Of a stretch of DNA of 64,000 bases, positions 1 to 64,000 are shown in pieces. The first letter of the stretch is position 1. Each line of letters begins with the position of its first letter. This DNA is from Minisyncoccota bacterium. GTDB taxonomy: Bacteria > Patescibacteriota > Minisyncoccia > Minisyncoccales > Minisyncoccaceae. The notes beneath the pieces are model-generated. The model made no database searches, was not told the DNA's origin, and worked only from the letters and a program-made list of their open reading frames with translations. The position numbers and the translations under genes are program-made. Location of the stretch: positions 29,041 to 93,040 of the forward strand of contig JBAZNB010000003.1 of NCBI GenBank assembly GCA_041649435.1, written 5' to 3'.

Positions 1-458
1 ATTAAAAAATCAGAAATTTCCTTAGTTTCACTAAATTTCCAATAATCGCCTATTCCTGAAAAACTATGCAAAATATTTTCTTTTTTATAATGGCTAATAG
101 CCTTTTTTCCAATCGGCATTATCTCGATTTCTCCTTGATTAGAGATTTCTTTTAAAGATCGATCAGCAAATTTTAAAATACTGGAATTAAAAGATCCGCA
201 AAATCCCCGATCAGAAGCAACAACACAAACTAATATTTTTTTAATCGGCTTTTCTTCTAAGTAAGCTGATTTTTTTTCTCGTAAAGCTTTTTCCAGTCTT
301 TTCAACATATTAGCCATATTTTGCACAAAAGATTTTGAATCTAAAAATCTTTTTTGGGTTTTTCTCATTTTCAAAGCAGAAAAAGTTTCCAAAGCGCTGG
401 TAAGCTCGGAAATATTTTTTACTGATCCAATTTTTCCTTTAATCTCCCGAAGATCCAT
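1..458 (-). CDS. atpG: ATP synthase F1 gamma subunit (5' part; runs off window start)
   Basis: Minus-strand translation from ATG at 456-458 gives MDLREIKGKIGSVKNISELTSALETFSALKMRKTQKRF..., the gamma-subunit N-terminal signature. It lies directly downstream of atpA and overlaps its stop. Not in ORF track because it is truncated by the window edge. Confidence 0.75.
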   Translation of the reverse strand, partial: MDLREIKGKIGSVKNISELTSALETFSALKMRKTQKRFLDSKSFVQNMANMLKRLEKALREKKSAYLEEKPIKKILVCVVASDRGFCGSFNSSILKFADRSLKEISNQGEIEIMPIGKKAISHYKKENILHSFSGIGDYWKFSETKEISDFL

Positions 459-1950
459 ATTTTTTCTTAATATTTTTTATCACTTCTAAAATTTTTGCCT
501 GAGCTTCATCTGTAAAATCTTCTTTTTCTCTAATTTCCGTCAAAATACCTTTATGGCTTACTTCTATTTCCCGAAGCAAATCATTTTCAAAGTCCTTGAT
601 TTTATCTAAAGAAATTTCTTCTAAGTTTCCGTTTACCCCGGCAAAAATAACGATTACCTCTTTTTCAAAAGGATAAGGATTAAGATCGTTTTGCCTTAAT
701 ATTTCTCTAATTCTTTTTCCTTTTTCAATAATACTTTTTGTTTGAGGATCAAGCTCTTCAGTAAATTCAGAAAATCTTTCCAATTCTTGGAATTGAGCCA
801 AGTCAAGCTTTAATCGACCAGCCACTTTTTTCATTGGCTTCAATTGAGCAGCTGAACCAACACGACTAACTGAAGTTCCAACATCAATCGCTGGTTTTTG
901 TTCTTTTTTAAACATTGTTGAGTTTAAAAATATTTGCCCATCCGTAATACTAATAACATTAGTAGGAATATATCCACTGATATCTCCGGCTTGAGTTTCA
1001 ATAATCGGCAAAGCTGTTAAAGATCCTCCGCCTTTTTCTTCGGATAATCTTGCTGCTCTTTCCAAAAGACGAGAATGTAAATAAAAAACATCTCCAGGAT
1101 AAGCTTCTCGACCTGGGGGACGTCTTAAAATCAAAGAAATTTCTCTCCAGGCCCAAGCCTGCTTAGTGAGATCATCAAAAACAACCAGAGCATCTTTTTT
1201 ATTATCTCGAAAATATTCACCAATAGTTACTCCAGCAAAAGGCGCTAAATAAACAAAACTAGCCGGATCATCTGGAAAAGCACAAACTATTGTTGTGTAT
1301 TCCATAGCTCCAGACTTTTCTAAAGTAGTAATCAATCTTCTCACTTTACTTTTCTTTTGTCCACAAGCAACATAAATACAATAAGGCCTGTTTTTTTCAT
1401 TTTTTTGATTAATAATAGTATCAAGAGCAACCGCAGTTTTTCCCAATCCCCGATCACCAATAATTAATTCTCTTTGGCCTCGCCCAATCGGAATCAAGGC
1501 ATCTATCATCTTTATGCCAGTGTGGATTGGTTCTCCGACTGGCTTTCTTTCAATTACTGATGGACCTTTTCTTTCTAAAGGAAGGTATTCTGAAGATTCT
1601 ATTTCTCCTTTACCATCAAGGGGGTTGCCCATTGGATCAACTACTCTTCCTAACATTCCTTCACCAACAGGCAAAGAAAATACTTTTCTTGTTCTTTTTA
1701 CAATAGTTCCCTCTTTAATATCTCGATCTGAACCAAGAACTACTGCTCCAGCCTCATATTCTTCCAGGTTTAAAACTAATCCAAAAACATTAGCTTGTTC
1801 AAATTGGATTAATTCAAAATTTTCTACATTTTTTAATCCGGAAATTTTTACTACACCATCTTTTACTTCAATAACTTCGCCAATTTCTTCAGCTTCGGGG
1901 CTAAGCTCTATCCCTTCTAATTGTTTTTTAAATTTTTCAATTATGTCCAT
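439..1950 (-). CDS. atpA: ATP synthase F1 alpha subunit
   Basis: 503 aa; Walker A GDRGLGKT and strong alpha-subunit conservation throughout. Confidence 0.95.
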   Translation of the reverse strand: MDIIEKFKKQLEGIELSPEAEEIGEVIEVKDGVVKISGLKNVENFELIQFEQANVFGLVLNLEEYEAGAVVLGSDRDIKEGTIVKRTRKVFSLPVGEGMLGRVVDPMGNPLDGKGEIESSEYLPLERKGPSVIERKPVGEPIHTGIKMIDALIPIGRGQRELIIGDRGLGKTAVALDTIINQKNEKNRPYCIYVACGQKKSKVRRLITTLEKSGAMEYTTIVCAFPDDPASFVYLAPFAGVTIGEYFRDNKKDALVVFDDLTKQAWAWREISLILRRPPGREAYPGDVFYLHSRLLERAARLSEEKGGGSLTALPIIETQAGDISGYIPTNVISITDGQIFLNSTMFKKEQKPAIDVGTSVSRVGSAAQLKPMKKVAGRLKLDLAQFQELERFSEFTEELDPQTKSIIEKGKRIREILRQNDLNPYPFEKEVIVIFAGVNGNLEEISLDKIKDFENDLLREIEVSHKGILTEIREKEDFTDEAQAKILEVIKNIKKKYGSSGD

Positions 1951-2329
1951 ATAGCTTGTTTTTTAACCCCATTAAAATATCTTTTAAAGAGGCTTTTATA
2001 AGAAAATCTTTTGTTTTTAGACGAAAGCCGGCCAACAATTCAGAATCAACCGAATATTCTATTTCTTTATCTAAACCAATGATTGCTTTTATTTTTTTTT
2101 CTATATTTTTTCTTTCTTTTTCTTCTATATTTTTCGCTAAAACTAATTTTGCTTTTTGTTCAGATTGATAAATTTTTTCAAATTTTTTAATAATCGGCAA
2201 AAGTAATTCTTGTTTTTTAATTAAATTTTTTTTTAAGTTAGTCAAAAAAAATTCTAAATTTTTAGGATTGTCTTTTACGGCAAAAAATAAAGCTTGAGAC
2301 CAAAAAGAAATTTCTTTTTCTTTTTTCAT
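1937..2329 (-). CDS. atpH: ATP synthase delta (OSCP) subunit, short form
   Basis: 130 aa between atpF and atpA. C-terminal ELLAGFRLKTKDFLIKASLKDIL resembles OSCP. Confidence 0.65.
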   Translation of the reverse strand: MKKEKEISFWSQALFFAVKDNPKNLEFFLTNLKKNLIKKQELLLPIIKKFEKIYQSEQKAKLVLAKNIEEKERKNIEKKIKAIIGLDKEIEYSVDSELLAGFRLKTKDFLIKASLKDILMGLKNKLYGHN

Positions 2330-2332
2330 ATT

Positions 2333-2821
2333 TTATAATTTTAACCTGCTTAAAAACTCGTCGGTTATCTTTTTGTTTTTCTCATCGTCGATATTTTGCT
2401 TTAAAAGATTTTCCGCTAAAAAAAAGGCGTTTTCAATTGTTTCTTTTTTTGTTTTTTCTGCTTCTTTGGCCTTTTTTTCTTGGGCTTCTTTCTCGGCTTT
2501 TAACAAAATATTTTGCCTTTCTTTTTCTGCTTCTTCGATTCCCAAGGCGATTCTTTTTTTTGCCTCTTCATTGGCAGAAAAAAGAATTTCCTTTTTTTGA
2601 GATTCGTTATCGGCTTCCATTTTCTGCTTGGTTTCTAAAAGTTTTTTTAATTTTTCTTCAGCCTCAATTGATTTTTCAACTCCTTCTTGTATTTTTTCCC
2701 TTCGTTTTTTAATCATTGCCAAAAACGGCCCATAAACAAAAACTTTCAGCAAAAAAAACAAAATTGCGAAATTTATCAATTGGCCGACAAAAATTTTCCA
2801 ATCAATTTCCAAAGCTTCCAT
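2333..2821 (-). CDS. atpF: ATP synthase F0 subunit b
   Basis: 162 aa with one N-terminal TM helix followed by a long charged coiled-coil (KKRREKIQEGVEKSIEAEEKLKK...). Sits in the expected operon position. Confidence 0.8.
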   Translation of the reverse strand: MEALEIDWKIFVGQLINFAILFFLLKVFVYGPFLAMIKKRREKIQEGVEKSIEAEEKLKKLLETKQKMEADNESQKKEILFSANEEAKKRIALGIEEAEKERQNILLKAEKEAQEKKAKEAEKTKKETIENAFFLAENLLKQNIDDEKNKKITDEFLSRLKL

Positions 2822-2827
2822 ATTTTC

Positions 2828-3058
<231 letters not shown>

Positions 3059-3095
3059 TTATTTAATTGCTTTTTTCAAAAAAGCTTTATTTTTA

Positions 3096-3368
3096 TTATT
3101 TTTTGTTTAAATCCTTATTATTTTTTTCCCGACCTTTTTCCAAAAATGGAATAATTAATTTATATAAACTGACAATTGTTAAAATAATACCAAATAAAAC
3201 AGAAACGAGAATGAAAACAGGGAAACTATCTAATTTCTTATCAAGAAAAACTCCAAAAATCAAACAACCAACCAAAGGCAAAGCAATTAAAAATCCTAAT
3301 TCACTTCCTAAAATAAGCGCTTTGGCAACGCTTGATTTAGTGTTCGACGGTGGCAACGGTAAAGACAT
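3096..3368 (-). CDS. AtpZ/AtpI-like small membrane protein (ATPase_gene1 family-like)
   Basis: 90 aa with two TM helices and GVFLDKKLDSFPVFILVSVLFGII, matching the AtpZ motif G..LD..lg..P.f.l.g.l.G. Overlaps the atpB 3' end by 32 nt. Confidence 0.45.
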   Translation of the reverse strand: MSLPLPPSNTKSSVAKALILGSELGFLIALPLVGCLIFGVFLDKKLDSFPVFILVSVLFGIILTIVSLYKLIIPFLEKGREKNNKDLNKK

Positions 3369-4041
3369 AAAAAACTGTGATTAATGATGAAAAAACCAAT
3401 GCTTGGATAAAAGCAACGAACAATTCTAACCCCAAAAAGGGCAACGGAACAATAAAGGGCAATAAAAATCCAACGATAATTAATAATATCTCTCCAGCAA
3501 AAAGATTTCCAAAAAGACGGACGCCCAAGGAAAATGTTTTTGTAATCTCGCCAATTGCTTCTAAAATTCCTACGAAAAACATAATCGGATCTTTGAAGTT
3601 TATATATTTTTTGATATGCCCCCCAATTCCCAATTTTTTAAGAGCGGAAATATGGATATAGGCCATTGAAAAAAGGGCTAAAGCTAATGTGATATGTAAA
3701 TCCGAGCTGGGAGACCTCATAACAGAAAAAACCCCGACTCCCGGGATTATTTCAACAAGATTAGAAACAAAAATAAAAATAAATAAAGTAGCGGACAAAG
3801 GAAAAACTTCTTCTGTTTTTCTTCGATCCCCTGTCATTCCATCAAATAAATCAAAAATAATTTCTAACACCCATTCAAAAAAATTCTGAATTTTTCCGGG
3901 AATAATAGTTGTCTTTCTGAATGCGAAACAAAAAACAAGAGCAATAAAAATGGCACAAACCACACTCAACAAAAAAGTGTTAGTAATATTAATTCCTAAA
4001 AAATTAAAAACCGCATGGCCGAAAAGAGTGGGCGTTTCCAT
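3337..4041 (-). CDS. atpB: ATP synthase F0 subunit a
   Basis: 234 aa polytopic protein; conserved LGVRLFGNLFAGE motif containing the a-subunit Arg. Confidence 0.9.
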   Translation of the reverse strand: METPTLFGHAVFNFLGINITNTFLLSVVCAIFIALVFCFAFRKTTIIPGKIQNFFEWVLEIIFDLFDGMTGDRRKTEEVFPLSATLFIFIFVSNLVEIIPGVGVFSVMRSPSSDLHITLALALFSMAYIHISALKKLGIGGHIKKYINFKDPIMFFVGILEAIGEITKTFSLGVRLFGNLFAGEILLIIVGFLLPFIVPLPFLGLELFVAFIQALVFSSLITVFYVFTVATVEH

Positions 4042-4113
4042 AAAATCTATTTATATTTATCAAACATTTTTATCCTATATAAAAAACAATTTGAAGTCAA
4101 GAAAGGCACAACC

Positions 4114-4371
4114 CTAAGTTGTGCCTTGAAAATTGTCTATCTGACAATTAGAAATAACAGCCTTATACCCTATCAACATAAAGAACAAGGTATAATTTGA
4201 TAAAGTGCTTTGGTCTAAGGCTTCTTCATCGCTATTAAAAAAGCAATTGGAAAAATAATTGATAATCCTGTCTTCGGGAGTTTCAATTTCTTCTTGTCCA
4301 GTTTCAATTTCTTCTTCCAATCCTTCGCCAAAAAAATTTAAAGATTCTTCTTCAAAAGACACAGTAACCAT
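4114..4371 (-). CDS. hypothetical small acidic protein
   Basis: 85 aa ORF rich in E/D with no recognisable domain. Followed by hairpin ggcacaac-cctaa-gttgtgcc at 4105-4125. Confidence 0.3.
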   Translation of the reverse strand: MVTVSFEEESLNFFGEGLEEEIETGQEEIETPEDRIINYFSNCFFNSDEEALDQSTLSNYTLFFMLIGYKAVISNCQIDNFQGTT

Positions 4372-4416
4372 TTGGCTGCCTCCTTTTACTAATATCAGCT
4401 TATCATAAATAAAATT

Positions 4417-5667
4417 TTAAAACAATTTTTCCAATTCTTCTTTAATTACTTGCCGATCGTCCCAGGGCTCTTTTCGGCCATCTTCAAAGCAAATCCAAGG
4501 CTCACATCCTTTTCCAGTTACAACTACCACATCATCTGGTTCGGCTAATAAAAGCGCTTGGCGAATTGCGTCTCGACGATTTAATATTTTCAAAAGCTTA
4601 TTTTTGTTCTTTACCCCTACCCCAACTTCGTCAATAATATTTTGCGGATTTTCATCATAAGGATCTTCATTGGTTATAATAATATGATCAGCGTATTGAT
4701 CGGCTATTCCGCCTAAAACTGGCCGCTTCCATTTATCTCTTCCCCCCCCGCAAGCGCCTAAAACTACAATTAGTTTTTTATTTTTAGGTTTTACAAATTC
4801 ATAAACTTTTTCTAAAGCAACCGGAATAAAAGCATAATCAACAAAAACCTTAAAAGGATTATCAATTATTTTTTCCATTCTTCCGGCAATTTGAGAAACT
4901 TCGCTTATTCCTTTTTGACAGTCTTCCAAGCTTAAACCTTCGGAAGTGGCAATAGCAATTGCCGCCAAAGCGTTGGAAATATTAAAACTGCATAATATTT
5001 TTAAATTAAAATCGATCTTATTGATTTGAAAATTAGACCCTTGATCAGAAACTGAAATTTTTTCTGCTTTTATTTCTGCTTCAGGGTTGTTTAATCCATA
5101 GGTAATAATTTTTTGCGCTGGAAATTTTAAAAAATATTCCGTATGCTTATCGTCTAAATTAACGATATGCGTTTGCTTAACGCTTTCAAAAAACTTTCCT
5201 TTGGCCTTTTTATAATTTTCAAATCCTCCGTGAGCCTCGATATGCTCTGGATTTAAAGTAGTAATAACCGCTGTTTTAAAATCAATAAATCGGTGGCGGT
5301 TCTGCTCTACCCCTTCGGAAGTAGTTTCAATTATCGCAAAATCACAACCTGCTTTTATTGCTTCGCTTAAAAATTTATTAATAACAAATCTTCCAGGCAT
5401 GGTCATTTTCAGTTTGTTTTCTTTTTCTTCGCTTCCTATTTTAAACATAATGGAAGTAAGTGCAGCAACCTTAAATCCAGCTTTTTCAAAAATCTTGCAA
5501 GCAATGTTAATTACTGTTGATTTTCCATTTGTTCCAGTTACTCCAATAACTTTTATTTTTTTGCCCGGAAAACCGTAAATAACCGCGCCCAAAAAAGCAA
5601 TTATCAAATGATAAAAATTGATAACCTTTTTAGGTAATAATTTTCTAATAAAAGCTTTTATTGTCAT
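4417..5667 (-). CDS. Mur ligase family protein (MurE/MurF-like) with N-terminal TM anchor
   Basis: 416 aa; ATP-binding GVTGTNGKST, C-terminal VDYAF (DYAH-like) motif, N-terminal hydrophobic helix. Confidence 0.65.
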   Translation of the reverse strand: MTIKAFIRKLLPKKVINFYHLIIAFLGAVIYGFPGKKIKVIGVTGTNGKSTVINIACKIFEKAGFKVAALTSIMFKIGSEEKENKLKMTMPGRFVINKFLSEAIKAGCDFAIIETTSEGVEQNRHRFIDFKTAVITTLNPEHIEAHGGFENYKKAKGKFFESVKQTHIVNLDDKHTEYFLKFPAQKIITYGLNNPEAEIKAEKISVSDQGSNFQINKIDFNLKILCSFNISNALAAIAIATSEGLSLEDCQKGISEVSQIAGRMEKIIDNPFKVFVDYAFIPVALEKVYEFVKPKNKKLIVVLGACGGGRDKWKRPVLGGIADQYADHIIITNEDPYDENPQNIIDEVGVGVKNKNKLLKILNRRDAIRQALLLAEPDDVVVVTGKGCEPWICFEDGRKEPWDDRQVIKEELEKLF

Positions 5668-6224
5668 TGGCCTAAATATTTTAAGGCTTGTTTTATTTTT
5701 TCGTTTGGATCTTTAACTTCAGAAGATAAAGACGACAAAGCATCTTTAATTTCTATTTTAGAAAAACCAAGTGTGGCCAAAGCTTCATAAACTTCATCTT
5801 TTGATTTTATTTTTGAATCCTTTTTTTTAATTTCTTCAATTTTTCCAGTAAGTTCTAATAATATTTTTTGAAGCCTTTTTGCTCCCACTCCTTTTGCTTC
5901 TGGAGGCATCCCCTCTTTTTCCAGAGCTTGTTTTAATTTTTCAATTGAACCGAATACCGCTAATTGCAAGGCTGTTTTTGCTCCCACGCCAGAAACATTT
6001 TTTAAAACTCTGAATAATTCCATTTCTTTTTCATTTAAACAACCGTAAAGCTCTAATGATTTTTCTCCAACCAAAAGAAAAGTATGAAGATGTGCTTCAT
6101 CTCCTTCGTTTAATTTTTCTAAATTAGAAAAAGCTAAAAAAACCTCAAAACCAATTCCCCCTCTTTCTAAGATGACTTTTTTGTCGTCCTTATAAATAAT
6201 TTTTCCAGCTAAAAAACTAATCAT
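5664..6224 (-). CDS. ruvA: Holliday junction DNA helicase RuvA
   Basis: 186 aa; MISFLAGKIIYKDDKKVILERGGIGFEV OB-fold start, central HhH region, C-terminal domain III. Confidence 0.85.
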   Translation of the reverse strand: MISFLAGKIIYKDDKKVILERGGIGFEVFLAFSNLEKLNEGDEAHLHTFLLVGEKSLELYGCLNEKEMELFRVLKNVSGVGAKTALQLAVFGSIEKLKQALEKEGMPPEAKGVGAKRLQKILLELTGKIEEIKKKDSKIKSKDEVYEALATLGFSKIEIKDALSSLSSEVKDPNEKIKQALKYLGQ

Positions 6225-6331
6225 TGCTATTAATTATATAACAAAAAACTATAAAAAACAAAGGATTTAAAATAAGGTGGAATGTGTTTGGGGGTTGCCT
6301 AAATTTAAAAAGTATTGTATATAATCTCTAT

Positions 6332-6604
6332 ATGCCTATAACAAAATCAGCCCAAAAACAACTTCGCCAAAGTTTTGTAAAAAAAGAACAAAACGATGCG
6401 AAAAAAACAGAAATGAAAAAGCTTTTAAAGCAGGCCCTCGCCTTAATTGAAAGCAAAAACAGCGAAGAATTGGAAAAAATTCTGCCCAAAGTATTTAAAG
6501 CAATAGACAAAGCTTGCAAAATAGGAATTATTAAAAAAAACAATGCTAGTCGAAAAAAATCAAGAATTGGCAGAAATGCTTCCCTTTTGAAAAAATCCGC
6601 TTAA
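6332..6604 (+). CDS. rpsT: 30S ribosomal protein S20
   Basis: MPITKSAQKQLRQS... is the typical S20 start and the protein is basic. The ORF-track start at 6284 is probably an upstream extension. Confidence 0.85.
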   Translation: MPITKSAQKQLRQSFVKKEQNDAKKTEMKKLLKQALALIESKNSEELEKILPKVFKAIDKACKIGIIKKNNASRKKSRIGRNASLLKKSA

Positions 6605-6609
6605 AATCA

Positions 6610-6634
6610 AAACCGCCCCTTCTGGGCGGTTTTA
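6610..6634. terminator. bidirectional rho-independent terminator (rpsT / holA)
   Basis: accgccc-cttct-gggcggt hairpin flanked by A-run and T-run. Confidence 0.6.
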
Positions 6635-6639
6635 AAATT

Positions 6640-7590
6640 TTAAATTTCTAAAATTAATAAGTCTAAAGCGGTTTCCGGAAAAATTTTTCCAACTTTCATG
6701 TCCGCGTCCAAATCAATTATTTTTTGATAAATTTTTTTTAGTTCATCTAAAGAAAAATTTTTAGCTTGATTGGCTGATTTTCTAAAAACAAAAGGGCTAA
6801 TTCCGCTTCCGCCGAACCCTTGGCTAGAGGTTTTGGCAATAATAATATTTTTAATTTGCCAAGCAATCATAGAAAACAAATAAGGCACCTCAGCTCCTTG
6901 TTTTAAATGCTCTTTTAATAAATTGATTGCTTTCTTTTTATTTTTATTGGCAATGGCATCAATGGCTTCAAAAATATTCAACTCCAAATCAGGAATAATT
7001 AATTTTTTTATTTCTACAGAAGTAATCTCTTTCTTTTTGTTGGCCAAAACATAATGGGCTAATTTTTTAATTTCATTACTTAGTGCCCATAAATCATTTC
7101 CCAAATAATCAATTAATTCTTCTTTTGCGGAGTCGGAAATTTCTACCTTGTTTTCCTCTACTTCTTTTTGAGCCCAATTTTTGATTTTTGGTAAAGGAAG
7201 AAAATCAAAATTTTCAAGTTTAGCCTGGATTTCTTTTAAATAATTTAAAAATTTATCTTTGGCTAAAATTTCTTTAGATTCGTAAAAAACCAAAACATTT
7301 TCATCTTCTGAAAATTTCTTGCCTTGAGTTAAAAAAGCTTCTTTAAATTTTACGCTTTCAAAAACATTATCAATAATAATTAATTTTTTTTCTTTAAACA
7401 TTGAAACCTCAAACATTTCTTTTTTTAAATCCTCAAAATCAATAGCCCTTGCCTCAAAACGCCTTAGATTTAATCCGCTGGAATGTTTTTGTTTATGAAG
7501 AGAAATAAAATCAGCCAAGCGCCGAGATGATTGATAAGAGTCTTTTCCAAAAATTAAAATTATCATTTTTTTGTTTGGCACTTTGGGCAA
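6640..7590 (-). CDS. holA: DNA polymerase III delta subunit
   Basis: 316 aa; N-terminal MIILIFGKDSY pattern and length/architecture typical of HolA. Confidence 0.6.
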   Translation of the reverse strand: MPKVPNKKMIILIFGKDSYQSSRRLADFISLHKQKHSSGLNLRRFEARAIDFEDLKKEMFEVSMFKEKKLIIIDNVFESVKFKEAFLTQGKKFSEDENVLVFYESKEILAKDKFLNYLKEIQAKLENFDFLPLPKIKNWAQKEVEENKVEISDSAKEELIDYLGNDLWALSNEIKKLAHYVLANKKKEITSVEIKKLIIPDLELNIFEAIDAIANKNKKKAINLLKEHLKQGAEVPYLFSMIAWQIKNIIIAKTSSQGFGGSGISPFVFRKSANQAKNFSLDELKKIYQKIIDLDADMKVGKIFPETALDLLILEI

Positions 7591-8441
7591 AAAAACGTGC
7601 TTCGGGCGCCGATTGTTATTTTACTAATAGTTTCTCTGCAAACCAAACACTTTTTCCCATTTCTTCCATAAACTTTATATTTTTTTTGATAATTTCCTTT
7701 TTCTCCAAAGATATTGCGATAGTCGGAAATACTTGATCCGCCTTGCCTTATCCCTATTTTTAAAACCTTTTTAATTGCTTGGTATATTTTTTTTAAATCA
7801 TTTTGTGTTAAATTTTCTATTCTTGTTTCGGGATGGATTTTAGCAATAAATAATATTTCACTGGCATAAATATTGCCAATACCAGCAATAAAGGACTGGT
7901 CCATTAAAACTCTTTTTATGTTTCCATTTTTTTTATAAAAAAGATCTTGAAATTTTTTAAAAGTAAAATTAGGATCCAATGGTTCTGGGCCAATTGTTAA
8001 ATATTCTTTTGAATTTAAAAAATCTTTTTTGTTCCACAATTCAATTTTGGCGAATTTTCTTAAATCAGACAAGGCGATCTGGGTATCATTATCTAAAAAA
8101 AAGATGACATGTAAAAATCGATTCATGGGGTCAGTTAGCAGACTCCCCTTTTCTTCGGAAGTCCATTTTTTATTTTCAAGCTTCCATTTTCCTGTTAATA
8201 AATGCCCGGTCATTTTCAAATGAATTAATAAAATATATTCTTGGTCTAAAAAAAATAAAATATTTTTTGCCCTTCTTTGAATTTTTATTATTTTTCTTTT
8301 AATAATCTTTTTTTTAAAATCAGAAAAAGATATTTTTTTAATTAATTTGGGCGAATCTGTCCAAATATCAAGAAAAGTCCTTTTGAGGACTTTTTTTAAT
8401 AAACCATTAACTGTTGTTTCTACTTCCGGTAGTTCCGGCAT
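7563..8441 (-). CDS. mutM: formamidopyrimidine-DNA glycosylase (Fpg/Nei family)
   Basis: N-terminal MPELPEVE catalytic Pro2/Glu3; H2TH region; C-terminal zinc finger CLVC...CPKCQ. Confidence 0.85.
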   Translation of the reverse strand: MPELPEVETTVNGLLKKVLKRTFLDIWTDSPKLIKKISFSDFKKKIIKRKIIKIQRRAKNILFFLDQEYILLIHLKMTGHLLTGKWKLENKKWTSEEKGSLLTDPMNRFLHVIFFLDNDTQIALSDLRKFAKIELWNKKDFLNSKEYLTIGPEPLDPNFTFKKFQDLFYKKNGNIKRVLMDQSFIAGIGNIYASEILFIAKIHPETRIENLTQNDLKKIYQAIKKVLKIGIRQGGSSISDYRNIFGEKGNYQKKYKVYGRNGKKCLVCRETISKITIGARSTFFCPKCQTKK

Positions 8442-8443
8442 AT

Positions 8444-8812
8444 TTATCCCAAGATTGATTTTAATTTATTTACTATTTCTTGTGGGGTGAAATGCGCTTT
8501 TACTAAAAAGTCTTCTGCGCCAAGCTTTAATCCTTTTTCAATGTCTTCGCTTTGGCCTAAATTAGAAAGAATAATAACTGGAATTTTAGCTGTCGCTGGA
8601 TTTTTTTTAGCATTTTCTAAAACTTCAAACCCGTTAATCCCAGGTAAAATTAAATCTAAAAGAACAACGTCTGGCATTTCTGATTTTATTTTTTCCAAGC
8701 CCTCTTCCCCATCAACGGCAACAGCTACGTCAAATTGTAAGCTTAAAAGCTTACGACTCATTAATTCTCTTAAAAATCTATCGTCTTCAATGATTAATAT
8801 TTTTTTGGGCAT
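8444..8812 (-). CDS. single-domain response regulator (REC only)
   Basis: 122 aa CheY-like: ILIIEDD, phospho-acceptor context VVLLDLILPG, and KxxK region. Confidence 0.75.
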   Translation of the reverse strand: MPKKILIIEDDRFLRELMSRKLLSLQFDVAVAVDGEEGLEKIKSEMPDVVLLDLILPGINGFEVLENAKKNPATAKIPVIILSNLGQSEDIEKGLKLGAEDFLVKAHFTPQEIVNKLKSILG

Positions 8813-8828
8813 ATTTTTGACGTCTAAT

Positions 8829-9203
8829 TTAATTGATTAGTTCCTTTTCTATTTTTTTTACTTTATCTAAAACATCTTTGGTGCTGAATTCTGTTTTAAT
8901 TATCCAGTCTTTTACTCCCATTTCTTTTGCCTTGCTTATTTCCACAGGCTGTCCGGAATTGCTAACAATAATAATCGGGATATCCTTAAGATTTTCATCT
9001 TTTTTCATTTCTTTGATTACCTCAAAACCGCTTTTTCTTGGCATAATAATGTCTAAAAGAATTAATTGGGGAAGATTGTTTTTCATTAATTCTAAACCTT
9101 CCTGGCCGTCACAAGCAGCCAACATTTCGTATCCAGCGCTGGTTAATTTTTTAACCAATAATTCTCGAAGCAATTTATCGTCTTCAATCAGCAATATTTT
9201 CAT
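8829..9203 (-). CDS. single-domain response regulator (REC only)
   Basis: 124 aa CheY-like: ILLIEDD ... LILLDIIMP. Confidence 0.75.
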   Translation of the reverse strand: MKILLIEDDKLLRELLVKKLTSAGYEMLAACDGQEGLELMKNNLPQLILLDIIMPRKSGFEVIKEMKKDENLKDIPIIIVSNSGQPVEISKAKEMGVKDWIIKTEFSTKDVLDKVKKIEKELIN

Positions 9204-9239
9204 ACCATTATTATTATTTTATAATTATCTCATAATTTG

Positions 9240-10481
9240 TCAATTGTTTTTATCAAAGACCGGAAGAGTAAAACAAAACATCGTCCCCTTTCCTTCTTCA
9301 GATTCAAACCAAATTTTTCCATTATGGGCTTCGATTATGTTTTTTGTTGTATAAAGCCCTAAGCCAGAGCCATCAGTTTCCATTTTTACAACATTGCTTC
9401 CTCGAAAAAATTTTGTAAAAATCCTGTCTTGCTGATCAAGAGGAATACCCACTCCTGTGTCTTTTATTTTAAATAAAATATAATTTTTTTCTTTTTGTAA
9501 AGAAATTGTAATCGTTCCTTTTTCTGAAGTATATTTTATTGCATTCTCTAAAAGATTTTGAATGGCCAAGCCCATTTTTTCCTCATCAACCAAAACTGAA
9601 GGCAATAATTCTCTTGGTTTTTCCAATTTAATTTTTATTTTTTTCATTGCTAAGGGGCCTTCTGAATTTTTAATAATTTTATCTGTCAAATCTTCAATTT
9701 GAGAAATTTCGGGCTTATATAAAAATCTCCCCTCTTCAATCCTGGTAACATTCAAAAGATCATTGATTAGTCCTATCATTCGCTCATTACTTTCATAAGT
9801 TTTTTCCAATAAACTTTTTTGATCTTCGCTAATGTCGCCAATATCTCCATCTAAAAGCATTCGAATTGTCCATTTTATTGCTGATAAAGGGGTTCTTAAT
9901 TGGTGGGCAGCAATAGACACAAACTCGGTTTTCATGGTTTCCACCAATTTATCCCGGGAAACATCGTGCAAAATAATTAAAACGCCTTTAGATTCATTTT
10001 CTTCTTCTAAAAAAACAGTGCTCACTTCAACAAAAATTTTTTCTCCTAATTTTACTTCTTTTTGTAAAATGTTTTTTATTTTCCCTTTTTTCCCGCTTTT
10101 TAGTGCTTGAAAAAATGGAGCTAAGCTAAATCGCGGAGAAGAAATTTTAAAAATATTTTTGTCTAAAAATTCTTTTTTATCTTTTTTAAAAAAGGCTTCG
10201 GCTAAGGGATTTATTAATTCTATTTTGTGAGAGGGGTCTAAAACCAAAATTCCGTCCGTAAGATTATTTAACATGGTTAAAGTTCTATTTTTTTCTCTAA
10301 CCGCATCTTTTCTAGCTTCTTCTGTGTCTTCTAAAATATTAAAAAGAGCTAACCGAATTTTTCTAAATTCTTCATCTTTCCATTTTTTTATTTCTTTGGC
10401 ATTTTCTTCCAAAAAATTTTTAGTTTCGCTAGTTTGACCAACTGGTTCAAAATCCATAACAATAAATTTTTTATTTAACAA
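9240..10481 (-). CDS. sensor histidine kinase (PAS-HisKA-HATPase), apparently cytoplasmic
   Basis: H-box AHQLRTPLSAI, N-box/G-box LLENAIKYT...DTGVGIP...GSGLGL. No obvious TM segment. Confidence 0.8.
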   Translation of the reverse strand: MLNKKFIVMDFEPVGQTSETKNFLEENAKEIKKWKDEEFRKIRLALFNILEDTEEARKDAVREKNRTLTMLNNLTDGILVLDPSHKIELINPLAEAFFKKDKKEFLDKNIFKISSPRFSLAPFFQALKSGKKGKIKNILQKEVKLGEKIFVEVSTVFLEEENESKGVLIILHDVSRDKLVETMKTEFVSIAAHQLRTPLSAIKWTIRMLLDGDIGDISEDQKSLLEKTYESNERMIGLINDLLNVTRIEEGRFLYKPEISQIEDLTDKIIKNSEGPLAMKKIKIKLEKPRELLPSVLVDEEKMGLAIQNLLENAIKYTSEKGTITISLQKEKNYILFKIKDTGVGIPLDQQDRIFTKFFRGSNVVKMETDGSGLGLYTTKNIIEAHNGKIWFESEEGKGTMFCFTLPVFDKNN

Positions 10482-10496
10482 AATCTTTGTTTTAAT

Positions 10497-11468
10497 TTAC
10501 CATAATTTCAAGTTTTCGGAAATATTTTGTTCTAATTTTTTTTTCTTTTTTGGTTTAATAAAAAAATCTTTTTCTCCTGGTAGTTTAGTTAGTAAGCTTT
10601 TAAAGCCAAAATCTTCTAATAACTCTCGGACTTTTTCTTTGTTAAATTCTTGCCAAGAACAGTCAGTAATATCTATTTTAATAGGCACATCTTTTTTAAT
10701 TTCTGACAACTCTCGACTTAAAAAAGCGGTTTCTTTGTTTTCTATCAATTTTTGACGAAGAGAGTCTTTAATTTCGGAATTTTCTTTTTCTGCTTCTTGA
10801 TATATATTTTCTAAATTTTTATATTTTTTCACTAATTGAATAGCTGTTTTTTCTCCGACTCCTTTTACCCCTGGAATATTATCCGAAGAATCCCCTTTTA
10901 AAGATTTTAACACGATAATATCTTCTGGCTTTAGGCCATCATATTTTTTTTGAACTTCTTGTTCGTTATAAATTATGCCTTGTTTTATTCCGCGGAATAA
11001 AAAATAAACACTAGTTTGATTGTTTATCAATTGTAAATTATCCAAATCTCCAGAAATAATTATATTTTTAATATTTTGAAATTTTGGCTTGTTTATAGCT
11101 TCGGATAATGTTCCGATCAAGTCGTCACCTTCATATCCGCTTTTTTCAAAAATCGCCACATTAAATGCTTTTAAAAATTTCTTTACTTCTGGAATTTGGG
11201 CATAAAGCTCATCTGGAGCCTTAACCCTTTTTGCTTTATAATCAGCAAAAGCTTGTTTGCGAAAAGTAGGCTCTGGTAAATCAAAACAAGCAGCAATATA
11301 TTTAGGATTAAAATCTTTTATTACTCGAAAAAACATTAATAAAAAGCCGTAAACAGCATTCACTATTTCGCCCTTTTTATTGGTCAAAGGGGGCAAAGCG
11401 TGAAAAGCACGATGAATAATAGAATTGCCATCGATAATTAAAAAATTTTCGGATTCTTTTTTTTCCAT
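10497..11468 (-). CDS. 5'-3' exonuclease (standalone Pol I N-terminal/FEN-like domain)
   Basis: 323 aa; LIIDGNSIIHRAFHALPPLTNKKGEIVNAVYGF is the hallmark start; H3TH region GDSSDNIPGVKGVGEKTA. Confidence 0.8.
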   Translation of the reverse strand: MEKKESENFLIIDGNSIIHRAFHALPPLTNKKGEIVNAVYGFLLMFFRVIKDFNPKYIAACFDLPEPTFRKQAFADYKAKRVKAPDELYAQIPEVKKFLKAFNVAIFEKSGYEGDDLIGTLSEAINKPKFQNIKNIIISGDLDNLQLINNQTSVYFLFRGIKQGIIYNEQEVQKKYDGLKPEDIIVLKSLKGDSSDNIPGVKGVGEKTAIQLVKKYKNLENIYQEAEKENSEIKDSLRQKLIENKETAFLSRELSEIKKDVPIKIDITDCSWQEFNKEKVRELLEDFGFKSLLTKLPGEKDFFIKPKKKKKLEQNISENLKLW

Positions 11469-11470
11469 TT

Positions 11471-11911
11471 TTATTGAATATTCTTAATAATTATTTCTCG
11501 CTCATCTTCATTGATTGTTTTAAAAATAATTTCTGTTCTTTTTTTGGGTAAAAATTTTTCTATTTTTTCTGGCCACTCAATGGCTACAATATTTTCTGGA
11601 TTAATAATTATATCTTTAAACCCCAAATTAATTATTTCTTCAGGATTCTCTAGGCGGTAACAATCAAAATGAAAAAAATTGTTAAACTCAGTCTTTTTTA
11701 AAGGAAATCTGGACATGATAACAAAAGTGGGGCTTTGAATTTTTTCTTTTACTCCCAAGCCCTTGCCAAACCCTTGCAAAAAAGCAGTTTTTCCTGCTCC
11801 TAAATCTCCGCGCAAACAAAAAACAAGAGCTGTTTTCTTTTTTTTTATTTTTCGAGCTTCCTTGTTTCCAATCTCTTTTGTTTCTTTAATATTACTAGTA
11901 AGATATTTCAT
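11471..11911 (-). CDS. tsaE: tRNA t6A37 biosynthesis ATPase TsaE (YjeE)
   Basis: 146 aa; P-loop LRGDLGAGKTAF followed by SPTF motif. Confidence 0.8.
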   Translation of the reverse strand: MKYLTSNIKETKEIGNKEARKIKKKKTALVFCLRGDLGAGKTAFLQGFGKGLGVKEKIQSPTFVIMSRFPLKKTEFNNFFHFDCYRLENPEEIINLGFKDIIINPENIVAIEWPEKIEKFLPKKRTEIIFKTINEDEREIIIKNIQ

Positions 11912-11955
11912 TTTTAACTTGGTTAATTATACCTGAAATCAAGAAAAAAATAAAA

Positions 11956-13086
11956 TTGACTTTTAGGTTGAAATCAAGTAGTTTGAAGAAAAATATGGAA
12001 GATGTTGAAAAAATCAAAAATACGCTTCAAGGCGCTAAAAACATAGGGCTTTTTGTGGCTGATGATCCCAGCAATGATACAATCGGAACTTTTTTAGCTT
12101 TATTTTTTTCTTTAAAAAATATCGGGAAAAAGCCTTTTTTGATAAATCAAACCCCTTTAAAAAAAATTAATTTCTTTCTTCAAAAAACAACAAAAGAAAA
12201 AATAGTTTTTTCTTTTTTGGGAGATCCTTTAGAAATTACTTACGAAAAAGCGCCAGGACGAACAAATATTTATTTAACGCCCAAAAATAATCCTGTTTCT
12301 TTAGAAAACTTTTCTTGTCAAAAAATTCAAGAAAAAGAAGATCCTTTGGCAAGTGAAAATATTGATTTCGATTTATTGATAACCATTGGCGTGCCAAATT
12401 ACTCCCAAATTGAAAAAAACTTTACCGGAAATCCAGATGCGCTTTATCAATGCGATATTATTAATATTGATAATAATCTGGCTAATCAAAATTATGGGGA
12501 TATAAATATTGTTGAAGATAATTTTTGCTTGTCACAAACAATGGCTTGTTTGATTTATCAATTGGGCCCTGATTTTTTAAACAAAAAAGTTGGAGATTCT
12601 CTTGTCTTTGGATTAGCTAATTCTCCAAAAAACTCGCGCAGTAAAAAAAACATAATAACCTATTCCTGGCTTTTAAAAAATAAAGCTGAGTTCGGATTAG
12701 CAACAAGCAGTAAAAATTCTGAATTATCTGAAAAAATAAAGCTTTTGGGTAAAACAATTGAAAATCTTGATAAAAATGCTTTACAAGAACATTCTTTTTA
12801 TTTCTCCTTTTTAAACGAAAAAGATTTTTCAAAAGCTAATGTTAAGGATTTAATTTTTGTGGTTGATAAAATAAAAAATTTTTTCCATCTTCCCTCTTTT
12901 GTTTTAATTTGGGAAAATAAAGAACAAAAAAATATAAAGGGATTATTTTTCAGCAACGACTATCTTTTAATTGATAAATTTAAAAAAAACTTTATTGGCG
13001 CCTTTAAAGAAACTGGCGGTTTGTTTGATTTAAACACCACTGACTTAAACCAAGCTAAAAAATACATCTTAAAATTACTTCCTTAA
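11956..13086 (+). CDS. hypothetical protein (weak DHH-phosphoesterase-like N-terminus)
   Basis: 376 aa; GLFVADDPSNDTIGTFLAL resembles a degenerate DHH motif I. No further catalytic motifs seen. Confidence 0.35.
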   Translation: MTFRLKSSSLKKNMEDVEKIKNTLQGAKNIGLFVADDPSNDTIGTFLALFFSLKNIGKKPFLINQTPLKKINFFLQKTTKEKIVFSFLGDPLEITYEKAPGRTNIYLTPKNNPVSLENFSCQKIQEKEDPLASENIDFDLLITIGVPNYSQIEKNFTGNPDALYQCDIINIDNNLANQNYGDINIVEDNFCLSQTMACLIYQLGPDFLNKKVGDSLVFGLANSPKNSRSKKNIITYSWLLKNKAEFGLATSSKNSELSEKIKLLGKTIENLDKNALQEHSFYFSFLNEKDFSKANVKDLIFVVDKIKNFFHLPSFVLIWENKEQKNIKGLFFSNDYLLIDKFKKNFIGAFKETGGLFDLNTTDLNQAKKYILKLLP

Positions 13087-13113
13087 AACAAAATTTTAAT
13101 TTATACTAAAAGC

Positions 13114-14421
13114 ATGGAACAAATTACTGGAAAAATAGAAATAGAAAATTCTTTTTTGGAAAAAAATGCCAAAAGTTTTAAAAATTCTCCCAGTTTAAAA
13201 ACAGCAATTGAAAGCGCTCTTAAAGAAGATCTTTCTTTGCTGATTAAAACAATAATGGCTGGGGCTATTCTTCTTAAAGTTTCTGATCTTCACATTGAAA
13301 CAACCGAACAAGGAAGTTCTTTTCGTTTGCGAGTTGACGGCTTGCTTGATCAAGTTTGCACTTTTACCAAGGCCCAGCACCAAGCTTTAGTTTCGAGAAT
13401 AAAATTATTAGCTGGATTAAAATTAAATGTAGAAAAAAAACCGCAAGACGGACGGTTTACTGTTTTAATGGAAGATGGTGAAAATAACTTGCAAAACATT
13501 GAAATCAGAGTTTCCACCCTGCCGGCCGAATATGGAGAAACAGTAGTGATGAGGGTTTTAAATCCAAAAAGTTTAATTAGTTTGGAAGATTTGGGATTAA
13601 GAAAAGATTTATATGAAATTTTTGATAAACAGTCTCAAAAGCCTAACGGAATGATTATTGTAACTGGTCCGACTGGATCTGGAAAAACAACAACTCTTTA
13701 TGCTTTTTTAAAAAAAATCCGCAATCCAGAAATAAAAGTAATTACAATTGAAGACCCGATTGAATATCATTTAGAAGGAATTTCTCAAACTCAGGTTGAC
13801 CCTAGTAGAGGATATGATTTTGCTTCTGGGCTAAGATCAATTGTTCGACAAGACCCGGATGCTATTTTAGTTGGAGAAATTAGAGATTTAGAAACTGCTA
13901 GTATTGCTCTTCAAGCAGCTTTAACCGGGCATTTGGTTTTATCTACTTTGCACACGAATGATTCCACTGGAACAATTGCCCGTCTTCAATCTTTAGGAGA
14001 ACAGCCAACAAATATTGCTCCAGCAATAAATATGATTGTTGCCCAAAGATTGGTTCGAAAACTTTGCCCAGAATGTTCGGAAACAAGAAAAATTTCAGCC
14101 GAAGAATACGAAAAAATAAAACAAGAATTAAAAGATTTACCCCTAGGAATTGAAATACCGGAAATAACTACTGATACAAAAATTGGCCAACCAAAAGGAT
14201 GCGAACATTGTAATTTTACAGGATATAAAGGAAGAATTGGAATTTTTGAAGCCTTTTTGGTTGACGATGAAATGGAAGAATTTATCCTTACCTCCCCCTC
14301 TTCTTCAGCCTTACAAAAAATGGCTATTAAAAAAGGATTGGTTTTGATGAAACAAGATGGATTTATAAAAGTATTGCAAAGAATAACTACAATTGAAGAA
14401 GTTATTAAAGCCGCTGGATAA
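13114..14421 (+). CDS. pilB: type II/IV secretion ATPase (PilB/GspE family, short form)
   Basis: Walker A GPTGSGKTT, Asp box, His box, and tetracysteine CPEC...CEHC zinc motif. Confidence 0.85.
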   Translation: MEQITGKIEIENSFLEKNAKSFKNSPSLKTAIESALKEDLSLLIKTIMAGAILLKVSDLHIETTEQGSSFRLRVDGLLDQVCTFTKAQHQALVSRIKLLAGLKLNVEKKPQDGRFTVLMEDGENNLQNIEIRVSTLPAEYGETVVMRVLNPKSLISLEDLGLRKDLYEIFDKQSQKPNGMIIVTGPTGSGKTTTLYAFLKKIRNPEIKVITIEDPIEYHLEGISQTQVDPSRGYDFASGLRSIVRQDPDAILVGEIRDLETASIALQAALTGHLVLSTLHTNDSTGTIARLQSLGEQPTNIAPAINMIVAQRLVRKLCPECSETRKISAEEYEKIKQELKDLPLGIEIPEITTDTKIGQPKGCEHCNFTGYKGRIGIFEAFLVDDEMEEFILTSPSSSALQKMAIKKGLVLMKQDGFIKVLQRITTIEEVIKAAG

Positions 14422-14612
14422 ACAAAAATCGGCAATAAAGCCGAGATTCAAAATGATTGCTGAACTGGGGGTCCAACTTTAGCATTCGGGCTGAAAGCGT
14501 AAGAGATATCCCGAGGAATATTCCAGCCGAAGCCGAAATATCCATATTCTGGAGAAAGCTCCTTCCCCCAGTACAAGAATCATTTTGTTTCTCAAAGATA
14601 ACACACTTTAAA

Positions 14613-15629
14613 ATGTTTGTCAATAGCAAACCAGTTGAATCAGAAAATGTTGAAGAATCTTTAGATTCTGCTTTGCGGCCGAAAAAATGGGATAATTATA
14701 TCGGCCAAGAAAGAATAAAAAAGAATTTAAAGATAATGATTGAAGCTGCTAAAAAAAGAAATGAATCTCCGGATCATTTACTTTTTTATGGTCCAGCTGG
14801 ATTAGGAAAAACAACTCTTGCCTATCTTGTAGCTGAAGAATTTGGGAGTAAAATAAAAGTAACCTCTGGTCCAATAATTGAAAAATCAGGAGACTTGGTT
14901 GCTCTTCTTACGAATTTAAACGAAGGTGATTTTCTTTTTATTGACGAATGTCACCGATTAAGCCGATATGTTGAAGAATATCTATATTCCGCAATGGAAG
15001 ATTTTAAACTATGCCTTATGCTTGGAAAGGGGCCGATGGCAAAAACGATCAATATCGACCTTCCCCGCTTTACTTTAGTAGGGGCTACTACTCGTATTGA
15101 TTTAATGACTGCTCCTTTGCGAAGTCGTTTTGGAGCGATAATGCAATTAAATTTTTACAACCAGGAAGAAATGGAAAAAATAATCAAACGCTCGGCAAAA
15201 ATATTAAATATCCCTATTGATCAAAAGGCTGTTATTCAAATCGCTGAAAGATCGCGTTTTACTCCTCGAATCGCCAACAAACTTTTAAAAAGAATTCGAG
15301 ACTTTGCAGAAATAGAAGGCACGGGGAAAATTACTGAACAAATTTCAGAAAAAGCTTTATCTTTTTTAGAAATTGATAATTTGGGATTAGAACCAAGCGA
15401 TAAAAAGCTGGTAGAAATGATAATTACAAAATTTGAAGGCGGACCGGTCGGACTACAAGCTTTGTCGGCTGCTACTTCAGAAGAAAAAAATGCTATTTTA
15501 GAAATATACGAACCCTATCTTACCCAATTGGGTTTGATTCGAAGAACCCAAAAAGGAAGAATTGCCACTCCCCTAGCCTATAAGCATTTAAAAATAAAAT
15601 GTCCGGAAAAACAAAAACGCTTGCTTTGA
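14613..15629 (+). CDS. ruvB: Holliday junction branch migration ATPase RuvB
   Basis: YGPAGLGKTTLA Walker A, sensor motifs, winged-helix C-terminus. Start taken at MFVNSKP (ATG 14613) rather than the ORF-track 14457. Confidence 0.9.
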   Translation: MFVNSKPVESENVEESLDSALRPKKWDNYIGQERIKKNLKIMIEAAKKRNESPDHLLFYGPAGLGKTTLAYLVAEEFGSKIKVTSGPIIEKSGDLVALLTNLNEGDFLFIDECHRLSRYVEEYLYSAMEDFKLCLMLGKGPMAKTINIDLPRFTLVGATTRIDLMTAPLRSRFGAIMQLNFYNQEEMEKIIKRSAKILNIPIDQKAVIQIAERSRFTPRIANKLLKRIRDFAEIEGTGKITEQISEKALSFLEIDNLGLEPSDKKLVEMIITKFEGGPVGLQALSAATSEEKNAILEIYEPYLTQLGLIRRTQKGRIATPLAYKHLKIKCPEKQKRLL

Positions 15630-16279
15630 TTTTTCTCTTTCTCTTTCTTTTTTTGTCTCCTGCTTTTGCAGGTTCTTTAATTTACTTGAATGAAATAGCC
15701 TGGATGGGAGACAAAAATAAAACCAGCAATGAATGGATTGAATTATATAACAACAAAAACGAATCTGTTGTGCTGGATAACTGGATTTTAAAAATTGACG
15801 ATACCGAAATAAAACTAAAAGGAACAATCCCTGGTTTAGGGTTTTATTTGATTTCCCGAGACAAAACTCAACCTGCTAATTTGTTTTTTAATAAAGCTTT
15901 AAAAAATACTGGCAATTATTTGAAATTAATTGATGACAATAAAAATATTATTGACGAAGCAAATTGGACAAAGGGATGGCCAGCCGGAGATAATCAAACC
16001 AAGCAAACAATGGAAAGAAAAAATGATTATTCTTCTGGTAATAATAAAACAAGCTGGCAAACCAGCGAGCAAACGCTTGGCACGCCAAATCAAAAAAATA
16101 GCTTAGGAATAATTATTAAACCATTAGAATCAGAATTCAAAAATTTTGACTCCCCTTCTCTCTCTAAATTTTCTAAAGAAGCAAATAATAATGTTTCTCA
16201 AAAAACTTTATTTTTAGCCGGATTGATTCCTTTTTTTTCCGGCATAGTAATTTTAATTCTTAAAAAATCTTTAAATTGA
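15599..16279 (+). CDS. secreted lamin-tail-domain (LTD) protein with C-terminal TM anchor
   Basis: Signal peptide, then LNEIAW...NEWIELYN...LDNWIL, the characteristic LTD pattern; C-terminal hydrophobic helix. Confidence 0.6.
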   Translation: MSGKTKTLALIFLFLFLFLSPAFAGSLIYLNEIAWMGDKNKTSNEWIELYNNKNESVVLDNWILKIDDTEIKLKGTIPGLGFYLISRDKTQPANLFFNKALKNTGNYLKLIDDNKNIIDEANWTKGWPAGDNQTKQTMERKNDYSSGNNKTSWQTSEQTLGTPNQKNSLGIIIKPLESEFKNFDSPSLSKFSKEANNNVSQKTLFLAGLIPFFSGIVILILKKSLN

Positions 16280-17668
16280 TTGTTCTGATCCGATTGAAGG
16301 AGAGGGCTCAGTAAAAATATATTTTCTTACTAAAACATTATCAAATCTTTGAGTAGCATAAATTGTTTGATCTGCTCCTCTTAAAAAATATAAATATTTA
16401 TTATAAGTAGAAGATTGACGATGGGTTGCATTAGTTACTAACTGAGTATTATCAGAAAAAATATTAACCGCGTTTTCGTTAATTCCTAATGTAAAAATAT
16501 GATTTCCCGGAAAATTAGAACCATAATAAAGCCTTTGGTCGTCACATGCTTCGGTGCCCCCGTTAGAAATCCTATCCGCAATACATATACTTGGAGGATT
16601 TGAGGGATAGGTAACCAAACTTTGGGTAATCATGATTGATGAAGGAACAGATGGGTAATTCGCGGGATCATAAGGCGGAGTTGAGGTGTCGCTTAAAAAG
16701 AATCCTCCTTTCCACCAACTACCCTCTCCTGAGCTTTCATATTGTTTAGCATAATACTGAATTGCATATCCATCTCTAATATCAAAAGTGCTGGCACTTC
16801 GGACATAACAAACTGTTCTACAGCTGGTGTAACAAGACGATCTGGCGGTAACAACAAGCTCTCCTCCAGATACAGAAACCGACCCTCCGCTATTACTTCC
16901 AATACAAGTAGCAATCCATTTGCTTGGGTCAATTGTTCCAGAATTAAAATCATCAAAAAATACAAAGGTATTATCTCCATTGGAAGCAGAAGATGCCTCG
17001 CTGTTGTTATAATACATATAAAAAGAGGAAAGCCCTGTTGGAATATTTGGAACCCTTACCCAAACTTTAGCCGAAGACGAATCGGTTTTTGATTCTAGCC
17101 AATAATTTAAAACAACATTATCTGTTGTTGCAAACCTTAAATCATCAAAATCTGGCTGCATATCAGAATCATAATCAATTTCTAATTTAATTTGATAATC
17201 ACTTAAGCTTGATTCTGAATTAGAGATTGCAATTAATTTACGTTTATGCCATCCAACAAAAGGAGTGCTAGGCATTTCCGCCCATCCTTGCTCCGGAGCA
17301 TAAGAATAAGTGTTGTCAGAAGACAAGGTTGTTTGAATCGTAAAAGTTGAGCCATCAGAAACATAAGTATAATCTGCATCAAGAGGAATATCCGGCATCT
17401 CTTGTAAATAAACCGGAACTAAAGCTTCTTCTAAAGAAAGACAATTATTCCCAATATTACATTCCGATTCTTCAACTGGATAATTATTATTTGCAGCTTG
17501 ATAAATAAGTAAGGCTCTTTGAATCATGGCTAGGTCTGATTTTTTCTTTGCGTCTTGAGCTGCGGCCACTCCTTGACTTAAAAAAACAATAACTATTCCT
17601 GAAAGAATGCCAATAATCACGATAACCATTAAAAGCTCGATTAAAGTAAAGGCTTTTTGTTTTTTCAT
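16271..17668 (-). CDS. giant type IV pilin-like protein (prepilin N-terminus plus ~430 aa extracellular domain)
   Basis: N-terminus MKKQKAFTLIELLMVIVIIGIL is the class III signal/methylation motif (A at -1, E at +5). Long Ser/Thr/Cys-rich C-terminal domain. Confidence 0.6.
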   Translation of the reverse strand: MKKQKAFTLIELLMVIVIIGILSGIVIVFLSQGVAAAQDAKKKSDLAMIQRALLIYQAANNNYPVEESECNIGNNCLSLEEALVPVYLQEMPDIPLDADYTYVSDGSTFTIQTTLSSDNTYSYAPEQGWAEMPSTPFVGWHKRKLIAISNSESSLSDYQIKLEIDYDSDMQPDFDDLRFATTDNVVLNYWLESKTDSSSAKVWVRVPNIPTGLSSFYMYYNNSEASSASNGDNTFVFFDDFNSGTIDPSKWIATCIGSNSGGSVSVSGGELVVTARSSCYTSCRTVCYVRSASTFDIRDGYAIQYYAKQYESSGEGSWWKGGFFLSDTSTPPYDPANYPSVPSSIMITQSLVTYPSNPPSICIADRISNGGTEACDDQRLYYGSNFPGNHIFTLGINENAVNIFSDNTQLVTNATHRQSSTYNKYLYFLRGADQTIYATQRFDNVLVRKYIFTEPSPSIGSEQSI

Positions 17669-17827
17669 GAATTAATAATTTAATGATAAAATACTTTTTA
17701 ATATTATATCATTATCAAAAAATGTTGCAAGATATTAAAAAACAAAATCAGTTGAATTTTTAATATTTTTAAGCTATGGTAAAAACAATAAAAAAAATAA
17801 TATTAAAATTGGTTTTTAAATAAAAAT

Positions 17828-18547
17828 ATGAGCGGACATTCCCATTGGAGTACAATTAAATTTAAAAAAGGAACTGAAGACGCGAAAAGAAGCAAAATTT
17901 TTTCAAAACTTTCAAAAGAAATATCAATTGCTGCCCGAGGAGGAGGATCTGATATGACTTTTAATCCCAAATTAAGATCTGTAGTTGATAAAGCTAAAGA
18001 GGCAAATATGCCAGCTGATAGTATTGAAAAAGCAATTAAAAAGGGCGCAGGAGAGCTGGAGGGTTTTACACTGGAAGAATTTTCCATGGAAGCTTATGGT
18101 CCAAATGGAGTGGCAATTATTATTGAAGGAATTACAGATAATAAAAATCGTTCTTTAGGAGAAATCAGATTAATTCTTAATCGTTTAGGTGGGAAAATAG
18201 TAGAAGGAGGCGGAATTAAATGGATGTTTGAAAAAAAAGGAGTAATTATTGTTGACGCTGAGAATATAAAAAAAAATAAAGACGAATTAGAGCTTTCTAT
18301 AATTGATTTTGGGGCGGAAGATTTGGCTTGGCAAGAAGAAGGACTGGTTGTTTATACTAAACCAGAAGATTTAGATAAAGTAAAAAAATATTTTGAAGAA
18401 AATAAAATAAAAACTGCTTCTTGTGGCCTAGAATGGCTGGCGAAAGAAACAATCTCTGTTGATGAAGAAATAAAAGAAAAATGCCATAAGCTTTATGAGG
18501 CAATTGATGATCATGATGATGTCCAAAATATTTATTGGAATATCTAA
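17828..18547 (+). CDS. yebC: YebC/PmpR family transcriptional regulator
   Basis: MSGHSHWSTIKFKKG...KLSKEI is the canonical YebC start. Confidence 0.85.
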   Translation: MSGHSHWSTIKFKKGTEDAKRSKIFSKLSKEISIAARGGGSDMTFNPKLRSVVDKAKEANMPADSIEKAIKKGAGELEGFTLEEFSMEAYGPNGVAIIIEGITDNKNRSLGEIRLILNRLGGKIVEGGGIKWMFEKKGVIIVDAENIKKNKDELELSIIDFGAEDLAWQEEGLVVYTKPEDLDKVKKYFEENKIKTASCGLEWLAKETISVDEEIKEKCHKLYEAIDDHDDVQNIYWNI

Positions 18548-18550
18548 TTT

Positions 18551-19060
18551 ATGATAATTTTAGGCATTGATCCTGGAACTGCCACAACAGGAGTCGGACT
18601 AATTGAATACAAAAAAACAAGCCAAAAACAATTAAATTGTTTGCATTATGGTACAATTATTACGCCTTCAAAAATGCCTTTATCGGAAAGATTAAAAATA
18701 TTATATCAAGATTTGAGTGAATTAATTGAAAAATATAAACCAGAAGCTATTGCCATTGAAAGTTTGTTTTTCTTTAAAAATGCCAAAACCGTAATGGCGG
18801 TTAGCCAAGCTCGAGGAGTGGCTTTACTGCTTATTGCTCAAAAAAAAATACCATTTTTTGAATTTACTCCCCTTCAGGCAAAAATCGCAATAACCGGTTA
18901 TGGCCGAGCGGAAAAAATTCAAGTTCAAAAAATGCTTCAGCATATTTTAGAATTAAAAAAACCTCCTAAGCCAGACGATGCGGCCGATGCCCTGGCTTTA
19001 GCTATTTGTTGTGCTTATGCTTCTGAATTTGATAATCTTAAAAAAAATTCTAAAAAATAA
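18551..19060 (+). CDS. ruvC: crossover junction endodeoxyribonuclease RuvC
   Basis: MIILGIDPGTATTG catalytic Asp; RNase H-like fold length; DDAADALALA near C-terminus. Confidence 0.85.
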   Translation: MIILGIDPGTATTGVGLIEYKKTSQKQLNCLHYGTIITPSKMPLSERLKILYQDLSELIEKYKPEAIAIESLFFFKNAKTVMAVSQARGVALLLIAQKKIPFFEFTPLQAKIAITGYGRAEKIQVQKMLQHILELKKPPKPDDAADALALAICCAYASEFDNLKKNSKK

Positions 19061-19088
19061 AAACCGCTCAGAAGAGCGGTCTTTTTTA
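19060..19088. terminator. bidirectional rho-independent terminator (ruvC / tyrS)
   Basis: accgctc-agaa-gagcggt hairpin followed by a T-run. Confidence 0.6.
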
Positions 19089-20294
19089 TCCAATGCGACA
19101 AAAACTTTTTTTACCCACTTGAACGACAGTCCCTTTTTTGATTTCTATTTCTTCTTTCCAATCTTTTTTGATTTCTATTTTCTTTTCAAAAATAAATTTT
19201 ACTCCGCCTTGCTCAATTACTCTCCTTGCCTCGCCTTTTGACTTAGTTAAATCCAATTTTAAAAGCAACTCTAAAATATCTAATTTTTTTTCTTTAATTT
19301 TAGTTTCTTTTATTTTTGTTGGTAAATTTCCTTTTTCAAAAACTTTTTCAAATTCTTGCTCTGATTTTTTTGCCGCTTCTTTTGAATAAAAATCTTCAAC
19401 AAGGGCTCGAGCTAATATTTTTTTAATCTCTTTAGGATTTACTTTCTTTTCTTTTAATTGTTTTTCTATTTTTTTAATTTCTTTCAAAGGGACTCTTGTG
19501 CAACATTCAAAATAGTCGACAATTAAATCATCTTTGATAGACATTATTTTATTAAACATAATTTCTGGTTCGTCGGAAATATTAATAACATTGCCCCAGC
19601 TAGTTGACATTTTCCGCCCATCTAATCCATAAATCATTTTAACGGTCATTATGTTTTGAGGAGGCATTCCAAAATATTTTTGGACGTCTCTTCCTGTTTT
19701 TAAATTAAATAATTGATCAAATCCTCCAAGCTCAACATCAGCGCTCACGGCCACAGAATCGTATCCTTGCAAAATAGGATAGAACATTTCATGAAGTCCG
19801 ATTGGCTTGCCATCCTCCCATCTTTCTTTAAAATTTCGACGTTGAATCATTTGCTGAGCAGTAAAATTCATAGACAAAGATAAAAGAGTGTGGAGCTTTA
19901 AAACTCCAAGCCATTGTTCATTGTAATAAACTTCTGTTTTTTTTAAATCTAAAATTTTTCCAATTTGAGGTAAATAATCTTGTAAATTCTTTTCAATCTC
20001 TTCTTCGGTTAAGGGCTGGCGCAAAGAATCTTTATCAGAAGCATCTCCAATTTGAGCAGTAAAATTACCAATAATTAAAATAATTTTATGCCCTAAATTT
20101 TGGAAATCTCTTAATTTTAACAAGGCTGTTGCCCGTCCGAGATGAATTTTGGGCCCGGTTGGATCCACTCCAAATTTTATATTAAGCCTTCGGCCAGAGA
20201 GTAGTTCTTTTTTTAAAGATTTTTTATCAATAATATCTTCTGTCCCTCGCGTTAAAATTTCTTCTATTATTTTTGGATTAGTATTGATTTTCAT
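19086..20294 (-). CDS. tyrS: tyrosyl-tRNA synthetase (class I, with C-terminal S4 domain)
   Basis: HIGH-like KIHLGRAT, KMSKS-like RKMSTS, and C-terminal S4-like EARRVIEQGGVKF. TyrRS is preferred over TrpRS because of the S4 domain and the ~400 aa length. Confidence 0.7.
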   Translation of the reverse strand: MKINTNPKIIEEILTRGTEDIIDKKSLKKELLSGRRLNIKFGVDPTGPKIHLGRATALLKLRDFQNLGHKIILIIGNFTAQIGDASDKDSLRQPLTEEEIEKNLQDYLPQIGKILDLKKTEVYYNEQWLGVLKLHTLLSLSMNFTAQQMIQRRNFKERWEDGKPIGLHEMFYPILQGYDSVAVSADVELGGFDQLFNLKTGRDVQKYFGMPPQNIMTVKMIYGLDGRKMSTSWGNVINISDEPEIMFNKIMSIKDDLIVDYFECCTRVPLKEIKKIEKQLKEKKVNPKEIKKILARALVEDFYSKEAAKKSEQEFEKVFEKGNLPTKIKETKIKEKKLDILELLLKLDLTKSKGEARRVIEQGGVKFIFEKKIEIKKDWKEEIEIKKGTVVQVGKKSFCRIG

Positions 20295-20383
20295 AATTTG
20301 ATAATAGCTTAAAAAATAATGTTTGCCAACACTTTAAAATATTGATTATTGGCCCCTCTAGTGGTATATATAAATATAAGAAT

Positions 20384-22405
20384 ATGCCAAAAGCAAATAA
20401 AAGACTTGGGGTTTCTGTAGCTATTGGAACAAGGCCCAATAAAGAAATTAAAAATAAAAAAACCGAATTAAAACCAAAGCCCAAAAAAAAGAGGGGTATT
20501 TTTTATAATCTTTTTAAAATTTTGGCTCTTTTTTCTCTTTTTATAATTTTTTGCGGAATAATGTTTTTTTTCTGGATTATTAGAGACTTGCCTCGGCCAG
20601 AAGTTTTTACCGAAAACAAAATGGTAGAATCTACAAAAATATATGATCGAACTGGCGAAATTCTTTTGTCTGATATTTATAATGAAGAAAAAAGAACTTA
20701 TGTTTCTTTGTCTCAAATTCCTGATATTTTAAAAAATGCAGTAATCGCCACCGAAGATCATCGTTTTTATAATCATTTCGGTATTGATGTTGCCGGCATT
20801 GTTAGAGTAATTATTTCTAATGTAAAAACCGGAAACGCCCATGGAGCATCTACAATTACCCAACAATTAATTCGTTCAACATTTTTAACTCCTGATAAAA
20901 AAATAAATCGAAAAATAAAAGAAATTCTGCTTTCTATAGAGTTAGATCGGCAATATTCGAAAGACCAAATTTTGGAATGGTACCTTAACCAGGTTCCTTT
21001 TGGAGTAAACATATATGGAGCCGAAGAGGCCTCGATGACATATTTCAAAAAGCCTGTTCAAGATTTGGAATTACAAGAAGCAGCCATGCTGGCAGCAATA
21101 ATTCAATTGCCAAGCTATTATTCCCCTTATGGCCAGCATTTTGATGAATTAATTGCTCGGAAAGATTTTGTTTTACGAAGAATGAGAGAAGAGGGATATA
21201 TCAATCGAGAGCAAGAACAGGCCGCCAAAGAAAAAGAAATAAAAATTTCTAAAAGTAGCCGAAAAATTTTAGCTTATCATTTTGTTGAGTATGTTAAAGA
21301 GCAGGTTGAAGAAATGTATGGAGAAGATTTTCTTCAAACAAAAGGGTTAAGAATTTATACAACCCTAAATTGGGATCTTCAAAAATCAGCCGAAGAAACG
21401 GTAAAAGAAAGTGTTGCCAAAAATAGAGCTAATTATAATGCTTATAATCAAGCCGCAATTATAATGTCTCCAAAAACAGGAGAGGTTTTAGCTATGGTTG
21501 GGTCAGCTGATCCTTGGGCCGATCCTTTGCCAAAAGGATGCGATCCAGCTAAAACTTGCAAGTTTGTGCCCAGTTATAATGTTGCGGTTCAAGCAATCAG
21601 ACAACCAGGGTCCTCGATCAAGCCGATAATTTATGCTTCGGCTTTTCGAAATGGATTTAATGATCAAACTATAATTATCGATGAGCCTACTTGTTTTGGA
21701 ACCTATTGCCCCAATAATTACGATGGCTCATTCCGCGGAGCTTTAACTTTAAGGCAATCGCTGGCAATGTCTTTGAATATTCCAGCCGTAAAAACATTAA
21801 ATGATTATGCTGGATTAAACGAAACCATTAGCCTGGCCCAAACAATGGGTTTAACCACTTTAGAAGACAAATCAAGATATGGATTATCTTTTGCTTTAGG
21901 AGCTGCTGATGTCCGCGTGATTGATATGGCTACGGCTTATAGTGTTTTTGCAAACGGGGGTTATTATCTTGAACCTTCAGTAATTTTAAAAATAGAAGAC
22001 AGTCAAGGCAATCTTTTGTTTAAAAATAAAAAAACCCCCCGAAAAGTTTTGGAAAAAAATGTTTGCGACATGATTACTGATGTTTTGTCTGACAATAACG
22101 CTCGAGCACCAATGTTTGGACAAAATTCTTTACTAAGATTTGATAATTATAAAGTTTCTGTAAAAACAGGAACCACTCAAGATAGCGTAGATGGTTGGAC
22201 GGCTGGATTTACTTCAGAAACAGTGGTTGTTGTTTGGGCTGGAAATAACAATCGAGCGAAAATGTCGTCTATTGGGCTTCAAGCGGCTGGACCAACTTGG
22301 AGATCATTGATTCTAAAATCAATTGAATTAAACAGCCAAAGCAGTCATCAAGAAACTTTCGAACCTGTTGAGCCAGGAACAGAGGTTCCTTTATATCAAG
22401 ATTAA
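20384..22405 (+). CDS. class A penicillin-binding protein (GT51 transglycosylase + transpeptidase)
   Basis: GT51 motif ATEDHRFYNHFGID; transpeptidase SxxK (GSSIKP), SxN and KTG (KTGTT) motifs. Start taken at MPKANK (20384). Confidence 0.85.
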   Translation: MPKANKRLGVSVAIGTRPNKEIKNKKTELKPKPKKKRGIFYNLFKILALFSLFIIFCGIMFFFWIIRDLPRPEVFTENKMVESTKIYDRTGEILLSDIYNEEKRTYVSLSQIPDILKNAVIATEDHRFYNHFGIDVAGIVRVIISNVKTGNAHGASTITQQLIRSTFLTPDKKINRKIKEILLSIELDRQYSKDQILEWYLNQVPFGVNIYGAEEASMTYFKKPVQDLELQEAAMLAAIIQLPSYYSPYGQHFDELIARKDFVLRRMREEGYINREQEQAAKEKEIKISKSSRKILAYHFVEYVKEQVEEMYGEDFLQTKGLRIYTTLNWDLQKSAEETVKESVAKNRANYNAYNQAAIIMSPKTGEVLAMVGSADPWADPLPKGCDPAKTCKFVPSYNVAVQAIRQPGSSIKPIIYASAFRNGFNDQTIIIDEPTCFGTYCPNNYDGSFRGALTLRQSLAMSLNIPAVKTLNDYAGLNETISLAQTMGLTTLEDKSRYGLSFALGAADVRVIDMATAYSVFANGGYYLEPSVILKIEDSQGNLLFKNKKTPRKVLEKNVCDMITDVLSDNNARAPMFGQNSLLRFDNYKVSVKTGTTQDSVDGWTAGFTSETVVVVWAGNNNRAKMSSIGLQAAGPTWRSLILKSIELNSQSSHQETFEPVEPGTEVPLYQD

Positions 22406-22431
22406 AAAAAGCGCAATTCTGCGCTTTTTTA
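22405..22431. terminator. rho-independent terminator after PBP gene
   Basis: agcgca-attc-tgcgct hairpin with flanking A/T runs. Confidence 0.6.
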
Positions 22432-22437
22432 TTAATA

Positions 22438-23577
22438 TTAAATCTTGATCGGCATTACAACATAAAGATAGCTCTGATCTCCAATCGGTTTAATTACGGC
22501 TGGGCCGTTATTCCCTTGCAGTTCAAAAACTATTTCCGAGGCTTTGATATTATCTAATCCTTCTAAAATAAATTTCCAATTAAAAGATATTCTTAATTCT
22601 GATCCCTCTATTTTTGCTGGCAAAGATAAATTACTCTCTCCCATTTCTGAGTCTTGGCTATAAATTTCAATTTCTTTATCTTTAGGATCAATTTTTAAAA
22701 TAGCTTCATTTGTTCTTCCGCCAAAAATACCTGCTGTTTTAATTTGTTTCGCAAATTCATCTTTATTTAAAATTACTTTTGTTTTGGCTTCTTTGGGAAT
22801 AATTTCTTGATAAGACGGATACTCTCCTTCAATCTGACGACTGATTAAGTTTATTTCTGGATGATCGATGCCTGATAAAAATGTTTCAAAAAGAACTTGG
22901 GACTCTGAAGTATAAATTTTTATATCTTTTTCTGTTTCGTTTAAAATGTTTATTATTTCTTTTGCTGTCTTTTGAGGTAAAATAAAAGATATTGGATTTT
23001 TAAATGTATTTTTATATCCTTGTTTTCCTCCAAAAAATAATGTTTTTTCTGCTAAACGAAAACTATCGGTTGCAACTATTTTAACTAAATCTTTTTCAAA
23101 AGAAAAATAAACTCCTGATATCTCTGGTCTAATTTGAGAAACACTAGCAATATTCACAACGCTCATTAATGCTTCTTTTAATTTTCCAGCGTTAATTTCT
23201 ATAAAAAGATCTTTTCCAAAAGAAGGAATAATTGGAAAATCTTCAGCTGATAGTCCTTTAATTTGGGTTTTATAATTTTTCCCCTCAATTACCAAGGCTT
23301 TATTTTTTTCTTTAATGTTTATTTTTTCTTCACCTAAAGATCCAGCGACTTGGTTTAATAATTTAGCTGGAATAGCAATCTTCCCTTCTTTCTCAGTCTT
23401 ACATAATCCCCACCATTGAATCCCTAATTCTAAATCAGTAGAAGATATTTTTAAAAAATTAGGCAAAGCTTCTATTAAAAGATTATCTAAAATTGGAAGG
23501 GTTAAGTTTCGGCCAGTAATTTTTTCTGTAAAGCCGATTCCTTTTTTTAATTCTTTGGTTAAAATAGTGAAGTTCAT
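22438..23577 (-). CDS. dnaN: DNA polymerase III beta sliding clamp
   Basis: 379 aa three-domain clamp architecture located immediately downstream of dnaA. Confidence 0.85.
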   Translation of the reverse strand: MNFTILTKELKKGIGFTEKITGRNLTLPILDNLLIEALPNFLKISSTDLELGIQWWGLCKTEKEGKIAIPAKLLNQVAGSLGEEKINIKEKNKALVIEGKNYKTQIKGLSAEDFPIIPSFGKDLFIEINAGKLKEALMSVVNIASVSQIRPEISGVYFSFEKDLVKIVATDSFRLAEKTLFFGGKQGYKNTFKNPISFILPQKTAKEIINILNETEKDIKIYTSESQVLFETFLSGIDHPEINLISRQIEGEYPSYQEIIPKEAKTKVILNKDEFAKQIKTAGIFGGRTNEAILKIDPKDKEIEIYSQDSEMGESNLSLPAKIEGSELRISFNWKFILEGLDNIKASEIVFELQGNNGPAVIKPIGDQSYLYVVMPIKI

Positions 23578-23856
23578 ATAAGTATTAATATTTTATTTAT
23601 TTAATTTATTTTTATTTTTATTAATTTTATTTTTATTGGGGATAATTTTTTTAAAAACCGATTAATCTTTTATTTTCAAATAAATATCAATTTTTTATTT
23701 TTGGAAAATATGGGGACAAGTTGAAAGATTTTTTGGGATGTATTTTTGGAAAAAACGGGGAAAAATTTTTTAGCAAAATTTTATATTTTTTAAAAATGGT
23801 TTTTTCCTGATTATACCCCCAAATTATAAATGAGTTTTTAACACTTTTTAAACATT
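23578..23856. promoter_or_regulatory. candidate oriC (dnaA-dnaN intergenic: AT-rich unwinding tract plus DnaA-box-like motifs)
   Basis: 23581-23636 is nearly pure A/T. TGGGGATAA (23637-23645) and TGGGGACAA (23711-23719) are one or two mismatches from TGTGGATAA. The same TGGGGATAA occurs upstream of dnaA at 25324-25332. Confidence 0.45.
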
Positions 23857-25251
23857 TTAAGATCCATAAACTCTTTGTAAAATTAATTCTATTTCTTGGT
23901 GAATTTTTTCATCTTCGTCCCAAAGTTTTTCTACTAATTGGCAAGCGTGGATAACAGTTGTATGATCTTTTCCTCCAAATTTTCTTCCAATTTCTGAATA
24001 AGAAAGCCTTAACTCTTTTTTTAATAAAAACATTGCTATTTGCCTTGGTTTACTGAACTCTTTTTTTCGAGAAGAATAAAACATATTTCCGCTAGGGATA
24101 TCATAAAATTGAGTAATTGTTTCTATTATTTTTTTGGGATTAGTAGCTTGGCTTGGAGAAATAATAATTGTTTTTAAAAGTTTTTTTGCGTCTTCTATGG
24201 TTGGATTTTTATTGGTTGATTTTTTAAAAATAATCAAACGGTTTAAAGCGCTTTCCAACTCTCTTACGTTTTTTTGAATGTTATTGGCAATAAAATCAAC
24301 AACTTCTTTATTGAAAACTACCCCTTTTTCTTCTAATTTTTGTTTTAAAATAGCACTTCTAGTTTCAAAATCTGGAATACTAATATCAGCAATCATTCCT
24401 CCTTCAAAACGGGACTTTAATCTTTCTGTTATCGCAGGGATATTATTAGGATGCCGATCAGAAGAAAGAATAATTTGTTTGTTTTTTTGGTATAAAGAAT
24501 TAAAAGTATGGAAGAATTCTTCTTGAGTCTTATCTTTGCCGGCGATAAACTGAATATCATCAACAATTAAAACATCAAGCTCTCGTAACGTTTTTTTTAA
24601 TTCTTCCACATTATTATTTCGAATAGCGTTTACGATAATAGAAATTAATTTTTCAGCCGGAATATAGCGGACCATTTTTTCGGAACAGTTTTCTTTTATT
24701 TTATTTCCAATAGCTTGGATTAGGTGGGTTTTTCCCAACCCCACTCCCCCATAAATAAACAAGGGATTGTAATTTTTACCAGGGTCTTCTACTACTGCTG
24801 TAGCGGCAGCATAAGCAATTTCATTAAAAGGACCAACAATAAAATTTTCAAAAGTATATTTAGGATTAAGGTTCGTTTCTTTATTTGTTTCCAATTCTGA
24901 AAAACCAAGCTGTTCTGTGAAATCATTTTCTTTTTCTGATTGTTTTTTAGAAGAAGATTGTTTTTTATCTATTTTTACTGCGCAAACAGAATAGGAAATA
25001 GTTTTAATGCTTGGATCAAGGTCTCGTAAAATTTTTAAAATATCTTTATTGTATTTTTGTTCGAGCCATTCCTTGCTAAAAGAATTTGGAACAGAAACAA
25101 TTACATTATCTTTTTCAATTGCTGATATTTTTGTGTTGGCAAACCAAGTGGCAAAGTTAGCCGATGATATATTTAATTGAAGTTGGGCTAAAACAGCCTG
25201 CCATAATTGTTCTGCTTCCATAATTAATATAATGTTATATTTTATATTCAT
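23857..25251 (-). CDS. dnaA: chromosomal replication initiator DnaA
   Basis: AAA+ Walker A GGVGLGKTHL, DnaA box-binding domain IV (IGRKFGGKDHTTVIHA). Confidence 0.95.
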   Translation of the reverse strand: MNIKYNIILIMEAEQLWQAVLAQLQLNISSANFATWFANTKISAIEKDNVIVSVPNSFSKEWLEQKYNKDILKILRDLDPSIKTISYSVCAVKIDKKQSSSKKQSEKENDFTEQLGFSELETNKETNLNPKYTFENFIVGPFNEIAYAAATAVVEDPGKNYNPLFIYGGVGLGKTHLIQAIGNKIKENCSEKMVRYIPAEKLISIIVNAIRNNNVEELKKTLRELDVLIVDDIQFIAGKDKTQEEFFHTFNSLYQKNKQIILSSDRHPNNIPAITERLKSRFEGGMIADISIPDFETRSAILKQKLEEKGVVFNKEVVDFIANNIQKNVRELESALNRLIIFKKSTNKNPTIEDAKKLLKTIIISPSQATNPKKIIETITQFYDIPSGNMFYSSRKKEFSKPRQIAMFLLKKELRLSYSEIGRKFGGKDHTTVIHACQLVEKLWDEDEKIHQEIELILQRVYGS

Positions 25252-25477
25252 TATAATTTATTCAAGTCAATATAGCAAAAAAGCCTTATAAATAAAGGAA
25301 AAATAAACAGCTTGTTGAAAATCTGGGGATAAATTGTTAAGAAAATTACTTAGAAAAATTAAAACTAAAATTAAAAATAAAAGACTTTTTAGATAAAGTA
25401 TTAAGAATTTTCTATCTTGACCGAAGCTAATAATATTGCTATATTTTAAATACTTATTATTAATATTATTAATCAAT

Positions 25478-25612
25478 ATGAGTGTTACCTATAATCCCAA
25501 GAAAAAGAAAAGACAAAAAACGCACGGATTTTTAACAAGATCAAAAACTTCCGGGGGGAAAAAAGTCATCAAAAAAAGAAGAGCAAAGAAAAGAGCAAAA
25601 TTAACCGTTTAA
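25478..25612 (+). CDS. rpmH: 50S ribosomal protein L34
   Basis: Found by hand; too short for the ORF track. Translates to MSVTYNPKKKKRQKTHGFLTRSKTSGGKKVIKKRRAKKRAKLTV, classic L34, located upstream of rnpA. Confidence 0.85.
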   Translation: MSVTYNPKKKKRQKTHGFLTRSKTSGGKKVIKKRRAKKRAKLTV

Positions 25613-25644
25613 CGCACCCCGTGAAGACGGGATTTTTGTTATAG

Positions 25645-25977
25645 ATGTTGCCTATTAAACACCGCTTAAAAAAGAAAAAAGATTTTGAAATAATTTTTAA
25701 GCAAGGGAAAAATATAAAAAACAAGCTGTTTTTTTTAAAATTTTTATCAACGCAAAATAATTATTCTCGAATCGGCATTATTGTTAGTAAGAAAATAGCA
25801 AAGCAAGCAGTAAAGCGAAATAAAATAAAGAGGCAGTTAAGGGCGGCTACCAAAAGAGCAATTGAAACTTTTTCTTCTAAAGTAGATATTATTATTATCG
25901 CTCTCCCCCCTATCAAAAAGGCGCGTTATCAAGAAATTGAGCAAAGTATTTCCACAGCATTTAAAAATATAATTTAA
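25645..25977 (+). CDS. rnpA: ribonuclease P protein component
   Basis: 110 aa basic protein; RNR-like motif KIKRQLRAA; position in rpmH-rnpA-yidC synteny. Confidence 0.85.
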   Translation: MLPIKHRLKKKKDFEIIFKQGKNIKNKLFFLKFLSTQNNYSRIGIIVSKKIAKQAVKRNKIKRQLRAATKRAIETFSSKVDIIIIALPPIKKARYQEIEQSISTAFKNII

Positions 25978-25981
25978 AAAA

Positions 25982-26713
25982 ATGAATCCTATTACTATTA
26001 TTTTTGATAATCTTCTTTATCAGCCAATGCTGAATATTTTAATTTGGATTTATGGATTAATTGGCAATTTTGGTGTAGCGATTATTGTTTTAACTTTAGT
26101 GATAAAACTTATTCTGCATCCTTTGAATAAAAAATCTATTCAATCGCAAAAAGCAATGGCAGAAATTCAGCCAAAAATGCAAGAAATCCAGAATAAATAT
26201 AAAAACGACAAAGAAAAACAAGCTTTAGAGTTAATGAATCTTTACAAAAAAGAAAACTTTAATCCTTTTGCTGGAATATTTTTATTATTTTTACAAATCC
26301 CGATTTTAATAGCGCTTTTTTATGTGGTTAAAAACGGCATTGACGTTTCTCAAATTGGGAACTCTCTTTATTCATTTATAAAACTTCCAGAATTCATCTA
26401 CCCTTATTTATTAAATATTAATGGCTATGAAATTTTGGATTTAAGTAAGCCAAATATTTATCTTACTGCCCTAACTGCAGGCGCTCAGTATTTACAAATT
26501 AAAACAGCCACGCCACCAGCTCCAACAAAAACAAAAGAAGGAGAAAGCAACATGACAGAAGTTTCTAATATGATGCAAAAACAAATGGTATTTTTTATGC
26601 CCCTTCTGACCTTTTTTGTTCTTTTTAGCCTTCCCTCAGCAATGGGACTTTATTGGGTTATTTCAACCTTGATTTCTATTTTTGAACAAAAACAATTATT
26701 AAAAAAGAAATAA
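25982..26713 (+). CDS. yidC: membrane protein insertase YidC (short form)
   Basis: 243 aa; conserved hydrophilic-groove helix and position in conserved synteny. Confidence 0.85.
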   Translation: MNPITIIFDNLLYQPMLNILIWIYGLIGNFGVAIIVLTLVIKLILHPLNKKSIQSQKAMAEIQPKMQEIQNKYKNDKEKQALELMNLYKKENFNPFAGIFLLFLQIPILIALFYVVKNGIDVSQIGNSLYSFIKLPEFIYPYLLNINGYEILDLSKPNIYLTALTAGAQYLQIKTATPPAPTKTKEGESNMTEVSNMMQKQMVFFMPLLTFFVLFSLPSAMGLYWVISTLISIFEQKQLLKKK

Positions 26714-26714
26714 T

Positions 26715-27227
26715 ATGATTTTAGACCAATCCCGCTTTTCTTTTAAAGACTCAATCGGATCCGAAGAAGAAAAAATAATTGAAAATATAATTTTAGATTT
26801 TTTTGATGCTGCTGGATATGAAGCGGAAATTCAAAGCATTAATTTAAAACACGAAGGAGAAAATAATGTTTTGCGTGTAAATTTAAATACCGGAGATGCT
26901 CAAATGCTGATTGGAAAACAAGGCATGGTTTTGTCAGATATCCAATTATTGATTAGAAAAATATTAAAAAAAGCATTAAACCAAGAAATATTTTTAAATT
27001 TAGATATTGATAATTATAAAAAGAAAAAAGAAGAATATTTAAGAGATTTAGCCGAAGATATTGCCGACGAAGCTGTTTTTACAAAAAAAATAAAAGAAAT
27101 TCCAATGCCCTCTCCTTTTGATAGAAGGATTGTTCATTTAGAGCTATCAAAAAGAGATGATGTTGTAGTTGAAAGTGTTGGCGAAGGAGAAGAAAGGCAT
27201 ATTATCGTAAAACCAAAAACAGAATAG
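26715..27227 (+). CDS. Jag/KhpB-like RNA-binding protein (KH + R3H)
   Basis: C-terminal R3H motif RRIVHLEL...; follows yidC as in many bacteria. Confidence 0.75.
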   Translation: MILDQSRFSFKDSIGSEEEKIIENIILDFFDAAGYEAEIQSINLKHEGENNVLRVNLNTGDAQMLIGKQGMVLSDIQLLIRKILKKALNQEIFLNLDIDNYKKKKEEYLRDLAEDIADEAVFTKKIKEIPMPSPFDRRIVHLELSKRDDVVVESVGEGEERHIIVKPKTE

Positions 27228-27240
27228 TTAATTAAATTAA

Positions 27241-27266
27241 AATCGCCCTTTCTGGGGCGGTTTTTT
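27241..27266. terminator. bidirectional rho-independent terminator (jag / virB4-like)
   Basis: cgccc-tttct-ggggcg hairpin followed by tttttt. Confidence 0.6.
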
Positions 27267-27267
27267 G

Positions 27268-29070
27268 TTAAGACAATCCATTAGTTTGACGAGACAAACG
27301 ATCTTTTGCTTCTTTTATTTTTAAAACTTCTTCTGGATTAGTGGTAATAATTTGGTCTTCGGTATATGAAGCTCGAATAGCAATAGCAACATGTTTTTGT
27401 CCTGCGAAAAAAATACCCTCCCCCACCGGGGTTTCTAAAAGAAGATATTTTTCTTGATCAGTTAAATTAAATGTTTTTTGGACTAAATCAATACTAGCGG
27501 GACTTTGTTTTAATAATAATTGAATTGAGGAATTTGTAATAATCGGCTTGCCATAAGCAGAACTCATAAAATCAGAAACATCTTGAGTGATTGTTGTTAC
27601 CCCTAGCCAATATTTTCGGGAACGTTTACACATTCCAAAAAGAAAAGAGGCGCCGTCTTCTTCTTTCATCATCCACCAAGCCTCATCAACAACCAAGATT
27701 CTTTTTTTGAAAGTGGTACGAACAGCATTCCAAATATAACGCATAACAATAAACATAGCGATTGGCCTTAATTCATCTTCCATGTCTCGAATCCCAAAAA
27801 CAACCAAATGTTTATCCATGTCTACATTTGAGTAAGCATTAAAAAAAGACGAATAAGTACCACGAGTGAATTTTCTTAATCTTTCTGATAAAGAATCAGC
27901 ATTTTCCATTGTTTCTAAAACCGATTCCAAGTCTGATAAAAGAGGGACGTTTTCTTTCCATTTTTTAGGGTCAGAGCTAATAGTAATGTCTTTAGCAGCA
28001 TAAGTAGCCATAATCGCTTGATCCATAATTGCGTCTTCTTCTGGAGTCATTCCACCGAGCATTATTCTCATTAATCCAACCAAGTTAATAACATTGCCCC
28101 GAAGTACGTCTTCTGGAGTTTCCCCTTCCATCATATCAGGCAAATCAAAAGGATTGATATGGCTATCAGAACTTAAAGATATTCGGAAAAAAGATCCTCC
28201 AACAGCTTCAGCTAAGGGCTTGTACTCATTTTCTGGATCAATGATAATACATTCCGTGCCCATCATCATTGATCTTAAAATTTCCAATTTTACAGCATAA
28301 GATTTTCCAGATCCAGCTTTTGCAAAAATAACCATATTTGGATTTTCCATACTAAAGCGATCAAATAAAACCAAAGAGCTATTATGTTTATTAATTCCAA
28401 AAAGAATTCCTTCATTACTACTTAAATCAAAAGAAATAAAAGGAAACAAACTTGATAAAGGAGAGGTATTAAGAGTGTTGTGGATATTTAAAAGATCTTG
28501 GCCATAAGGAAAACAAGAAATAAGACCTTCTTTTTGTTGGAAAAGCGCAGGCTTTATATAAATAAGACGAGACTCGAGCATTGATCTTAGATTTGTTTCT
28601 ACAAATTCTAATTGTTTTTTATCGTCTACATATACAGTGATATAAAGCCCAAATTTAAACATTTTTTCTTGAGCTGTTTGTAAACTGTCGCGCAAATCTT
28701 CCAGGTCTTGAAAGGCAGTTTCCAAGGCAGGATCTCTAACCAATCCTTTTTCTTGCCTTTCAATAATTTCTGATTGAACCTCGGTGACACTTTTCCTTAG
28801 TTGTTTTAAAATTTCTCCAGTTTCAATAGGGTGGAAATAAAAAGATAAATCAAAAGGGACATCCATATTAATTACCGGAGCAATCCAGCCCATATTTAGA
28901 TAACGCGGATAAGAAAAAACAAAGTATGTTTTACTATATTTTTCTTCAAGCTGAACATAATTTTGAGCAACCTCAATTGAAGACGGAGCAATAATGTCTT
29001 TAAAATCAGTTACTTCGGTTTCAAATAATTTTTTCTTTTTTTCTTCTTTTTTTGCGCCAAATAGGGCCAT
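27268..29070 (-). CDS. VirB4/TrbE-like T4SS ATPase, C-terminal 600 aa part
   Basis: Walker A AKAGSGKS with downstream NPFD; Walker B VVDEAWWM; overall VirB4 (AAA_10) arrangement. It is in-frame with the upstream 214 aa ORF. Confidence 0.7.
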   Translation of the reverse strand: MALFGAKKEEKKKKLFETEVTDFKDIIAPSSIEVAQNYVQLEEKYSKTYFVFSYPRYLNMGWIAPVINMDVPFDLSFYFHPIETGEILKQLRKSVTEVQSEIIERQEKGLVRDPALETAFQDLEDLRDSLQTAQEKMFKFGLYITVYVDDKKQLEFVETNLRSMLESRLIYIKPALFQQKEGLISCFPYGQDLLNIHNTLNTSPLSSLFPFISFDLSSNEGILFGINKHNSSLVLFDRFSMENPNMVIFAKAGSGKSYAVKLEILRSMMMGTECIIIDPENEYKPLAEAVGGSFFRISLSSDSHINPFDLPDMMEGETPEDVLRGNVINLVGLMRIMLGGMTPEEDAIMDQAIMATYAAKDITISSDPKKWKENVPLLSDLESVLETMENADSLSERLRKFTRGTYSSFFNAYSNVDMDKHLVVFGIRDMEDELRPIAMFIVMRYIWNAVRTTFKKRILVVDEAWWMMKEEDGASFLFGMCKRSRKYWLGVTTITQDVSDFMSSAYGKPIITNSSIQLLLKQSPASIDLVQKTFNLTDQEKYLLLETPVGEGIFFAGQKHVAIAIRASYTEDQIITTNPEEVLKIKEAKDRLSRQTNGLS

Positions 29071-29079
29071 AAATTTTTT

Positions 29080-29724
29080 TTAAGTAATTATTTCTGGGGG
29101 CAGTTCTGGGTAGTATCCCATTTCCGCTTGTTTTGGATGATGTAATGACCAAAGCAATTCCAATACCTCTTCTGATCCCATTGCTGCTGATTTTAACCCG
29201 CAACGTCGAAGCCCCAAAGCAACATATTCAATTCTTTGCAAGAGCTGATATTTTCCTTTTTGGAAAAAATCTTCAGTGAGAGCTGATTGAGACACTGGTT
29301 TTCCTCCCAGATTTTGAGCAGCTGAAGAAGTAGAAAGCTCTAAAAGAGGATAATAAGGGATAACCACATAAAAGCTTTTATTCATAATAGACCCATCTGC
29401 TACCAGATCTTCAATAAATTTTCGATAATCTGCAGTTTGAATTTTTAATAATTCGTTTTTTTGTTTTGACTCTAATTCTTTTATTTTATCAATATATCCA
29501 GTAATGTTTACTTTTCGCGAACTAACTATCATTTGGCAGGAAAAATCCAAAGAATTAAGAAAATTTTGAAAATTAAAAATAATCGCCCCCTGTTCTTCTT
29601 CAGACTTTAAAGCAAAATTAATAGAAGAAACAATGAGCATCCCCCTCATTGATTGGTCATTCATTATCATAATCCCCTCGCGGATTTGTTTAATTGGAAT
29701 AAATTGTTGCGTGGGAGTAGCCAT
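29080..29724 (-). CDS. VirB4/TrbE-like T4SS ATPase, N-terminal 214 aa part
   Basis: Same reading frame as 27268-29070, separated only by a TAA (plus strand tta at 29080-29082) and three codons. Content resembles the VirB4 N-domain (IMIMNDQSMRGMLIVSSINFALKSEEEQ). Confidence 0.5.
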   Translation of the reverse strand: MATPTQQFIPIKQIREGIMIMNDQSMRGMLIVSSINFALKSEEEQGAIIFNFQNFLNSLDFSCQMIVSSRKVNITGYIDKIKELESKQKNELLKIQTADYRKFIEDLVADGSIMNKSFYVVIPYYPLLELSTSSAAQNLGGKPVSQSALTEDFFQKGKYQLLQRIEYVALGLRRCGLKSAAMGSEEVLELLWSLHHPKQAEMGYYPELPPEIIT

Positions 29725-29729
29725 AAAAA

Positions 29730-30152
29730 TTATTTTTCAAAATCTATTTTTTTAATTAAGTTTTCTATTTTTCCGGTTTCTTTTATTTTTAAAGGAGATG
29801 GTTTTTCTTGAAGTTTTGCTTCGGCCAATCTTTTTTCTTTTGGCGAAGAAAGAAATACAGGAGATTGTTTTCTTTTCCAAAGGAATAATTTATTATTTAA
29901 TGTGTAGGTAGTAAAATTTTTTCCCACCTTAGCTACTCCCAATCCTTCTATTTTTATAAAAGCAAGGGCAAAGGCAATTCCAAAAAGTAAAACAGTGATT
30001 ATAACATATAAAGTTAAATGGTTTTTTGACATTAAAAAATATAAAAAAAAAGAAATTCCAAAAGCTGTACCAACAAACATAGTTTGGCTTAGAGTAAGCG
30101 GCCCTAATATTTTCGGGTCATGTTCGATAAATTGTGGCACTCGAAAATCCAT
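29730..30152 (-). CDS. VirB3-like small membrane protein
   Basis: 140 aa; DPKILGPLTLSQTMFVGTAFGISFFLYFL matches the VirB3 DP-lf-G-tRP motif followed by TM helices. Lies immediately upstream of virB4-like, the canonical order. Confidence 0.5.
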   Translation of the reverse strand: MDFRVPQFIEHDPKILGPLTLSQTMFVGTAFGISFFLYFLMSKNHLTLYVIITVLLFGIAFALAFIKIEGLGVAKVGKNFTTYTLNNKLFLWKRKQSPVFLSSPKEKRLAEAKLQEKPSPLKIKETGKIENLIKKIDFEK

Positions 30153-30201
30153 AAATTAGAATATTGATATTTTATTTATTTTATCAAAATATTTTTAATA
30201 T

Positions 30202-31086
30202 TTAAAGCGGAGCTTCGCGATAAGGATCAGAATAATCATTTTTAATATTGAAAGTATTCTTTGATTCAGATATTGGAGTTGGTTTAGGGATGTTTGGCTC
30301 AGAGTCTGGTTTTTTAAAAGACGAATCAGAACTTGAAAAATCTGAAGAACTTTCTTTATCAATTTTTTCTCGATAAGAAGACTGGTTATTTAAAATATTT
30401 TTATTTTTAATTTCCGTGTTTAGAGTCGGCTCTGTTAATTCTGTAAAATCAATACTAGAAGTGCTAGGCTTTTTCACTTCTTCTAAATTTTTATCGCTAA
30501 GGTCAATCCGAGACTCTTCTTTTTTGGTAAAGCTTTTAACTGAAACAGAAGTTTTTGGTTTTTTTTCTTTAATTAAAGACAAAAAAGATTTTAAAGATTT
30601 TATGATGGGAAATTTGATTTTTCCGCTCCCTCCTTGGAGCTGAACATCTTCTTCTTTGTTATTCAGGCTTTGAGCTTCTGATTCTAAAAGAGAAGATTTT
30701 TTATCTTCAGGGATTTCTTCGGGAATAAATTTATCTAAATCAGGAATTGTTTTTTTGCCTGTTTTTTGTTCTTCTAGTCGTGATAAGGCCAAGCGCAAAT
30801 GTTTGAAAATGCTGAAATTTATTTCTTGGGTTATTTTATTGGCTAAAAATTCATTAATATTTAATTCTAATTCCAAAGTAACTCCAAAATCTTTGAGAGA
30901 CAAAAGACCCATTAAAACTCGACCAGTATATTTAGCAACAATAGAAGTCTGATCTTCGTCCAATCCTAAACGGCTACAAATATTATAAATAATTTGGTTG
31001 TTTTTTTCATCAAAAACAGCTTCTTTTAATTCTTCGGGCAGGGTTTTATAGGTTTCCCAAAAAAATTCTTTAGTGTACTCTTCCAT
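30202..31086 (-). CDS. hypothetical protein (ordered N-domain + low-complexity Ser/Lys/Glu-rich tail)
   Basis: 294 aa with no TM helix and no recognisable motif. Co-directional with the virB3/virB4-like genes. Confidence 0.35.
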   Translation of the reverse strand: MEEYTKEFFWETYKTLPEELKEAVFDEKNNQIIYNICSRLGLDEDQTSIVAKYTGRVLMGLLSLKDFGVTLELELNINEFLANKITQEINFSIFKHLRLALSRLEEQKTGKKTIPDLDKFIPEEIPEDKKSSLLESEAQSLNNKEEDVQLQGGSGKIKFPIIKSLKSFLSLIKEKKPKTSVSVKSFTKKEESRIDLSDKNLEEVKKPSTSSIDFTELTEPTLNTEIKNKNILNNQSSYREKIDKESSSDFSSSDSSFKKPDSEPNIPKPTPISESKNTFNIKNDYSDPYREAPL

Positions 31087-31196
31087 ATATTGATTATTTT
31101 AACACAAATCATTATTAAGAATCAACTTATTTTTAAATTATTTTTAAAAAAGAAAATTAAAATAATTATTTAGAAAAAACAAATCTTTATTACATA

Positions 31197-31225
31197 TTGA
31201 CAAATATAATCAAGTAGTTTATAAT
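31197..31225 (+). promoter_or_regulatory. consensus sigma70-type promoter (TTGACA-17-TATAAT) for the SPFH gene
   Basis: ttgaca at 31197-31202, 17-nt spacer, tataat at 31220-31225, about 45 nt upstream of the ATG at 31274. Confidence 0.55.
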
Positions 31226-31273
31226 TATAATAATCCCCTATTGTATTTAGGGGCGTACCTTAACAATTAACAG

Positions 31274-32725
31274 GTGATGAAAATGGTTTTCTGGAAAAAA
31301 GAAAAAAAAGAAGAAGTAAAACGAACAGCTGAAGAACAACTACAAAGCTATCAGCAAAAAAGAAAACAAGCCCGCAATAAGGGATTGGTAATTATGATTT
31401 TTGCTGTAATTTTTGGAATTGCTTTAATCGCAATGTCTACTTCTAATGTTTTTTCTCTCATTGGAGCAACAGCCGCAGCGATTTTGATTGTAGTATTTTT
31501 TGTTTTTTTAGTGCTTTATTTTATCTGGGCAAAACACGACATCTTAACTTGCAATGTCAATGAAGGATATTGCAAAGTTATTGTAGTGGGAGATAAGTTC
31601 AAAAGAATTGTTTTTAACCACAAAGGCAAAGCAATGAATAAAGATTGGGAAATCGTGGAAGAAAATAGTCCTAATGCATATTACAAAGATAAAAGTACTT
31701 TAGGTATGCATACAATTTGGCCTTTATTTTTCGGCAAGGTTTATACCCACATCTTAGCCTGGCGGAAATATGATTTTTTGAAAAAAGCTCCAATTGACAG
31801 GAGAGAGTTGTTAACTCAAACAAGCTTGATGGATTATCCATATTATATCGAAACCCTTCAGGCTGAAGACAAAGACCGGGCTCCGCTTGATCTATTTACA
31901 GTAGTAACAATGCGGATAGTTAATCCGTATAAAGCTTTGTTTAAAATTACTACTGAGTGGATTGAGGTTGCTACTCCAAAAATACAGGGCACTTATGTGG
32001 CTTACATCAAACTGCACTCCTTTCAGGAAATGCTGGAAAATGTGAAGTCGCTTGGCGACAGCATTTTTGAAGAAATGAAACAGTCGGGGGGTATTTTTGA
32101 AGAGCTTCGCGATATTTATGGAGTGGAAATAATCTCTATAGACGTAATAGAGATTATTGGTGGCGACAAAGACATGCAAGCAGCGATTAAAGCAAATGCT
32201 GTCGCCAAGCTTCGAAAAGATGCCACTATAACTGATGCCGAAGCAGCGGCCAAGAAAAAAGTAATAGATTCTGAGGCCGAGATGCAAGCTCGAGCTAATA
32301 AAACAGCGGGTCTCTTTATGACTTTAATTTCAGGAAGAACTGGTCTTTCTGAAGATAAAATAAAAGAGTGCATGACAGAGCACCCCCAAGAATTCCAAAA
32401 AACATATGGACCGGAAATTGAAGCTTGTAACAAGCTGGTTGAACAAATGGTGTCAGCTGAAGCTAATGGTCTGGTTCAAATTTTGACTAGTGGAAGTACT
32501 GGTTCATCAGGCGGAGGAGTGAACAATGACCTTATTGCTACGGTTGTTGGGATGCTCAAGGCAATGAACACTCCGGCTGTTTCTGGTAACTCTCTAAATA
32601 AAAGCGGAGGGAAATCACAAGCACAATCAGAACCAACAAAACAAAACCCTTCAGAAGAAAAGAAACTTACGAAGGAAGAAAAAAGGAAAAAATTTTTAAA
32701 AGATAATGGACTTGAAGAATACTAA
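31274..32725 (+). CDS. SPFH/band-7 (stomatin/flotillin-like) membrane protein
   Basis: N-terminal TM helices followed by an SPFH-like core (...YGVEIISIDVIEIIGGDKDMQAAIKANAVAKLRKDATITDAEAAAKKKVIDSEAEMQA) and a Gly/Ser-rich tail. Confidence 0.6.
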   Translation: MMKMVFWKKEKKEEVKRTAEEQLQSYQQKRKQARNKGLVIMIFAVIFGIALIAMSTSNVFSLIGATAAAILIVVFFVFLVLYFIWAKHDILTCNVNEGYCKVIVVGDKFKRIVFNHKGKAMNKDWEIVEENSPNAYYKDKSTLGMHTIWPLFFGKVYTHILAWRKYDFLKKAPIDRRELLTQTSLMDYPYYIETLQAEDKDRAPLDLFTVVTMRIVNPYKALFKITTEWIEVATPKIQGTYVAYIKLHSFQEMLENVKSLGDSIFEEMKQSGGIFEELRDIYGVEIISIDVIEIIGGDKDMQAAIKANAVAKLRKDATITDAEAAAKKKVIDSEAEMQARANKTAGLFMTLISGRTGLSEDKIKECMTEHPQEFQKTYGPEIEACNKLVEQMVSAEANGLVQILTSGSTGSSGGGVNNDLIATVVGMLKAMNTPAVSGNSLNKSGGKSQAQSEPTKQNPSEEKKLTKEEKRKKFLKDNGLEEY

Positions 32726-32737
32726 GTCCATTTTTTA

Positions 32738-33130
32738 TTACACTAATTCTTGCCCAATCCCTTTAGGCGTTATTTTCATTTTAGGGGTTGTATCTAATGC
32801 ATCAGTCTCGTCGTCTATAGATAATTCTTTTAGAACGTAATCATTTTTAATTAATTTAGCGGATATCTCTTCTGCTGCTTCTCTAGTAAGATTTAAATTT
32901 TTAATAAGATTATTTACAACCTCAGCCGTTGATATTTTTTTATATTTCAAATCTAGGATTATTTTATATAAAATTAAAGACGCCAAGTTTTTTTGAGAAG
33001 ACATTTTGAAAAATAGCCTCTCTCTCGCTGTTTTAAAAGACGATAAATTATTACGAATATTTTCGTCTATATCTTCAAGTCGGTATTGGCTAACTAAGTC
33101 TTCTATTAAGTTGTATATTTCATCTAGCAT
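32738..33130 (-). CDS. hypothetical protein
   Basis: 130 aa with no recognisable domain; downstream of and co-oriented with the virB6-like gene. Confidence 0.35.
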   Translation of the reverse strand: MLDEIYNLIEDLVSQYRLEDIDENIRNNLSSFKTARERLFFKMSSQKNLASLILYKIILDLKYKKISTAEVVNNLIKNLNLTREAAEEISAKLIKNDYVLKELSIDDETDALDTTPKMKITPKGIGQELV

Positions 33131-33141
33131 ATTATTGTGCG

Positions 33142-35058
33142 TTATGGATTAGATTGTATATATAAAATATTATCTATAAAGTTGTCTATTTGACGTTGGA
33201 ATTCATCTCTCTCTTGTTGCGTCGTCGCAGCTCGCATTTGGGTTAACAAATGATTATAGTGAGCATTAATATTTGCTTGGTTCTGTTGTCCCCCGAGTCT
33301 TCTTAAGTTGTTGACTTGAGCTGGAGACCCATCTTCAATCGTTCTCCTAATTTGTCTTTCATTTGCATGAGTTAAGACATCCAAAGAATTAAGAGACTCT
33401 GCTCGAACTGTTTCTTGGAATTTTCTAGCCGACATCCCTTGGATTGTCTGTTGGGTTGTTTGTCCATTAATCCTTAAGGATAACTCTGGAGCATATTCTG
33501 CAATTTTATTTAGGTCGGCGCCTCTTCTTCTTAATTCAACGTGATTTGCGGCAATCCAATTAATTTCAGCATCTGTTATGGCGGCATCTTCTCCTCTGTC
33601 CACAGCAGAAATAATTCCAGCTATTTTTTCTTGCCTACTTTCAACAGAGATCGCATTTTGTTGAGTAATTCTTTGCAATTCGGCCGCTTCTATATTTTTA
33701 TAAGACGAAACTAAATTATTAATTTCTTTTTGTTCCTCTTGAGTTGCGCTTCCAGCTGGAGCCACACCAAGAGGTTCTTTTACATTTCTTGTATACCAGC
33801 GGTTAATTTGGCTTTCGGCTGATTTTCCTTGAGTAAGGCCACCTTTTAGGCCTCCTCTTAATGCTCCCCCAGCGCCACCTACAGCAGAGGAAAAAGCTGA
33901 AGAAACTCGTCCCCCTCCTTCAGCTCGGCTTTGAGTCCATTGATTTGATATTCCCGACCCAGCTCCAACAGCAGCACCGATAGCCGCTCCCCCAATTACC
34001 CCCTTAGTAGTTCCAATTGCTTTATTGGCCAAACCTTTTATTTTCCCGCCTACTGGACCGCCTGAATCAAGAGTAATAAAAAATCCAAGAATTAAGACAA
34101 TAAAAGGAATAAGATAAGCAAAAAGCAAACCCAATGTTCCATTTAAAACATTTCCTGTCGGAGGATTAATAATTTGACTGGAATCTGTGGCAATTTGAAA
34201 CATTATTAGATTTGATAAAAAAATAGTTCCAGCGGCCGGGATTCCCAAAAAACACCATTGAAGAAAATCATCCCACCAACCATCCCAAGTGCAAATTCTG
34301 GGAAAAATTTTTAAAAAATATTTTGATTCTGGTAAAACCTTGGTGGCAAAAGCAACAGGAGATAAAATCACTAAAATCCAAAGCATAACAATTCTTACCA
34401 AAAGCAGTAAAGCAAAAAGCAAATAAATTACACTGGCAAAAATAGCAAAAATCGTGAGAACAAATAAAGTTGGAATATCGGCCGAATTAAAAGTTGTCAT
34501 TTTTTCAGACAAAAGATTGACAAAAGTAGGAGGAACCCCACCCTTCAAAAGAAGATCCATTATCATTGTCGCAAGGTCAATAATTAATCCGCAGAATACT
34601 GGAGTAAAATTTATTAGAGCTGCAATTAAAATAAAATTAACTAAAGTTTTTTTTGCTCGAGTTTCTTGGTAGCCAAGGATTATACTAAGCGCGATTATAA
34701 CTAATCCAAAAATAAGGACAACGTTGGCCAAATTTCTTACAAAACCCCAGCCAGTGGAAACAATCACATTGTCTGCTCCAGTAAAAGAAACAGCTAAAAA
34801 ATTTCCACTTGCTACCCAAGTTAATAAATCAAGGGATACATTTAAAATATAAAGCGGAACAGTCATTAATAACCCAAAAATAGCGCCCAATAAAGCTTCG
34901 CCTAAAGAATCTTTTACGTTACTTAAAAAATTAAATGGATTTAAATCTGATAATTCAAAAGCAGAGGCAAAAAAAGGGAAAAATAAAAAAGAAATAAAAA
35001 CAAAGCAAAAAAACGCAATTATTGTTTTATGAGAAAATATTTTTTTGAAAAATTTCAT
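33142..35058 (-). CDS. VirB6/TrbL-like polytopic membrane protein with Gly-rich linker and C-terminal soluble domain
   Basis: 638 aa; signal peptide, at least 6 TM helices, Gly-rich stretch (GGPVGGKIKGL...GGAGGALRGGLKGGL), then a ~250 aa hydrophilic domain. This is the TrbL/VirB6 architecture. Confidence 0.5.
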   Translation of the reverse strand: MKFFKKIFSHKTIIAFFCFVFISFLFFPFFASAFELSDLNPFNFLSNVKDSLGEALLGAIFGLLMTVPLYILNVSLDLLTWVASGNFLAVSFTGADNVIVSTGWGFVRNLANVVLIFGLVIIALSIILGYQETRAKKTLVNFILIAALINFTPVFCGLIIDLATMIMDLLLKGGVPPTFVNLLSEKMTTFNSADIPTLFVLTIFAIFASVIYLLFALLLLVRIVMLWILVILSPVAFATKVLPESKYFLKIFPRICTWDGWWDDFLQWCFLGIPAAGTIFLSNLIMFQIATDSSQIINPPTGNVLNGTLGLLFAYLIPFIVLILGFFITLDSGGPVGGKIKGLANKAIGTTKGVIGGAAIGAAVGAGSGISNQWTQSRAEGGGRVSSAFSSAVGGAGGALRGGLKGGLTQGKSAESQINRWYTRNVKEPLGVAPAGSATQEEQKEINNLVSSYKNIEAAELQRITQQNAISVESRQEKIAGIISAVDRGEDAAITDAEINWIAANHVELRRRGADLNKIAEYAPELSLRINGQTTQQTIQGMSARKFQETVRAESLNSLDVLTHANERQIRRTIEDGSPAQVNNLRRLGGQQNQANINAHYNHLLTQMRAATTQQERDEFQRQIDNFIDNILYIQSNP

Positions 35059-35464
35059 ATTTACTTGTGCATTAGTGAATGTTATAATTATTATAACATT
35101 AATTGAATTTTTGGTAAATTACAAAATTATGAAGGCCAATTTAAGAGCAAGCCCTGAAACTATTATGATCCTTCCTTTGGCAATAATGGGAGATTTGATC
35201 GGAATCATCCTGCTTTTATTTGGGCTAGACGATTGCGGAATAACAGACTTAGTAATAACACCAATTTTAACAATTTGGATTATGATAAAAAGAAAAGATC
35301 CAACAATAATGAAAAAAGTTTTATTCCGTTTACTTGGTTATGGCACAATAGAGCTTATCCCCTATTTGGGAGGAATTTTCCCAGGGTATAGCTTAATCGT
35401 GATTCAAACTATTTTGCAGACTCAAAAAGCGGAAAAAGATTCAGAAGAAATTATTTTAGAATAA
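35045..35464 (+). CDS. small hydrophobic membrane protein (uncertain; true start may be ATG ~35129)
   Basis: 139 aa ORF with 3-4 predicted TM helices. Overlaps the virB6-like start region on the opposite strand. Confidence 0.3.
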   Translation: MKNFIFTCALVNVIIIITLIEFLVNYKIMKANLRASPETIMILPLAIMGDLIGIILLLFGLDDCGITDLVITPILTIWIMIKRKDPTIMKKVLFRLLGYGTIELIPYLGGIFPGYSLIVIQTILQTQKAEKDSEEIILE

Positions 35465-35482
35465 TAAAACAAGGATTATCGC

Positions 35483-38400
35483 GTGAAGAAAAAAATGAAA
35501 AAAAATAAAAAAATTGGATTAATTATTTTAGGATTATTTTTTTTAATTCCGTTAACTGTTTTTGGCGCCCTAGAAAATACCTATCCTTCTCTTCCAGGAT
35601 TTTCTCCAGAAGAAGGAACAGGGCTGTTGGTTTATTTTTTTAATTTTTTGGTTTATTCCGGAGGAATAGTGGCTGTCTCAGTAATTATTTATCAAGGAAT
35701 AACCATTTTTTTATCCAAAGGAAATGTAGCAAAAATAAATGAAGCTAAAGATAGAATTAAGGCGGTATTTTTAGGGTTAACAATTCTTTTAGGCGCTTAT
35801 TTTATTTTAATGTTTATTAATCCTGATTTAACAAAAATTAATCTTCCAATCTTAGAATACGGCGAAAAAATTTTTTCGAATAATAAAGAATTCGAATCAA
35901 AAGATGTTGTTTATAAAGAAATTGCCTTGGGAGCAATTATCGAAGCAATTTTGATGCCGTCTTCGACAGCTGAAAATCAATATTTTAATTATTCCCAACT
36001 TAACAAAAAAACAGAAGAAAAATGTTATTTATATGACGAAGAAGGAAACACAATTGATCGCAATAATGATGGCGAAATTAACAACCAAGATATGGTTGAG
36101 GGAATGGACTTGTCTGTTTGTATGGATAATTTACTAAGAGCAACAATTGCAAAAATTAGCTGGTTTAACGGCAATCAATCAATTTGTAATGGTGCGATTG
36201 CTAATACAGAAGGCCCGATTAATGCTTTGAAAAAATTTATTAGGACAGGATGTACTTGTGAGCCTTGCACTAAATGGCCAGATAAAACATTCCCAGAAAC
36301 AAACTGGCCGCAAGGGTGTAAAACAACAGATACAAAAGTTACTTGCTATGACAATGACGGATCAAGCTATGAAATAGATGGAACTTATTGTGACTGGAAG
36401 TGTAAGTGCTGTGGAGAGCCTCGGGGAAGTGATATTGGCTGCCAAGATCAACCTTCTAGTCCATTTTATTTGGAAAATGTTTATATCAACCACGATCCTT
36501 GTACAAATCGTCAACAGATTGATTGTGCTCGGCAAGAAATGAATTTTAGAATTTACGGCAAAGGATTGGATTTGGGATTAAAATGCGCTGGGATTTATGA
36601 ATACAGTCCAGACATTGCCCCTTTTATCGATGAAGAAACTAATACTTTAAAAATAATTGAAAAAACAGCACCAGATGGAAAAATATATAAAGCTCAATTC
36701 TTAACTTTTACCGGCGCAGTTGAAAGCAGTGTTCTCAATAGAATCGAAAGCTTTAAGTCGTATTTCAATAATCGGTTAGCAGAACTACAAATTGCTAAAA
36801 ATTTTATTAATGCCGATAAAACAAAAAATATTTTATCTTTAGCTGAATTTCAAAATCTCCAAGAAACTAGTTCTGAAAATGTGGTTAAAGAACCTTTGAT
36901 TACCGGCTACGATCCCTCAACTTACCATTCTTTTGTTTGTAAAAAATATAATATTAATAATGTTTGCGTTCAAGGAGAGTTGGTAAAATTAAAAGAATCA
37001 GGATACGCTTTTTTGCCTGGACAAAATTATGAATCTTTTCCTACTCAAGGAGAGGGCCAAGTGCCAGCAACTTCCCCAAGCTCGGAAATTGACAATACTA
37101 AATATACAAGCGATAAATATGCTTTTGGCTGGCCATTTACAGCAAAAAGAATTTGGAATAATAAATTAGGAAAAACAGCTCTAAAAAGCGATTTATATAA
37201 TACTGGAGACCCTGATACCTTATATATTTTATCTTATCCAGGAACAACTGATCCAAACAAATATCCAGCTTCTGCTCGGGCCGGAATTATTGATAATTCC
37301 CCTACCAATAATCAATGCACCTTAAAAGATTCGGAAAAAACAGATAAAGAACAAATTGAAAAAGGAACAGCAGTTTCTAATATTCCGATTGGACAATTAA
37401 CTGACAACATGACTGAATATGTAGAACAAATAAATTTAATTTTAGACAACACAGTTGATGAAGTAAATAATGTGATTGATTCTGCTGATCAGCTAGCTAA
37501 TTATTTACCAGAACATTGCAGCTGTTCTTCTGGCTGTGGAAATACCAATATTTGCGAACCTCAACTTGGACCAACCTGCGCCGAGCCATTTCAAGTTTGC
37601 GGAGCGCCTCCTTGCACGGATTGCGAAACATCGGAACAAGTTGTTTGTGAATTTGGATGTCTTGATTGCGGAGCAACTCAAGCAATAGATTCAGCAAGAT
37701 ATTATTGCGTAAGAGATGGATCTCCTACGGGAGAATGGTCAGCTGCTAGAAATTATGATTTTGATGCTGCCGGGGTATTAAATCCATTTAATTATATGCC
37801 TTCGCAAGAAGGATGTTATGTTTCTAATCCGGCGAATAATTATACATCATTTTATTTATTAAAAAATCCTTTTCTTATAATTGGTGGAGAGCATTGCGGA
37901 TGCGAACAAGGATTATCATATCTAATAAGAGATGCTCTTGATGGTGCTCATGAATGCAATACTTTGGTTTATGGCAGTTCACTAGAAGGTTCTTTTGGAG
38001 CAGTTTGCACCACAAATGATGTTCAAAAAATATTAAATAATTATGAATATCGGTATGACAAGCAATTATTAGAATCAGGATATATTTGTACTTGTGCTCA
38101 TAATATTGGTTCAACCCAATGCTATAATCCAATAAATAATGAACCATTAAATTGCACACTAAATCAATTAAACGATGAAGAGTTTACAACAGATAGCGAT
38201 TGTTATCAATTATTAGAAAAATCAATTGCTGGTGATTGTATAAAAAATGCCAAAACAGTCACAAATTTAGGCGGCTTTTGGGATATTGCTTCTTGTAATG
38301 GAAAAACTATTAGAATAACCCCAAAATATACTTCTAATATTATCTCTTGCGAAGAGGGTTATACAAACTTAACCGAAGAAGAAAGAATTTTAATCGAAGA

Positions 38401-39250
38401 TAATTATAGTCAAGAAATTACTTGGCTTAATGAGCTTGGCAAAGGACAAGACGAATTGACTTATAGCGGTTTAGATTGTTGTGGTCTTTATGTAGGGAAT
38501 ACTAATGAACTTCAAGCAAATATTGATAATTTAATGTCTAATATTCCGAGCGGATTTAATACCGAATGTTCGATTGATTTTGAAACAGGACAATCATCAA
38601 TTAAAATTAGTCGAAAAGTTGATTTGAGCGGACCAATTATTCGGCCAGAAAAAATAAAAGATAATCAAGCTTATTATGTTTGTCCATATAATGAAATCAA
38701 AACCCAGCAATCCAGAATTTATAAAAGAGTGGGAGATCCTTCTTGGGTTGGATTAGAAGATTTAACCACAGATCAAGCATGCTTGGATGATGTTCCTGGA
38801 TTTTTACAAAGGATAGAGCAATGGCGAGAAAGATTGTGGAATTATCAAAATGCAATAGATTTATCCCCTATTGATGTTAATCGATTTACTTTATTAGATT
38901 TATTAAATGTTACTCGTTCACGTTTTCATCAGTGTATTCAGGGATATGGCCAGCAATATAAGCCGGCTGCGACCACGGTTTACTTATTTACTTGCGAAGA
39001 AGGAATTGATGCTCAAAACTTAGGGGCTTATCGTATCTATCCAGAATTTCCATTAACCAATTCATTTTTATCAGAAACAAAATCAGAATCTCAATGGGGA
39101 TGCTATCCTTTGAATAGTTCAGTTCTCAACGCTCAAGAAAGAAAAAATTGTTTTGAAAATAAAAATAAAAAAGGAGTTGACGGATGTCAATCAATTTTAC
39201 AAGAATATAATTTAATAAATGATTTTTATTGCTGTTCTGGATCTCAATAA
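35483..39250 (+). CDS. giant secreted Cys-rich protein with N-terminal VirB2/TrbC-like pilin module (paralog 1 of 4)
   Basis: 1255 aa; signal peptide ...VFGALENTYP, then two hydrophobic helices joined by loop SKGNVAKINEAKDRIKA. The remainder is hydrophilic with many Cys clusters (CTCEPC, CKCCGEP, CSCSSGCGNTNICEP, CTDCETSEQVVCEFGCLDCG). Confidence 0.6.
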   Translation: MKKKMKKNKKIGLIILGLFFLIPLTVFGALENTYPSLPGFSPEEGTGLLVYFFNFLVYSGGIVAVSVIIYQGITIFLSKGNVAKINEAKDRIKAVFLGLTILLGAYFILMFINPDLTKINLPILEYGEKIFSNNKEFESKDVVYKEIALGAIIEAILMPSSTAENQYFNYSQLNKKTEEKCYLYDEEGNTIDRNNDGEINNQDMVEGMDLSVCMDNLLRATIAKISWFNGNQSICNGAIANTEGPINALKKFIRTGCTCEPCTKWPDKTFPETNWPQGCKTTDTKVTCYDNDGSSYEIDGTYCDWKCKCCGEPRGSDIGCQDQPSSPFYLENVYINHDPCTNRQQIDCARQEMNFRIYGKGLDLGLKCAGIYEYSPDIAPFIDEETNTLKIIEKTAPDGKIYKAQFLTFTGAVESSVLNRIESFKSYFNNRLAELQIAKNFINADKTKNILSLAEFQNLQETSSENVVKEPLITGYDPSTYHSFVCKKYNINNVCVQGELVKLKESGYAFLPGQNYESFPTQGEGQVPATSPSSEIDNTKYTSDKYAFGWPFTAKRIWNNKLGKTALKSDLYNTGDPDTLYILSYPGTTDPNKYPASARAGIIDNSPTNNQCTLKDSEKTDKEQIEKGTAVSNIPIGQLTDNMTEYVEQINLILDNTVDEVNNVIDSADQLANYLPEHCSCSSGCGNTNICEPQLGPTCAEPFQVCGAPPCTDCETSEQVVCEFGCLDCGATQAIDSARYYCVRDGSPTGEWSAARNYDFDAAGVLNPFNYMPSQEGCYVSNPANNYTSFYLLKNPFLIIGGEHCGCEQGLSYLIRDALDGAHECNTLVYGSSLEGSFGAVCTTNDVQKILNNYEYRYDKQLLESGYICTCAHNIGSTQCYNPINNEPLNCTLNQLNDEEFTTDSDCYQLLEKSIAGDCIKNAKTVTNLGGFWDIASCNGKTIRITPKYTSNIISCEEGYTNLTEEERILIEDNYSQEITWLNELGKGQDELTYSGLDCCGLYVGNTNELQANIDNLMSNIPSGFNTECSIDFETGQSSIKISRKVDLSGPIIRPEKIKDNQAYYVCPYNEIKTQQSRIYKRVGDPSWVGLEDLTTDQACLDDVPGFLQRIEQWRERLWNYQNAIDLSPIDVNRFTLLDLLNVTRSRFHQCIQGYGQQYKPAATTVYLFTCEEGIDAQNLGAYRIYPEFPLTNSFLSETKSESQWGCYPLNSSVLNAQERKNCFENKNKKGVDGCQSILQEYNLINDFYCCSGSQ

Positions 39251-39257
39251 TTAAATT

Positions 39258-40604
39258 ATGAAAAAAACAATTATCAAAACAATATTATTAGTTTGTCTTT
39301 TTTGGCCAAAATCAGTTTTGGGAGCTTTGGAAAATATTTATCCCCCTATTCCGATTTCTTTGAATAAAACCTTAACAATTACTGCCAGCAGCAATGCGAC
39401 AGAATATCTTTTATATTTATTTGCTTTTTTTTCTGGCCTGGGCACAATTATTGCTTTAGGAGCCATGATTTGGGCTGGGGTAGAAATGATTCTTTCACAT
39501 GGCAATCCTCAAAAGTTTTCTGAGGCTAAATCCAAGGCTCAAAACGCTTTGATTGGACTATTAATTTTATTTGGAGCTTATCTTATTTTAAATGTTGTGA
39601 ATTCAGAAATAAAAAATGTAAAAGTAGAACAAATTGATTGCAATCAGGAGGATATTTGTGTTGCTCGTTATTTTTTGGGAAGTGAAAATCAAAAAATAAG
39701 CTATTCTTCGTCTCTTCCTGATAGTCCTAATTTAGATTTAAAATCAAATGAGGTAATGGTAATTAAAAGATTTAAAGGATTAAAAGAGATTTGGGGATTT
39801 CCTGAGCTTGATTTTCAAGGAACTCCGTTTTTAATTCAAGGATATCGAAACGACGATGAATCAGATTTGAATAATGATTTGCCAGCAGAAATAACCATTG
39901 ATAGTTCTGTTAAATCCGTTAGAGCCTATATTAAACAACCAGGAATATATTTATATGATGGATTAAATTATCAAGCTAGCAAGATCCCTCCCCTATTTTT
40001 AAGAAATAGCACTGTTGATTTGGGAGAATTTAAAAATAAAATAAAATCAATTCAAATTTTTAATGAACCAAATTTTAAATATTATGCTGTGGTTTTTGCC
40101 ATAGAAAAATATAATGATAGTTATGATTATAATTTTTATCCCCAATCTCCCAGCTCAGATTGCAGCGATGTGATTGAAGAAAGCGATTCGTCTTTTTCTG
40201 GGCCGAGCGGATCCATTTTAATTTTTAAGAGCTCGGATTCTTTTTTAGCAAAAAATCATAATCCAGGCATAACTTTTTATAATACTTTAAATTGCTATAT
40301 CCCACTGGGCTCGGTATCTGGTCAATTAAGCGAGTGTTCGGCCCCGTTTCAAGGATTATTTAAACTACAAACAATTCCAATTTCAAATTGCTCTGGAATA
40401 TCTGCTGGAGATGTTTTGTCTGTTAGACTCTCAGAAGAATCGGGAGTTTTGATGATTGCAGAATCATCTGGAAAAAGATATTGTAATTTTTTTGACATTG
40501 ATAGTGTAAATATTGTTAGTGGTAATTGTATCAGCGATAATATATTCTTTCGAAAAGCAGAAATTAATAATTTTATAATTATCCCTTATGAAAAAAAATT
40601 ATAA
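39258..40604 (+). CDS. secreted pilin-module fusion protein (paralog 2)
   Basis: 448 aa; ...SVLGALENIYP signal end, helix-loop-helix AGVEMILSHGNPQKFSEAKSKAQNALIGLLILFGAYLIL. C-terminal domain shares LKEIWGF / GIYLYD / FYNTLNC motifs with paralogs 3 and 4. Confidence 0.6.
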   Translation: MKKTIIKTILLVCLFWPKSVLGALENIYPPIPISLNKTLTITASSNATEYLLYLFAFFSGLGTIIALGAMIWAGVEMILSHGNPQKFSEAKSKAQNALIGLLILFGAYLILNVVNSEIKNVKVEQIDCNQEDICVARYFLGSENQKISYSSSLPDSPNLDLKSNEVMVIKRFKGLKEIWGFPELDFQGTPFLIQGYRNDDESDLNNDLPAEITIDSSVKSVRAYIKQPGIYLYDGLNYQASKIPPLFLRNSTVDLGEFKNKIKSIQIFNEPNFKYYAVVFAIEKYNDSYDYNFYPQSPSSDCSDVIEESDSSFSGPSGSILIFKSSDSFLAKNHNPGITFYNTLNCYIPLGSVSGQLSECSAPFQGLFKLQTIPISNCSGISAGDVLSVRLSEESGVLMIAESSGKRYCNFFDIDSVNIVSGNCISDNIFFRKAEINNFIIIPYEKKL

Positions 40605-40616
40605 TAAAAATATAAT

Positions 40617-41996
40617 ATGAAAAAATTATCAATAATTATTTTTACAGTACTTTTGTTTACGGGTTTTTTAATTCAACCCTGTTTTGCTTTAGAGATTCAA
40701 TATCCGGAAATAACCACCATAGATGGCCAAAAAATAACAATTACGGATGAATCTTCTCCAGACCAGTACGTAATTTATGTATTTTATATTTTAATAAGCC
40801 TGGGGGCAGTGATTGCTTTTATTGTTTTAGTAATGGCTGGATTTAATTTTTTAAACAGCGGAGGGTTGCCGACAAAAATAAGCTCTGCAAGAAATCAAGC
40901 TCTAGGCGCTTTTGTTGGACTTGTTGTTTTGTTCTCTTGCCATTTAATTCTAAATACAATTAATAAATCTTTAGTTAATACTCCTGTTAAAGCAATAGAC
41001 TGCAAAGATGTTCCAATTTGCGTAGCGTTTACTAGGATAGCAAACGAAAAATCGAAAACAACAGTGGAAATGGCTATTCAGACAGCTAATGATAATTTAT
41101 TGTTACAAGAAGGAGAAAGTATTGTTATTAAAAAGTATGATAATTTAAAAGAAATTTGGGGGTTTCTTGATTCAGGATTTAGAGGCACGCCAATTAAAAT
41201 TTTTCCTGATCCCAATAATCCAGAGGCAGAGGCAAAAGACTTGGCTCTTAGTCCTACAGCTGATGGCACAAATTTAAAATCTTATAAAATAATCGAAAAA
41301 AGAGAAGGAATTTATCTGTATGATAGACCCAATTTTGAAGTTGGTGATGGATCTATTGCCCCGTTTTTTTTAGCTGGCAATGTAAGCGATTTTTCTAAAA
41401 CCAATCCTGATTTTTTTCGTAAAACCCAATCAATTCAAGTAGTTGCTCCACGGTTTACTCCTGCCGATCCTGAAAATCAAGTTGGTCATTTGGGAACTAC
41501 ACCAGGAGCAGTATTTTTTTCTGAACCAGAATTTAGAGGAACATGTTTGGAGTTTTTTCCAACTGCGGGAACAGAAACTGGATTGAATGATTTAAATCAA
41601 GAAGGGCAATTAGGAAAACCATTAATCCCTTTTGGTTATAATGTAAGCTCGGCAATTACTTTTAAATATACTACAACTGGGAGTGCGGCAGTTAATGGGG
41701 TTGTTACTTTTTATAATACACTGAATTGTCAAAAAAATGAGGCTATTCCTGAACAAAAATCTTGTGAGCAAGAAATTTATGAAAATCCGTGGGGAATATA
41801 TTTAAACTCAGCTTGTGGGCAAGATTTTAAAATAAAATCATTTAAAATTAATGGTCCAGTAGGAGTGGTTTTAGTTGAAGGAAATAAATGCCAATATTTT
41901 GATAAAAAAGATTTTTGTTCAGGTAATTGTGTTTGTTCAATTTTAGAAACCAGTGTTAGTAATCCTGACATTTTCGAACTCTTGCCAATAGATTAA
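40617..41996 (+). CDS. secreted pilin-module fusion protein (paralog 3)
   Basis: 459 aa; CFALEIQYP, loop NSGGLPTKISSARNQA; motifs LKEIWGF, GIYLYD, FYNTLNC. Confidence 0.6.
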   Translation: MKKLSIIIFTVLLFTGFLIQPCFALEIQYPEITTIDGQKITITDESSPDQYVIYVFYILISLGAVIAFIVLVMAGFNFLNSGGLPTKISSARNQALGAFVGLVVLFSCHLILNTINKSLVNTPVKAIDCKDVPICVAFTRIANEKSKTTVEMAIQTANDNLLLQEGESIVIKKYDNLKEIWGFLDSGFRGTPIKIFPDPNNPEAEAKDLALSPTADGTNLKSYKIIEKREGIYLYDRPNFEVGDGSIAPFFLAGNVSDFSKTNPDFFRKTQSIQVVAPRFTPADPENQVGHLGTTPGAVFFSEPEFRGTCLEFFPTAGTETGLNDLNQEGQLGKPLIPFGYNVSSAITFKYTTTGSAAVNGVVTFYNTLNCQKNEAIPEQKSCEQEIYENPWGIYLNSACGQDFKIKSFKINGPVGVVLVEGNKCQYFDKKDFCSGNCVCSILETSVSNPDIFELLPID

Positions 41997-42000
41997 TTTT

Positions 42001-43311
42001 ATGAAAAAAAACATTTTATTATTTTTATTTATTTCAATTCTTTTTTGCGCTAATAGCGTTTTAGCTTTGGAAATTTCCTATCCCACAATCGGTGGAGTAT
42101 CTTTGCCTCCTAATCCTACGTTTACAAATTATTTTATTTATTTTTTTAATTTTGCTTTATTCGTTGGAATGGTGGCGGCTAGTTTTGTTTTGATTTTTGG
42201 AGCAATATCATATTTTCTTTCTAAAGGAGAAATTGGGAAAATAGAAAAAGCAAAAAGAGAAATCATAAGGTCTTTTATCGGGCTTGTTGTTTTATTTGGA
42301 TCAGTAATGATATTAAATACGATTAATTCTGGAATTAATAAAAATACTTTAGAAAGTTTGAACCCTGAAAAATATTCTGGAGGAATAATTTTACAATATG
42401 AAAACGGCCGAGAACAAAACATTGCTGGCGACATGACCGAAACGCCTTATAATGTAGGCGGAATTAAATGGCTTTCCGCAGAATCGGAATTACCGAGAAT
42501 ATTTGTTTTTCCGCAAAAAGATTTTTCTGGCAACCCCCAAGAAATTATGAACGGAAACAGTGTTTTTATTGCTAAAGGAAGTTCAATTTCTTTTGATTGG
42601 CAACGTCCCGGAGTTTATCTTTATAATGCGCTTGATTATCAGTTAGAAAACAGAAGGTCGCCATTATATTTATTAAATAGCCAGCCAGCCTTAGGAAATA
42701 ATGGATTTGATAAAAAAACCGCTTCGATAAAAATAGTTCAGCCTTCGGAAAAAGGATTTGTAAAATACGGAGCCGTGCTTTTTTCCGGGGATAATTATAC
42801 TGGAAAATGTTCTTGGGTAATGAATGATTTGCCAAATATTAATGAAGTTAGTCAGAGCAATCCTGAAGAAAATAGTGTTCGAATTAACGAAAGCGATGAG
42901 TTTTCTGGCATTGGCCAAGTATCTTCAATTTATGTTTTAAAAATTGATCCCGCCACTCCCCTTTCCGAGGTCGTGCTTTATAATGGTACAAATTGCGAAT
43001 CAAAAGATTCTATTTGGAATGATGCCACCAAATCATTTCTTGAGCCGAATTATTGCGTTGTTCCAGAATATCAAAAAGAATTTAAATTTGAAATTTGCGA
43101 AACAATGCCTCAAAACGGAGATACTATTTTATCAGCGAAAATAAGCGAAGGTGCTGTTTTATTATTAAAAGACAAAGAAGGAAATTGCCAACTATTCAGG
43201 AAGCAAGGACTAAGCAATTGTATTACTTCTATTACTTATGGGAAGGTTTATGATATAGAAAATAGAGAAAAGACAAAACCTTTATATTTTACGATTTTAC
43301 CGGGTAAATAA
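42001..43311 (+). CDS. secreted pilin-module fusion protein (paralog 4)
   Basis: 436 aa; SVLALEISYP, loop SKGEIGKIEKAKREI; motifs GVYLYN, LYNGTNC. Confidence 0.6.
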   Translation: MKKNILLFLFISILFCANSVLALEISYPTIGGVSLPPNPTFTNYFIYFFNFALFVGMVAASFVLIFGAISYFLSKGEIGKIEKAKREIIRSFIGLVVLFGSVMILNTINSGINKNTLESLNPEKYSGGIILQYENGREQNIAGDMTETPYNVGGIKWLSAESELPRIFVFPQKDFSGNPQEIMNGNSVFIAKGSSISFDWQRPGVYLYNALDYQLENRRSPLYLLNSQPALGNNGFDKKTASIKIVQPSEKGFVKYGAVLFSGDNYTGKCSWVMNDLPNINEVSQSNPEENSVRINESDEFSGIGQVSSIYVLKIDPATPLSEVVLYNGTNCESKDSIWNDATKSFLEPNYCVVPEYQKEFKFEICETMPQNGDTILSAKISEGAVLLLKDKEGNCQLFRKQGLSNCITSITYGKVYDIENREKTKPLYFTILPGK

Positions 43312-44152
43312 TTTTAACTAAATTTTCCCACTCCTCTACTGATAAAGACTCTGCTCGGCGCAAATGATTAAAACCGTTTTCATTTAAGCGGTTTTTTAGT
43401 CTTTCTTTGTTTATTTTTAAACCCAATGACAAATTATTTAATAATTGTTTCCGCGGAGAGGAAAACCCAGCCTTAATGATTTTAAAAAAAACTTGGGCTT
43501 CTGGAGAATAAGATTTTTTAGTTTCTAAATTGATGATAGCGCTATCTATTTTCGGTCTTGGCCAAAAGCAGTTTTTAGAGACATAAAATAATATTTTTGG
43601 ATTGGCGTAATATTGGACTGCCGCAGAAAGCAGGCTCATTTTGGGCGGAGCAGCAACAATTCTTTGAGCTACTTCTTTTTGAATCATTAAAGTAATGTTT
43701 TCTGGCTGTGGATTGGATTCTAAAAGAAGCCGAATTAATGGACCGGTAAGATAATATGGGATATTGGCAATAACCCGATAATGCCGGCCTAATTTTTTGA
43801 TTGCCTCTGATTCTTTCCCTTGTTTTAATTCTTTAATAATATCAGAATTAAAAATTTCGATATTATTAATTTTTAAATTTTGGATTGTTTTTTTCAGCTC
43901 TTGGCTAAGATTATCATCTTTTTCAATTGCAATTACTTTATTAGCATAATAGGCAAGCAAAAAAGTTAAAGCTCCTTGGCCTGGTCCAACCTCTAAAATA
44001 TTATCATTTTTAGTAATTCCAGCCGAGGCGATTATCTTATTAATAATGTTTTTATCTTGTAAAAAGTTTTGGCCAAGTGATTTTTTAGGCAAAATTAGGC
44101 TCGCAGAGCCCTTATTAAAGAACATTTTTTCAGTGGAAAAATTGCTTGACAT
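43289..44152 (-). CDS. rsmA: 16S rRNA (adenine1518/1519-N6) dimethyltransferase
   Basis: SAM motif ILEVGPGQGALT and catalytic NIPYY region. Confidence 0.85.
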   Translation of the reverse strand: MSSNFSTEKMFFNKGSASLILPKKSLGQNFLQDKNIINKIIASAGITKNDNILEVGPGQGALTFLLAYYANKVIAIEKDDNLSQELKKTIQNLKINNIEIFNSDIIKELKQGKESEAIKKLGRHYRVIANIPYYLTGPLIRLLLESNPQPENITLMIQKEVAQRIVAAPPKMSLLSAAVQYYANPKILFYVSKNCFWPRPKIDSAIINLETKKSYSPEAQVFFKIIKAGFSSPRKQLLNNLSLGLKINKERLKNRLNENGFNHLRRAESLSVEEWENLVKIIYPVKS

Positions 44153-44295
44153 GGGCTTAAAACAAGGTAAACTTAATAATACGTAGAAAGCATTGATTTA
44201 ATGGTGAGAAATTATTATTTTATTTTTCAAGGCTTATTTTAAAGAAATTCCAAAAAATATCTTTTGCGCTGAAAATCCTTAAAAAATCAGGATTA

Positions 44296-45369
44296 GTGAA
44301 ATATTTAAAAACCCCAAAGGGCCGATTTTTTTGTTTAATTGTCTTGACTTTATCAGTTTGGGGTCTTTTTGCTATTTTGCCCTTAAATAAAGAACAGGCT
44401 AATATTTTTGCTAAATCTTATAATAATTTTACCAATATTGAACCAGGAACACAAGCAGTGCCAAGCCTGATTATCGGGGGAAATAGTATTGTTAGCGCAG
44501 TGCCATCCCCTGTTTTTATTTCTTCTCAAAATTTAGGAGTATTACTAGTTGATGACACCAGCTCAGGAGATTCCAAATCTATTATTAAATATATAGTAGA
44601 AAAAGGAGAGACCCTTTCTGAAATTGCGGATAAATTCAATATTTCGATAGATACTATTCTTTTAACAAACGAATTAACAAGCAGTCGAATCGTTCCTGGC
44701 CAAGAATTAATGATTTTGCCTGTAAATGGCATAATGCATATGGTAGAAAAGGGAGAAACAGTAAAGTCTTTAGCTTTAACCTATAAAGCAAATGAAGAAG
44801 AAATTATTAATTTTAATGATTTATCAGAAAACGGAGATATTTACGTGGGAGATATATTAATCATTCCTGGAGGAAAAATGCCGATTAAGCAAGTGGCTAA
44901 ACCACAAGTCAAAGATGTTTCTGGAGCAGGCTCAAACTCGCAAATAACTTTATCTGATTCTTATTTTATTGTTCCGGCCGTGGGAAAGATTTCTCAAGGA
45001 GCTCATTTCTCTTATATTTCTAATGGCCGAAGCTATTATAATGCTATAGATATTAGTAATGTTATTGGAACGCCGATTTTAGCAGCCGCTGGAGGAGAAA
45101 TTCAAATCATGAAAAATGTTTGGCCTTATGGAAATTATATTACAATTGCTCATCCAAATGGCGTTGTAACCCTGTATGCCCATTTAAATTCGTTTGCCAA
45201 AGGATTAACTATAGGATCAACAGTTACCCAGGGCCAGATTATTGGATATATGGGCAATACGGGAAGAGTTATCAGTTTGGGAGGAAATGGATCCCATTTG
45301 CATTTTGATGTAAGAGGAACAACCAATCCTTTAACTAAATATAGAACAGGAACGAAAGTTTCTTACTAA
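44296..45369 (+). CDS. LysM-domain M23 family peptidase
   Basis: Signal/TM, two LysM repeats (YIVEKGETLSEIADKFNIS... ; HMVEKGETVKSLALTY...), and C-terminal M23 motifs (HxxxD region ...; GNGSHLHFDV). Confidence 0.8.
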   Translation: MKYLKTPKGRFFCLIVLTLSVWGLFAILPLNKEQANIFAKSYNNFTNIEPGTQAVPSLIIGGNSIVSAVPSPVFISSQNLGVLLVDDTSSGDSKSIIKYIVEKGETLSEIADKFNISIDTILLTNELTSSRIVPGQELMILPVNGIMHMVEKGETVKSLALTYKANEEEIINFNDLSENGDIYVGDILIIPGGKMPIKQVAKPQVKDVSGAGSNSQITLSDSYFIVPAVGKISQGAHFSYISNGRSYYNAIDISNVIGTPILAAAGGEIQIMKNVWPYGNYITIAHPNGVVTLYAHLNSFAKGLTIGSTVTQGQIIGYMGNTGRVISLGGNGSHLHFDVRGTTNPLTKYRTGTKVSY

Positions 45370-45379
45370 AAAGAAAAAA

Positions 45380-45407
45380 ACAAGCGCCTTCTGAGGCGTT
45401 TTTTTAT
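45380..45407. terminator. bidirectional rho-independent terminator
   Basis: cgcct-tctg-aggcg hairpin followed by ttttttt. Confidence 0.55.
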
Positions 45408-46007
45408 TTTTTCCGATACATTAAAGCTTCGGAAATATGGGAAAAAAGAATTTTTTCTGAAGAATCCAAATCAGCAATAGTTCGAGCTACTTTTAAAACT
45501 CGATGATAGGCTCTGGGAGAAAGCTTACCAGAATCAACAGCTTGTTTTAAGAGACTTTTTGAATCATTATCAAAACTGCAAAAAGTTTTTATTTCCGGAA
45601 TTTGCATTTCTGAATTTTTTAATATTTTTAAAGATTTAAATCTATCGGCTTGAATTTTTCGAGCAGTTTTTATTTTTTCTTTTAATTCTTTTTCTAAAGA
45701 TTTATTTTCTTCAGCATTTAATTTGTCAAAATTTATCCGAGGAACATTAATAAACATATCAATTCTGTCCATTAAGGGGCCTGATAATTTTCGGCGATAC
45801 ATTTGAATTTGAGAGGCAGAACAAGTGCAAGCTTTTTCTGGATCTCCATAATAGCCGCAAGGGCAAGGATTGGCCGTGGCAATTAAAATAAATTGTGCCG
45901 GAAAGCTTATTTTTGTTTTTGCTCTTAAAATATTTATTTGGCCTTCTTCTAATGGCTGTCTTAAAGATTCTAAAACATCTCGGTGGAATTCCGGCAATTC
46001 ATCTAAA
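45404..46007 (-). pseudogene. comM: comM/yifB (Mg-chelatase-like AAA+ ATPase) 3' fragment, severed by element insertion
   Basis: The frame reads ...LDELPEFHRDVLESLRQPLEEGQINILRA...ATANPCPCGYYG, the conserved ComM/YifB C-terminal half. An in-frame stop lies immediately upstream at 46019-46021, inside element DNA. Confidence 0.8.
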
Positions 46008-47717
46008 GTTATTGTCCCTCAATAACTGATTACCCTCTGATATTGTGAGACCGACGTTAGCGTTGTTGTCCCACAATACTGGACTGGCCACTCCCACTAA
46101 GGCCGCTAAACCGTGAGAATTGGCTTGTTTTTCGGCATTAAAGTTCAATTCCACCTCGGCCTCTGCCTTTTTAGGATACACGATAACTCTTTTTACGAGA
46201 AGCCTTAGCGCCTCCTGTTGCTCGTCATAGGTCAGGCTATCCAGTTTTTTTGCCAGTCTTGCGTACTGACTTTCTATTAATTCGGCCATTTTCTTTACAC
46301 CCTTTCGATCAAGTAGCCTGCGCTCAAGTCTCATTTTATCTTGTCTCAATTTATCCTCTTGCTCGCGACACTCTGTAACTGATTTTTTATAGTTTTCGTG
46401 GTCCATTCCCTCATCCTCCGAATAAATTTGACCGAGGCGGTACCTTTTTAATGTGAGTGACTTCAGGCTTTTATCAATTTGTTGTAAACGTTCCTCGGTG
46501 TCGTCCTTTGATATTCTTTCCTCATTGTATTTCCTTAGGCGCTCAAGTGTCAGCTCGGGCTTTTTGAGAATGTCTTTTATTTTATCCCAAATTGGGTAGA
46601 GGCGCGTTTCTGCTATCTGCTCACAAGCCGGGCACCTTTGCGTTGTACCGACTTCCATTTTGGTACACATTCCGTGGTAGTATTTTGATCCGTTGTTTCC
46701 GTCTTTCTTTGGTGGCTGGTATCCACCGAATAGCTTAAAACCACAGCTTCCGCAATAAATAATTTTTGAAAATAAATAATTTCTTTTCTGATTTCTCTTT
46801 GAAAATTCCCTGTTCCTCAAAAGCTGTTGAGTGCAGGCGTCAAAAACTTCCCTCGGTACAATTTCCGGTACTTTAATTTCTACCCATCCTGCGCGGTCTC
46901 TTAAAAGGTTCTCGTCAATCAAACTGGTCAAATTATTAAAAGGTCTTTTGTATTTTCGGTAGTAGGCGCTCCCTGTGTAAGTTTCGTTAGTTACAATTCT
47001 GCCAAGTGTTCTTTTATGCCAAACGTTTAATGTGTCTTTTTTGGACACCTTTCTACGTGGCAGGGGTATTTTCATACTATTTGCTCTTTTTTGTACTTCC
47101 CGAAGCGACAAGCGATCCTCTACAATCCAACGAAAAAATGTTTTAACCCATTTCGCTTCCTCGGGTACTACTTTCAATTTTTGAGTTTCGTCGTCTACTC
47201 TGTAACCATAAGGTGGAACGCCTGTTACCCATTTTCCGTCTTTAGCGGCTGAAATTCTGCCATTCGTTGTTCTCTCTCGGATCGTGTCTCTTTCCATCTC
47301 AGCGATAATTGAAAGAAAGCCAACCATTCCTTTCCCGTACACAGTGGTTGTATCAAATGATTCAGTTACTGATTTGAATTCCATTTTCCATTCGCGGAAT
47401 TCTTTTAGGGTGTTTAATAAAAGAGTGGCGTCTCTGAAAAGTCTATCAAGTCTATAAACAAGAATGATATCAAACTCGCGGTTTTTCGCGTCTGCAAATA
47501 ATTTTAATGCCCCGGGCCGTTCTGATGCTGATAATGAGCCGGAAAAACCCTCATCGCGATAAATGTGTTTTTCGTCGAGGGTGTAGTCGTTTGCAATAGC
47601 AAACGCTTTTAATTTTTCCTCTTGAACAGCAAGCCCGTACCCAGTTGTGGCCTGCTCATTGGTGGATACTCTTAAATAAATTGCGGCTCTTAGTCTTTTG
47701 TTTGGTGTGTTGTTCAT
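45999..47717 (-). CDS. large serine recombinase (integrase)
   Basis: 572 aa; resolvase catalytic domain with AAIYLRVSTNEQ (nucleophile Ser), recombinase domain, Cys-rich zinc ribbon (CGSCG...CPAC), and C-terminal coiled-coil. Confidence 0.85.
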   Translation of the reverse strand: MNNTPNKRLRAAIYLRVSTNEQATTGYGLAVQEEKLKAFAIANDYTLDEKHIYRDEGFSGSLSASERPGALKLFADAKNREFDIILVYRLDRLFRDATLLLNTLKEFREWKMEFKSVTESFDTTTVYGKGMVGFLSIIAEMERDTIRERTTNGRISAAKDGKWVTGVPPYGYRVDDETQKLKVVPEEAKWVKTFFRWIVEDRLSLREVQKRANSMKIPLPRRKVSKKDTLNVWHKRTLGRIVTNETYTGSAYYRKYKRPFNNLTSLIDENLLRDRAGWVEIKVPEIVPREVFDACTQQLLRNREFSKRNQKRNYLFSKIIYCGSCGFKLFGGYQPPKKDGNNGSKYYHGMCTKMEVGTTQRCPACEQIAETRLYPIWDKIKDILKKPELTLERLRKYNEERISKDDTEERLQQIDKSLKSLTLKRYRLGQIYSEDEGMDHENYKKSVTECREQEDKLRQDKMRLERRLLDRKGVKKMAELIESQYARLAKKLDSLTYDEQQEALRLLVKRVIVYPKKAEAEVELNFNAEKQANSHGLAALVGVASPVLWDNNANVGLTISEGNQLLRDNNFR

Positions 47718-47798
47718 AATTTTAGTTTAATTTTAATAATAATTTGTGGATGATGTCCCTACTACACATATGCCAATTAAATCGATATAAGTAAAGCG

Positions 47799-48503
47799 TC
47801 ATTTGCAGAATTTGTCGTATTTGCCGGGAGTGACGGGAATATAGTTTGAAAATTTTGTTTGATTATTGTTTCCTTTTTGGGATTCTCGGTGATTTTTAAT
47901 AAAAATGCGAAGTGCGGCGTTGTAGTTCTCATAAGTTTTCCCGGTTGTTTTGCAGTAATTTATTAAATCGTCAATTTTTCTTAAAATAAATTGTTCGGAC
48001 ACTTTGTACTTGCTTACTAATTCGGCCATATCGTCTGCCGGTATTTTTTCAAGGTAATTAACAGACGACCTCTCGACTTTTTCTTGTAATTTATATATAC
48101 CCTTGATCTTACTTGGGTTGAGTTTAATTTTAGTTGAGTTAGTAGCTATCTCCTGCCCCGTGGTTTGGGCATCGTTTGCCCCATATGGGTCATCGGCTGA
48201 CCTATTACTTTTTTTATTTTTTATGATTAAAATTTGGTACAAGTTTGAATAGTTTTTCCCGTCACAACTTTTTCTTATTGTCTTTTTTACAAACCCCATT
48301 TCTTCAAGACGTGCTATCCGTTTCTTGACGGTGTTTTTACAAACACGCGATAAGCGTGCGAGCGTATTAATGCTTGGGTAACATTGCCCGTTTTTATCTG
48401 AGAAGTCACAAATCCAAAAGAAAATACTTTGACTGATTGCATCTGTTTCTTTCAGTTTTTCTTTGTTTGGTATAACGAGGAAAGAGCCCTTTTCGTATTT
48501 CAT
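47799..48503 (-). CDS. HTH (winged-helix, replication-initiator/regulator-like) protein
   Basis: 234 aa; CYPSINTLARLSRVCKNTVKKRIARLEEMGFV is a typical phage/plasmid replication-protein wHTH. Confidence 0.4.
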   Translation of the reverse strand: MKYEKGSFLVIPNKEKLKETDAISQSIFFWICDFSDKNGQCYPSINTLARLSRVCKNTVKKRIARLEEMGFVKKTIRKSCDGKNYSNLYQILIIKNKKSNRSADDPYGANDAQTTGQEIATNSTKIKLNPSKIKGIYKLQEKVERSSVNYLEKIPADDMAELVSKYKVSEQFILRKIDDLINYCKTTGKTYENYNAALRIFIKNHRESQKGNNNQTKFSNYIPVTPGKYDKFCK

Positions 48504-48691
48504 AACTCTTTTGGGTCCGTTGTTACGGCACTTGGGTTTTTCTCGACCTTTTGTATTTCTGCTGATGGTTGATCGTCTTGTTCGTTAAGAACACTGTCAA
48601 AAAATGCAAACAATACTTTGTATGATTCTTTTTCGTCGACAGTTTGTGCCGAGAAATTTACTGAAACTGGTTGTTTGCATTTAGTGTCCAT
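48500..48691 (-). CDS. hypothetical protein
   Basis: 63 aa ORF inside the element; coding status uncertain. Confidence 0.2.
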   Translation of the reverse strand: MDTKCKQPVSVNFSAQTVDEKESYKVLFAFFDSVLNEQDDQPSAEIQKVEKNPSAVTTDPKEL

Positions 48692-48693
48692 AT

Positions 48694-48966
48694 TTATTCG
48701 CTGTAAATGCGGTTTTTCAACATTTTTATGTTGTCAAAAAACGATCTCGCTCCGACCTTTGTTTTTCCGGTCCAGTAACCGTCGGCGACCTTTTCTATGT
48801 CTTTTGCACGATTAAAAATAAACTGGACTTTTCTTGGATTTGTTTTATCCAGTCCAATTAATTCAAAACCGGCCGTAACAAGTAATGCGGCGGCTCCTAA
48901 ATCAAATGTGTACAGACGGTTTCCGTCCCCTTTGTCGATGTTTTGTTGTTCTTGATTGATTTTCAT
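48694..48966 (-). CDS. hypothetical protein
   Basis: 90 aa with no recognisable motif. Confidence 0.3.
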   Translation of the reverse strand: MKINQEQQNIDKGDGNRLYTFDLGAAALLVTAGFELIGLDKTNPRKVQFIFNRAKDIEKVADGYWTGKTKVGARSFFDNIKMLKNRIYSE

Positions 48967-49100
48967 AATTATTTTGATTAATTTTTTGCGCCCGACTTTG
49001 CACGTAAAACAAAAAAGACTACTTATGTGTGTAGTCTATGCTTTGAGCCTGTGGACGGCCGTGACTTTTTTCGGACGGTTTCGGGCGAGCTAAAGTCTTA

Positions 49101-49718
49101 TTAAATTGTTCTTAGAAATTCGTGTTTATTGTATTGAAAAAGCTCTTTTATCCCGAGCCGGTCTTGGGCTTTTTTATTTATTTCGGTCATTGTGTCATAA
49201 ACCTTTTTCCACTCACCCTTTTGAGGTATCTGCTGTATCTCCTTGAGGCCTTGAGCTTCGCTGTAAATCAAATCCCAACTTACCCATTGGTCTGTTGGGA
49301 ATTCATACATTTTCTTACAGAAATAAAATTGGCCAGTGTCGCGCGGTATTTTTACTTCATTGAGTCCGAAGGTTATCTGGCTTTCTGTGGGGTCAAAAAT
49401 CGTGCTGTCTCCGGCTCCTCTTTTTATAAATTCTCTCATTTTAGGAACGTCCATTTCGCAATCAAATGCGAAGCCAGTCATTTGTGAGTTAATTGTATGT
49501 GCTTCTCCGTAGTGAACCTTGTCTATGATTCTCAGGCTTTCCAGTAAGTCCACAAATTCCTTTATTTCGTTTTCAAAAATCCCGAGTTCCTCTTTTATTG
49601 GATCAATAAAAAAAGTAGCTGAGTCTATTTTGGGGGCTATGTCTCCAAAAATTCCAGCTAAAGCAGTACCTTTTTCCAGCACAAATTGTGCAAGTTGTAA
49701 GTTGATCTTGCGTGTCAT
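49101..49718 (-). CDS. hypothetical protein
   Basis: 205 aa with no recognisable motif. Confidence 0.35.
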   Translation of the reverse strand: MTRKINLQLAQFVLEKGTALAGIFGDIAPKIDSATFFIDPIKEELGIFENEIKEFVDLLESLRIIDKVHYGEAHTINSQMTGFAFDCEMDVPKMREFIKRGAGDSTIFDPTESQITFGLNEVKIPRDTGQFYFCKKMYEFPTDQWVSWDLIYSEAQGLKEIQQIPQKGEWKKVYDTMTEINKKAQDRLGIKELFQYNKHEFLRTI

Positions 49719-49814
49719 TGTAATTGTAATTTTGTAATTAAATTATACCTCAAAAAACAAAAAACCGCTATTAAAATAACGGTTTTTCAGCGTTCGTATT
49801 TATGTTACTTTCTG

Positions 49815-50162
49815 TTACTTATTCTCCAAAATCCACACTTGGCTTTTGTTTGCCCAGTTAATCGGCATTTCTACTGAGGCAAGCTCCGCGCCGTGACCAA
49901 TAATTTTAAGGAGACCTTTTCCTAAACCTTTAGCGTCAACTGCTACAGTCTCAATATCCTTGATTGGTACCCGGAACGTTTGGCCGTAAGGATGGTTAAA
50001 ATTCAAAAAACCTGTTTCAATTTTTAGTTTACCGCCAACGCCCAGTGGCCCCAGCTTCAAAACTTTGTTATTCATATTTTTGCTTGATTGGACTTTGTTC
50101 GGCGGTGTCGACTTTCGCTTTTTTACACAAAAAGCCCACCACCGAGTAGTGGCTTGCGCCAC
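49815..50162 (-). CDS. hypothetical protein (possible PH-like fold; likely start at internal Met ~50075)
   Basis: Gly-rich beta-strand pattern LGPLGVGGKLKIETGFLNF...; no catalytic motif. Confidence 0.3.
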   Translation of the reverse strand: MAQATTRWWAFCVKKRKSTPPNKVQSSKNMNNKVLKLGPLGVGGKLKIETGFLNFNHPYGQTFRVPIKDIETVAVDAKGLGKGLLKIIGHGAELASVEMPINWANKSQVWILENK

Positions 50163-50312
50163 TCATACCTGTTTCCAGATATGGCCAATCAAGCGACCCC
50201 GATGATGGGTTGTTTATGCTCGATTGGACTTGCGGCCATACCGTCAGTTTCCCGACGGGTTAGGTCATTTTTATTCAGTTGTGATTCTATCTTATCAAAT
50301 TTTTCGGACTTA

Positions 50313-50774
50313 TTAAAGGGCCGTTTGATAATTATCCAGTAAATCCTCAAGCGTCTTTTCTCCACTGCCTTTCGCGGAGTAAAAATACACTTCTTTGTGT
50401 GTTTTATATGCTGGGTGTTTACGGCTTAAATAAAACCTCACTGATGGCCCATCTCCTTGTAGTATTTTCAACATTAAAATGTCCTCAACAAGATCGTTAA
50501 GGTGGTTTTGAATGTGATCAATTTTTTCTTTAAATTCTTTATCCTCTTTTAGCCAGCGATAGAAGGTGTCCCGGCTGATTCCTGTTTGTTGGGCTACGAG
50601 ACTAACGCTTGAACCGCCAACACTTTCAAATACCGCCACAAATCGTTCTTTAGCTTGCCGGGTGCTGTTACGCTCAACTTTCTGAACATAATCGCACACG
50701 GGGCCAACAGTGGCCCCACGGGTGGTTAACGCTGGTGAAAGGTGCTCAATTTTGTAGGATTTGTCAGATTTCAT
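50313..50774 (-). CDS. HTH protein resembling a phage terminase small subunit or regulator
   Basis: 153 aa; GISRDTFYRWLKEDKEF helix-turn-helix typical of TerS/HTH_23-type proteins. Confidence 0.35.
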   Translation of the reverse strand: MKSDKSYKIEHLSPALTTRGATVGPVCDYVQKVERNSTRQAKERFVAVFESVGGSSVSLVAQQTGISRDTFYRWLKEDKEFKEKIDHIQNHLNDLVEDILMLKILQGDGPSVRFYLSRKHPAYKTHKEVYFYSAKGSGEKTLEDLLDNYQTAL

Positions 50775-50808
50775 ATTGAGAATGGCTTAGATTGCCTTAA
50801 CTCTATTA

Positions 50809-50855
50809 TGTCAAAAACTGCCATTTTTGACAACGCAAACTGAAAAAGGTAAAAT
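50809..50855 (+). promoter_or_regulatory. sigma70-type promoter (TTGACA-17-TAAAAT) overlapped by a 9-bp perfect inverted-repeat operator
   Basis: tgtcaaaaa(50809-50817)-ctgcca-tttttgaca(50824-50832). The second arm is the -35 ttgaca (50827-50832), followed by a 17-nt spacer and taaaat (50850-50855). Lies upstream of the xis-like gene. Confidence 0.5.
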
Positions 50856-50887
50856 TAAAGCACAACAGCTAAAAGTTAAACATAGTT

Positions 50888-51079
50888 ATGAACACAAGTA
50901 TCGATAAACTTTTTACGATCGAGGAAGTGGCTAAAATTTTGAGAGTAAGTACGCGCTCTGTGACTCGCTATATTGAGACCGGAAAATTAAAGGCCTCAAA
51001 AATTGGATTGTGGAGAATTAAAGAAACAGATTTAAACGAGTTTTTGGAAAGAACGAGTAATACAAAATCAAAAAAATAA
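50888..51079 (+). CDS. excisionase/MerR-type HTH_17 DNA-binding protein
   Basis: 63 aa; LFTIEEVAKILRVSTRSVTRYIETGKLKASKIG..WRI is the Xis/HTH_17 signature. Confidence 0.6.
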   Translation: MNTSIDKLFTIEEVAKILRVSTRSVTRYIETGKLKASKIGLWRIKETDLNEFLERTSNTKSKK

Positions 51080-51082
51080 TTT

Positions 51083-51913
51083 ATGGAATTTAATAACAAA
51101 GTTTTTTTTAAAGACGCACGAACGATGAAGGAGTTACCTGATAATTCCGTGCAGTTGATTGTAACAAGTCCGCCTTATTTTAATATAAAAGACTATTCAC
51201 TTGATGGTCGCCAAGAGAAAAAGCAAACAGCTAAGGCAAAGGGTCAAATCGGAGATATCTCTGACTATTCAAAATACATAAAGGAGATGCTGGCTGTATG
51301 GAAAGAATGCGAAAGAGTTTTAAAGCCTAACGGAAAACTGATTGTAAACACTCCATTAATGCCGATGCTAAAAAAGAATTTAATTACGCACTACAACCGG
51401 CACATTTTTGATATTAATAGCGACATTGAACATTCCATTTTAAATGGAACAGGTCTATTTTTAATGGACGTGTACATTTGGAATAGAACAAATCCGTCAA
51501 AGAAGTTAATGTTCGGAAGCTATCCATATCCTCGTAATTTTTACGCACAAAATACAATTGAATTTATAACAGTTTTTGTAAAAGACGGGCAACCGGAAAA
51601 TAACTTGCCAAAAGAAATAAAAGAAAAAAGTAAACTAACGCAGAAGGAGTGGGTGGAGCTGACCAAGCAGATATGGAACATACCAATTCCCGGCAGAGGA
51701 GATATCGCCTTCGGTGAACACTCTGCAATTATGCCAGAGGAAATTGTTAGGAGATGTGTAAAATTATTTACTTTTGTAGGCGAAACGGTATTAGACCCTT
51801 TTGCTGGTTCCGGCACCACTCTTAAGGTTGCCAAAGAATTAGGCAGAAAATACGTAGGCTATGAAATTTCAAAAAGCTATGAGAGAGTTATTAAGCTAAA
51901 GTTAAAAGACTAA
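51083..51913 (+). CDS. DNA methyltransferase (beta-class N4-C/N6-A, SPPY motif)
   Basis: Motif IV VTSPPYFN precedes motif I LDPFAGSGTT (beta-class order). Confidence 0.85.
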   Translation: MEFNNKVFFKDARTMKELPDNSVQLIVTSPPYFNIKDYSLDGRQEKKQTAKAKGQIGDISDYSKYIKEMLAVWKECERVLKPNGKLIVNTPLMPMLKKNLITHYNRHIFDINSDIEHSILNGTGLFLMDVYIWNRTNPSKKLMFGSYPYPRNFYAQNTIEFITVFVKDGQPENNLPKEIKEKSKLTQKEWVELTKQIWNIPIPGRGDIAFGEHSAIMPEEIVRRCVKLFTFVGETVLDPFAGSGTTLKVAKELGRKYVGYEISKSYERVIKLKLKD

Positions 51914-51915
51914 CT

Positions 51916-52698
51916 ATGCTTGAAATTAATAAAATTTATAACTTAGACTGCTTTGACTTCTTAAAAAAAGTTGATAATAACTCCATTGATCTTGCTGTAA
52001 TTGATCCGCCCTATAATATGCATAAAGCGGACTGGGATACGTTTAGGTCGCAAAAGGAGTTTTTGGATTTTACCCATAAATGGCTTGATCTTGTTATTGA
52101 TAAGCTAAAAGAAAATGGCAGTCTTTATGTGTTTAATACGCCATATAATTCCGCTTTTATTTTGCAGTACCTTGTTTCAAAAAAAATGGTGTTCCAAAAT
52201 TGGATTACTTGGGATAAACGGGATGGTATGGGTGCTTCAAAAAAGAAATACAGCAACGGACAGGAAACGATATTGTTTTTTACAAAGTCAAACAAACACA
52301 CTTTTAATTATAATGATATTCGCCTCCCTTATGAGTCTACCGAAAGAATTCAACACGCGGCCGAAAAAGGTATATTGAAAAATGGTAAGAGGTGGTTCCC
52401 AAACCCTAAGGGTAGATTTTGTGGCGAGGTTTGGCATATAACAAGCGAAAGACACAAAAGAAAAGTAAACGGAAAGACACAAAAAATGGGTCACCTAACC
52501 CCAAAACCACTTGATCTTGTTGAGAGAATTATCAAAGCAAGCTCAAAAAAAGGTGATCTTGTGTTGGATTGTTTTGTCGGTAGTGGGACAACTGCTGTTG
52601 CCGCAAACCGATTGCATAGAAATTATTTGTGTGCTGATTCGGACAAAAATTATGTAGAATTATCAAAAAAAAATCTCAAAGAATATGGCATTAATTGA
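51916..52698 (+). CDS. DNA methyltransferase (beta-class N6-A/N4-C, DPPY motif)
   Basis: Motif IV VIDPPYNM precedes motif I LDCFVGSGTT. Confidence 0.85.
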   Translation: MLEINKIYNLDCFDFLKKVDNNSIDLAVIDPPYNMHKADWDTFRSQKEFLDFTHKWLDLVIDKLKENGSLYVFNTPYNSAFILQYLVSKKMVFQNWITWDKRDGMGASKKKYSNGQETILFFTKSNKHTFNYNDIRLPYESTERIQHAAEKGILKNGKRWFPNPKGRFCGEVWHITSERHKRKVNGKTQKMGHLTPKPLDLVERIIKASSKKGDLVLDCFVGSGTTAVAANRLHRNYLCADSDKNYVELSKKNLKEYGIN

Positions 52699-53944
52699 TA
52701 TTAATCAAGGGAATAAAGCGCTGGAGTTTATAACGAAAAGGATCGCCGATGATAAATATCGGGGACTTCATTTCTCACAGCATAATAGATATGATTCAAA
52801 ACGAATTGTAGAAATTTTGAAATTGTTAGACCAGTATGCTCCTAACAAAACATTGATGGCCATTAGGACGACTGATTTATCAAAGAGGCCAACTAATACT
52901 TCAGAGGAAGCTGAATATGCGCGTTTTTGTGATGCGGCAAAAGACATCTCTGGGATCGGAACTCAAGACGCGATGCGAAAAAATTTGTTTGTTGATTTGC
53001 ATAGGATGGGTCTAATTAATCGATATAATAAAAAGGAAGAAACACTTGACCCGTTTGCTCGTTCTGGTGTTAAGTACGTTTCAATATCCGACCTTGGCCA
53101 CAAGCTAATTAAAGCACCCACGATATTAGACCAAGACTTTATTTTTTCAAAAGCAATCGATACGCTTCTCGGCGGTTCCATCGATATGATTCTTGATATT
53201 CTTAGAGATACAGACTACCAATTAGACCATATCTCGATTTCCGAATATATGTTTTTTGTTTCTGCCATAGGTATGGATGCTTCATTTAAAGTAAATACCG
53301 ATGAAGCAGTTGATTTAATCAAATCATATAGAACGCTTGCTAAAACACAAAGACAAGCGGTATTGGAAACGTTAAAAAATGATTTAGTCCCTAAAAAATT
53401 TACCGGATCAAAAATTAAAAAAAGAGATTTTCATAATTGGAGAAACGAAGCCCAACAAGTTTTTGTTTTATTAAATCAAACTGTGTATTTTGAACAGCGT
53501 GGCGAACAACTTGTATTAAGGACCGGCAAGGACAGCTTTGAGGGTATTCAGACACAAAAAAGACTCGATAGGTCTCTTAATGAAAAATACCAATACTTTG
53601 TTAATCATAAAATCAAAACAAAAATTAGTGGCTTTGAATTGCATCACGTCGTGCCGTTAGCGTGGTCAGAAAGTCAAAATCACTTCAAGCTATTAGATAA
53701 ATGGCAGAATATGGTTTATATTGACGCCTTTAGTCACGCTAAAATAACTCAGAATAAAAATAGAAACGTGGTTATGGACTTCGATAATGATAATATGACC
53801 CTATCTGATTATTCAAAAAATTGTGTTTATTTGAAAAAAGATGAAAACCTTGCTTATGACTCCTCAAAGAGCACAAAACTAAAAGACTATAATTTAGATT
53901 TACTTAAAACTGTTCCTAACGATGTCGGCGTGACTGTGCAATAA
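52685..53944 (+). CDS. putative restriction endonuclease with C-terminal HNH nuclease motif
   Basis: 419 aa; overlaps the end of MTase 2; ELHHVVPLAWSESQNH...H is HNH-like. The assignment as the R-M nuclease partner is an inference. Confidence 0.5.
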   Translation: MALIDINQGNKALEFITKRIADDKYRGLHFSQHNRYDSKRIVEILKLLDQYAPNKTLMAIRTTDLSKRPTNTSEEAEYARFCDAAKDISGIGTQDAMRKNLFVDLHRMGLINRYNKKEETLDPFARSGVKYVSISDLGHKLIKAPTILDQDFIFSKAIDTLLGGSIDMILDILRDTDYQLDHISISEYMFFVSAIGMDASFKVNTDEAVDLIKSYRTLAKTQRQAVLETLKNDLVPKKFTGSKIKKRDFHNWRNEAQQVFVLLNQTVYFEQRGEQLVLRTGKDSFEGIQTQKRLDRSLNEKYQYFVNHKIKTKISGFELHHVVPLAWSESQNHFKLLDKWQNMVYIDAFSHAKITQNKNRNVVMDFDNDNMTLSDYSKNCVYLKKDENLAYDSSKSTKLKDYNLDLLKTVPNDVGVTVQ

Positions 53945-54110
53945 GTCTTAAATTAAAAAGGTAAAAAATAAAACAGGGCTTAAGCTCTGTTTTATTTTAA
54001 TTGTCGATGCATTCCCGGGTTTGTTGCTATAACCTCTCGGCGCCTATCTAACTCTGAAAGGATTGGGATTTTTATAAACAAACTTCGGTATATTGTGGGA
54101 CATTTATCAA

Positions 54111-55031
54111 AAATAAAACACCTTTATGGGCCAAAGTTATTTCGCCAGGACAAGGCGGATTTCCGCCTCCCAAAAGAGCAGCTTCAGATGAAGTATGATG
54201 GGGAGATCGAAAGGGAGCGGAAACAATCAAAGGATAATCTGCAGATAAGTTTCCAATCAAGCTGTGTATTTTTGTCACTTCTAAAGATTCTGCCTGATTT
54301 AAAAAAGGGAGAAGTCGGGCAAAAGATTTAGCGAGTAATGTTTTTCCTGTGCCTGGAGGCCCTTCCATTAATAAATTGTGGCCTCCAGCAGCTGCTATCT
54401 CTAAAGCACGTTTTGCATATTCTTGGCCTTGAACCCAGCCAATATTTGCTCTTTTCCCTATTGTCTCAGAAAATTGCAAATAGGAATCATTAATTATGGT
54501 TTCAGGAATATTTTTTATTTTTTCCAAATGGCAAATAACTTGTTTTAAATTTTCAAATCCGAAAACCTTTATCCCCTTAACCAGAGCTGCTTCTTGGCTG
54601 TTTTCTTTTGGAAGAATTATTTCTTCAAAACCTTGCCTTTTTGCTTCGCTGGCAATAATTAGAGCCCCTTTGATTGGTTTTAGTCGTCCGTCTAAAGAAA
54701 GCTCTCCAACAATCATTTTTTTATCAGCATTAAAAAAAGCTTGTTTTGAAGCTAAAAGATAGCACAAGGCAATAGGCAAATCAAAAAGCGCCCCTTCTTT
54801 TTTTATTTCTGCGGGCGCTAAATTAACAATTATTTTTTGAGTCTGTTCGGTCGGGCTTTTAATCTTGGTATTTTTAATGGCCAAATCTACTCTTTCTTTT
54901 GATTCATCTACTGATTTGGCGGCCATACCAACAACACTAAACGATCTTAATCCATTAGTGCATTCTACTTCTACTTCAATTATTTGGGCATTTATTCCCA
55001 AAATAGTTGAAGAGAAGACTTTAGCACACAT
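54111..55031 (-). pseudogene. comM: comM/yifB 5' fragment (N-terminal half), severed by element insertion
   Basis: ComM N-domain plus AAA+ core (EGPPGTGKTLLAK) ending ...AHKGVLFL. The ORF then continues 11 codons (INVPQYTEVCL) into element DNA to a stop at 54072. Confidence 0.8.
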
Positions 55032-55034
55032 ATT

Positions 55035-55400
55035 TTATTTATTAGTACTACATTCATTACAAAACCTGGCTTCAGGAAAGGCTTTTAATCTTTCTTCTGA
55101 AATTTCTTTTTGGCAATTTTCACATCGTCCATAAGTATTTTCAGCTATTTTTTTTAAAGCCAAGTTTATATTTTTTAAATCTTCTTCTAAAACATATTCA
55201 ACCGGCAAAATATTTTCAAAGTCTTCCACTTCCGATGTCTCGTCATCAATATCAGTATTTGTTTCGTCATTAGGAAATTTTGGTTCCCAGTGCTCGCTTC
55301 CCTCTTGGGCTTTTTGAGCGATTGATTCCATTTCTTTTTCCAGTTCCAATTTTTTTATTTCCAGTTGATTTTTTAGTTCTTGTATTAAAGATTGATCCAT
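55035..55400 (-). CDS. DksA/TraR-family C4 zinc-finger protein
   Basis: 121 aa; acidic coiled-coil, then CENCQKEISEERLKAFPEARFCNEC. Confidence 0.65.
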   Translation of the reverse strand: MDQSLIQELKNQLEIKKLELEKEMESIAQKAQEGSEHWEPKFPNDETNTDIDDETSEVEDFENILPVEYVLEEDLKNINLALKKIAENTYGRCENCQKEISEERLKAFPEARFCNECSTNK

Positions 55401-55484
55401 TTTATTTTATAATTAAAAAAATAATTATTATAATTACTAAAAGATAAACAGCCCGGATTAGTATTTTTTTAAAAAGGCCCATTT

Positions 55485-56372
55485 TTAAATTTGTTCATCC
55501 ATTTTTTTATTTATTAAGGCTAGTTTTTCTTTAATATTGTTGATATCCAAGGGCATAATCTGGTATTCTGCTTTTAATCGGGTGTATACGTCTTCCAGCT
55601 TGCTTAATTCGTCTTCAGCCTCCCATCTAGCTTGTTCAAGTTCTCTTCTTCTTTCTTCGGCTGCTCTTCTTTGATCTTCTAAAGTTCGAACATCTTCAGA
55701 AGAAGTAGAATTTATTTTTTCTTCCAAAGATTTAATTTCTTTTTCAGCTGAATCCTCGGCTTTATTTATTTCTGATAATTTTTTATTTAGAACTTCTCTC
55801 TGGGCCGCAGTGTCATGTAAAAGATTTTTTAAACCAGTAGTTCGAGTTTGAATTTTTTCCAAGTCGATCATTAAATTTTGTTTTTCTTCTTCCAAAATCA
55901 GAGAATCGAGGCTTTTTTCAAAATCAGGATTCCATTCAGTTTTTTCATAATAAAATTTATCCCAGTCTTTTAGCTGAAGCTTCATTAGCTTCACTTCTTC
56001 TTGTTTTTTTGCTAAATTTTCTTCTACTAAATTTCTTTCATCTTCAACAATTCTTCTTTGTTGCTCTGCGTCTTTTCTTTCTTCTGGAGTTTTTGCTCCC
56101 GCTTCCCTATCTTCAATCTCTTTTTTTAATTGTTCGATTCTTTTTTTTCTCTCAAAAAGTAATTCTAATCTTTTTTCTGCTTTTTCTATTTCGTTTTCAA
56201 TTTCTTTTCGTTTGTCTTCAAAAGATACTCCCTGAGGAAGATTATGTTTTGGAGTGTCTGAAATTTCTTTGGTTGACAAGCCAAAAGAATCAAGTCCTTT
56301 TTCTAAGGTTTCTATTTTTAATTTTATGCTTTTTAAATCTTTTTTTATATTATCAATTTTTTCTTTGTCCAT
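55485..56372 (-). CDS. K/E-rich coiled-coil protein (paralog of 56384-58189)
   Basis: 295 aa; ...ERKKRIEQLKKEIEDRE...ERNLVEE... aligns with the C-terminal half of the next ORF. Confidence 0.4.
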   Translation of the reverse strand: MDKEKIDNIKKDLKSIKLKIETLEKGLDSFGLSTKEISDTPKHNLPQGVSFEDKRKEIENEIEKAEKRLELLFERKKRIEQLKKEIEDREAGAKTPEERKDAEQQRRIVEDERNLVEENLAKKQEEVKLMKLQLKDWDKFYYEKTEWNPDFEKSLDSLILEEEKQNLMIDLEKIQTRTTGLKNLLHDTAAQREVLNKKLSEINKAEDSAEKEIKSLEEKINSTSSEDVRTLEDQRRAAEERRRELEQARWEAEDELSKLEDVYTRLKAEYQIMPLDINNIKEKLALINKKMDEQI

Positions 56373-56383
56373 TTTTAAAAGAA

Positions 56384-58189
56384 TTAATCGTTTTTATTCA
56401 TTTTCTTATTTATTTCGGAAATTTTTTCTTTTAATTCATTGGCCTCTGAGGCAAAAGATTGGTATTTTTCTCTTAATTCCAAGCGCAAAGATTCGGCCTT
56501 GCTTAAGTCGTCTTCTGTTTGCCATCTTTCTTCTTCTGTTTTTCTTCTCTTTTCTTCCGCTGACTTTCTTTGAGCTTCTAGTTTTCGCAATTCTATTTCT
56601 GGAATCGTTAGGTCTGTTCTTTTTTCCAAAACTTTTATCTCTTCTTCAATTCCCTGCTCTTCTTCTTTTATTTTATTTATTTTTTTATCAATCAATTCTT
56701 TTTGAGAAGTGTTTTCATTCATTAAATCTTTGATACTGTTTGCTTCGTTTTGGACTTTTTCTAATTTTTCTAATAATTTTTCTTTTTCTTCATTTAAAAT
56801 TAAATAATTTTTATCTCTTTTTAAAAGGTCAAGCTCCATATTGAGTTCTTTTTCTCGAGAAAGAATTTTTTCAAAATTAAGATTAAATTCATTTAATTGA
56901 AGACGTAATGATTTTATTTCATCTTCTTTTTTGTTTTTTTCTTGCTCTACAGTGTTTCTTTCATCTTCTATCTTCCAGCGTTCTTTTTCCATATTTCTTT
57001 TTTCTTCAGCTGTTTCCGCGCCTTCTTCTTTGGTTTCAGTGGTTTTTTTTAATTCTTCGATTCTTTTTTTCCTTTCTAAAATTAGGTCTAGGCGTTGTCT
57101 GGCTTTATCTATTTCCCTTTCAATATCTTTTCTTTTTTCTTCAAACGGAATTTTTTCATCATTAATTTGAATAATGTTTTGTTCTATTTCAAAAATAAGG
57201 TCGGTTAATTTTCTTAGCTTTTCTTCATTTGTTTCTTCTTTTTTCAAAGAAAAAAATTCATCACTTAAGAAAGATTCTTCTTTGGCAGTTTCTTCTTTTT
57301 CTAAAACATCTTCTTTCTTTTTCTCTGGCTTTAATTCCTCTAAAGAAATTATTGTTTCTTCTTTTTCATCTTTTTTTTCTAAAGAATCTTTGAATGGAAA
57401 ATCAACACTGCGCAAACCTTGCTCTTCTTTTAAATTATCGTCTAGCTCTAGACCTGGAATCTCCCCGATATCTATTTGTTCGTGGTCGCTTTCTGGCAAT
57501 TCTAAATTTTCTAAATCATCAATAGCTAACCCAGCGCCAGAATCTTCTTTTGAAAAATCAGGCGATTCTTGTTCAAAATCAGTTAAATTTTCAGCCAAGC
57601 TCAAACCTTCTTCGGCTAAATCGGAGATGTTTTCTTCTTGAGCAACTTCTTCAGTTAATTCTGGTTCTTTGATTTGTTTTGGAGCAACTTCTTCAGTTAA
57701 TTCTGGCTCTTTGATAGTTTTTTTAATTTCTTGTTCAGATGAGTCTTTTTTGGGTGCGATAAAAGCTGGAATTGGCAATTCTGGTTCGGGTTCATTTTTT
57801 TCAAAAACAGATTCTATGTTGGTCGGAGCCTCTTCAATATGAGGCATAAGTTCTTTTTCTTCTTCGCTATCCCCTTCGGCAACATTTATTTTTATTTGAT
57901 TTCTTTTTTCCATTGGTACAATAATTGCATTGCCTTCGATAATGGGTATATTTTTTTCTGTCGAGTTAAGAGGTTTTTCTTCTAGAGCTTGTTTTTGTTC
58001 AAGCTCTTTTTCTTTTTGCGCCAAAGCGGCAATAACTGCTTTTTCTTTTTCTAATTGATTTTTAACGTTTTCTATTTTTGTATCTAAAAAAACACCCTGC
58101 GCATTAGCTTGTTCCCTCTGCGCGGCATTAATATCTTTTTTCATTGTCCTTATTTTGGTGGTTTCTATTGTGAAAATATTTTCCTCCAT
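56384..58189 (-). CDS. large acidic coiled-coil protein with internal tandem repeat
   Basis: 601 aa; repeats IKEPELTEEVA x2 (42-nt DNA period at ~57641-57715); C-terminal half paralogous to 55485-56372. Confidence 0.4.
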   Translation of the reverse strand: MEENIFTIETTKIRTMKKDINAAQREQANAQGVFLDTKIENVKNQLEKEKAVIAALAQKEKELEQKQALEEKPLNSTEKNIPIIEGNAIIVPMEKRNQIKINVAEGDSEEEKELMPHIEEAPTNIESVFEKNEPEPELPIPAFIAPKKDSSEQEIKKTIKEPELTEEVAPKQIKEPELTEEVAQEENISDLAEEGLSLAENLTDFEQESPDFSKEDSGAGLAIDDLENLELPESDHEQIDIGEIPGLELDDNLKEEQGLRSVDFPFKDSLEKKDEKEETIISLEELKPEKKKEDVLEKEETAKEESFLSDEFFSLKKEETNEEKLRKLTDLIFEIEQNIIQINDEKIPFEEKRKDIEREIDKARQRLDLILERKKRIEELKKTTETKEEGAETAEEKRNMEKERWKIEDERNTVEQEKNKKEDEIKSLRLQLNEFNLNFEKILSREKELNMELDLLKRDKNYLILNEEKEKLLEKLEKVQNEANSIKDLMNENTSQKELIDKKINKIKEEEQGIEEEIKVLEKRTDLTIPEIELRKLEAQRKSAEEKRRKTEEERWQTEDDLSKAESLRLELREKYQSFASEANELKEKISEINKKMNKND

Positions 58190-58214
58190 GGAAAAAATAA
58201 GCGGGATTTTTAAA

Positions 58215-60329
58215 TTATTTCTTTGCTTCTTTTAATGATAGATTAATCCTGCCTTGTTCGTCAATAGAGATAACTTTTACCGGAATGATGTCATTTAGTT
58301 TTACAACGTCAGTTACTTTGTTTACGCGTTTGTTGTCTAAATGAGAAATATGAACCAATCCCTCTTGTCCTGGTAGAATTTCAACAAAAGCGCCAAAATC
58401 CATTATCCTTTTTACTGTTCCTTGATAAATTTCTCCCACTTCCACTTCTTTAACAATATTATTTATCCAATCAATAGCTTTTTTGGCTGATTCTTGATTT
58501 TCCGAAGTAATGAATATTTCTCCAGAATCTTCGATATCAATAGTAACATTGCAAGTTTCTATTATTTCATTAATTATTTTTCCACCAGTTCCAATTACTT
58601 CTCCAATTTTTTCCGGATTTATTTTAATAACAAAAATTCTTGGAGCATAAGGAGATAATTCTTTTCTTGGTTCAACTAAGGTTTGAGTCATAGTATTTCT
58701 TATCTCTTCTCTAGCTGGACGCGATTGTTCAAGCGCTTGCTTGATAATTTTATCGGTTATTCCCCTTATTTTAATATCCATTTGCAGAGCAGTAATTCCT
58801 TTTTCTGTGCCGGCAACTTTAAAATCCATATCACCATAATGATCTTCTTCTCCTTGAACATCAGTTAAAACAACATATTCTTTATCTTCAGAGCTTTTTT
58901 CGTTATTTATTTCCATCATTAATCCCATAGCAATTCCAGAAACAGGCCTTTTAATTGGCACACCTCCATCCATAAGCGCTAAACAAGCAGCGCAAGTTGA
59001 GGCCATAGAACTTGATCCATTTGAACACAAAACTTCAGAAACAACCCTGATTGTATAAGGAAATTCTTCTGCCGAAGGAATCATTGGACGGAGAGCTTTT
59101 TCTGCTAACATTCCATGCCCTATTTCTCTTCGGCCAGGGCCACGCATGGGTCCTGTTTCGCCGACACAATAAGGAGGAAAATTATAATTATGCATAAATC
59201 TTTTTTTGCCCTGAATTTCCATTTCGTCAATAATTTTTTGATCTCCCGGAGCGCCCAAAGTAAGAAAAGATAAAACTTTTGTCTGGCCGCGGGTAAACAA
59301 GCCGGTGCCATGGGTTCTTTTAAATAATCCTGTCTGGCAATTTAATTCCCTTAATTGGGTTATTTTTCGGCCATCTGTTCTAAGACCCATTTTTATTGCT
59401 CCATGATGCATGGTTTTTTCTGTTTCCATTTCAAAAATATTCAAACCCTGTCTTAATTGTTGAGGATCGTCATTTAAAGCTTTTAAATGTTCGGCTAATT
59501 CATTTTTTAAATTTTCAATAGTATCTGTTTTTTTAAATAAAGCTTTTTCCAGGCGATTGCCAAGAAAATTAATTACTTCTTTTTTTAGCTCTTCGTTAAT
59601 TGGGTATTCTTTTATTTTTATTTTTTCTTTTCCGATTTCTTTTTGGATTTTTTCTTGAAAGTCTAAAATTTCTTTTTGAATTTTTTTCGTTTCCGCAAAA
59701 GCCGTTAAAAGCATTTCTTCAGAAACCTCTTTTAGTCCAGCTTCAATCATATTAACTAAAATTTCTTTTCCCGATTCGGATCTTAAAGCGGAAATCATTA
59801 AATCCATATTCCCCTCTTCTCTTTCTTTGGCTGTTGGGAAAATAATTATTTGACCATCTTTTTCTCCTACTCTAATTGGGGCAACCGGACCACTCCAAGG
59901 AATATCAGAACAAAGCAAGGCAACTGAGGCAGCCAATAAACTTAAAGAAGCCGGGTCTGATTCTTGATCCCAAGACAAGCAAGTGACAACAAGCTGGACT
60001 TCATGATGCAAATCAGATGGAAAAAGCGGGCGAATTGCTCGATCAATTAGTCTTGATGTTAAGATGGATTGTTCTGATGGCCGCCCTTCCCTTTTCATAA
60101 AACGGGAGCCAAGTATTTTTCCAACTGCATAATATTTTTCTTCGTATAATACTGTTAAAGGAAAAAAATCTGCATTTTCAATTTCTTTTTTTGCGATAAC
60201 GCAATTGGCCATTACAACAGTATCGCCGTATTTTACAAAAACAGAACTGTTTGCTCTTTCGGCCAAGCCATTAAATTCTATTTCTAGCAATTTATTGTTA
60301 ATTTCTGTTTTAAATAATTTTGTTTCCAT
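58215..60329 (-). CDS. pnp: polyribonucleotide nucleotidyltransferase (PNPase)
   Basis: 704 aa; two RNase PH domains, KH and C-terminal S1 (GTVKRIMDFGAFVEI). Confidence 0.95.
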   Translation of the reverse strand: METKLFKTEINNKLLEIEFNGLAERANSSVFVKYGDTVVMANCVIAKKEIENADFFPLTVLYEEKYYAVGKILGSRFMKREGRPSEQSILTSRLIDRAIRPLFPSDLHHEVQLVVTCLSWDQESDPASLSLLAASVALLCSDIPWSGPVAPIRVGEKDGQIIIFPTAKEREEGNMDLMISALRSESGKEILVNMIEAGLKEVSEEMLLTAFAETKKIQKEILDFQEKIQKEIGKEKIKIKEYPINEELKKEVINFLGNRLEKALFKKTDTIENLKNELAEHLKALNDDPQQLRQGLNIFEMETEKTMHHGAIKMGLRTDGRKITQLRELNCQTGLFKRTHGTGLFTRGQTKVLSFLTLGAPGDQKIIDEMEIQGKKRFMHNYNFPPYCVGETGPMRGPGRREIGHGMLAEKALRPMIPSAEEFPYTIRVVSEVLCSNGSSSMASTCAACLALMDGGVPIKRPVSGIAMGLMMEINNEKSSEDKEYVVLTDVQGEEDHYGDMDFKVAGTEKGITALQMDIKIRGITDKIIKQALEQSRPAREEIRNTMTQTLVEPRKELSPYAPRIFVIKINPEKIGEVIGTGGKIINEIIETCNVTIDIEDSGEIFITSENQESAKKAIDWINNIVKEVEVGEIYQGTVKRIMDFGAFVEILPGQEGLVHISHLDNKRVNKVTDVVKLNDIIPVKVISIDEQGRINLSLKEAKK

Positions 60330-60339
60330 AATTTTACAA

Positions 60340-60371
60340 ATAGAAAAATACGGCCCTAAGATTTAAGGCCG
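60340..60371 (-). terminator. rpsO-pnp intergenic hairpin (terminator/attenuator-like)
   Basis: cggcc-11 nt-ggccg hairpin (60351-60371) overlapping the rpsO stop, followed on the minus strand by a T-rich tract. Confidence 0.45.
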
Positions 60372-60622
60372 ATTTTTTTAGTGATTTCTTTATAGATTTT
60401 TTCGTCGGTCTTTTGAAGGTATTTTAAAAGTTTTCTTCTTTTAGAAACCATTTTCAAAAGTCCTTTTTTTGAATGAATATCTTTTTTGTGCTCTTTCAAG
60501 TGCTCTAATAGTTTTTCAATTTCTTTGGACAATAAAGCGACTTGAACTTCAGCTGAACCAGTATCTTTTTCGTGAGTTTTGAACTTATCAATAATACTTG
60601 TTTTGTCTTCTGGTGATAACAT
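60356..60622 (-). CDS. rpsO: 30S ribosomal protein S15
   Basis: 88 aa; LSPEDKTSIIDKF...GSAEVQVALLS is classic S15. Confidence 0.9.
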   Translation of the reverse strand: MLSPEDKTSIIDKFKTHEKDTGSAEVQVALLSKEIEKLLEHLKEHKKDIHSKKGLLKMVSKRRKLLKYLQKTDEKIYKEITKKIGLKS

Positions 60623-60737
60623 TTTTTTATTTTTTAATTTTTATTATGCGCCTTGTTTTAGTTTTTTAACCAAAACAGGTGTCTCTTCAATATTTAATTG
60701 TTAATAAGATTGTCTTTTTTATCGCAGGCTTCCGTTG

Positions 60738-60810
60738 TGCCCCGTGAGGGATTCGAACCCACGACCTTGAAGTTAAGAGCTTCCTGCTCTACCAACTGAG
60801 CTAACGGGGC
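60738..60810 (-). tRNA. tRNA-Lys (anticodon CTT)
   Basis: Manual cloverleaf: acceptor GCCCCGT/ACGGGGC, D-arm GCTC-AGTTGGTA-GAGC, anticodon loop CTCTTAA (U33, CUU, A37), T-loop TTCGAAT with one U-U mismatch in the T-stem. No encoded CCA. Confidence 0.7.
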
Positions 60811-60842
60811 CTATTTAGATTAACAGAATTTCTTGATTAAAA

Positions 60843-61280
60843 TTAAGGCGTGGTTTGCGTGGTGAAAAATTGTAATAGCCAATTGCTTTGAGTTGGTCCT
60901 CCAATAAAACTGATAAACCAGTACACTAACATCCAAGCGGAATAAACCAGGATTATTCCAATAACAGCGGCAGTAACCATATCTTTAGCTTGTTTTGTTT
61001 TCCCCGGATCTCCCCCAGAGGTTAGCATTAAGAATCCAGCATAAGCAAACCAAATCACTATTAATGGCGGAACTAATTGCCATAAAATAAAATTTATTAT
61101 GCTTTGGACTAAACAAAATAAGTCTGCCAAGGTGCAGGCAGGCTGGCCTTCATTTCCACAGCAAACAATTGAGTCGCAAGTTGGACAAGTGGCAGCACTG
61201 GTAATAATTGGAAAAGCAATGAAAACTAAAAAAAGAAGGCCAATTAAAGAAAAATATTTATATTTTTTATTAAAAATCAT
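60843..61280 (-). CDS. free-standing VirB2/TrbC-like pilin-module protein (Cys-rich N-terminal segment)
   Basis: 145 aa; signal peptide, CPTCDSIVCCGNEGQPAC, then helix-loop-helix AGFLMLTSGGDPGKTKQAKDMVTAAVIGIILVYSAWML. Architecture and motif are the same as the N-terminal modules of the four paralogs at 35483-43311. Confidence 0.5.
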   Translation of the reverse strand: MIFNKKYKYFSLIGLLFLVFIAFPIITSAATCPTCDSIVCCGNEGQPACTLADLFCLVQSIINFILWQLVPPLIVIWFAYAGFLMLTSGGDPGKTKQAKDMVTAAVIGIILVYSAWMLVYWFISFIGGPTQSNWLLQFFTTQTTP

Positions 61281-61350
61281 CTTTTTTTAGGTTGCTATTC
61301 TGGGTTGAGTATAGTTTATTTTGTTTAAAAAATCAAGGCTTTTTAAGTTC

Positions 61351-61483
61351 GGCCTCGGGCCCGTCGGCCCTCCGGCTTCGAGTCCGAAAATTATACGGCA
61401 GGACTCGCCCTTCTGTAATTTTCTGGTGAAAATTCCTCAGGGCCGGCCTCGGGCCCGTCGGCCCTCCGGCTTCGAGTCCGAAA
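61351..61483. repeat. two copies of a GC-rich 39-nt direct repeat (period 94 nt) with an intervening tRNA-Arg 3'-end-like fragment
   Basis: ggcctcgggcccgtcggccctccggcttcgagtccgaaa at 61351-61389 and 61445-61483; contains T-loop-like TTCGAGTCC. The segment cggcaggactcg(c)cc at 61396-61410 matches the 3' part of the adjacent tRNA-Arg. Confidence 0.7.
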
Positions 61484-61489
61484 GTAATT

Positions 61490-61519
61490 AAAAGAGAGGG
61501 GCATTTGCCCCTCTCTTTT
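61490..61519. terminator. perfect 9-bp stem hairpin terminator downstream of tRNA-Arg
   Basis: gagaggggc-attt-gcccctctc flanked by aaaa / tttt. Confidence 0.65.
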
Positions 61520-61525
61520 AATTAG

Positions 61526-61597
61526 TGCCCCCGGCAGGACTCGAACCCACACCGCTGGTTCCGAAGACCAGAACTCTATCCGTTGAGCTACGGGGGC
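61526..61597 (-). tRNA. tRNA-Arg (anticodon TCG)
   Basis: Manual cloverleaf: acceptor GCCCCCG/CGGGGGC, D-arm GCTC-AACGGATA-GAGT, anticodon stem CTGGT/ACCAG with loop CTTCGGA (U33, UCG), T-loop TTCGAGT. 72 nt, no encoded CCA. Confidence 0.7.
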
Positions 61598-61630
61598 AGA
61601 TATAAAAAATACAACGTATTTACTTAAAAG

Positions 61631-62302
61631 TCAAAGTTTATTTTTAAAAAACTTTATTCGGAAAGCAGGAACCGTATCTTGATCAAACAAAAGACGATTT
61701 TCTATTAATTCCCGTTTTTTCTTTTGGTCATTAATATTTTTTATTTCTTTAATCGGACTTAGCCTTTTAATAAAAATTGGGAAAAGAGAGATTAAAAGTA
61801 AAAACCCTGGAGCTTGCCATTTAGTAAAAGCAAATCCTAAAAAAATTCCAAACAATAAAGACAAAATAGTGCCGATTGAAGCAGTCCAAATAAAAGTAAA
61901 GATAATACAAGGAATAACAATAATAAAAAGAAAAACAGGAGAAAATCCAATAATTGCGCCAACTAATGTCGCTAATCCCCTTCCCCCTTTACCCTTAACA
62001 AAAATAGACCAATTGTGTCCTAAAATAGCGCAGAGTCCTGCCAAAACTTGAACAAAAAGAGGAAGTCCTAGCTTTTGAGATAAATAAATTACTAAAAATC
62101 CTTTACCAACGTCTAACAAAAAAGCTAAAATTCCCGGCAATTTTCCAATATTTTTGATAACATTACTAGCTGAACTTTTTTTCCAGCCTAATTCAAAGAC
62201 ATTTTTTTTGGTAAAAATTTTTGTAATCAAATAACTGAAAGGAATAGATCCAAGCAAATAAGAAAAGATAAAAAAACCAAAAGATAATAAAATTTGAGAC
62301 AT
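61631..62302 (-). CDS. plsY: glycerol-3-phosphate acyltransferase PlsY family protein (paralog A)
   Basis: 223 aa polytopic; GSIPFSYLI...SASNVIKNIG...LDVGKG pattern. Confidence 0.65.
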   Translation of the reverse strand: MSQILLSFGFFIFSYLLGSIPFSYLITKIFTKKNVFELGWKKSSASNVIKNIGKLPGILAFLLDVGKGFLVIYLSQKLGLPLFVQVLAGLCAILGHNWSIFVKGKGGRGLATLVGAIIGFSPVFLFIIVIPCIIFTFIWTASIGTILSLLFGIFLGFAFTKWQAPGFLLLISLFPIFIKRLSPIKEIKNINDQKKKRELIENRLLFDQDTVPAFRIKFFKNKL

Positions 62303-62303
62303 T

Positions 62304-63026
62304 TTATTTTATTAAATAATTTTTTGCTTTTATTTTTTTTATTTGTTCTTCTAACCGATCGGAATGAGCTAAAAGCACTGGCAATAAAGGCAAGCAAACA
62401 ATTGCAAAAACATAAGGGTTCAAGAAATAAATTAGTCCTAATCCTAAAATTTCTCCAATCAAGCGGCCTAAAATCTGATTATTAATAGCGCGAGGAATTA
62501 ATTTTTTATTAAATTTTTGGCCAGCCAAAATTTCTCCGATAATTATTGCTAAAAGGACTATTCCTGCCCAAAGCCAAGCAATCTGACAATTTAAAAACAA
62601 GGCAATGCCAAATAAAGTTGCCGCTCCTCGACCGCCTTTAAATTTAAGAAATATAGAATGATTATGCCCAACAACTGAAAACAAGGAAGCAATCATTGAA
62701 GAGATTAAAATCATAACAGTGGATCCTTCTAGGCCAAGTAAAAGAGGATTAGTTATTGTGGCTAAAGCTAATTTTTGAGCTAAAATAACAGCAATAACAC
62801 CCTTACCTGCATCTAATAAAAATACAGCCAAAAAAGATAAAGCTCCAATCATTTTTCCCCCCTTTGTTGTTCCAATTCTTAAAGTATTCAAGGCGCCAAT
62901 ATTTTTAGATCCTGTTTGGCGAGGATCTTGTTTGAAAATTAATTTATTAAAAACAAGGGCGAAAGGAATAGATCCAATCAGATAAGAGAAAATAGCAATA
63001 ATCAATAAAATTGGAAATAAAGTCAT
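62304..63026 (-). CDS. plsY: glycerol-3-phosphate acyltransferase PlsY family protein (paralog B)
   Basis: 240 aa; GSIPFALVF...GSKNIGALNTLR...LDAGKG, closer to the PlsY consensus than paralog A. Confidence 0.7.
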   Translation of the reverse strand: MTLFPILLIIAIFSYLIGSIPFALVFNKLIFKQDPRQTGSKNIGALNTLRIGTTKGGKMIGALSFLAVFLLDAGKGVIAVILAQKLALATITNPLLLGLEGSTVMILISSMIASLFSVVGHNHSIFLKFKGGRGAATLFGIALFLNCQIAWLWAGIVLLAIIIGEILAGQKFNKKLIPRAINNQILGRLIGEILGLGLIYFLNPYVFAIVCLPLLPVLLAHSDRLEEQIKKIKAKNYLIK

Positions 63027-63044
63027 ATTTTAATTAAAACATTA

Positions 63045-63923
63045 TTAATCTTCAATGAAACAACAAATTAAAGTTCCTGGGCCAGTGTGCGATCCAATTG
63101 CTCGACCCATAGTGGCTAAAAATTCTATTTTTATTTCCGGAAAATTTTTAACAATTAAATCTTTTAGTTTTTCTGCTTCAAACAAAGTATCAGAATGAGA
63201 AATACCAATACTTATTTTTTTTCCTTGAGCCAATGGCTCTTTTACGAGCCCTTCTATTTGTTTAAATAAAGCATTGGCCGTATCTTTAGCTTGCATTTTT
63301 AAATTAGCTGGTTTAACCATGCCGTCAATAATTGATAATAAAGGCCTCATTCCTATTTTTTGCATTTGTTCTAATAATACAGCGATTGGATGGCTTAATC
63401 TACCTCCAGCCTCAAGCCAATAAGGGCTTTCAATCATGCCGAATAATTTTGTTTGAGGTTTTAAGATTTCAATTTTTTTAACAATTTCTTCAACTTTCAT
63501 TCCAGCTTTATCCATTTCCGCGGCTTTAATTGCAAGCATTGTTTCTGCGGCATCAGCATTAAAAGAATCAATCACAAAAATTCTTTTTTGATCTTCTTCG
63601 CTAAACATTTTTTTTGCTTGAATTGCGGAATTATAGGTTCCAGAAATTCCCGAGCTTATCGTGATTGCTAAAACATTAGAAGCTTTTTTAAAAGCTTGCT
63701 CGTAAGCTTTTTTAAAAGTTCCGATTGATGGCTGGGAAGTTTTTGGAGTTGTTTTAACATTCATTCTTTTAGCTTCGCGCATTTTTTCAAAAAGATTTTT
63801 TCCAAAAATTCCAGCTTCTTCGGGCCAATCGATTTTAAATTCAACAATATTGAATTCGAATTTTTCTACTATTTCCGGAGTGATTGGCGCGCTATCACCG
63901 ATGATTATAGCAAGATTTTTCAT
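63045..63923 (-). CDS. DegV family fatty-acid-binding protein
   Basis: 292 aa; N-terminal IAIIIGDSAPITPE pattern and length typical of DegV. Confidence 0.75.
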   Translation of the reverse strand: MKNLAIIIGDSAPITPEIVEKFEFNIVEFKIDWPEEAGIFGKNLFEKMREAKRMNVKTTPKTSQPSIGTFKKAYEQAFKKASNVLAITISSGISGTYNSAIQAKKMFSEEDQKRIFVIDSFNADAAETMLAIKAAEMDKAGMKVEEIVKKIEILKPQTKLFGMIESPYWLEAGGRLSHPIAVLLEQMQKIGMRPLLSIIDGMVKPANLKMQAKDTANALFKQIEGLVKEPLAQGKKISIGISHSDTLFEAEKLKDLIVKNFPEIKIEFLATMGRAIGSHTGPGTLICCFIED

Positions 63924-63962
63924 GTTTTTATTTATTAAAGGGTTGCATTATTTTATTGTTGC

Positions 63963-64000
63963 CAAGAAAGAATCATTGTTCCTGGACCGGTGTGCGATCC
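63963..64000 (-). CDS. second DegV-family gene, 3' end only (runs off window)
   Basis: Window end encodes ...GSHTGPGTLICCFIED-like C-terminus, near-identical to the end of 63045-63923. This implies tandem DegV paralogs. Confidence 0.4.

What the first reader, a model, noticed from the sequence alone, without database searches (positions are those of the whole stretch)
46006..54110. ~8.1 kb serine-integrase element inserted in comM with reconstructable attB/attP
comM/yifB is split into a 5' part (54111-55031) and a 3' part (45404-46007). Joining the host halves of the two junctions gives ccggcaattcatctaaaaataaaaca. Its reverse complement encodes ...GVLFLDELPEF..., the conserved ComM motif that is broken in the fragments (N-fragment ...GVLFL|INVPQ..., C-fragment ...|LDELPEFHR). 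Joining the element halves gives an attP-like site, tattgtgggacatttatcaaagttattgtccctc, with imperfect inverted arms gggaca...tgtccc around a central 'aa' crossover. The arm motif tattgtg(g/a)gac recurs at 46041-46051, with its inverse gtcccacaata at 46067-77. The large serine recombinase gene ends 8 bp from the left junction. GC content of the element is visibly higher than the ~30% host, which argues for recent horizontal acquisition. comM is a known hotspot for integrative elements in other bacteria.
Basis: partly seen in the sequence, partly recalled or inferred. Interest (0 to 1): 0.75.

Follow-up and report, generated by a model that had tools for sequence, protein, structure and literature searches.

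The report
Serine-integrase element with spare attP sites
An 8.1-kb mobile element has cut the competence gene comM of an uncultured Paceibacteria (CPR) bacterium in two using a large serine integrase, which is a known habit of such elements, but this family carries several tandem attachment sites that differ only in the two crossover bases, apparently so that it can enter comM genes that spell one codon differently.

Summary
An 8,104-bp element (window 46007-54110) interrupts comM inside the Walker B codons (VLFL|DE). Conspecific contigs (~97% identical) carry an intact comM with exactly the reconstructed attB. The element encodes a large serine recombinase (LSR), a replication-initiator-like protein, DUF5659, a LOOT RNA and an MboII-like restriction-modification cargo.

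LSR insertion into this Mg-chelatase-like gene is already the commonest LSR target reported (Durrant 2022), so the finding as given is a new member of a known kind.

Three things appear new.
1. Across about 35 related elements, arrays of 2-4 attP sites carry only the cores CT, TT, AT and GC, the same set found at the used junctions, where they start the Leu, Met or Ala codons seen there. Cores never repeat within an array. Near-identical elements use different sites depending on the host codon.
2. attP lies inside the LSR gene, so integration cuts off a conserved ~38-aa tail.
3. The orphan LOOT RNA is a conserved part of this family.

One relative occurs integrated and unintegrated at 100% identity, diverging exactly at the core.

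The parts
45404..46006 (-). comM 3' fragment (from the Leu codon before D-E of Walker B to the stop), including the left copy of the crossover dinucleotide (46005-46006)
   Evidence: ORF list and sequence. The reconstruction gives full-length Pfam hits. It aligns to intact comM in L006-L009 up to window 46007.
45985..46026 (.). Left junction (attR in the comM/LSR sense): B' half-site 45985-46004, core AA 46005-46006, P arm 46007-46026 (agttattgtccctcaataac)
   Evidence: The P arm is homologous to those of L001, L002, L004 and L025.
45999..47717 (-). Large serine recombinase gene (572 aa as integrated). The ORF crosses the P arm and core and stops at a TGA in comM-derived sequence.
   Evidence: Pfam Resolvase 1.3e-33, Recombinase 1.2e-13, Zn_ribbon_recom 0.0014. 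PHROG integrase 6e-104. Invariant S18 and four Cys residues in alignment A1.
46041..46078 (.). Second, unused attP-like site (S1): tattgtgagac - 7 nt - core AG (46059-46060; CT in the LSR sense) - 7 nt - gtcccacaata. It lies inside the LSR 3' coding end, 54 bp core-to-core from the used site.
   Evidence: Zero mismatches to the strict class-I attP pattern, which has no background hits in 675 kb. Conserved in L001, L002, L011, L025 and others.
47799..48503 (-). HTH_36 protein, replication-initiator-like
   Evidence: Pfam HTH_36 1.8e-13. PHROG replication initiation families around 1e-15. Homologues in L004, L011, L022 and L065.
48500..48691 (-). 63-aa ORF conserved in the closest relatives
   Evidence: tblastn hits in L001 and L025.
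48694..48966 (-). DUF5659 protein (90 aa), part of the conserved core
   Evidence: Pfam DUF5659 1.6e-10. Present in L001, L004, L011, L025 and L066.
49101..49718 (-). 205-aa protein of unknown function, conserved in close relatives
   Evidence: No family hit. tblastn 72% to L001, 68% to L025, 29% to L004.
49815..50162 (-). 115-aa ORF (doubtful gene). Its 5' end overlaps the LOOT RNA, so the real start, if there is one, is probably later.
   Evidence: No family hit and no homologues apart from the stretch that overlaps LOOT. Bracketed by terminator-like hairpins.
50148..50266 (-). LOOT RNA (Rfam RF03000), full length, followed by a terminator-like hairpin
   Evidence: 88.2 bits against a gathering score of 46.4. 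Also found in 12 related elements. Terminator-like site at 50152-50136.
50313..50774 (-). 153-aa HTH protein (transposase-HTH / small-terminase-like, weak); specific to this element
   Evidence: All Pfam HTH matches are below their cut-offs. PHROG small-terminase families 1e-6 to 1e-7. No homologue in related loci.
50805..50855 (.). Divergent promoter-like pair separating the leftward core operon from the rightward R-M cargo
   Evidence: Consensus scan: + strand 11/12 match, - strand 10/12 with TG. This is a consensus match only.
50888..51079 (+). 63-aa HTH_17 / excisionase-family DNA-binding protein, 4 nt upstream of the first methylase. It is either an R-M controller or an RDF candidate.
   Evidence: Pfam HTH_17 1.3e-16. 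TIGR01764 at 42.1 bits, above the 28.8 cut-off. A homologue only in L011.
51083..51913 (+). DNA methyltransferase 1 (N6_N4_Mtase)
   Evidence: Pfam PF01555 1e-47.
51916..52698 (+). DNA methyltransferase 2 (N6_N4_Mtase)
   Evidence: Pfam PF01555 4.7e-62.
52685..53944 (+). 419-aa putative type IIS restriction endonuclease (MboII-like); overlaps the end of methylase 2
   Evidence: No Pfam, NCBIfam or PDB match. A 67%-identical homologue, P0246, is named 'Type-2 restriction enzyme MboII' by its NCBI source, and others are named 'restriction endonuclease subunit R'.
53992..54108 (-). Detached 3' exon of the LSR gene: 38 codons (DKCPTIYRSLFIKIPILSELDRRREVIATNPGMHRQLK*) that are in frame with the LSR only in the excised circular form
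   Evidence: The virtual circular ORF reads through. There are 9 synonymous versus 4 non-synonymous differences from L025 (by-eye codon comparison of the sequences printed). The peptide aligns with the native C-termini of P0023-P0040.
54087..54130 (.). Right junction (attL in the comM sense): P' arm 54087-54108 (ggtatattgtgggacatttatc), core AA 54109-54110, B half-site 54111-54130
54109..55031 (-). comM 5' fragment (start codon to VLF, plus the core). As it stands, the ORF (54072-55031) gains 12 element-encoded codons.

Best explanation
Window 46007-54110 is an 8,104-bp integrative element of a Candidatus Paceibacterota (CPR) bacterium. Its large serine recombinase (LSR) recombined an element site (attP) with a 2-bp-core site in comM. 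That site lies exactly at the first two bases of the Leu codon preceding the Asp-Glu of the Walker B motif.

Shown by sequence comparison:
- The insertion is conservative.
- The empty site exists in conspecific genomes.
- The whole LSR family, down to 42% identity, hits the same codon.
- One relative occurs integrated and unintegrated at 100% identity, with the break at the core.

Inferred from established serine-integrase mechanism: LSR dimers on attP and attB synapse, make 2-nt staggered cuts, rotate 180 degrees and religate. Religation works only if the two central dinucleotides match, and the core alone sets orientation.

New inference, strongly supported by natural variation: the family carries tandem arrays of 2-4 complete attP sites with near-identical arms but different cores (CT, TT, AT, GC). 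Each matches a codon found at that comM position (Leu CTN, Leu TTR, Met ATG, Ala GCN). Only the site whose core matches the host's codon gives a product, so one element can enter comM alleles that a single attP could not. In the window the used site has TT and the spare site at 46041-46078 has CT.

Further inferences, less certain:
- Integration separates Walker A from Walker B and so inactivates ComM, which should lower transformation-driven loss of the element.
- Integration also cuts a conserved 38-aa tail off the LSR. That tail is restored only in the circle, which is a possible state-dependent control.
- The Rep-like gene may allow episomal replication.
- The MboII-like R-M cargo may stabilise or defend the element.
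- The role of the LOOT RNA is unknown.
- The excision factor (RDF) has not been identified.
For: Insertion and empty site.

LSR identity.

The same codon is targeted in about 35 non-redundant elements from Buchanan-, Kaiser-, Zambryski-, Sung- and Saccharibacteria and from Firestonebacteria.

Core position:
- Overlap analysis gives W 9-11, L002 10-12 and L004 10-11.
- Orientation rule: all 28 elements with CT, TT or GC cores lie in one orientation. The palindromic AT core occurs once forward and twice inverted. L014 is inverted on a host AGT codon, and AG is the reverse complement of CT.

Same element in both states: L066 and L025 are 100.000% identical over 3,567 nt and diverge right after the TT core.

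Arrays:
- The strict attP pattern hits only next to comM junctions in 675 kb.
- Cores of unused sites are CT, TT, AT or GC only, and never repeat within an element. Examples are L004 GC|CT*|TT|AT, L022 and L064 CT|TT|AT*, and L044 CT*|AT|TT (* marks the used site).

Alternative use of orthologous arrays by near-identical LSRs:
- L029 uses CT while L031 and L032 use TT; LSRs 86-92% identical.
- L067 uses CT while L011 uses TT; LSRs 96.6% identical.
- L040 and L014 use CT while L051 uses TT.
- Protein-level pairs: P0014 and P0020 at 91%, P0008 and P0006 at 85%.

When an inner site is used, the remaining sites appear just inside the far junction, as the model predicts (L004, L029, L040, L044, L067).

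Intact ComM homologues have Leu at this position in 116 of 119 cases and Met in 3.

The core-matching and polarity rules come from the literature: PMC3642061 and 10.1101/2025.01.03.631226.

Split LSR tail. LOOT RNA. R-M cargo.
Against: - No biochemical or read-level data. Nobody has shown that the spare sites bind this LSR or recombine.
- The window's own element was not seen as a circle. An exact attP search of viral contigs found nothing.
- Elements are phylogenetically related, so counts of cores are not independent events.
- Some family members show only one site (L012, L016, L026, L033's far side, L017).
- Class II arms (TTGCAAACC type) were curated by eye rather than by a pattern scan.
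- Several LSR dimers on adjacent attP sites might interfere. attP-attP tetramers have been seen in vitro and were judged non-productive.
- The consequences for ComM and for transformation are inferred from other bacteria.
- The tail's function, the RDF and the LOOT role are unknown.
- Published precedent outside the searchable library cannot be excluded.
Confidence: 0.8

Rival explanations
1. The extra attP-like sites are accessory or regulatory binding sites, like res sites II and III of Tn3/gamma-delta resolvase or an autoregulatory operator. On this view they help synapsis or control LSR expression and are never crossover sites themselves.
For: They sit close to the used site (45-111 bp in most elements). 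In the window's clade they lie inside the LSR gene. Small serine resolvases do use accessory sites (established knowledge).
Against: The number of sites (0-3 extra), their spacing (45 bp to 2.7 kb) and their order all vary. Any position in the array can be the crossover site: first in L044, second of four in L004, last in the window. Orthologous arrays are crossed over at different members in LSRs 86-97% identical. This model does not explain why the cores are limited to the four dinucleotides also found at the used junctions, why they are always distinct within an element, or why they are always in the same polarity.
Confidence: 0.07
2. The repeats are neutral relics: a duplicated peptide repeat in the LSR linker ((V/L)L(W/R)DNN...) or leftovers of past recombination between elements. 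They have no present function.
For: In the window's clade every site is translated in frame as a 13-14-aa repeat of the LSR C-terminal linker. Duplication is the likely origin.
Against: Both arms stay within 0-1 mismatch of the consensus, while neighbouring non-coding flanks are unalignable. In other clades the arrays lie outside the LSR gene (L029, L033, L044, L065). The cores are non-random and mutually exclusive. Orthologous sites differ precisely at the core: TT versus AT in L062/L043 and in L011/L067.
Confidence: 0.06
3. The element is a domesticated, developmentally regulated intervening element, like skin, SPbeta or the fdxN element with XisF, or 'active lysogeny' of Listeria phage in comK. 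Its excision restores comM when competence is needed, so it would not be a selfish, horizontally moving element.
For: Excision by an LSR would restore comM exactly. NCBIfam gives a weak similarity to XisF. The LSR is intact.
Against: The element is absent from ~97%-identical genomes. Its cargo is variable and strain-specific, consisting of R-M systems. Related elements occur across many CPR classes with the same target. An unintegrated copy exists and a Rep-like gene is present. The two ideas are not mutually exclusive: a mobile element can also act as a switch.
Confidence: 0.07

Closest known systems
LSR-borne mobile elements that target the Mg-chelatase-like (ComM/YifB) gene, catalogued by Durrant et al. 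2022 (PMC10083194)
   Same: A large serine recombinase at the element's edge, site-specific insertion inside the conserved AAA+ gene, and many distantly related LSRs sharing the target.
   Different: The host is a CPR/Patescibacteria bacterium. The nearest LSRs in annotated phages and plasmids are under 30% identical. Tandem attP arrays, the split LSR gene and the LOOT RNA did not appear in the passages of that paper returned by a term search for chelatase, competence, dinucleotide core, target gene, multi-targeting and Patescibacteria.
Listeria phages A118 and phi10403S in comK (serine integrase; 'active lysogeny')
   Same: A serine integrase inserts into a competence gene, and excision restores the gene precisely (own knowledge; A118 integrase paper PMC3556126, listed).
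   Different: Those are complete prophages with a single attP. Here there are no virion genes, the target gene is different, and there are several attP sites.
AbaR/Tn6022-type islands in comM of Acinetobacter baumannii (PMC11441513)
   Same: comM is interrupted by a cargo-carrying island. The proposed benefit is the same: less transformation means the island is not cured (abstract shown).
   Different: AbaR islands move by Tn7-like transposition with target-site duplication (own knowledge). Here movement is conservative serine recombination with a 2-bp core, and there are no tns genes.
Engineered orthogonal att pairs made by changing the central dinucleotide (Colloms et al. 2014, PMC3936721); Bxb1 polarity rule (Ghosh 2003, cited in PMC3642061)
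   Same: One integrase, identical arms, and specificity and polarity set only by the 2-bp core. A palindromic core loses polarity, which is seen here with AT.
   Different: Those are laboratory constructs. Here the sets of orthogonal cores are natural, sit in tandem on one element, and match codon variants of the target. [quoted passage not shown]
Integration-dependent immunity of cluster G/P mycobacteriophages (PMC3694055) and the SSV1-type integrase gene split by its own attP
   Same: attP lies inside a gene of the element, so integration changes that protein's C-terminus (own knowledge and the listing).
   Different: Those use tyrosine integrases, and the truncated gene is the repressor (or, in SSV1, the integrase is broken in the middle). 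Here a serine integrase loses a conserved ~38-aa tail, and the effect of that loss is unknown.

Membership tests
Large serine recombinase (serine integrase) integrative element | N-terminal resolvase-type catalytic domain with the serine nucleophile | tested here: met
   PF00239 E 1.3e-33, full profile. The RVSTNEQ motif has S18, which is invariant in an 18-sequence alignment.
Large serine recombinase (serine integrase) integrative element | Recombinase domain (DBD1) following the catalytic domain | tested here: met
   PF07508 E 1.2e-13, 51.6 bits against a cut-off of 21.1.
Large serine recombinase (serine integrase) integrative element | Zinc-ribbon domain (DBD2) with four Cys residues and an inserted coiled coil | tested here: inconclusive
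   PF13408 scores 19.4 bits, below the 25.3 cut-off. However, C322, C325, C362 and C365 are invariant in the family. The coiled coil was not modelled.
Large serine recombinase (serine integrase) integrative element | Conservative attP x attB exchange at a 2-bp core, with no target duplication beyond the core | tested here: met
   The empty site equals the joined flanks. The shared overlap is 2-3 nt, resolved to 2 nt by comparing three elements. L066 and L025 diverge exactly after the core.
Large serine recombinase (serine integrase) integrative element | Orientation is fixed by a non-palindromic core and lost with a palindromic one | tested here: met
   28 of 28 elements with CT, TT or GC cores share one orientation. 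AT occurs once forward and twice inverted. The AG case is inverted.
Large serine recombinase (serine integrase) integrative element | A recombination directionality factor for excision | not testable with these tools
   No conserved candidate could be assigned. The HTH_17 protein is linked to the cargo. DUF5659, the 63-aa ORF and the 205-aa protein remain candidates only.
ComM/Mg-chelatase-targeting LSR elements (Durrant 2022) | The disrupted gene is the YifB/ComM-type AAA+ protein | tested here: met
   ChlI, Mg_chelatase and Mg_chelatase_C all match. Homologues are named 'YifB family Mg chelatase-like AAA ATPase' by their sources.
Prophage | Capsid, tail, portal, large terminase and lysis genes | tested here: not met
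   None was found among the 10 ORFs with Pfam or PHROGs. There is only a weak small-terminase-like HTH match.
Integrative conjugative element | Relaxase, coupling protein and type IV secretion genes | tested here: not met
   No such Pfam or NCBIfam hits in the element.
res-type accessory-site architecture (Tn3/gamma-delta resolvase) | A fixed number and spacing of accessory sites, with crossover always at site I | tested here: not met
   Number, spacing and order vary. The crossover site changes between near-identical elements.
LOOT RNA (Rfam RF03000) | Score at or above Rfam's gathering threshold over the full model | tested here: met
   88.2 bits against 46.4, model positions 1-121 of 121.
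MboII-like type IIS restriction-modification system | Two methyltransferases plus one endonuclease related to MboII | tested here: inconclusive
   Two PF01555 methylases are present. The endonuclease assignment rests only on the name a source gave to a 67%-identical homologue. No family or PDB match was found.
AbaR/Tn7-like comM islands | tnsABCDE-type transposition genes and a 5-bp target duplication | tested here: not met
   No transposase genes. There is a 2-bp shared core and no duplication.

The most novel reading that the evidence does not exclude
The attP array and the split integrase gene together form a programmed, state-sensing integration module. Each attP repeat is at once a crossover site with its own central dinucleotide and a peptide repeat in the LSR linker. 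The site that is used therefore decides where the LSR is truncated in the integrated state. The conserved tail (IKIPILSExDRRREV..NPGMH) is present only on the circle-encoded enzyme and biases it toward integration, whereas the tail-less enzyme of the integrated element is silent or competent for excision. The conserved LOOT RNA could be a further cofactor or regulator of this switch.
Probability: 0.2. Interest if true: 0.85.

Novelty: new variant of a known kind. Interest (0 to 1): 0.7.

Why it matters
Serine integrases are leading tools for inserting large DNA. Their one hard rule is that the two central bases of attP and attB must match. This study points to a natural family that appears to get round that rule by carrying a cassette of otherwise equivalent attP sites with different central bases, tuned to the codons found at one position of a very conserved target. 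[quoted passage not shown]

The data give a ready-made set of natural orthogonal sites and matched LSRs to test. They show how a site-specific element can keep a broad host range across genomes of very different GC content. They give the orphan LOOT RNA its first consistent genomic home. They also document active, comM-disrupting mobile elements in CPR bacteria, whose dependence on DNA uptake makes interference with competence biologically relevant. The finding as originally stated, an LSR element in comM, is ordinary on its own.

Tried and rejected
- An exact search for the reconstructed 34-nt attP in viral contigs found nothing. A profile search with the LSR in viral contigs found only one distant hit.
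- A generic palindrome scan (at least 10 of 12 outer positions) was too noisy in AT-rich DNA (186 hits). It was replaced by a motif pattern, which has no background at 1 mismatch or fewer and 2-3 stray hits at 2 mismatches.
- The 419-aa ORF gave nothing in Pfam even at E=10, in NCBIfam or in the PDB. Only names on homologues helped.
- The 205-aa and 115-aa ORFs have no family match.
- The HTH_17 'excisionase' was considered as the RDF. It was rejected as a conserved RDF because it is adjacent to the cargo and absent from relatives.
- A prophage or ICE nature was rejected for lack of structural or conjugation genes. A phage-satellite reading, based on the weak small-terminase-like HTH, is left open but unsupported.
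- Assembly chimera was rejected, because the same junction type recurs in dozens of independent assemblies and the flanks match empty-site contigs.
- Literature searches found no paper that links comM with large serine recombinases by name, none on Patescibacteria with serine recombinases, and no natural tandem attP.
- The Weinberg 2017 supplement that describes LOOT is not held.
- Structure prediction was not used, because it could not address the main questions with the outputs offered.

Full report
**1. The observation**

comM is split as described. The 5' part is the ORF 54072-55031(-), which ends ...AHKGVLFL followed by 12 foreign codons. The 3' part starts ...LDELPEFHR and ends at 45404.

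Joining 46007 to 54112 gives a 507-aa protein. It has one uninterrupted Pfam Mg_chelatase match across the join (residues 200-401, E 4.9e-90), together with ChlI and Mg_chelatase_C.

A database search with this reconstruction found P0121, an intact 507-aa ComM that is 99% identical. Its contigs (L006-L009, from four different samples or assemblies) have the same neighbours: a dksA/traR-type zinc-finger gene, comM, a LysM-M23 peptidase gene and ksgA. They are ~97% identical to the window on both sides. They contain exactly the predicted attB, GGTGTTTTATTTTTAGATGAATTGCCGGAATTCC. The alignments stop at window 46007 and 54102.

The element's GC is 37.8% against 32.2% for the rest of the window.

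**2. Anatomy of the element (46007-54110, 8,104 bp, counting one copy of the core)**

A promoter-like divergent pair at 50805-50855 separates two modules.

Leftward module, on the minus strand:
- a 153-aa HTH protein
- a full-length LOOT RNA (50148-50266, 88 bits) followed by a terminator-like hairpin
- a doubtful 115-aa ORF
- a 205-aa unknown protein
- DUF5659
- a 63-aa ORF
- an HTH_36 replication-initiator-like protein
- the 572-aa large serine recombinase, with Resolvase, Recombinase and a sub-threshold zinc-ribbon match, and the catalytic motif RVSTNEQ

Rightward module:
- an HTH_17/excisionase-family protein
- two N6_N4 methyltransferases
- an overlapping 419-aa ORF, whose 67%-identical homologue is named 'Type-2 restriction enzyme MboII' by its source

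There are no virion or conjugation genes. By tblastn, only the LSR is shared by all relatives. HTH_36, DUF5659, the 205-aa protein and the 63-aa ORF are shared by the closer relatives. The R-M module is specific to this element.

**3. The crossover**

In the comM sense, attB reads GTT TTA TTT TTA GAT. The flank/element overlap covers bases 9-11 in the window, 10-12 in L002 and 10-11 in L004, where the Leu codon is CTT and the overlap reads CT. The crossover dinucleotide is therefore bases 10-11, the first two bases of the Leu codon before Asp-Glu of Walker B. It is also the symmetry centre of attP (GGGACAATAACT-TT-GATAAATGTCCC). On the window's + strand the two copies are AA at 46005-46006 and at 54109-54110.

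**4. A family with one target**

The LSR has hundreds of relatives, mostly named by their sources as Patescibacteria. I fetched 67 loci in all, including duplicates and the four empty-site contigs. Wherever enough flank was present, the LSR element interrupts comM at the same codon. This holds down to 42% LSR identity and across Buchanan-, Kaiser-, Zambryski-, Sung- and Saccharibacteria and a Firestonebacteria MAG.

The used cores, read in the LSR sense, were:

| Core | Host codon | Elements |
|---|---|---|
| CT | Leu CTN | 14, plus one on an AGT codon in inverted orientation |
| TT | Leu TTR | 12 |
| AT | Met ATG | 3 |
| GC | Ala GCC | 2 |

All 28 elements with non-palindromic CT, TT or GC cores have the LSR reading toward the comM 3' part. 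The palindromic AT occurs once in that orientation and twice inverted. L014, which has a CT attP, sits inverted in a host whose codon is AGT.

This is the behaviour expected if the central dinucleotide alone sets polarity, as established for Bxb1 (PMC3642061). It independently confirms where the crossover lies.

**5. Mobility**

L066 (ENA) and L025 (JGI) are 100.000% identical over 3,567 nt and part company exactly after the TT core. L066 continues into the comM 3' part, whereas L025 continues into the P' arm and the other end of the element. The same element is thus recorded both integrated and unintegrated.

L025's far side is 87% identical to window ~54013-54109, which validates the window's reconstructed attP.

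Several contigs (L028, L029, L040, L044) end about 100 bp beyond the junctions. This is what assembly forks produce when filled and empty alleles coexist in a sample. That reading is an inference.

**6. The spare attP sites**

It has the same arm sequence and 16-bp spacing as attP, but its core is CT in the LSR sense. It lies 54 bp from the used core.

A strict pattern for such sites (TTGNRGRAC-N7-NN-N7-GTYBCNCAA, at most 1 mismatch) hits only next to comM junctions in 675 kb of non-redundant loci on both strands.

Arrays found, with * marking the used site:
- window, L001, L002, L011, L031, L032, L038, L062: CT|TT*
- L027, L028: TT|CT*
- L037: AT|TT*
- L043: CT|AT*
- L022, L064: CT|TT|AT*
- L044: CT*|AT|TT
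- L004: GC|CT*|TT|AT
- L029, L040: CT*|TT
- L067: CT*|AT
- L033 and L065: CT ... TT*, separated by 0.5 and 2.7 kb
- L025 (unintegrated): CT|TT

Spare cores are only CT, TT, AT or GC, which is the same set as the used cores. They are always in the same polarity and never repeat within an element. When an inner site is used, the remaining sites lie just inside the far junction, as predicted.

**7. Alternative use shown directly**

- L029, L031 and L032 have LSRs 86-92% identical and an almost identical two-site array, while their neighbouring flanks are unalignable. L029 is crossed over at the CT site (host codon CTT). L031 and L032 are crossed over at the TT site (host codons TTA and TTG).
- L067 and L011 have LSRs 96.6% identical. 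L067 uses the first site (CT, host CTG) and L011 the second (TT, host TTG).
- L040 and L014 (CT) versus L051 (TT) do the same with a second arm type, TTGCAAACC....
- LSR C-termini in the protein database record the choice. P0014 and P0008 stop after the first repeat. Their relatives P0020 (91% identical) and P0006 (85% identical) stop after the second.
- Orthologous sites can differ only at the core: TT versus AT in L062/L043 and in L011/L067.

Among 119 intact ComM homologues, the residue at this position is Leu in 116 and Met in 3. CT plus TT therefore covers nearly all hosts, and which of the two is needed depends on codon usage.

Serine integrases cleave sites with mismatched cores but cannot religate them in the recombinant configuration (10.1101/2025.01.03.631226). 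A single attP would therefore be locked out of hosts that use the other Leu codon family.

I conclude, at about 75-80% confidence, that the arrays are sets of alternative crossover sites that widen the range of comM alleles an element can enter. The accessory-site and neutral-relic readings fit the data poorly (see the rival explanations).

**8. The integrase gene is split by integration**

In the window's clade the array lies in frame inside the LSR's C-terminal linker. Each site encodes a repeat such as LWDNNANVGLTI or LRDNNFDKCPTI.

The integrated ORF ends at a TGA created in comM sequence. In the circle it would read on through 53992-54108(-) into DKCPTIYRSLFIKIPILSELDRRREVIATNPGMHRQLK*.

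The same read-through holds for L002, L004 (through all four sites) and L064, and is real in L025, whose ORF is 624 aa. Between the window and L025 the tail shows 9 synonymous and 4 non-synonymous differences (by-eye codon comparison of the sequences printed). The tail aligns with the native C-terminus of the more distant LSRs P0023-P0040, whose arrays lie outside the gene.

Integration therefore removes a conserved tail. What that does is unknown. A state-dependent control of stability or directionality is a hypothesis only.

**9. LOOT RNA**

Rfam's LOOT motif has no assigned function in the papers available here. It is mentioned only for its six helices in PMC7657543, and the supplement of the discovery paper is not held.

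It occurs at full length in the window and in 12 related elements, including a Saccharibacteria one. It usually sits at the head of the operon that ends with the LSR. It is a conserved component of this element family.

**10. Comparison with what is known, and novelty**

Durrant et al. 2022 already found that an Mg-chelatase/ATP-dependent-protease-annotated gene is the most enriched LSR target (12.4% of site-specific LSRs), and that competence genes are enriched among LSR targets. comM disruption by AbaR islands, and the idea that mobile elements disable transformation to avoid being cured, are also published (PMC11441513, PMC4774983, PMC12378983). The finding as handed over is therefore correct but is a new member of a known kind.

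I could not find the following in the searchable literature: natural tandem attP arrays with alternative central dinucleotides (one search returned only engineered constructs, and quotes the view that multiple attP sites are biologically unlikely); an LSR gene split by its own attP; the LOOT association; or any description of these elements in CPR bacteria. The library is incomplete, so precedent cannot be excluded.

**11. Shown and inferred**

Shown:
- the insertion, the empty site and the position of the core
- the family-wide target and the orientation rule
- the same element in two states
- the existence, specificity and core content of the arrays
- alternative site use in near-identical elements
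- read-through into the conserved tail
- the presence of LOOT

Inferred:
- the catalytic mechanism, taken from the LSR family
- that spare sites are functional in the window's element itself
- loss of ComM function and its benefit to the element
- episomal replication
- the R-M specificity
- the role of the tail and of LOOT

The identity of the RDF remains unknown.

Noticed in passing
window 50148-50266 (-); also L001 957-1075, L002 6505-6625, L004 7404-7523, L011 6133-6255, L022 3653-3774, L026 5569-5689, L064 5834-5953, L065 6424-6537, L017 7185-7303, L028 3944-4076, L029 4049-4168, L033 6916-7037: A full-length LOOT RNA (Rfam RF03000, an orphan motif) lies inside the element and in 12 related comM-LSR elements. 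It usually heads the operon that ends with the LSR. In the window it is followed by a terminator-like hairpin (50152-50136).
   Followed up: partly
window 53992-54108 (-) together with 45999-47717 (-): The LSR gene is split by its own attP. A conserved 38-codon tail (…IKIPILSELDRRREVIATNPGMH…) is in frame only in the circular form. It aligns with the native C-termini of distant family members.
   Followed up: yes
window 50805-50855: A divergent pair of sigma-70-like promoter matches (11/12 and 10/12 with TG) sits between the leftward core operon and the rightward R-M operon.
   Followed up: no
L011 10001-10477, L013 10001-10408, L022 10001-10489, L037 10001-10444, L046 81-506, L051 10001-10450, L055 1195-1620, L064 9028-9552: Several relatives have a short ORF containing only a resolvase domain (about 150-175 aa, 33-41% identical to the LSR N-terminus) immediately upstream of the LSR. 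The window's element lacks it.
   Followed up: no
L065 6583-8729: In this relative the two attP sites are 2.7 kb apart. They bracket four genes, including an HTH_31 plus Peptidase_M78 pair (ImmR/ImmA-like). These genes would move to the other end of the element if the other site were used.
   Followed up: no
L029, L044, L040, L028 (contig ends): These contigs stop about 100 bp beyond the comM junctions on both sides. This is as expected from assembly forks when occupied and empty comM alleles coexist in one sample.
   Followed up: no
window 54102-54112 versus attB in L006 10921-10931: The first bases of the P' arm next to the core (GATAAAT) resemble the attB bases at the same place (AGATGAAT), so blastn extends 8 nt past the true junction. 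attR junctions also score within 2-3 mismatches of the attP pattern, because the B' half (GACGAATTTCCGGAATT) resembles a P' arm.
   Followed up: partly
window 60715-60810: Relative to the empty-site contig L006, the alignment breaks next to a tRNA gene (60738-60810), and identity falls from 97% to 93% beyond it. This suggests an indel or a second variable spot.
   Followed up: no
window 55485-58189 (-): Two adjacent Glu/Lys-rich, coiled-coil-like ORFs (295 and 601 aa) with similar C-terminal halves lie just beyond comM. They are conserved in the empty-site contigs and have no Pfam hit on record.
   Followed up: no
L017 4732-4802: A tRNA gene lies inside the Saccharibacteria member of the element family.
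   Followed up: no

What the first reader, a model, noticed from the sequence alone, without database searches (positions are those of the whole stretch)
60843..61280. Fifth, free-standing pilin-module gene flanked by tRNA-Lys and tRNA-Arg
The 145-aa protein has a signal peptide, a short Cys-rich segment and the same helix-loop-helix (AGFLMLTSGGDPGKTKQAKDM...) as the four fusion proteins, but no large C-terminal domain. It is the best candidate for the major structural pilin of the apparatus encoded at 27-43 kb. Its location between two tRNA genes, next to GC-rich repeats and a tRNA fragment, suggests it sits in an integration hotspot.
Basis: partly seen in the sequence, partly recalled or inferred. 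Interest (0 to 1): 0.6.

Follow-up and report, generated by a model that had tools for sequence, protein, structure and literature searches.

The report
Free-standing VirB2-like pilin gene, Paceibacterota
This is an ordinary small pilin-like membrane protein of the type IV secretion system that many ultra-small (CPR/Patescibacteria) bacteria carry. It is a long-standing resident between two tRNA genes rather than an imported gene, and the GC-rich repeats beside it belong to an apparently undescribed family of structured repeats that sit just downstream of tRNA genes.

Summary
The ORF at 60843-61280 (-) is real. It encodes a 145-aa protein with a signal peptide, a six-Cys segment and a two-helix hairpin. 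It scores above threshold for Pfam PF18895 T4SS_pilin, and the hairpin is homologous to the N-modules of the four fusion proteins at 35483-43311. The identical protein is already in NCBI as "pilin [Candidatus Paceibacterota bacterium]". VirB2-like pilins of Patescibacteria, in arrays or away from virB4, were described in 2023-2025, so the gene is already known.

"Major pilin" is plausible but untested. In its favour, it is the only module-only copy in the window, it has an invariant promoter, and tRNA-Lys is probably co-transcribed with it.

"Integration hotspot" is wrong for the gene. The order tRNA-Arg, pilin, tRNA-Lys is kept in six related genomes, with pilin identity from 94% down to 44%.

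The adjacent repeats and "tRNA fragment" are copies of a roughly 95-nt structured unit with a three-way junction; 19 of its 29 predicted pairs covary. In Paceibacterota this unit lies downstream of tRNA genes of at least 12 identities and ends in a copy of that tRNA from T-loop C56 to the discriminator. I found no description of it. Its mechanism is unresolved.

The parts
60843..61280 (-). CDS of the 145-aa free-standing T4SS_pilin (VirB2-like) protein; identical to NCBI MFA5009326.1, named 'pilin'
61194..61280 (-). Signal peptide, residues 1-29: a basic n-region (KK.K), a hydrophobic core at 10-28, and a TSA|A cleavage motif
   Evidence: read directly from the sequence; the cleavage site is inferred
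61113..61193 (-). Cys-rich N-terminal segment of the mature protein, residues 30-56 with six Cys. The C41...C49 pair corresponds to the 'PCG...C' motif common in free-standing family members; the other four Cys are specific to this subfamily
60903..61112 (-). Helix-loop-helix pilin module, residues 57-126. G90 and G108 are invariant and K94 nearly invariant across the five window modules and the homologues
61308..61336 (-). Promoter of the pilin gene: TTGATT, 17 nt, TATACT. Both hexamers are invariant and the spacer nearly so in six genomes, while the upstream DNA cannot be aligned
60737..60810 (-). tRNA-Lys(CUU), 32 nt downstream of the pilin stop codon. No promoter-like or terminator-like site lies between them, so it is probably co-transcribed with the pilin gene (inferred)
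61525..61597 (-). tRNA-Arg(UCG), with its own promoter-like site at 61606-61634
61485..61524 (-). Perfect 19-bp hairpin directly after tRNA-Arg; looks like an intrinsic terminator
61389..61482 (-). Full copy of the tRNA-linked structured repeat unit (P1/P2/P3 three-way junction).
61323..61388 (-). Truncated second copy of the repeat unit (5' arm plus the P2 GC hairpin only)
35483..43311 (+). Array of four genes (1255, 448, 459 and 436 aa), each with an N-terminal T4SS_pilin module followed by a large C-terminal domain
27268..29070 (-). VirB4-like ATPase (TraG P-loop domain), 31.8 kb from the free-standing pilin gene
29730..30152 (-). PrgI-family (VirB3-like) protein

Best explanation
The gene encodes a VirB2-like pilin of the Patescibacteria type IV secretion system (Pfam T4SS_pilin). 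The likely steps, all inferred, are as follows. The Sec pathway inserts the precursor and signal peptidase cuts after TSA29. The mature protein of about 116 aa sits in the membrane as a helical hairpin, with both ends outside and the basic loop (K94, K96, K99) inside, as VirB2 and TraA do. From there the VirB4/VirB3/VirB6-like machine at 27-35 kb either extracts it into a filament or keeps it as part of the channel. It is the only copy in the window without a bulky C-terminal domain, so it is the best candidate for the repeating subunit. The four pilin-domain fusions would then be minor or tip subunits that display host-binding domains. The gene is an old chromosomal resident with its own conserved promoter, and it probably forms a transcription unit with tRNA-Lys. 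The neighbouring GC-rich repeats are unrelated small tRNA-linked repeat units.
For: PF18895 scores 43.3 bits against a gathering cut-off of 26.6. TrbC/VirB2 PF04956 gives 19.3 bits, E 1.4e-3, over the same residues. The module is homologous to the four fusions. The HMM scan finds five modules in the window and no others. The helical hairpin is predicted with pLDDT 76-88, and the hydropathy and charge pattern fit. VirB4-like and PrgI-like genes lie in the same window. A profile of the module matches a Bacillota 'Mbov_0395 family pilin-like conjugal transfer protein', encoded five genes upstream of a VirB4-like ATPase, with hhalign probability 96.6% and E 4.8e-10. The family is very large: 94,478 50%-identity cluster representatives at E<=1e-3, many of them free-standing proteins of 124-170 aa. 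NCBI already names this exact protein 'pilin'. The literature reports VirB2-like pilins in 1,948 Patescibacteria assemblies, near virB4 in 1,135 of them, and an essential pilin array in S. epibionticum (PMC12102498, PMC12857230). The gene's divergence tracks that of its membrane-protein neighbours: pilin 94/66/61% against PlsY 89-97/65-68/63-73%. Promoter hexamers are invariant in six genomes. No promoter-like or terminator-like site lies between the gene and tRNA-Lys.
Against: No T4SS pilus has been observed in any Patescibacterium; the review calls it only an 'intriguing possibility' (PMC12857230). Sequence and fold searches of the PDB gave no significant match. The A. tumefaciens T-pilus subunit VirB2 (8exh_A) came only at rank 26 with E 4.8, and a helical hairpin is too simple a fold to be diagnostic. 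The gene lies 17.5 kb from the pilin array and 31.8 kb from virB4. Only 64 kb of the genome was examined, so other short pilins may exist elsewhere. There are no expression data.
Confidence: 0.8

Rival explanations
1. The protein is a VirB2-like hairpin that never forms an extracellular pilus. It stays in the membrane or cell wall as a structural part of a monoderm-type T4SS channel, as presumed for the Mbov_0395-family proteins of Bacillota and Mollicutes conjugative elements.
For: Its closest relatives outside Patescibacteria are the Mbov_0395 family (NCBIfam E 5.8e-5; hhalign 96.6%), encoded in a Bacillota T4SS cluster; monoderm T4SSs are not known to make pili (PMC12857230). The rest of the window's apparatus is of monoderm type: PrgI and a TraG/VirB4 P-loop protein. 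PMC12102498 places the Patescibacteria T4SS with the MPF-FATA class.
Against: Multiple divergent pilin paralogues and pilin fusions with large extracellular domains are easier to explain if the modules are displayed on a surface structure. Reviews regard a pilus as possible (PMC12857230).
Confidence: 0.3
2. The gene is cargo of a mobile element that integrated at a tRNA hotspot.
For: Two tRNA genes flank it, and a 12-nt tRNA-Arg fragment and GC-rich repeats lie upstream.
Against: The gene has the same order and orientation in six related loci whose PNPase identity to the window is 79-99% and pilin identity 44-94%. There is no integrase or any other ORF of at least 60 aa between the tRNAs that is not inside the pilin gene. 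GC content is 0.34-0.43, like the surroundings. The tRNA fragment is the 3' arm of a 94-nt repeat unit that lies wholly upstream of the promoter, and no matching repeat brackets the gene.
Confidence: 0.03
3. It is an unrelated small secreted or membrane peptide, for example bacteriocin-like or holin-like, that resembles pilins only because it is hydrophobic.
For: It is small, Cys-rich and hydrophobic. Transmembrane segments can inflate similarity scores.
Against: The conserved positions are loop residues, not only hydrophobic ones: the [ST]xGxxxKxxx[AG][KR] motif with G90, K94 and G108. The Pfam score is above the curated threshold. A T4SS-linked homologue in Bacillota matches with hhalign E 4.8e-10.
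Confidence: 0.02

Closest known systems
Pfam PF18895 T4SS_pilin; the VirB2-like pilins of Patescibacteria (Wang et al. 2023, PMC10633639; Quinonero-Coronel et al. 2025, PMC12102498)
   Same: Profile score above threshold. Signal peptide plus a two-helix hairpin with a G-x3-K-x3-A-K loop. Encoded in a genome with a monoderm-type VirB4/VirB3-like cluster and a tandem array of divergent pilin paralogues.
   Different: This copy is free-standing, 31.8 kb from virB4, and sits between two tRNA genes. Its subfamily has six Cys in the mature N-terminus, where many free-standing members have the two-Cys 'PCG...C' motif.
TrbC/VirB2 conjugative pilins of diderm T4SS (Pfam PF04956; A. tumefaciens VirB2, RP4 TrbC)
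   Same: Same size class, same signal peptide plus hairpin layout, and the same topology expected from the basic loop. Sub-threshold profile similarity over the hairpin (E 1.4e-3; a second module gives 3.1e-3).
   Different: Below the Pfam gathering score. No significant PDB match by sequence or by fold. The organism is a monoderm, and neither pilus formation, processing nor cyclisation has been shown.
NCBIfam NF045849, the Mbov_0395 family of pilin-like conjugal transfer proteins (Mollicutes/Bacillota ICEs and plasmids)
   Same: hhalign probability 96.6%, E 4.8e-10, 32% identity over 62 columns, including the motif Y(A/S)GF..(L/I)TS.GDP.K...AK. The Bacillota homologue lies five genes upstream of a VirB4-like ATPase.
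   Different: Below the NCBIfam cut-off (22.7 against 40 bits). Different phylum. The Bacillota protein has no Cys-rich segment in the aligned part.
For the adjacent repeats: GC-rich palindromes that flank tRNA genes in Neurospora mitochondria (Yin, Heckman and RajBhandary 1981, cited from memory), mobile GC clusters of yeast mitochondria (PMC4478555), and folded single-strand recombination sites (integron attC, CTX-phi attP; general knowledge)
   Same: Short GC-rich structured repeats in an AT-rich genome, concentrated next to tRNA genes, with variable copy number between close relatives and a structure conserved through compensatory changes.
   Different: Each unit here ends in an exact copy of the neighbouring tRNA from C56 to the discriminator and begins with its complement. 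Units are always downstream and on the tRNA strand. No recombinase gene is linked. None of the named systems has this anatomy.

Membership tests
Pfam PF18895 T4SS_pilin | Profile HMM score at or above the curated gathering threshold | tested here: met
   43.3 bits against 26.6, E 3.8e-11, residues 65-122 on profile positions 15-71 of 71
Pfam PF18895 T4SS_pilin | N-terminal signal peptide followed by two hydrophobic helices joined by a short polar loop | tested here: met
   Hydropathy and charges; AlphaFold2 helices 51-86 and 92-127
Pfam PF18895 T4SS_pilin | Encoded in a genome that carries a T4SS (VirB4 and partner proteins) | tested here: met
   VirB4-like gene at 27268-29070 and PrgI-like gene at 29730-30152 in the same window. 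They are not adjacent to the pilin gene; the VirB4-like gene is 31.8 kb away
TrbC/VirB2 pilins (PF04956) | Profile HMM score at or above the gathering threshold | tested here: not met
   19.3 bits against 27.9, E 1.4e-3
TrbC/VirB2 pilins (PF04956) | Fold and lattice of solved conjugative pilins | tested here: inconclusive
   Foldseek against the PDB gave no hit at E<=1e-3; the T-pilus subunit VirB2 (8exh_A) is at rank 26 with E 4.8. The PDB profile search gave no pilin hit. A helical hairpin is too simple a fold to discriminate
TrbC/VirB2 pilins (PF04956) | Polymerises into an extracellular pilus that depends on VirB4 and VirB6 | not testable with these tools
   Needs microscopy or biochemistry. 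Unproven for the whole phylum (PMC12857230)
NCBIfam NF045849 Mbov_0395 pilin-like conjugal transfer protein | Equivalog HMM score at or above the cut-off | tested here: not met
   22.7 bits against 40. Homology is nevertheless supported by hhalign at 96.6% probability
Genomic island or integrated element at a tRNA gene | Integrase or recombinase gene within the inserted segment | tested here: not met
   The pilin gene is the only ORF of at least 60 aa between the two tRNAs that does not overlap another
Genomic island or integrated element at a tRNA gene | Direct repeat of the tRNA 3' end bracketing the cargo | tested here: not met
   The tRNA-Arg fragment at 61396-61407 lies upstream of the pilin promoter, inside a 94-nt repeat unit. 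No copy lies beyond the gene
Genomic island or integrated element at a tRNA gene | Present in some relatives and absent from others | tested here: not met
   Present at the same place in L001, L002, L003/L004, L006 and L017
Hammerhead or other Rfam RNA family (considered for the repeat unit) | Covariance-model match | tested here: not met
   A permissive Rfam scan of 60300-61700 returned only the two tRNAs and chance-level hits. Gathering-threshold scans of L006, L012 and L017 returned only tRNAs

The most novel reading that the evidence does not exclude
The 'GC-rich repeats and tRNA fragment' next to the pilin gene may belong to an undescribed class of small non-autonomous genetic element, or of tRNA-mimicking RNA, in Paceibacterota. 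The element is a roughly 95-nt three-way junction. Its closing stem is built from a copy of the adjacent tRNA (T-loop C56 to the discriminator) and that copy's complement. It settles only downstream of tRNA genes, on the same strand. It may recombine as a folded single strand at the T-loop, in the manner of integron attC sites or the CTX-phi attP hairpin. For the pilin itself, the most novel reading still open is that a monoderm T4SS builds a true pilus from this subunit, tipped by the four pilin-domain fusions.
Probability: 0.3. Interest if true: 0.6.

Novelty: already known. Interest (0 to 1): 0.22.

Why it matters
The gene adds little. It is one more annotated member of a family with tens of thousands of representatives, and its role in the essential T4SS of Patescibacteria is already under discussion.

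Three modest points remain useful.
1. A short, separately transcribed pilin with an invariant promoter coexists with an array of pilin-domain fusions. That suggests a division of labour between a repeating subunit and display subunits, which could be tested in cultivable Patescibacteria.
2. The module is clearly homologous to a pilin-like protein of Bacillota T4SS clusters. This bears on whether Patescibacteria co-opted VirB2 from diderm systems, a question left open in PMC12102498, or inherited it together with the monoderm machinery.
3. The tRNA-linked structured repeats, if they are mobile, would be a new way of targeting tRNA genes in reduced genomes, and they appear to break assemblies (one contig of a relative ends inside an array).

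Tried and rejected
- A profile search of PDB sequences found only chance hits to membrane proteins.
- Foldseek of the AlphaFold2 model against the PDB found nothing at E<=1e-3. I ran no further search on it, because a helical hairpin is not discriminating.
- tblastn against plasmids gave one weak hit (E 0.8). It became meaningful only after the profile comparison.
- For the repeat unit I considered a hammerhead ribozyme, because of CUGANGA-like and GAA-like junction strings. I rejected this: the junction order and spacing do not fit, and Rfam gave no hit even at E<=1.
- I considered a plain attR remnant of a T-loop-class integrase. It does not explain the 65-nt conserved core between the two arms, or the 5' arm being the complement rather than a copy of the T-loop.
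- I considered an IS200/IS605-type element. It does not explain the target-derived inverted arms.
- I looked for a linked recombinase, transposase or reverse transcriptase among 53 ORFs around the units. No such family recurred among the 25 most frequent families shown, which were housekeeping families.
- I tried to separate RNA-level from DNA-level structure by comparing G-U with A-C mismatches. The counts are about equal, so the test is uninformative.
- The 20-nt GC hairpin has no match in viral contigs.
- Literature searches for a description of such repeats in Patescibacteria found nothing relevant.

Full report
**1. Observation**

The ORF at 60843-61280 on the minus strand is present. It starts with ATG and encodes 145 aa. 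ARAGORN and Rfam both place tRNA-Lys(CUU) at 60737-60810 and tRNA-Arg(UCG) at 61525-61597, on the same strand as the ORF.

- Hydropathy shows a signal-peptide-like segment (basic n-region, hydrophobic residues 10-28, TSA|A) and two further hydrophobic segments at about 55-86 and 101-125. They are joined by the basic loop TSGGDPGKTKQAKD. Six cysteines lie between residues 32 and 56.
- AlphaFold2, run on a 12-sequence alignment, predicts helices 51-86 and 92-127 with pLDDT 76-88. The overall mean is only 68.
- The reported repeats are real. A 45-nt direct repeat lies at 61350-61394 and 61444-61488; the 40-nt core occurs twice, with 0 expected by chance. A 12-nt copy of part of tRNA-Arg lies at 61396-61407.

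**2. Is it the same module as in the four fusion proteins?**

Yes.
- The protein hits Pfam PF18895 (T4SS_pilin) at 43.3 bits, above the gathering cut-off of 26.6. It hits TrbC/VirB2 (PF04956) below threshold, at 19.3 bits and E 1.4e-3, over the same residues.
- The four proteins encoded at 35483-43311 all hit PF18895 with their N-terminal 50-115 residues, at 34.6, 24.8, 23.8 and 17.9 bits. Only the first is above threshold, and one of them also gives a sub-threshold TrbC hit.
- Pairwise BLASTP of the 145-aa protein against two of the fusions gives 30-33% identity over the hairpin, with E of 1e-6 and 2e-6.
- In the joint alignment, G90 and G108 are invariant and K94 is nearly so.
- An HMM of the module searched over all six frames of the window finds these five proteins and nothing else below E 0.05. 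So "fifth" is correct for these 64 kb.
- The fusions lack the Cys-rich segment; their mature N-termini start with ALE..YP instead.

**3. What is known about it**

- The exact sequence is in NCBI as MFA5009326.1, "MAG: pilin [Candidatus Paceibacterota bacterium]". The 1255-aa fusion belongs to a cluster whose NCBI-named members are also called "pilin". The 448-aa fusion's exact sequence carries the same NCBI name.
- A profile search of 1.84 billion cluster representatives finds 94,478 proteins at E<=1e-3 and 23,457 at E<=1e-10. They include many free-standing proteins of 124-170 aa and proteins with up to 17 tandem modules.
- Free-standing members typically carry a "PCG...C" pair of cysteines ahead of the hairpin. 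The six-Cys version here is a subfamily variant of that.
- Quinonero-Coronel et al. 2025 (PMC12102498) used PF18895 and PF04956 and found VirB2-like pilins in 1,948 Patescibacteria assemblies. They were near virB4 in 1,135 of these, and 441 arrays held 2-11 divergent pilin genes.
- Wang et al. 2023 (as cited in PMC12857230) showed that the pilin array of Southlakia epibionticum is essential.
- The 2025 review (PMC12857230) treats a T4SS pilus in these monoderms as an open possibility.

A short pilin located away from virB4, alongside an array of paralogues, therefore falls within what has been published.

**4. Context and the "integration hotspot" idea**

Homologues at 94%, 66% and 61% identity lie on contigs with the same gene order: DegV, PlsY, PlsY, tRNA-Arg(UCG), pilin, tRNA-Lys(CUU), S15, PNPase. 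Two further Paceibacterota MAGs reached through the DNA scan (L017 with pilin 92%, L006 with pilin 44%) have the same order.

| Locus | Pilin identity to window (%) | PlsY paralogue 61631-62302 (%) | PlsY paralogue 62304-63026 (%) | DegV (%) | PNPase (%) |
|---|---|---|---|---|---|
| L002 | 94 | 89 | 97 | 97 | 99 |
| L001 | 66 | 68 | 65 | 68 | 81 |
| L003 | 61 | 73 | 63 | 66 | 81 |

- Divergence of the pilin follows that of its membrane-protein neighbours, so the gene is under ordinary purifying selection.
- No recombinase gene lies between the tRNAs, and the composition is unremarkable.
- The gene is therefore an ancestral resident of this clade, not cargo.

**5. Transcription**

- A promoter-like site, TTGATT-17-TATACT, lies at 61336-61308. 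Both hexamers are invariant, and the spacer nearly so, in all six genomes, whereas the DNA upstream cannot be aligned.
- Between the pilin stop and tRNA-Lys there are only 32 nt in the window, and 9-32 nt in relatives. The scan finds no promoter-like or terminator-like site on that strand. I infer that tRNA-Lys is co-transcribed with the pilin gene.
- This would imply substantial transcription and is the only indirect support available for "highly expressed".

**6. Relation to other T4SS pilin-like proteins**

- NCBIfam gives a sub-threshold hit to NF045849, "Mbov_0395 family pilin-like conjugal transfer protein".
- tblastn against plasmids finds one weak match, annotated with that name, in a Pontibacillus megaplasmid. 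The gene lies in a cluster with a "VirB4-like conjugal transfer ATPase, CD1110 family" and a peptidoglycan hydrolase.
- A profile-profile comparison of the Paceibacterota module with that protein gives 96.6% probability, E 4.8e-10 and 32% identity over 62 columns, including the loop motif.
- So the module has homologues in monoderm conjugation clusters. This fits the monoderm character of the rest of the apparatus here, a PrgI-like protein and a TraG/VirB4 P-loop ATPase. It suggests that the pilin need not have been borrowed from diderm systems.
- It also keeps alive the rival view that the protein is a membrane or cell-wall channel component rather than a pilus subunit.

**7. Mechanism proposed**

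- Shown: family membership, module homology, hairpin architecture, conserved location and conserved promoter.
- Inferred: Sec export and cleavage after residue 29; a topology with both ends outside and the basic loop inside; extraction by the VirB4-like machine; a role as the repeating subunit, because it alone lacks a bulky C-terminal domain; and a role for the four fusions as minor or tip subunits.

My confidence is about 0.8 that it is a T4SS pilin-family subunit, and about 0.45 that it is the major subunit of an actual pilus.

**8. The repeats beside the gene**

Read on the gene strand, the interval between tRNA-Arg and the promoter holds three things:
- a perfect 19-bp terminator-like hairpin at 61524-61485;
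- one complete repeat unit at 61482-61389;
- one truncated unit at 61388-61323.

The same interval in relatives holds different numbers of such units, and some relatives also have units after tRNA-Lys, where the window has none.

*Distribution.* The 20-nt GC hairpin of the unit occurs in 14 loci of Paceibacterota/Parcubacteria MAGs among GTDB genomes. Four further hits are in high-GC genomes and are probably chance. It does not occur in viral contigs.

*Structure.* Sixteen units align well. RNAalifold predicts a three-way junction:
- P1: 9 bp;
- P2: a GC hairpin of 3+5 bp;
- P3: 3+9 bp, with what looks like a tandem G-A motif in its internal loop (read from the alignment).

Nineteen of the 29 pairs show compensatory changes.

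*Association with tRNA genes.* A covariance model built from this alignment finds 45 units in the Paceibacterota loci and the two in the window. Of these, 39 lie at most 360 nt downstream of a tRNA gene on the same strand. The first unit usually starts about 55-60 nt after the tRNA, beyond its terminator hairpin. Two of the exceptions are the continuation of a tRNA-Leu array across a contig end. The tRNAs involved are Ala, Arg, Cys, Gln, His, Ile, Leu, Lys, Pro, Ser, Thr and Val.

*The arms.* The 3' arm of P1 plus its tail is a copy of the neighbouring tRNA from C56 of the T-loop to the discriminator. It is 18-19 of 19 nt identical in 12 of 21 first units; the Arg units stop after 12-13 nt. 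The 5' arm is its complement. In L004 the 3' arm matches the tRNA-Lys of the window's lineage rather than the local one, while the 5' arm complements the local one.

*Other findings.*
- Tandem arrays repeat the tRNA's 3' flank as well.
- No recombinase family recurs among 53 neighbouring ORFs, at least among the 25 most frequent families shown.
- Rfam has no matching family.
- Literature searches found no description.

*Interpretation.* I cannot decide between two readings:
- a non-autonomous element that recombines at the T-loop, perhaps as a folded single strand;
- an RNA that mimics the acceptor/T minihelix.

G-U and A-C mismatch counts do not discriminate between them. The locus is a hotspot for these small units, not for the pilin gene.

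**9. Verdict**

- The gene is already known and annotated, so its interest is low.
- The tRNA-linked structured repeat is the only unusual thing found. It is recorded as a side observation with partial follow-up.

Noticed in passing
window 61323-61482 (-); also L002 5521-5841 and 6597-6841, L008 5486-5702, L015 963-1266, L017 2021-2114 and 3017-3412, L018 1-202 and 5498-5591, and other loci: A family of roughly 95-nt structured repeat units forming a three-way junction, with 19 of 29 pairs covarying. In Paceibacterota the units lie 10-140 nt downstream of tRNA genes of at least 12 identities, on the same strand and often in tandem. Each ends in an exact copy of that tRNA from T-loop C56 to the discriminator and starts with the complement of that copy. 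They are not in Rfam and not in viral contigs, no recombinase gene is linked, and I found no description in the literature.
   Followed up: partly
L004 2308-2401, compared with tRNA-Lys at L004 2176-2249: The 3' arm of this unit matches the tRNA-Lys 3' end of the window's lineage (19/19) rather than the local tRNA-Lys (15/19), while its 5' arm complements the local tRNA. This looks like a recombinant or transferred unit, or a displaced original tRNA 3' end.
   Followed up: partly
L012 7013-7247: Two units carrying tRNA-Ala(UGC) 3' ends, together with the tRNA-Ala 3' flank, lie 5.8 kb from the tRNA-Ala gene. They follow a sequence ending in ...GAGCCCCCACCA that neither ARAGORN nor Rfam calls as an RNA gene.
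   Followed up: no
L013 5500-5902 (-) and L018 1-340 (-): Two contigs of MAG SO_2017_LW4_119 end inside the same tRNA-Leu(UAA) repeat array, so these tandem units appear to break assemblies.
   Followed up: no
window 60811-61336 (-): The pilin gene has an invariant TTGATT-17-TATACT promoter and is followed after 32 nt by tRNA-Lys. No promoter-like or terminator-like site lies between them, so there is probably a pilin/tRNA-Lys co-transcript. The gap is 9-32 nt in relatives.
   Followed up: partly
L024 8794-9249 (Pontibacillus plasmid NZ_CP062975.1, 351801-352256): A Bacillota 'Mbov_0395 family pilin-like conjugal transfer protein', encoded five genes upstream of a CD1110-family VirB4-like ATPase, is homologous to the Paceibacterota pilin module (hhalign 96.6%, E 4.8e-10). 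PMC12102498 states that VirB2 homologues are absent from monoderm T4SS classes.
   Followed up: partly
proteins P0016 (1775 aa, 17 matched stretches), P0084, P0066, P0019: The representative library contains proteins with 10-17 tandem T4SS_pilin modules in one ORF. They are either true poly-pilin proteins or arrays fused by gene-calling errors.
   Followed up: no
window 61390-61419 (-): A promoter-like ATTACA-18-TATAAT site (10 of 12 matches, perfect -10) is formed by the 3' part of the repeat unit and its junction, and it points toward the pilin gene. It is probably chance, but a unit insertion could in principle create a promoter.
   Followed up: no
window 55485-58189 (-): The adjacent 601-aa and 295-aa hypothetical proteins share a paralogous C-terminal region of about 250 aa (40-42% identity in tblastn cross-hits). 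Relatives show the same cross-hits, though one of them may lack a separate 295-aa gene.
   Followed up: no
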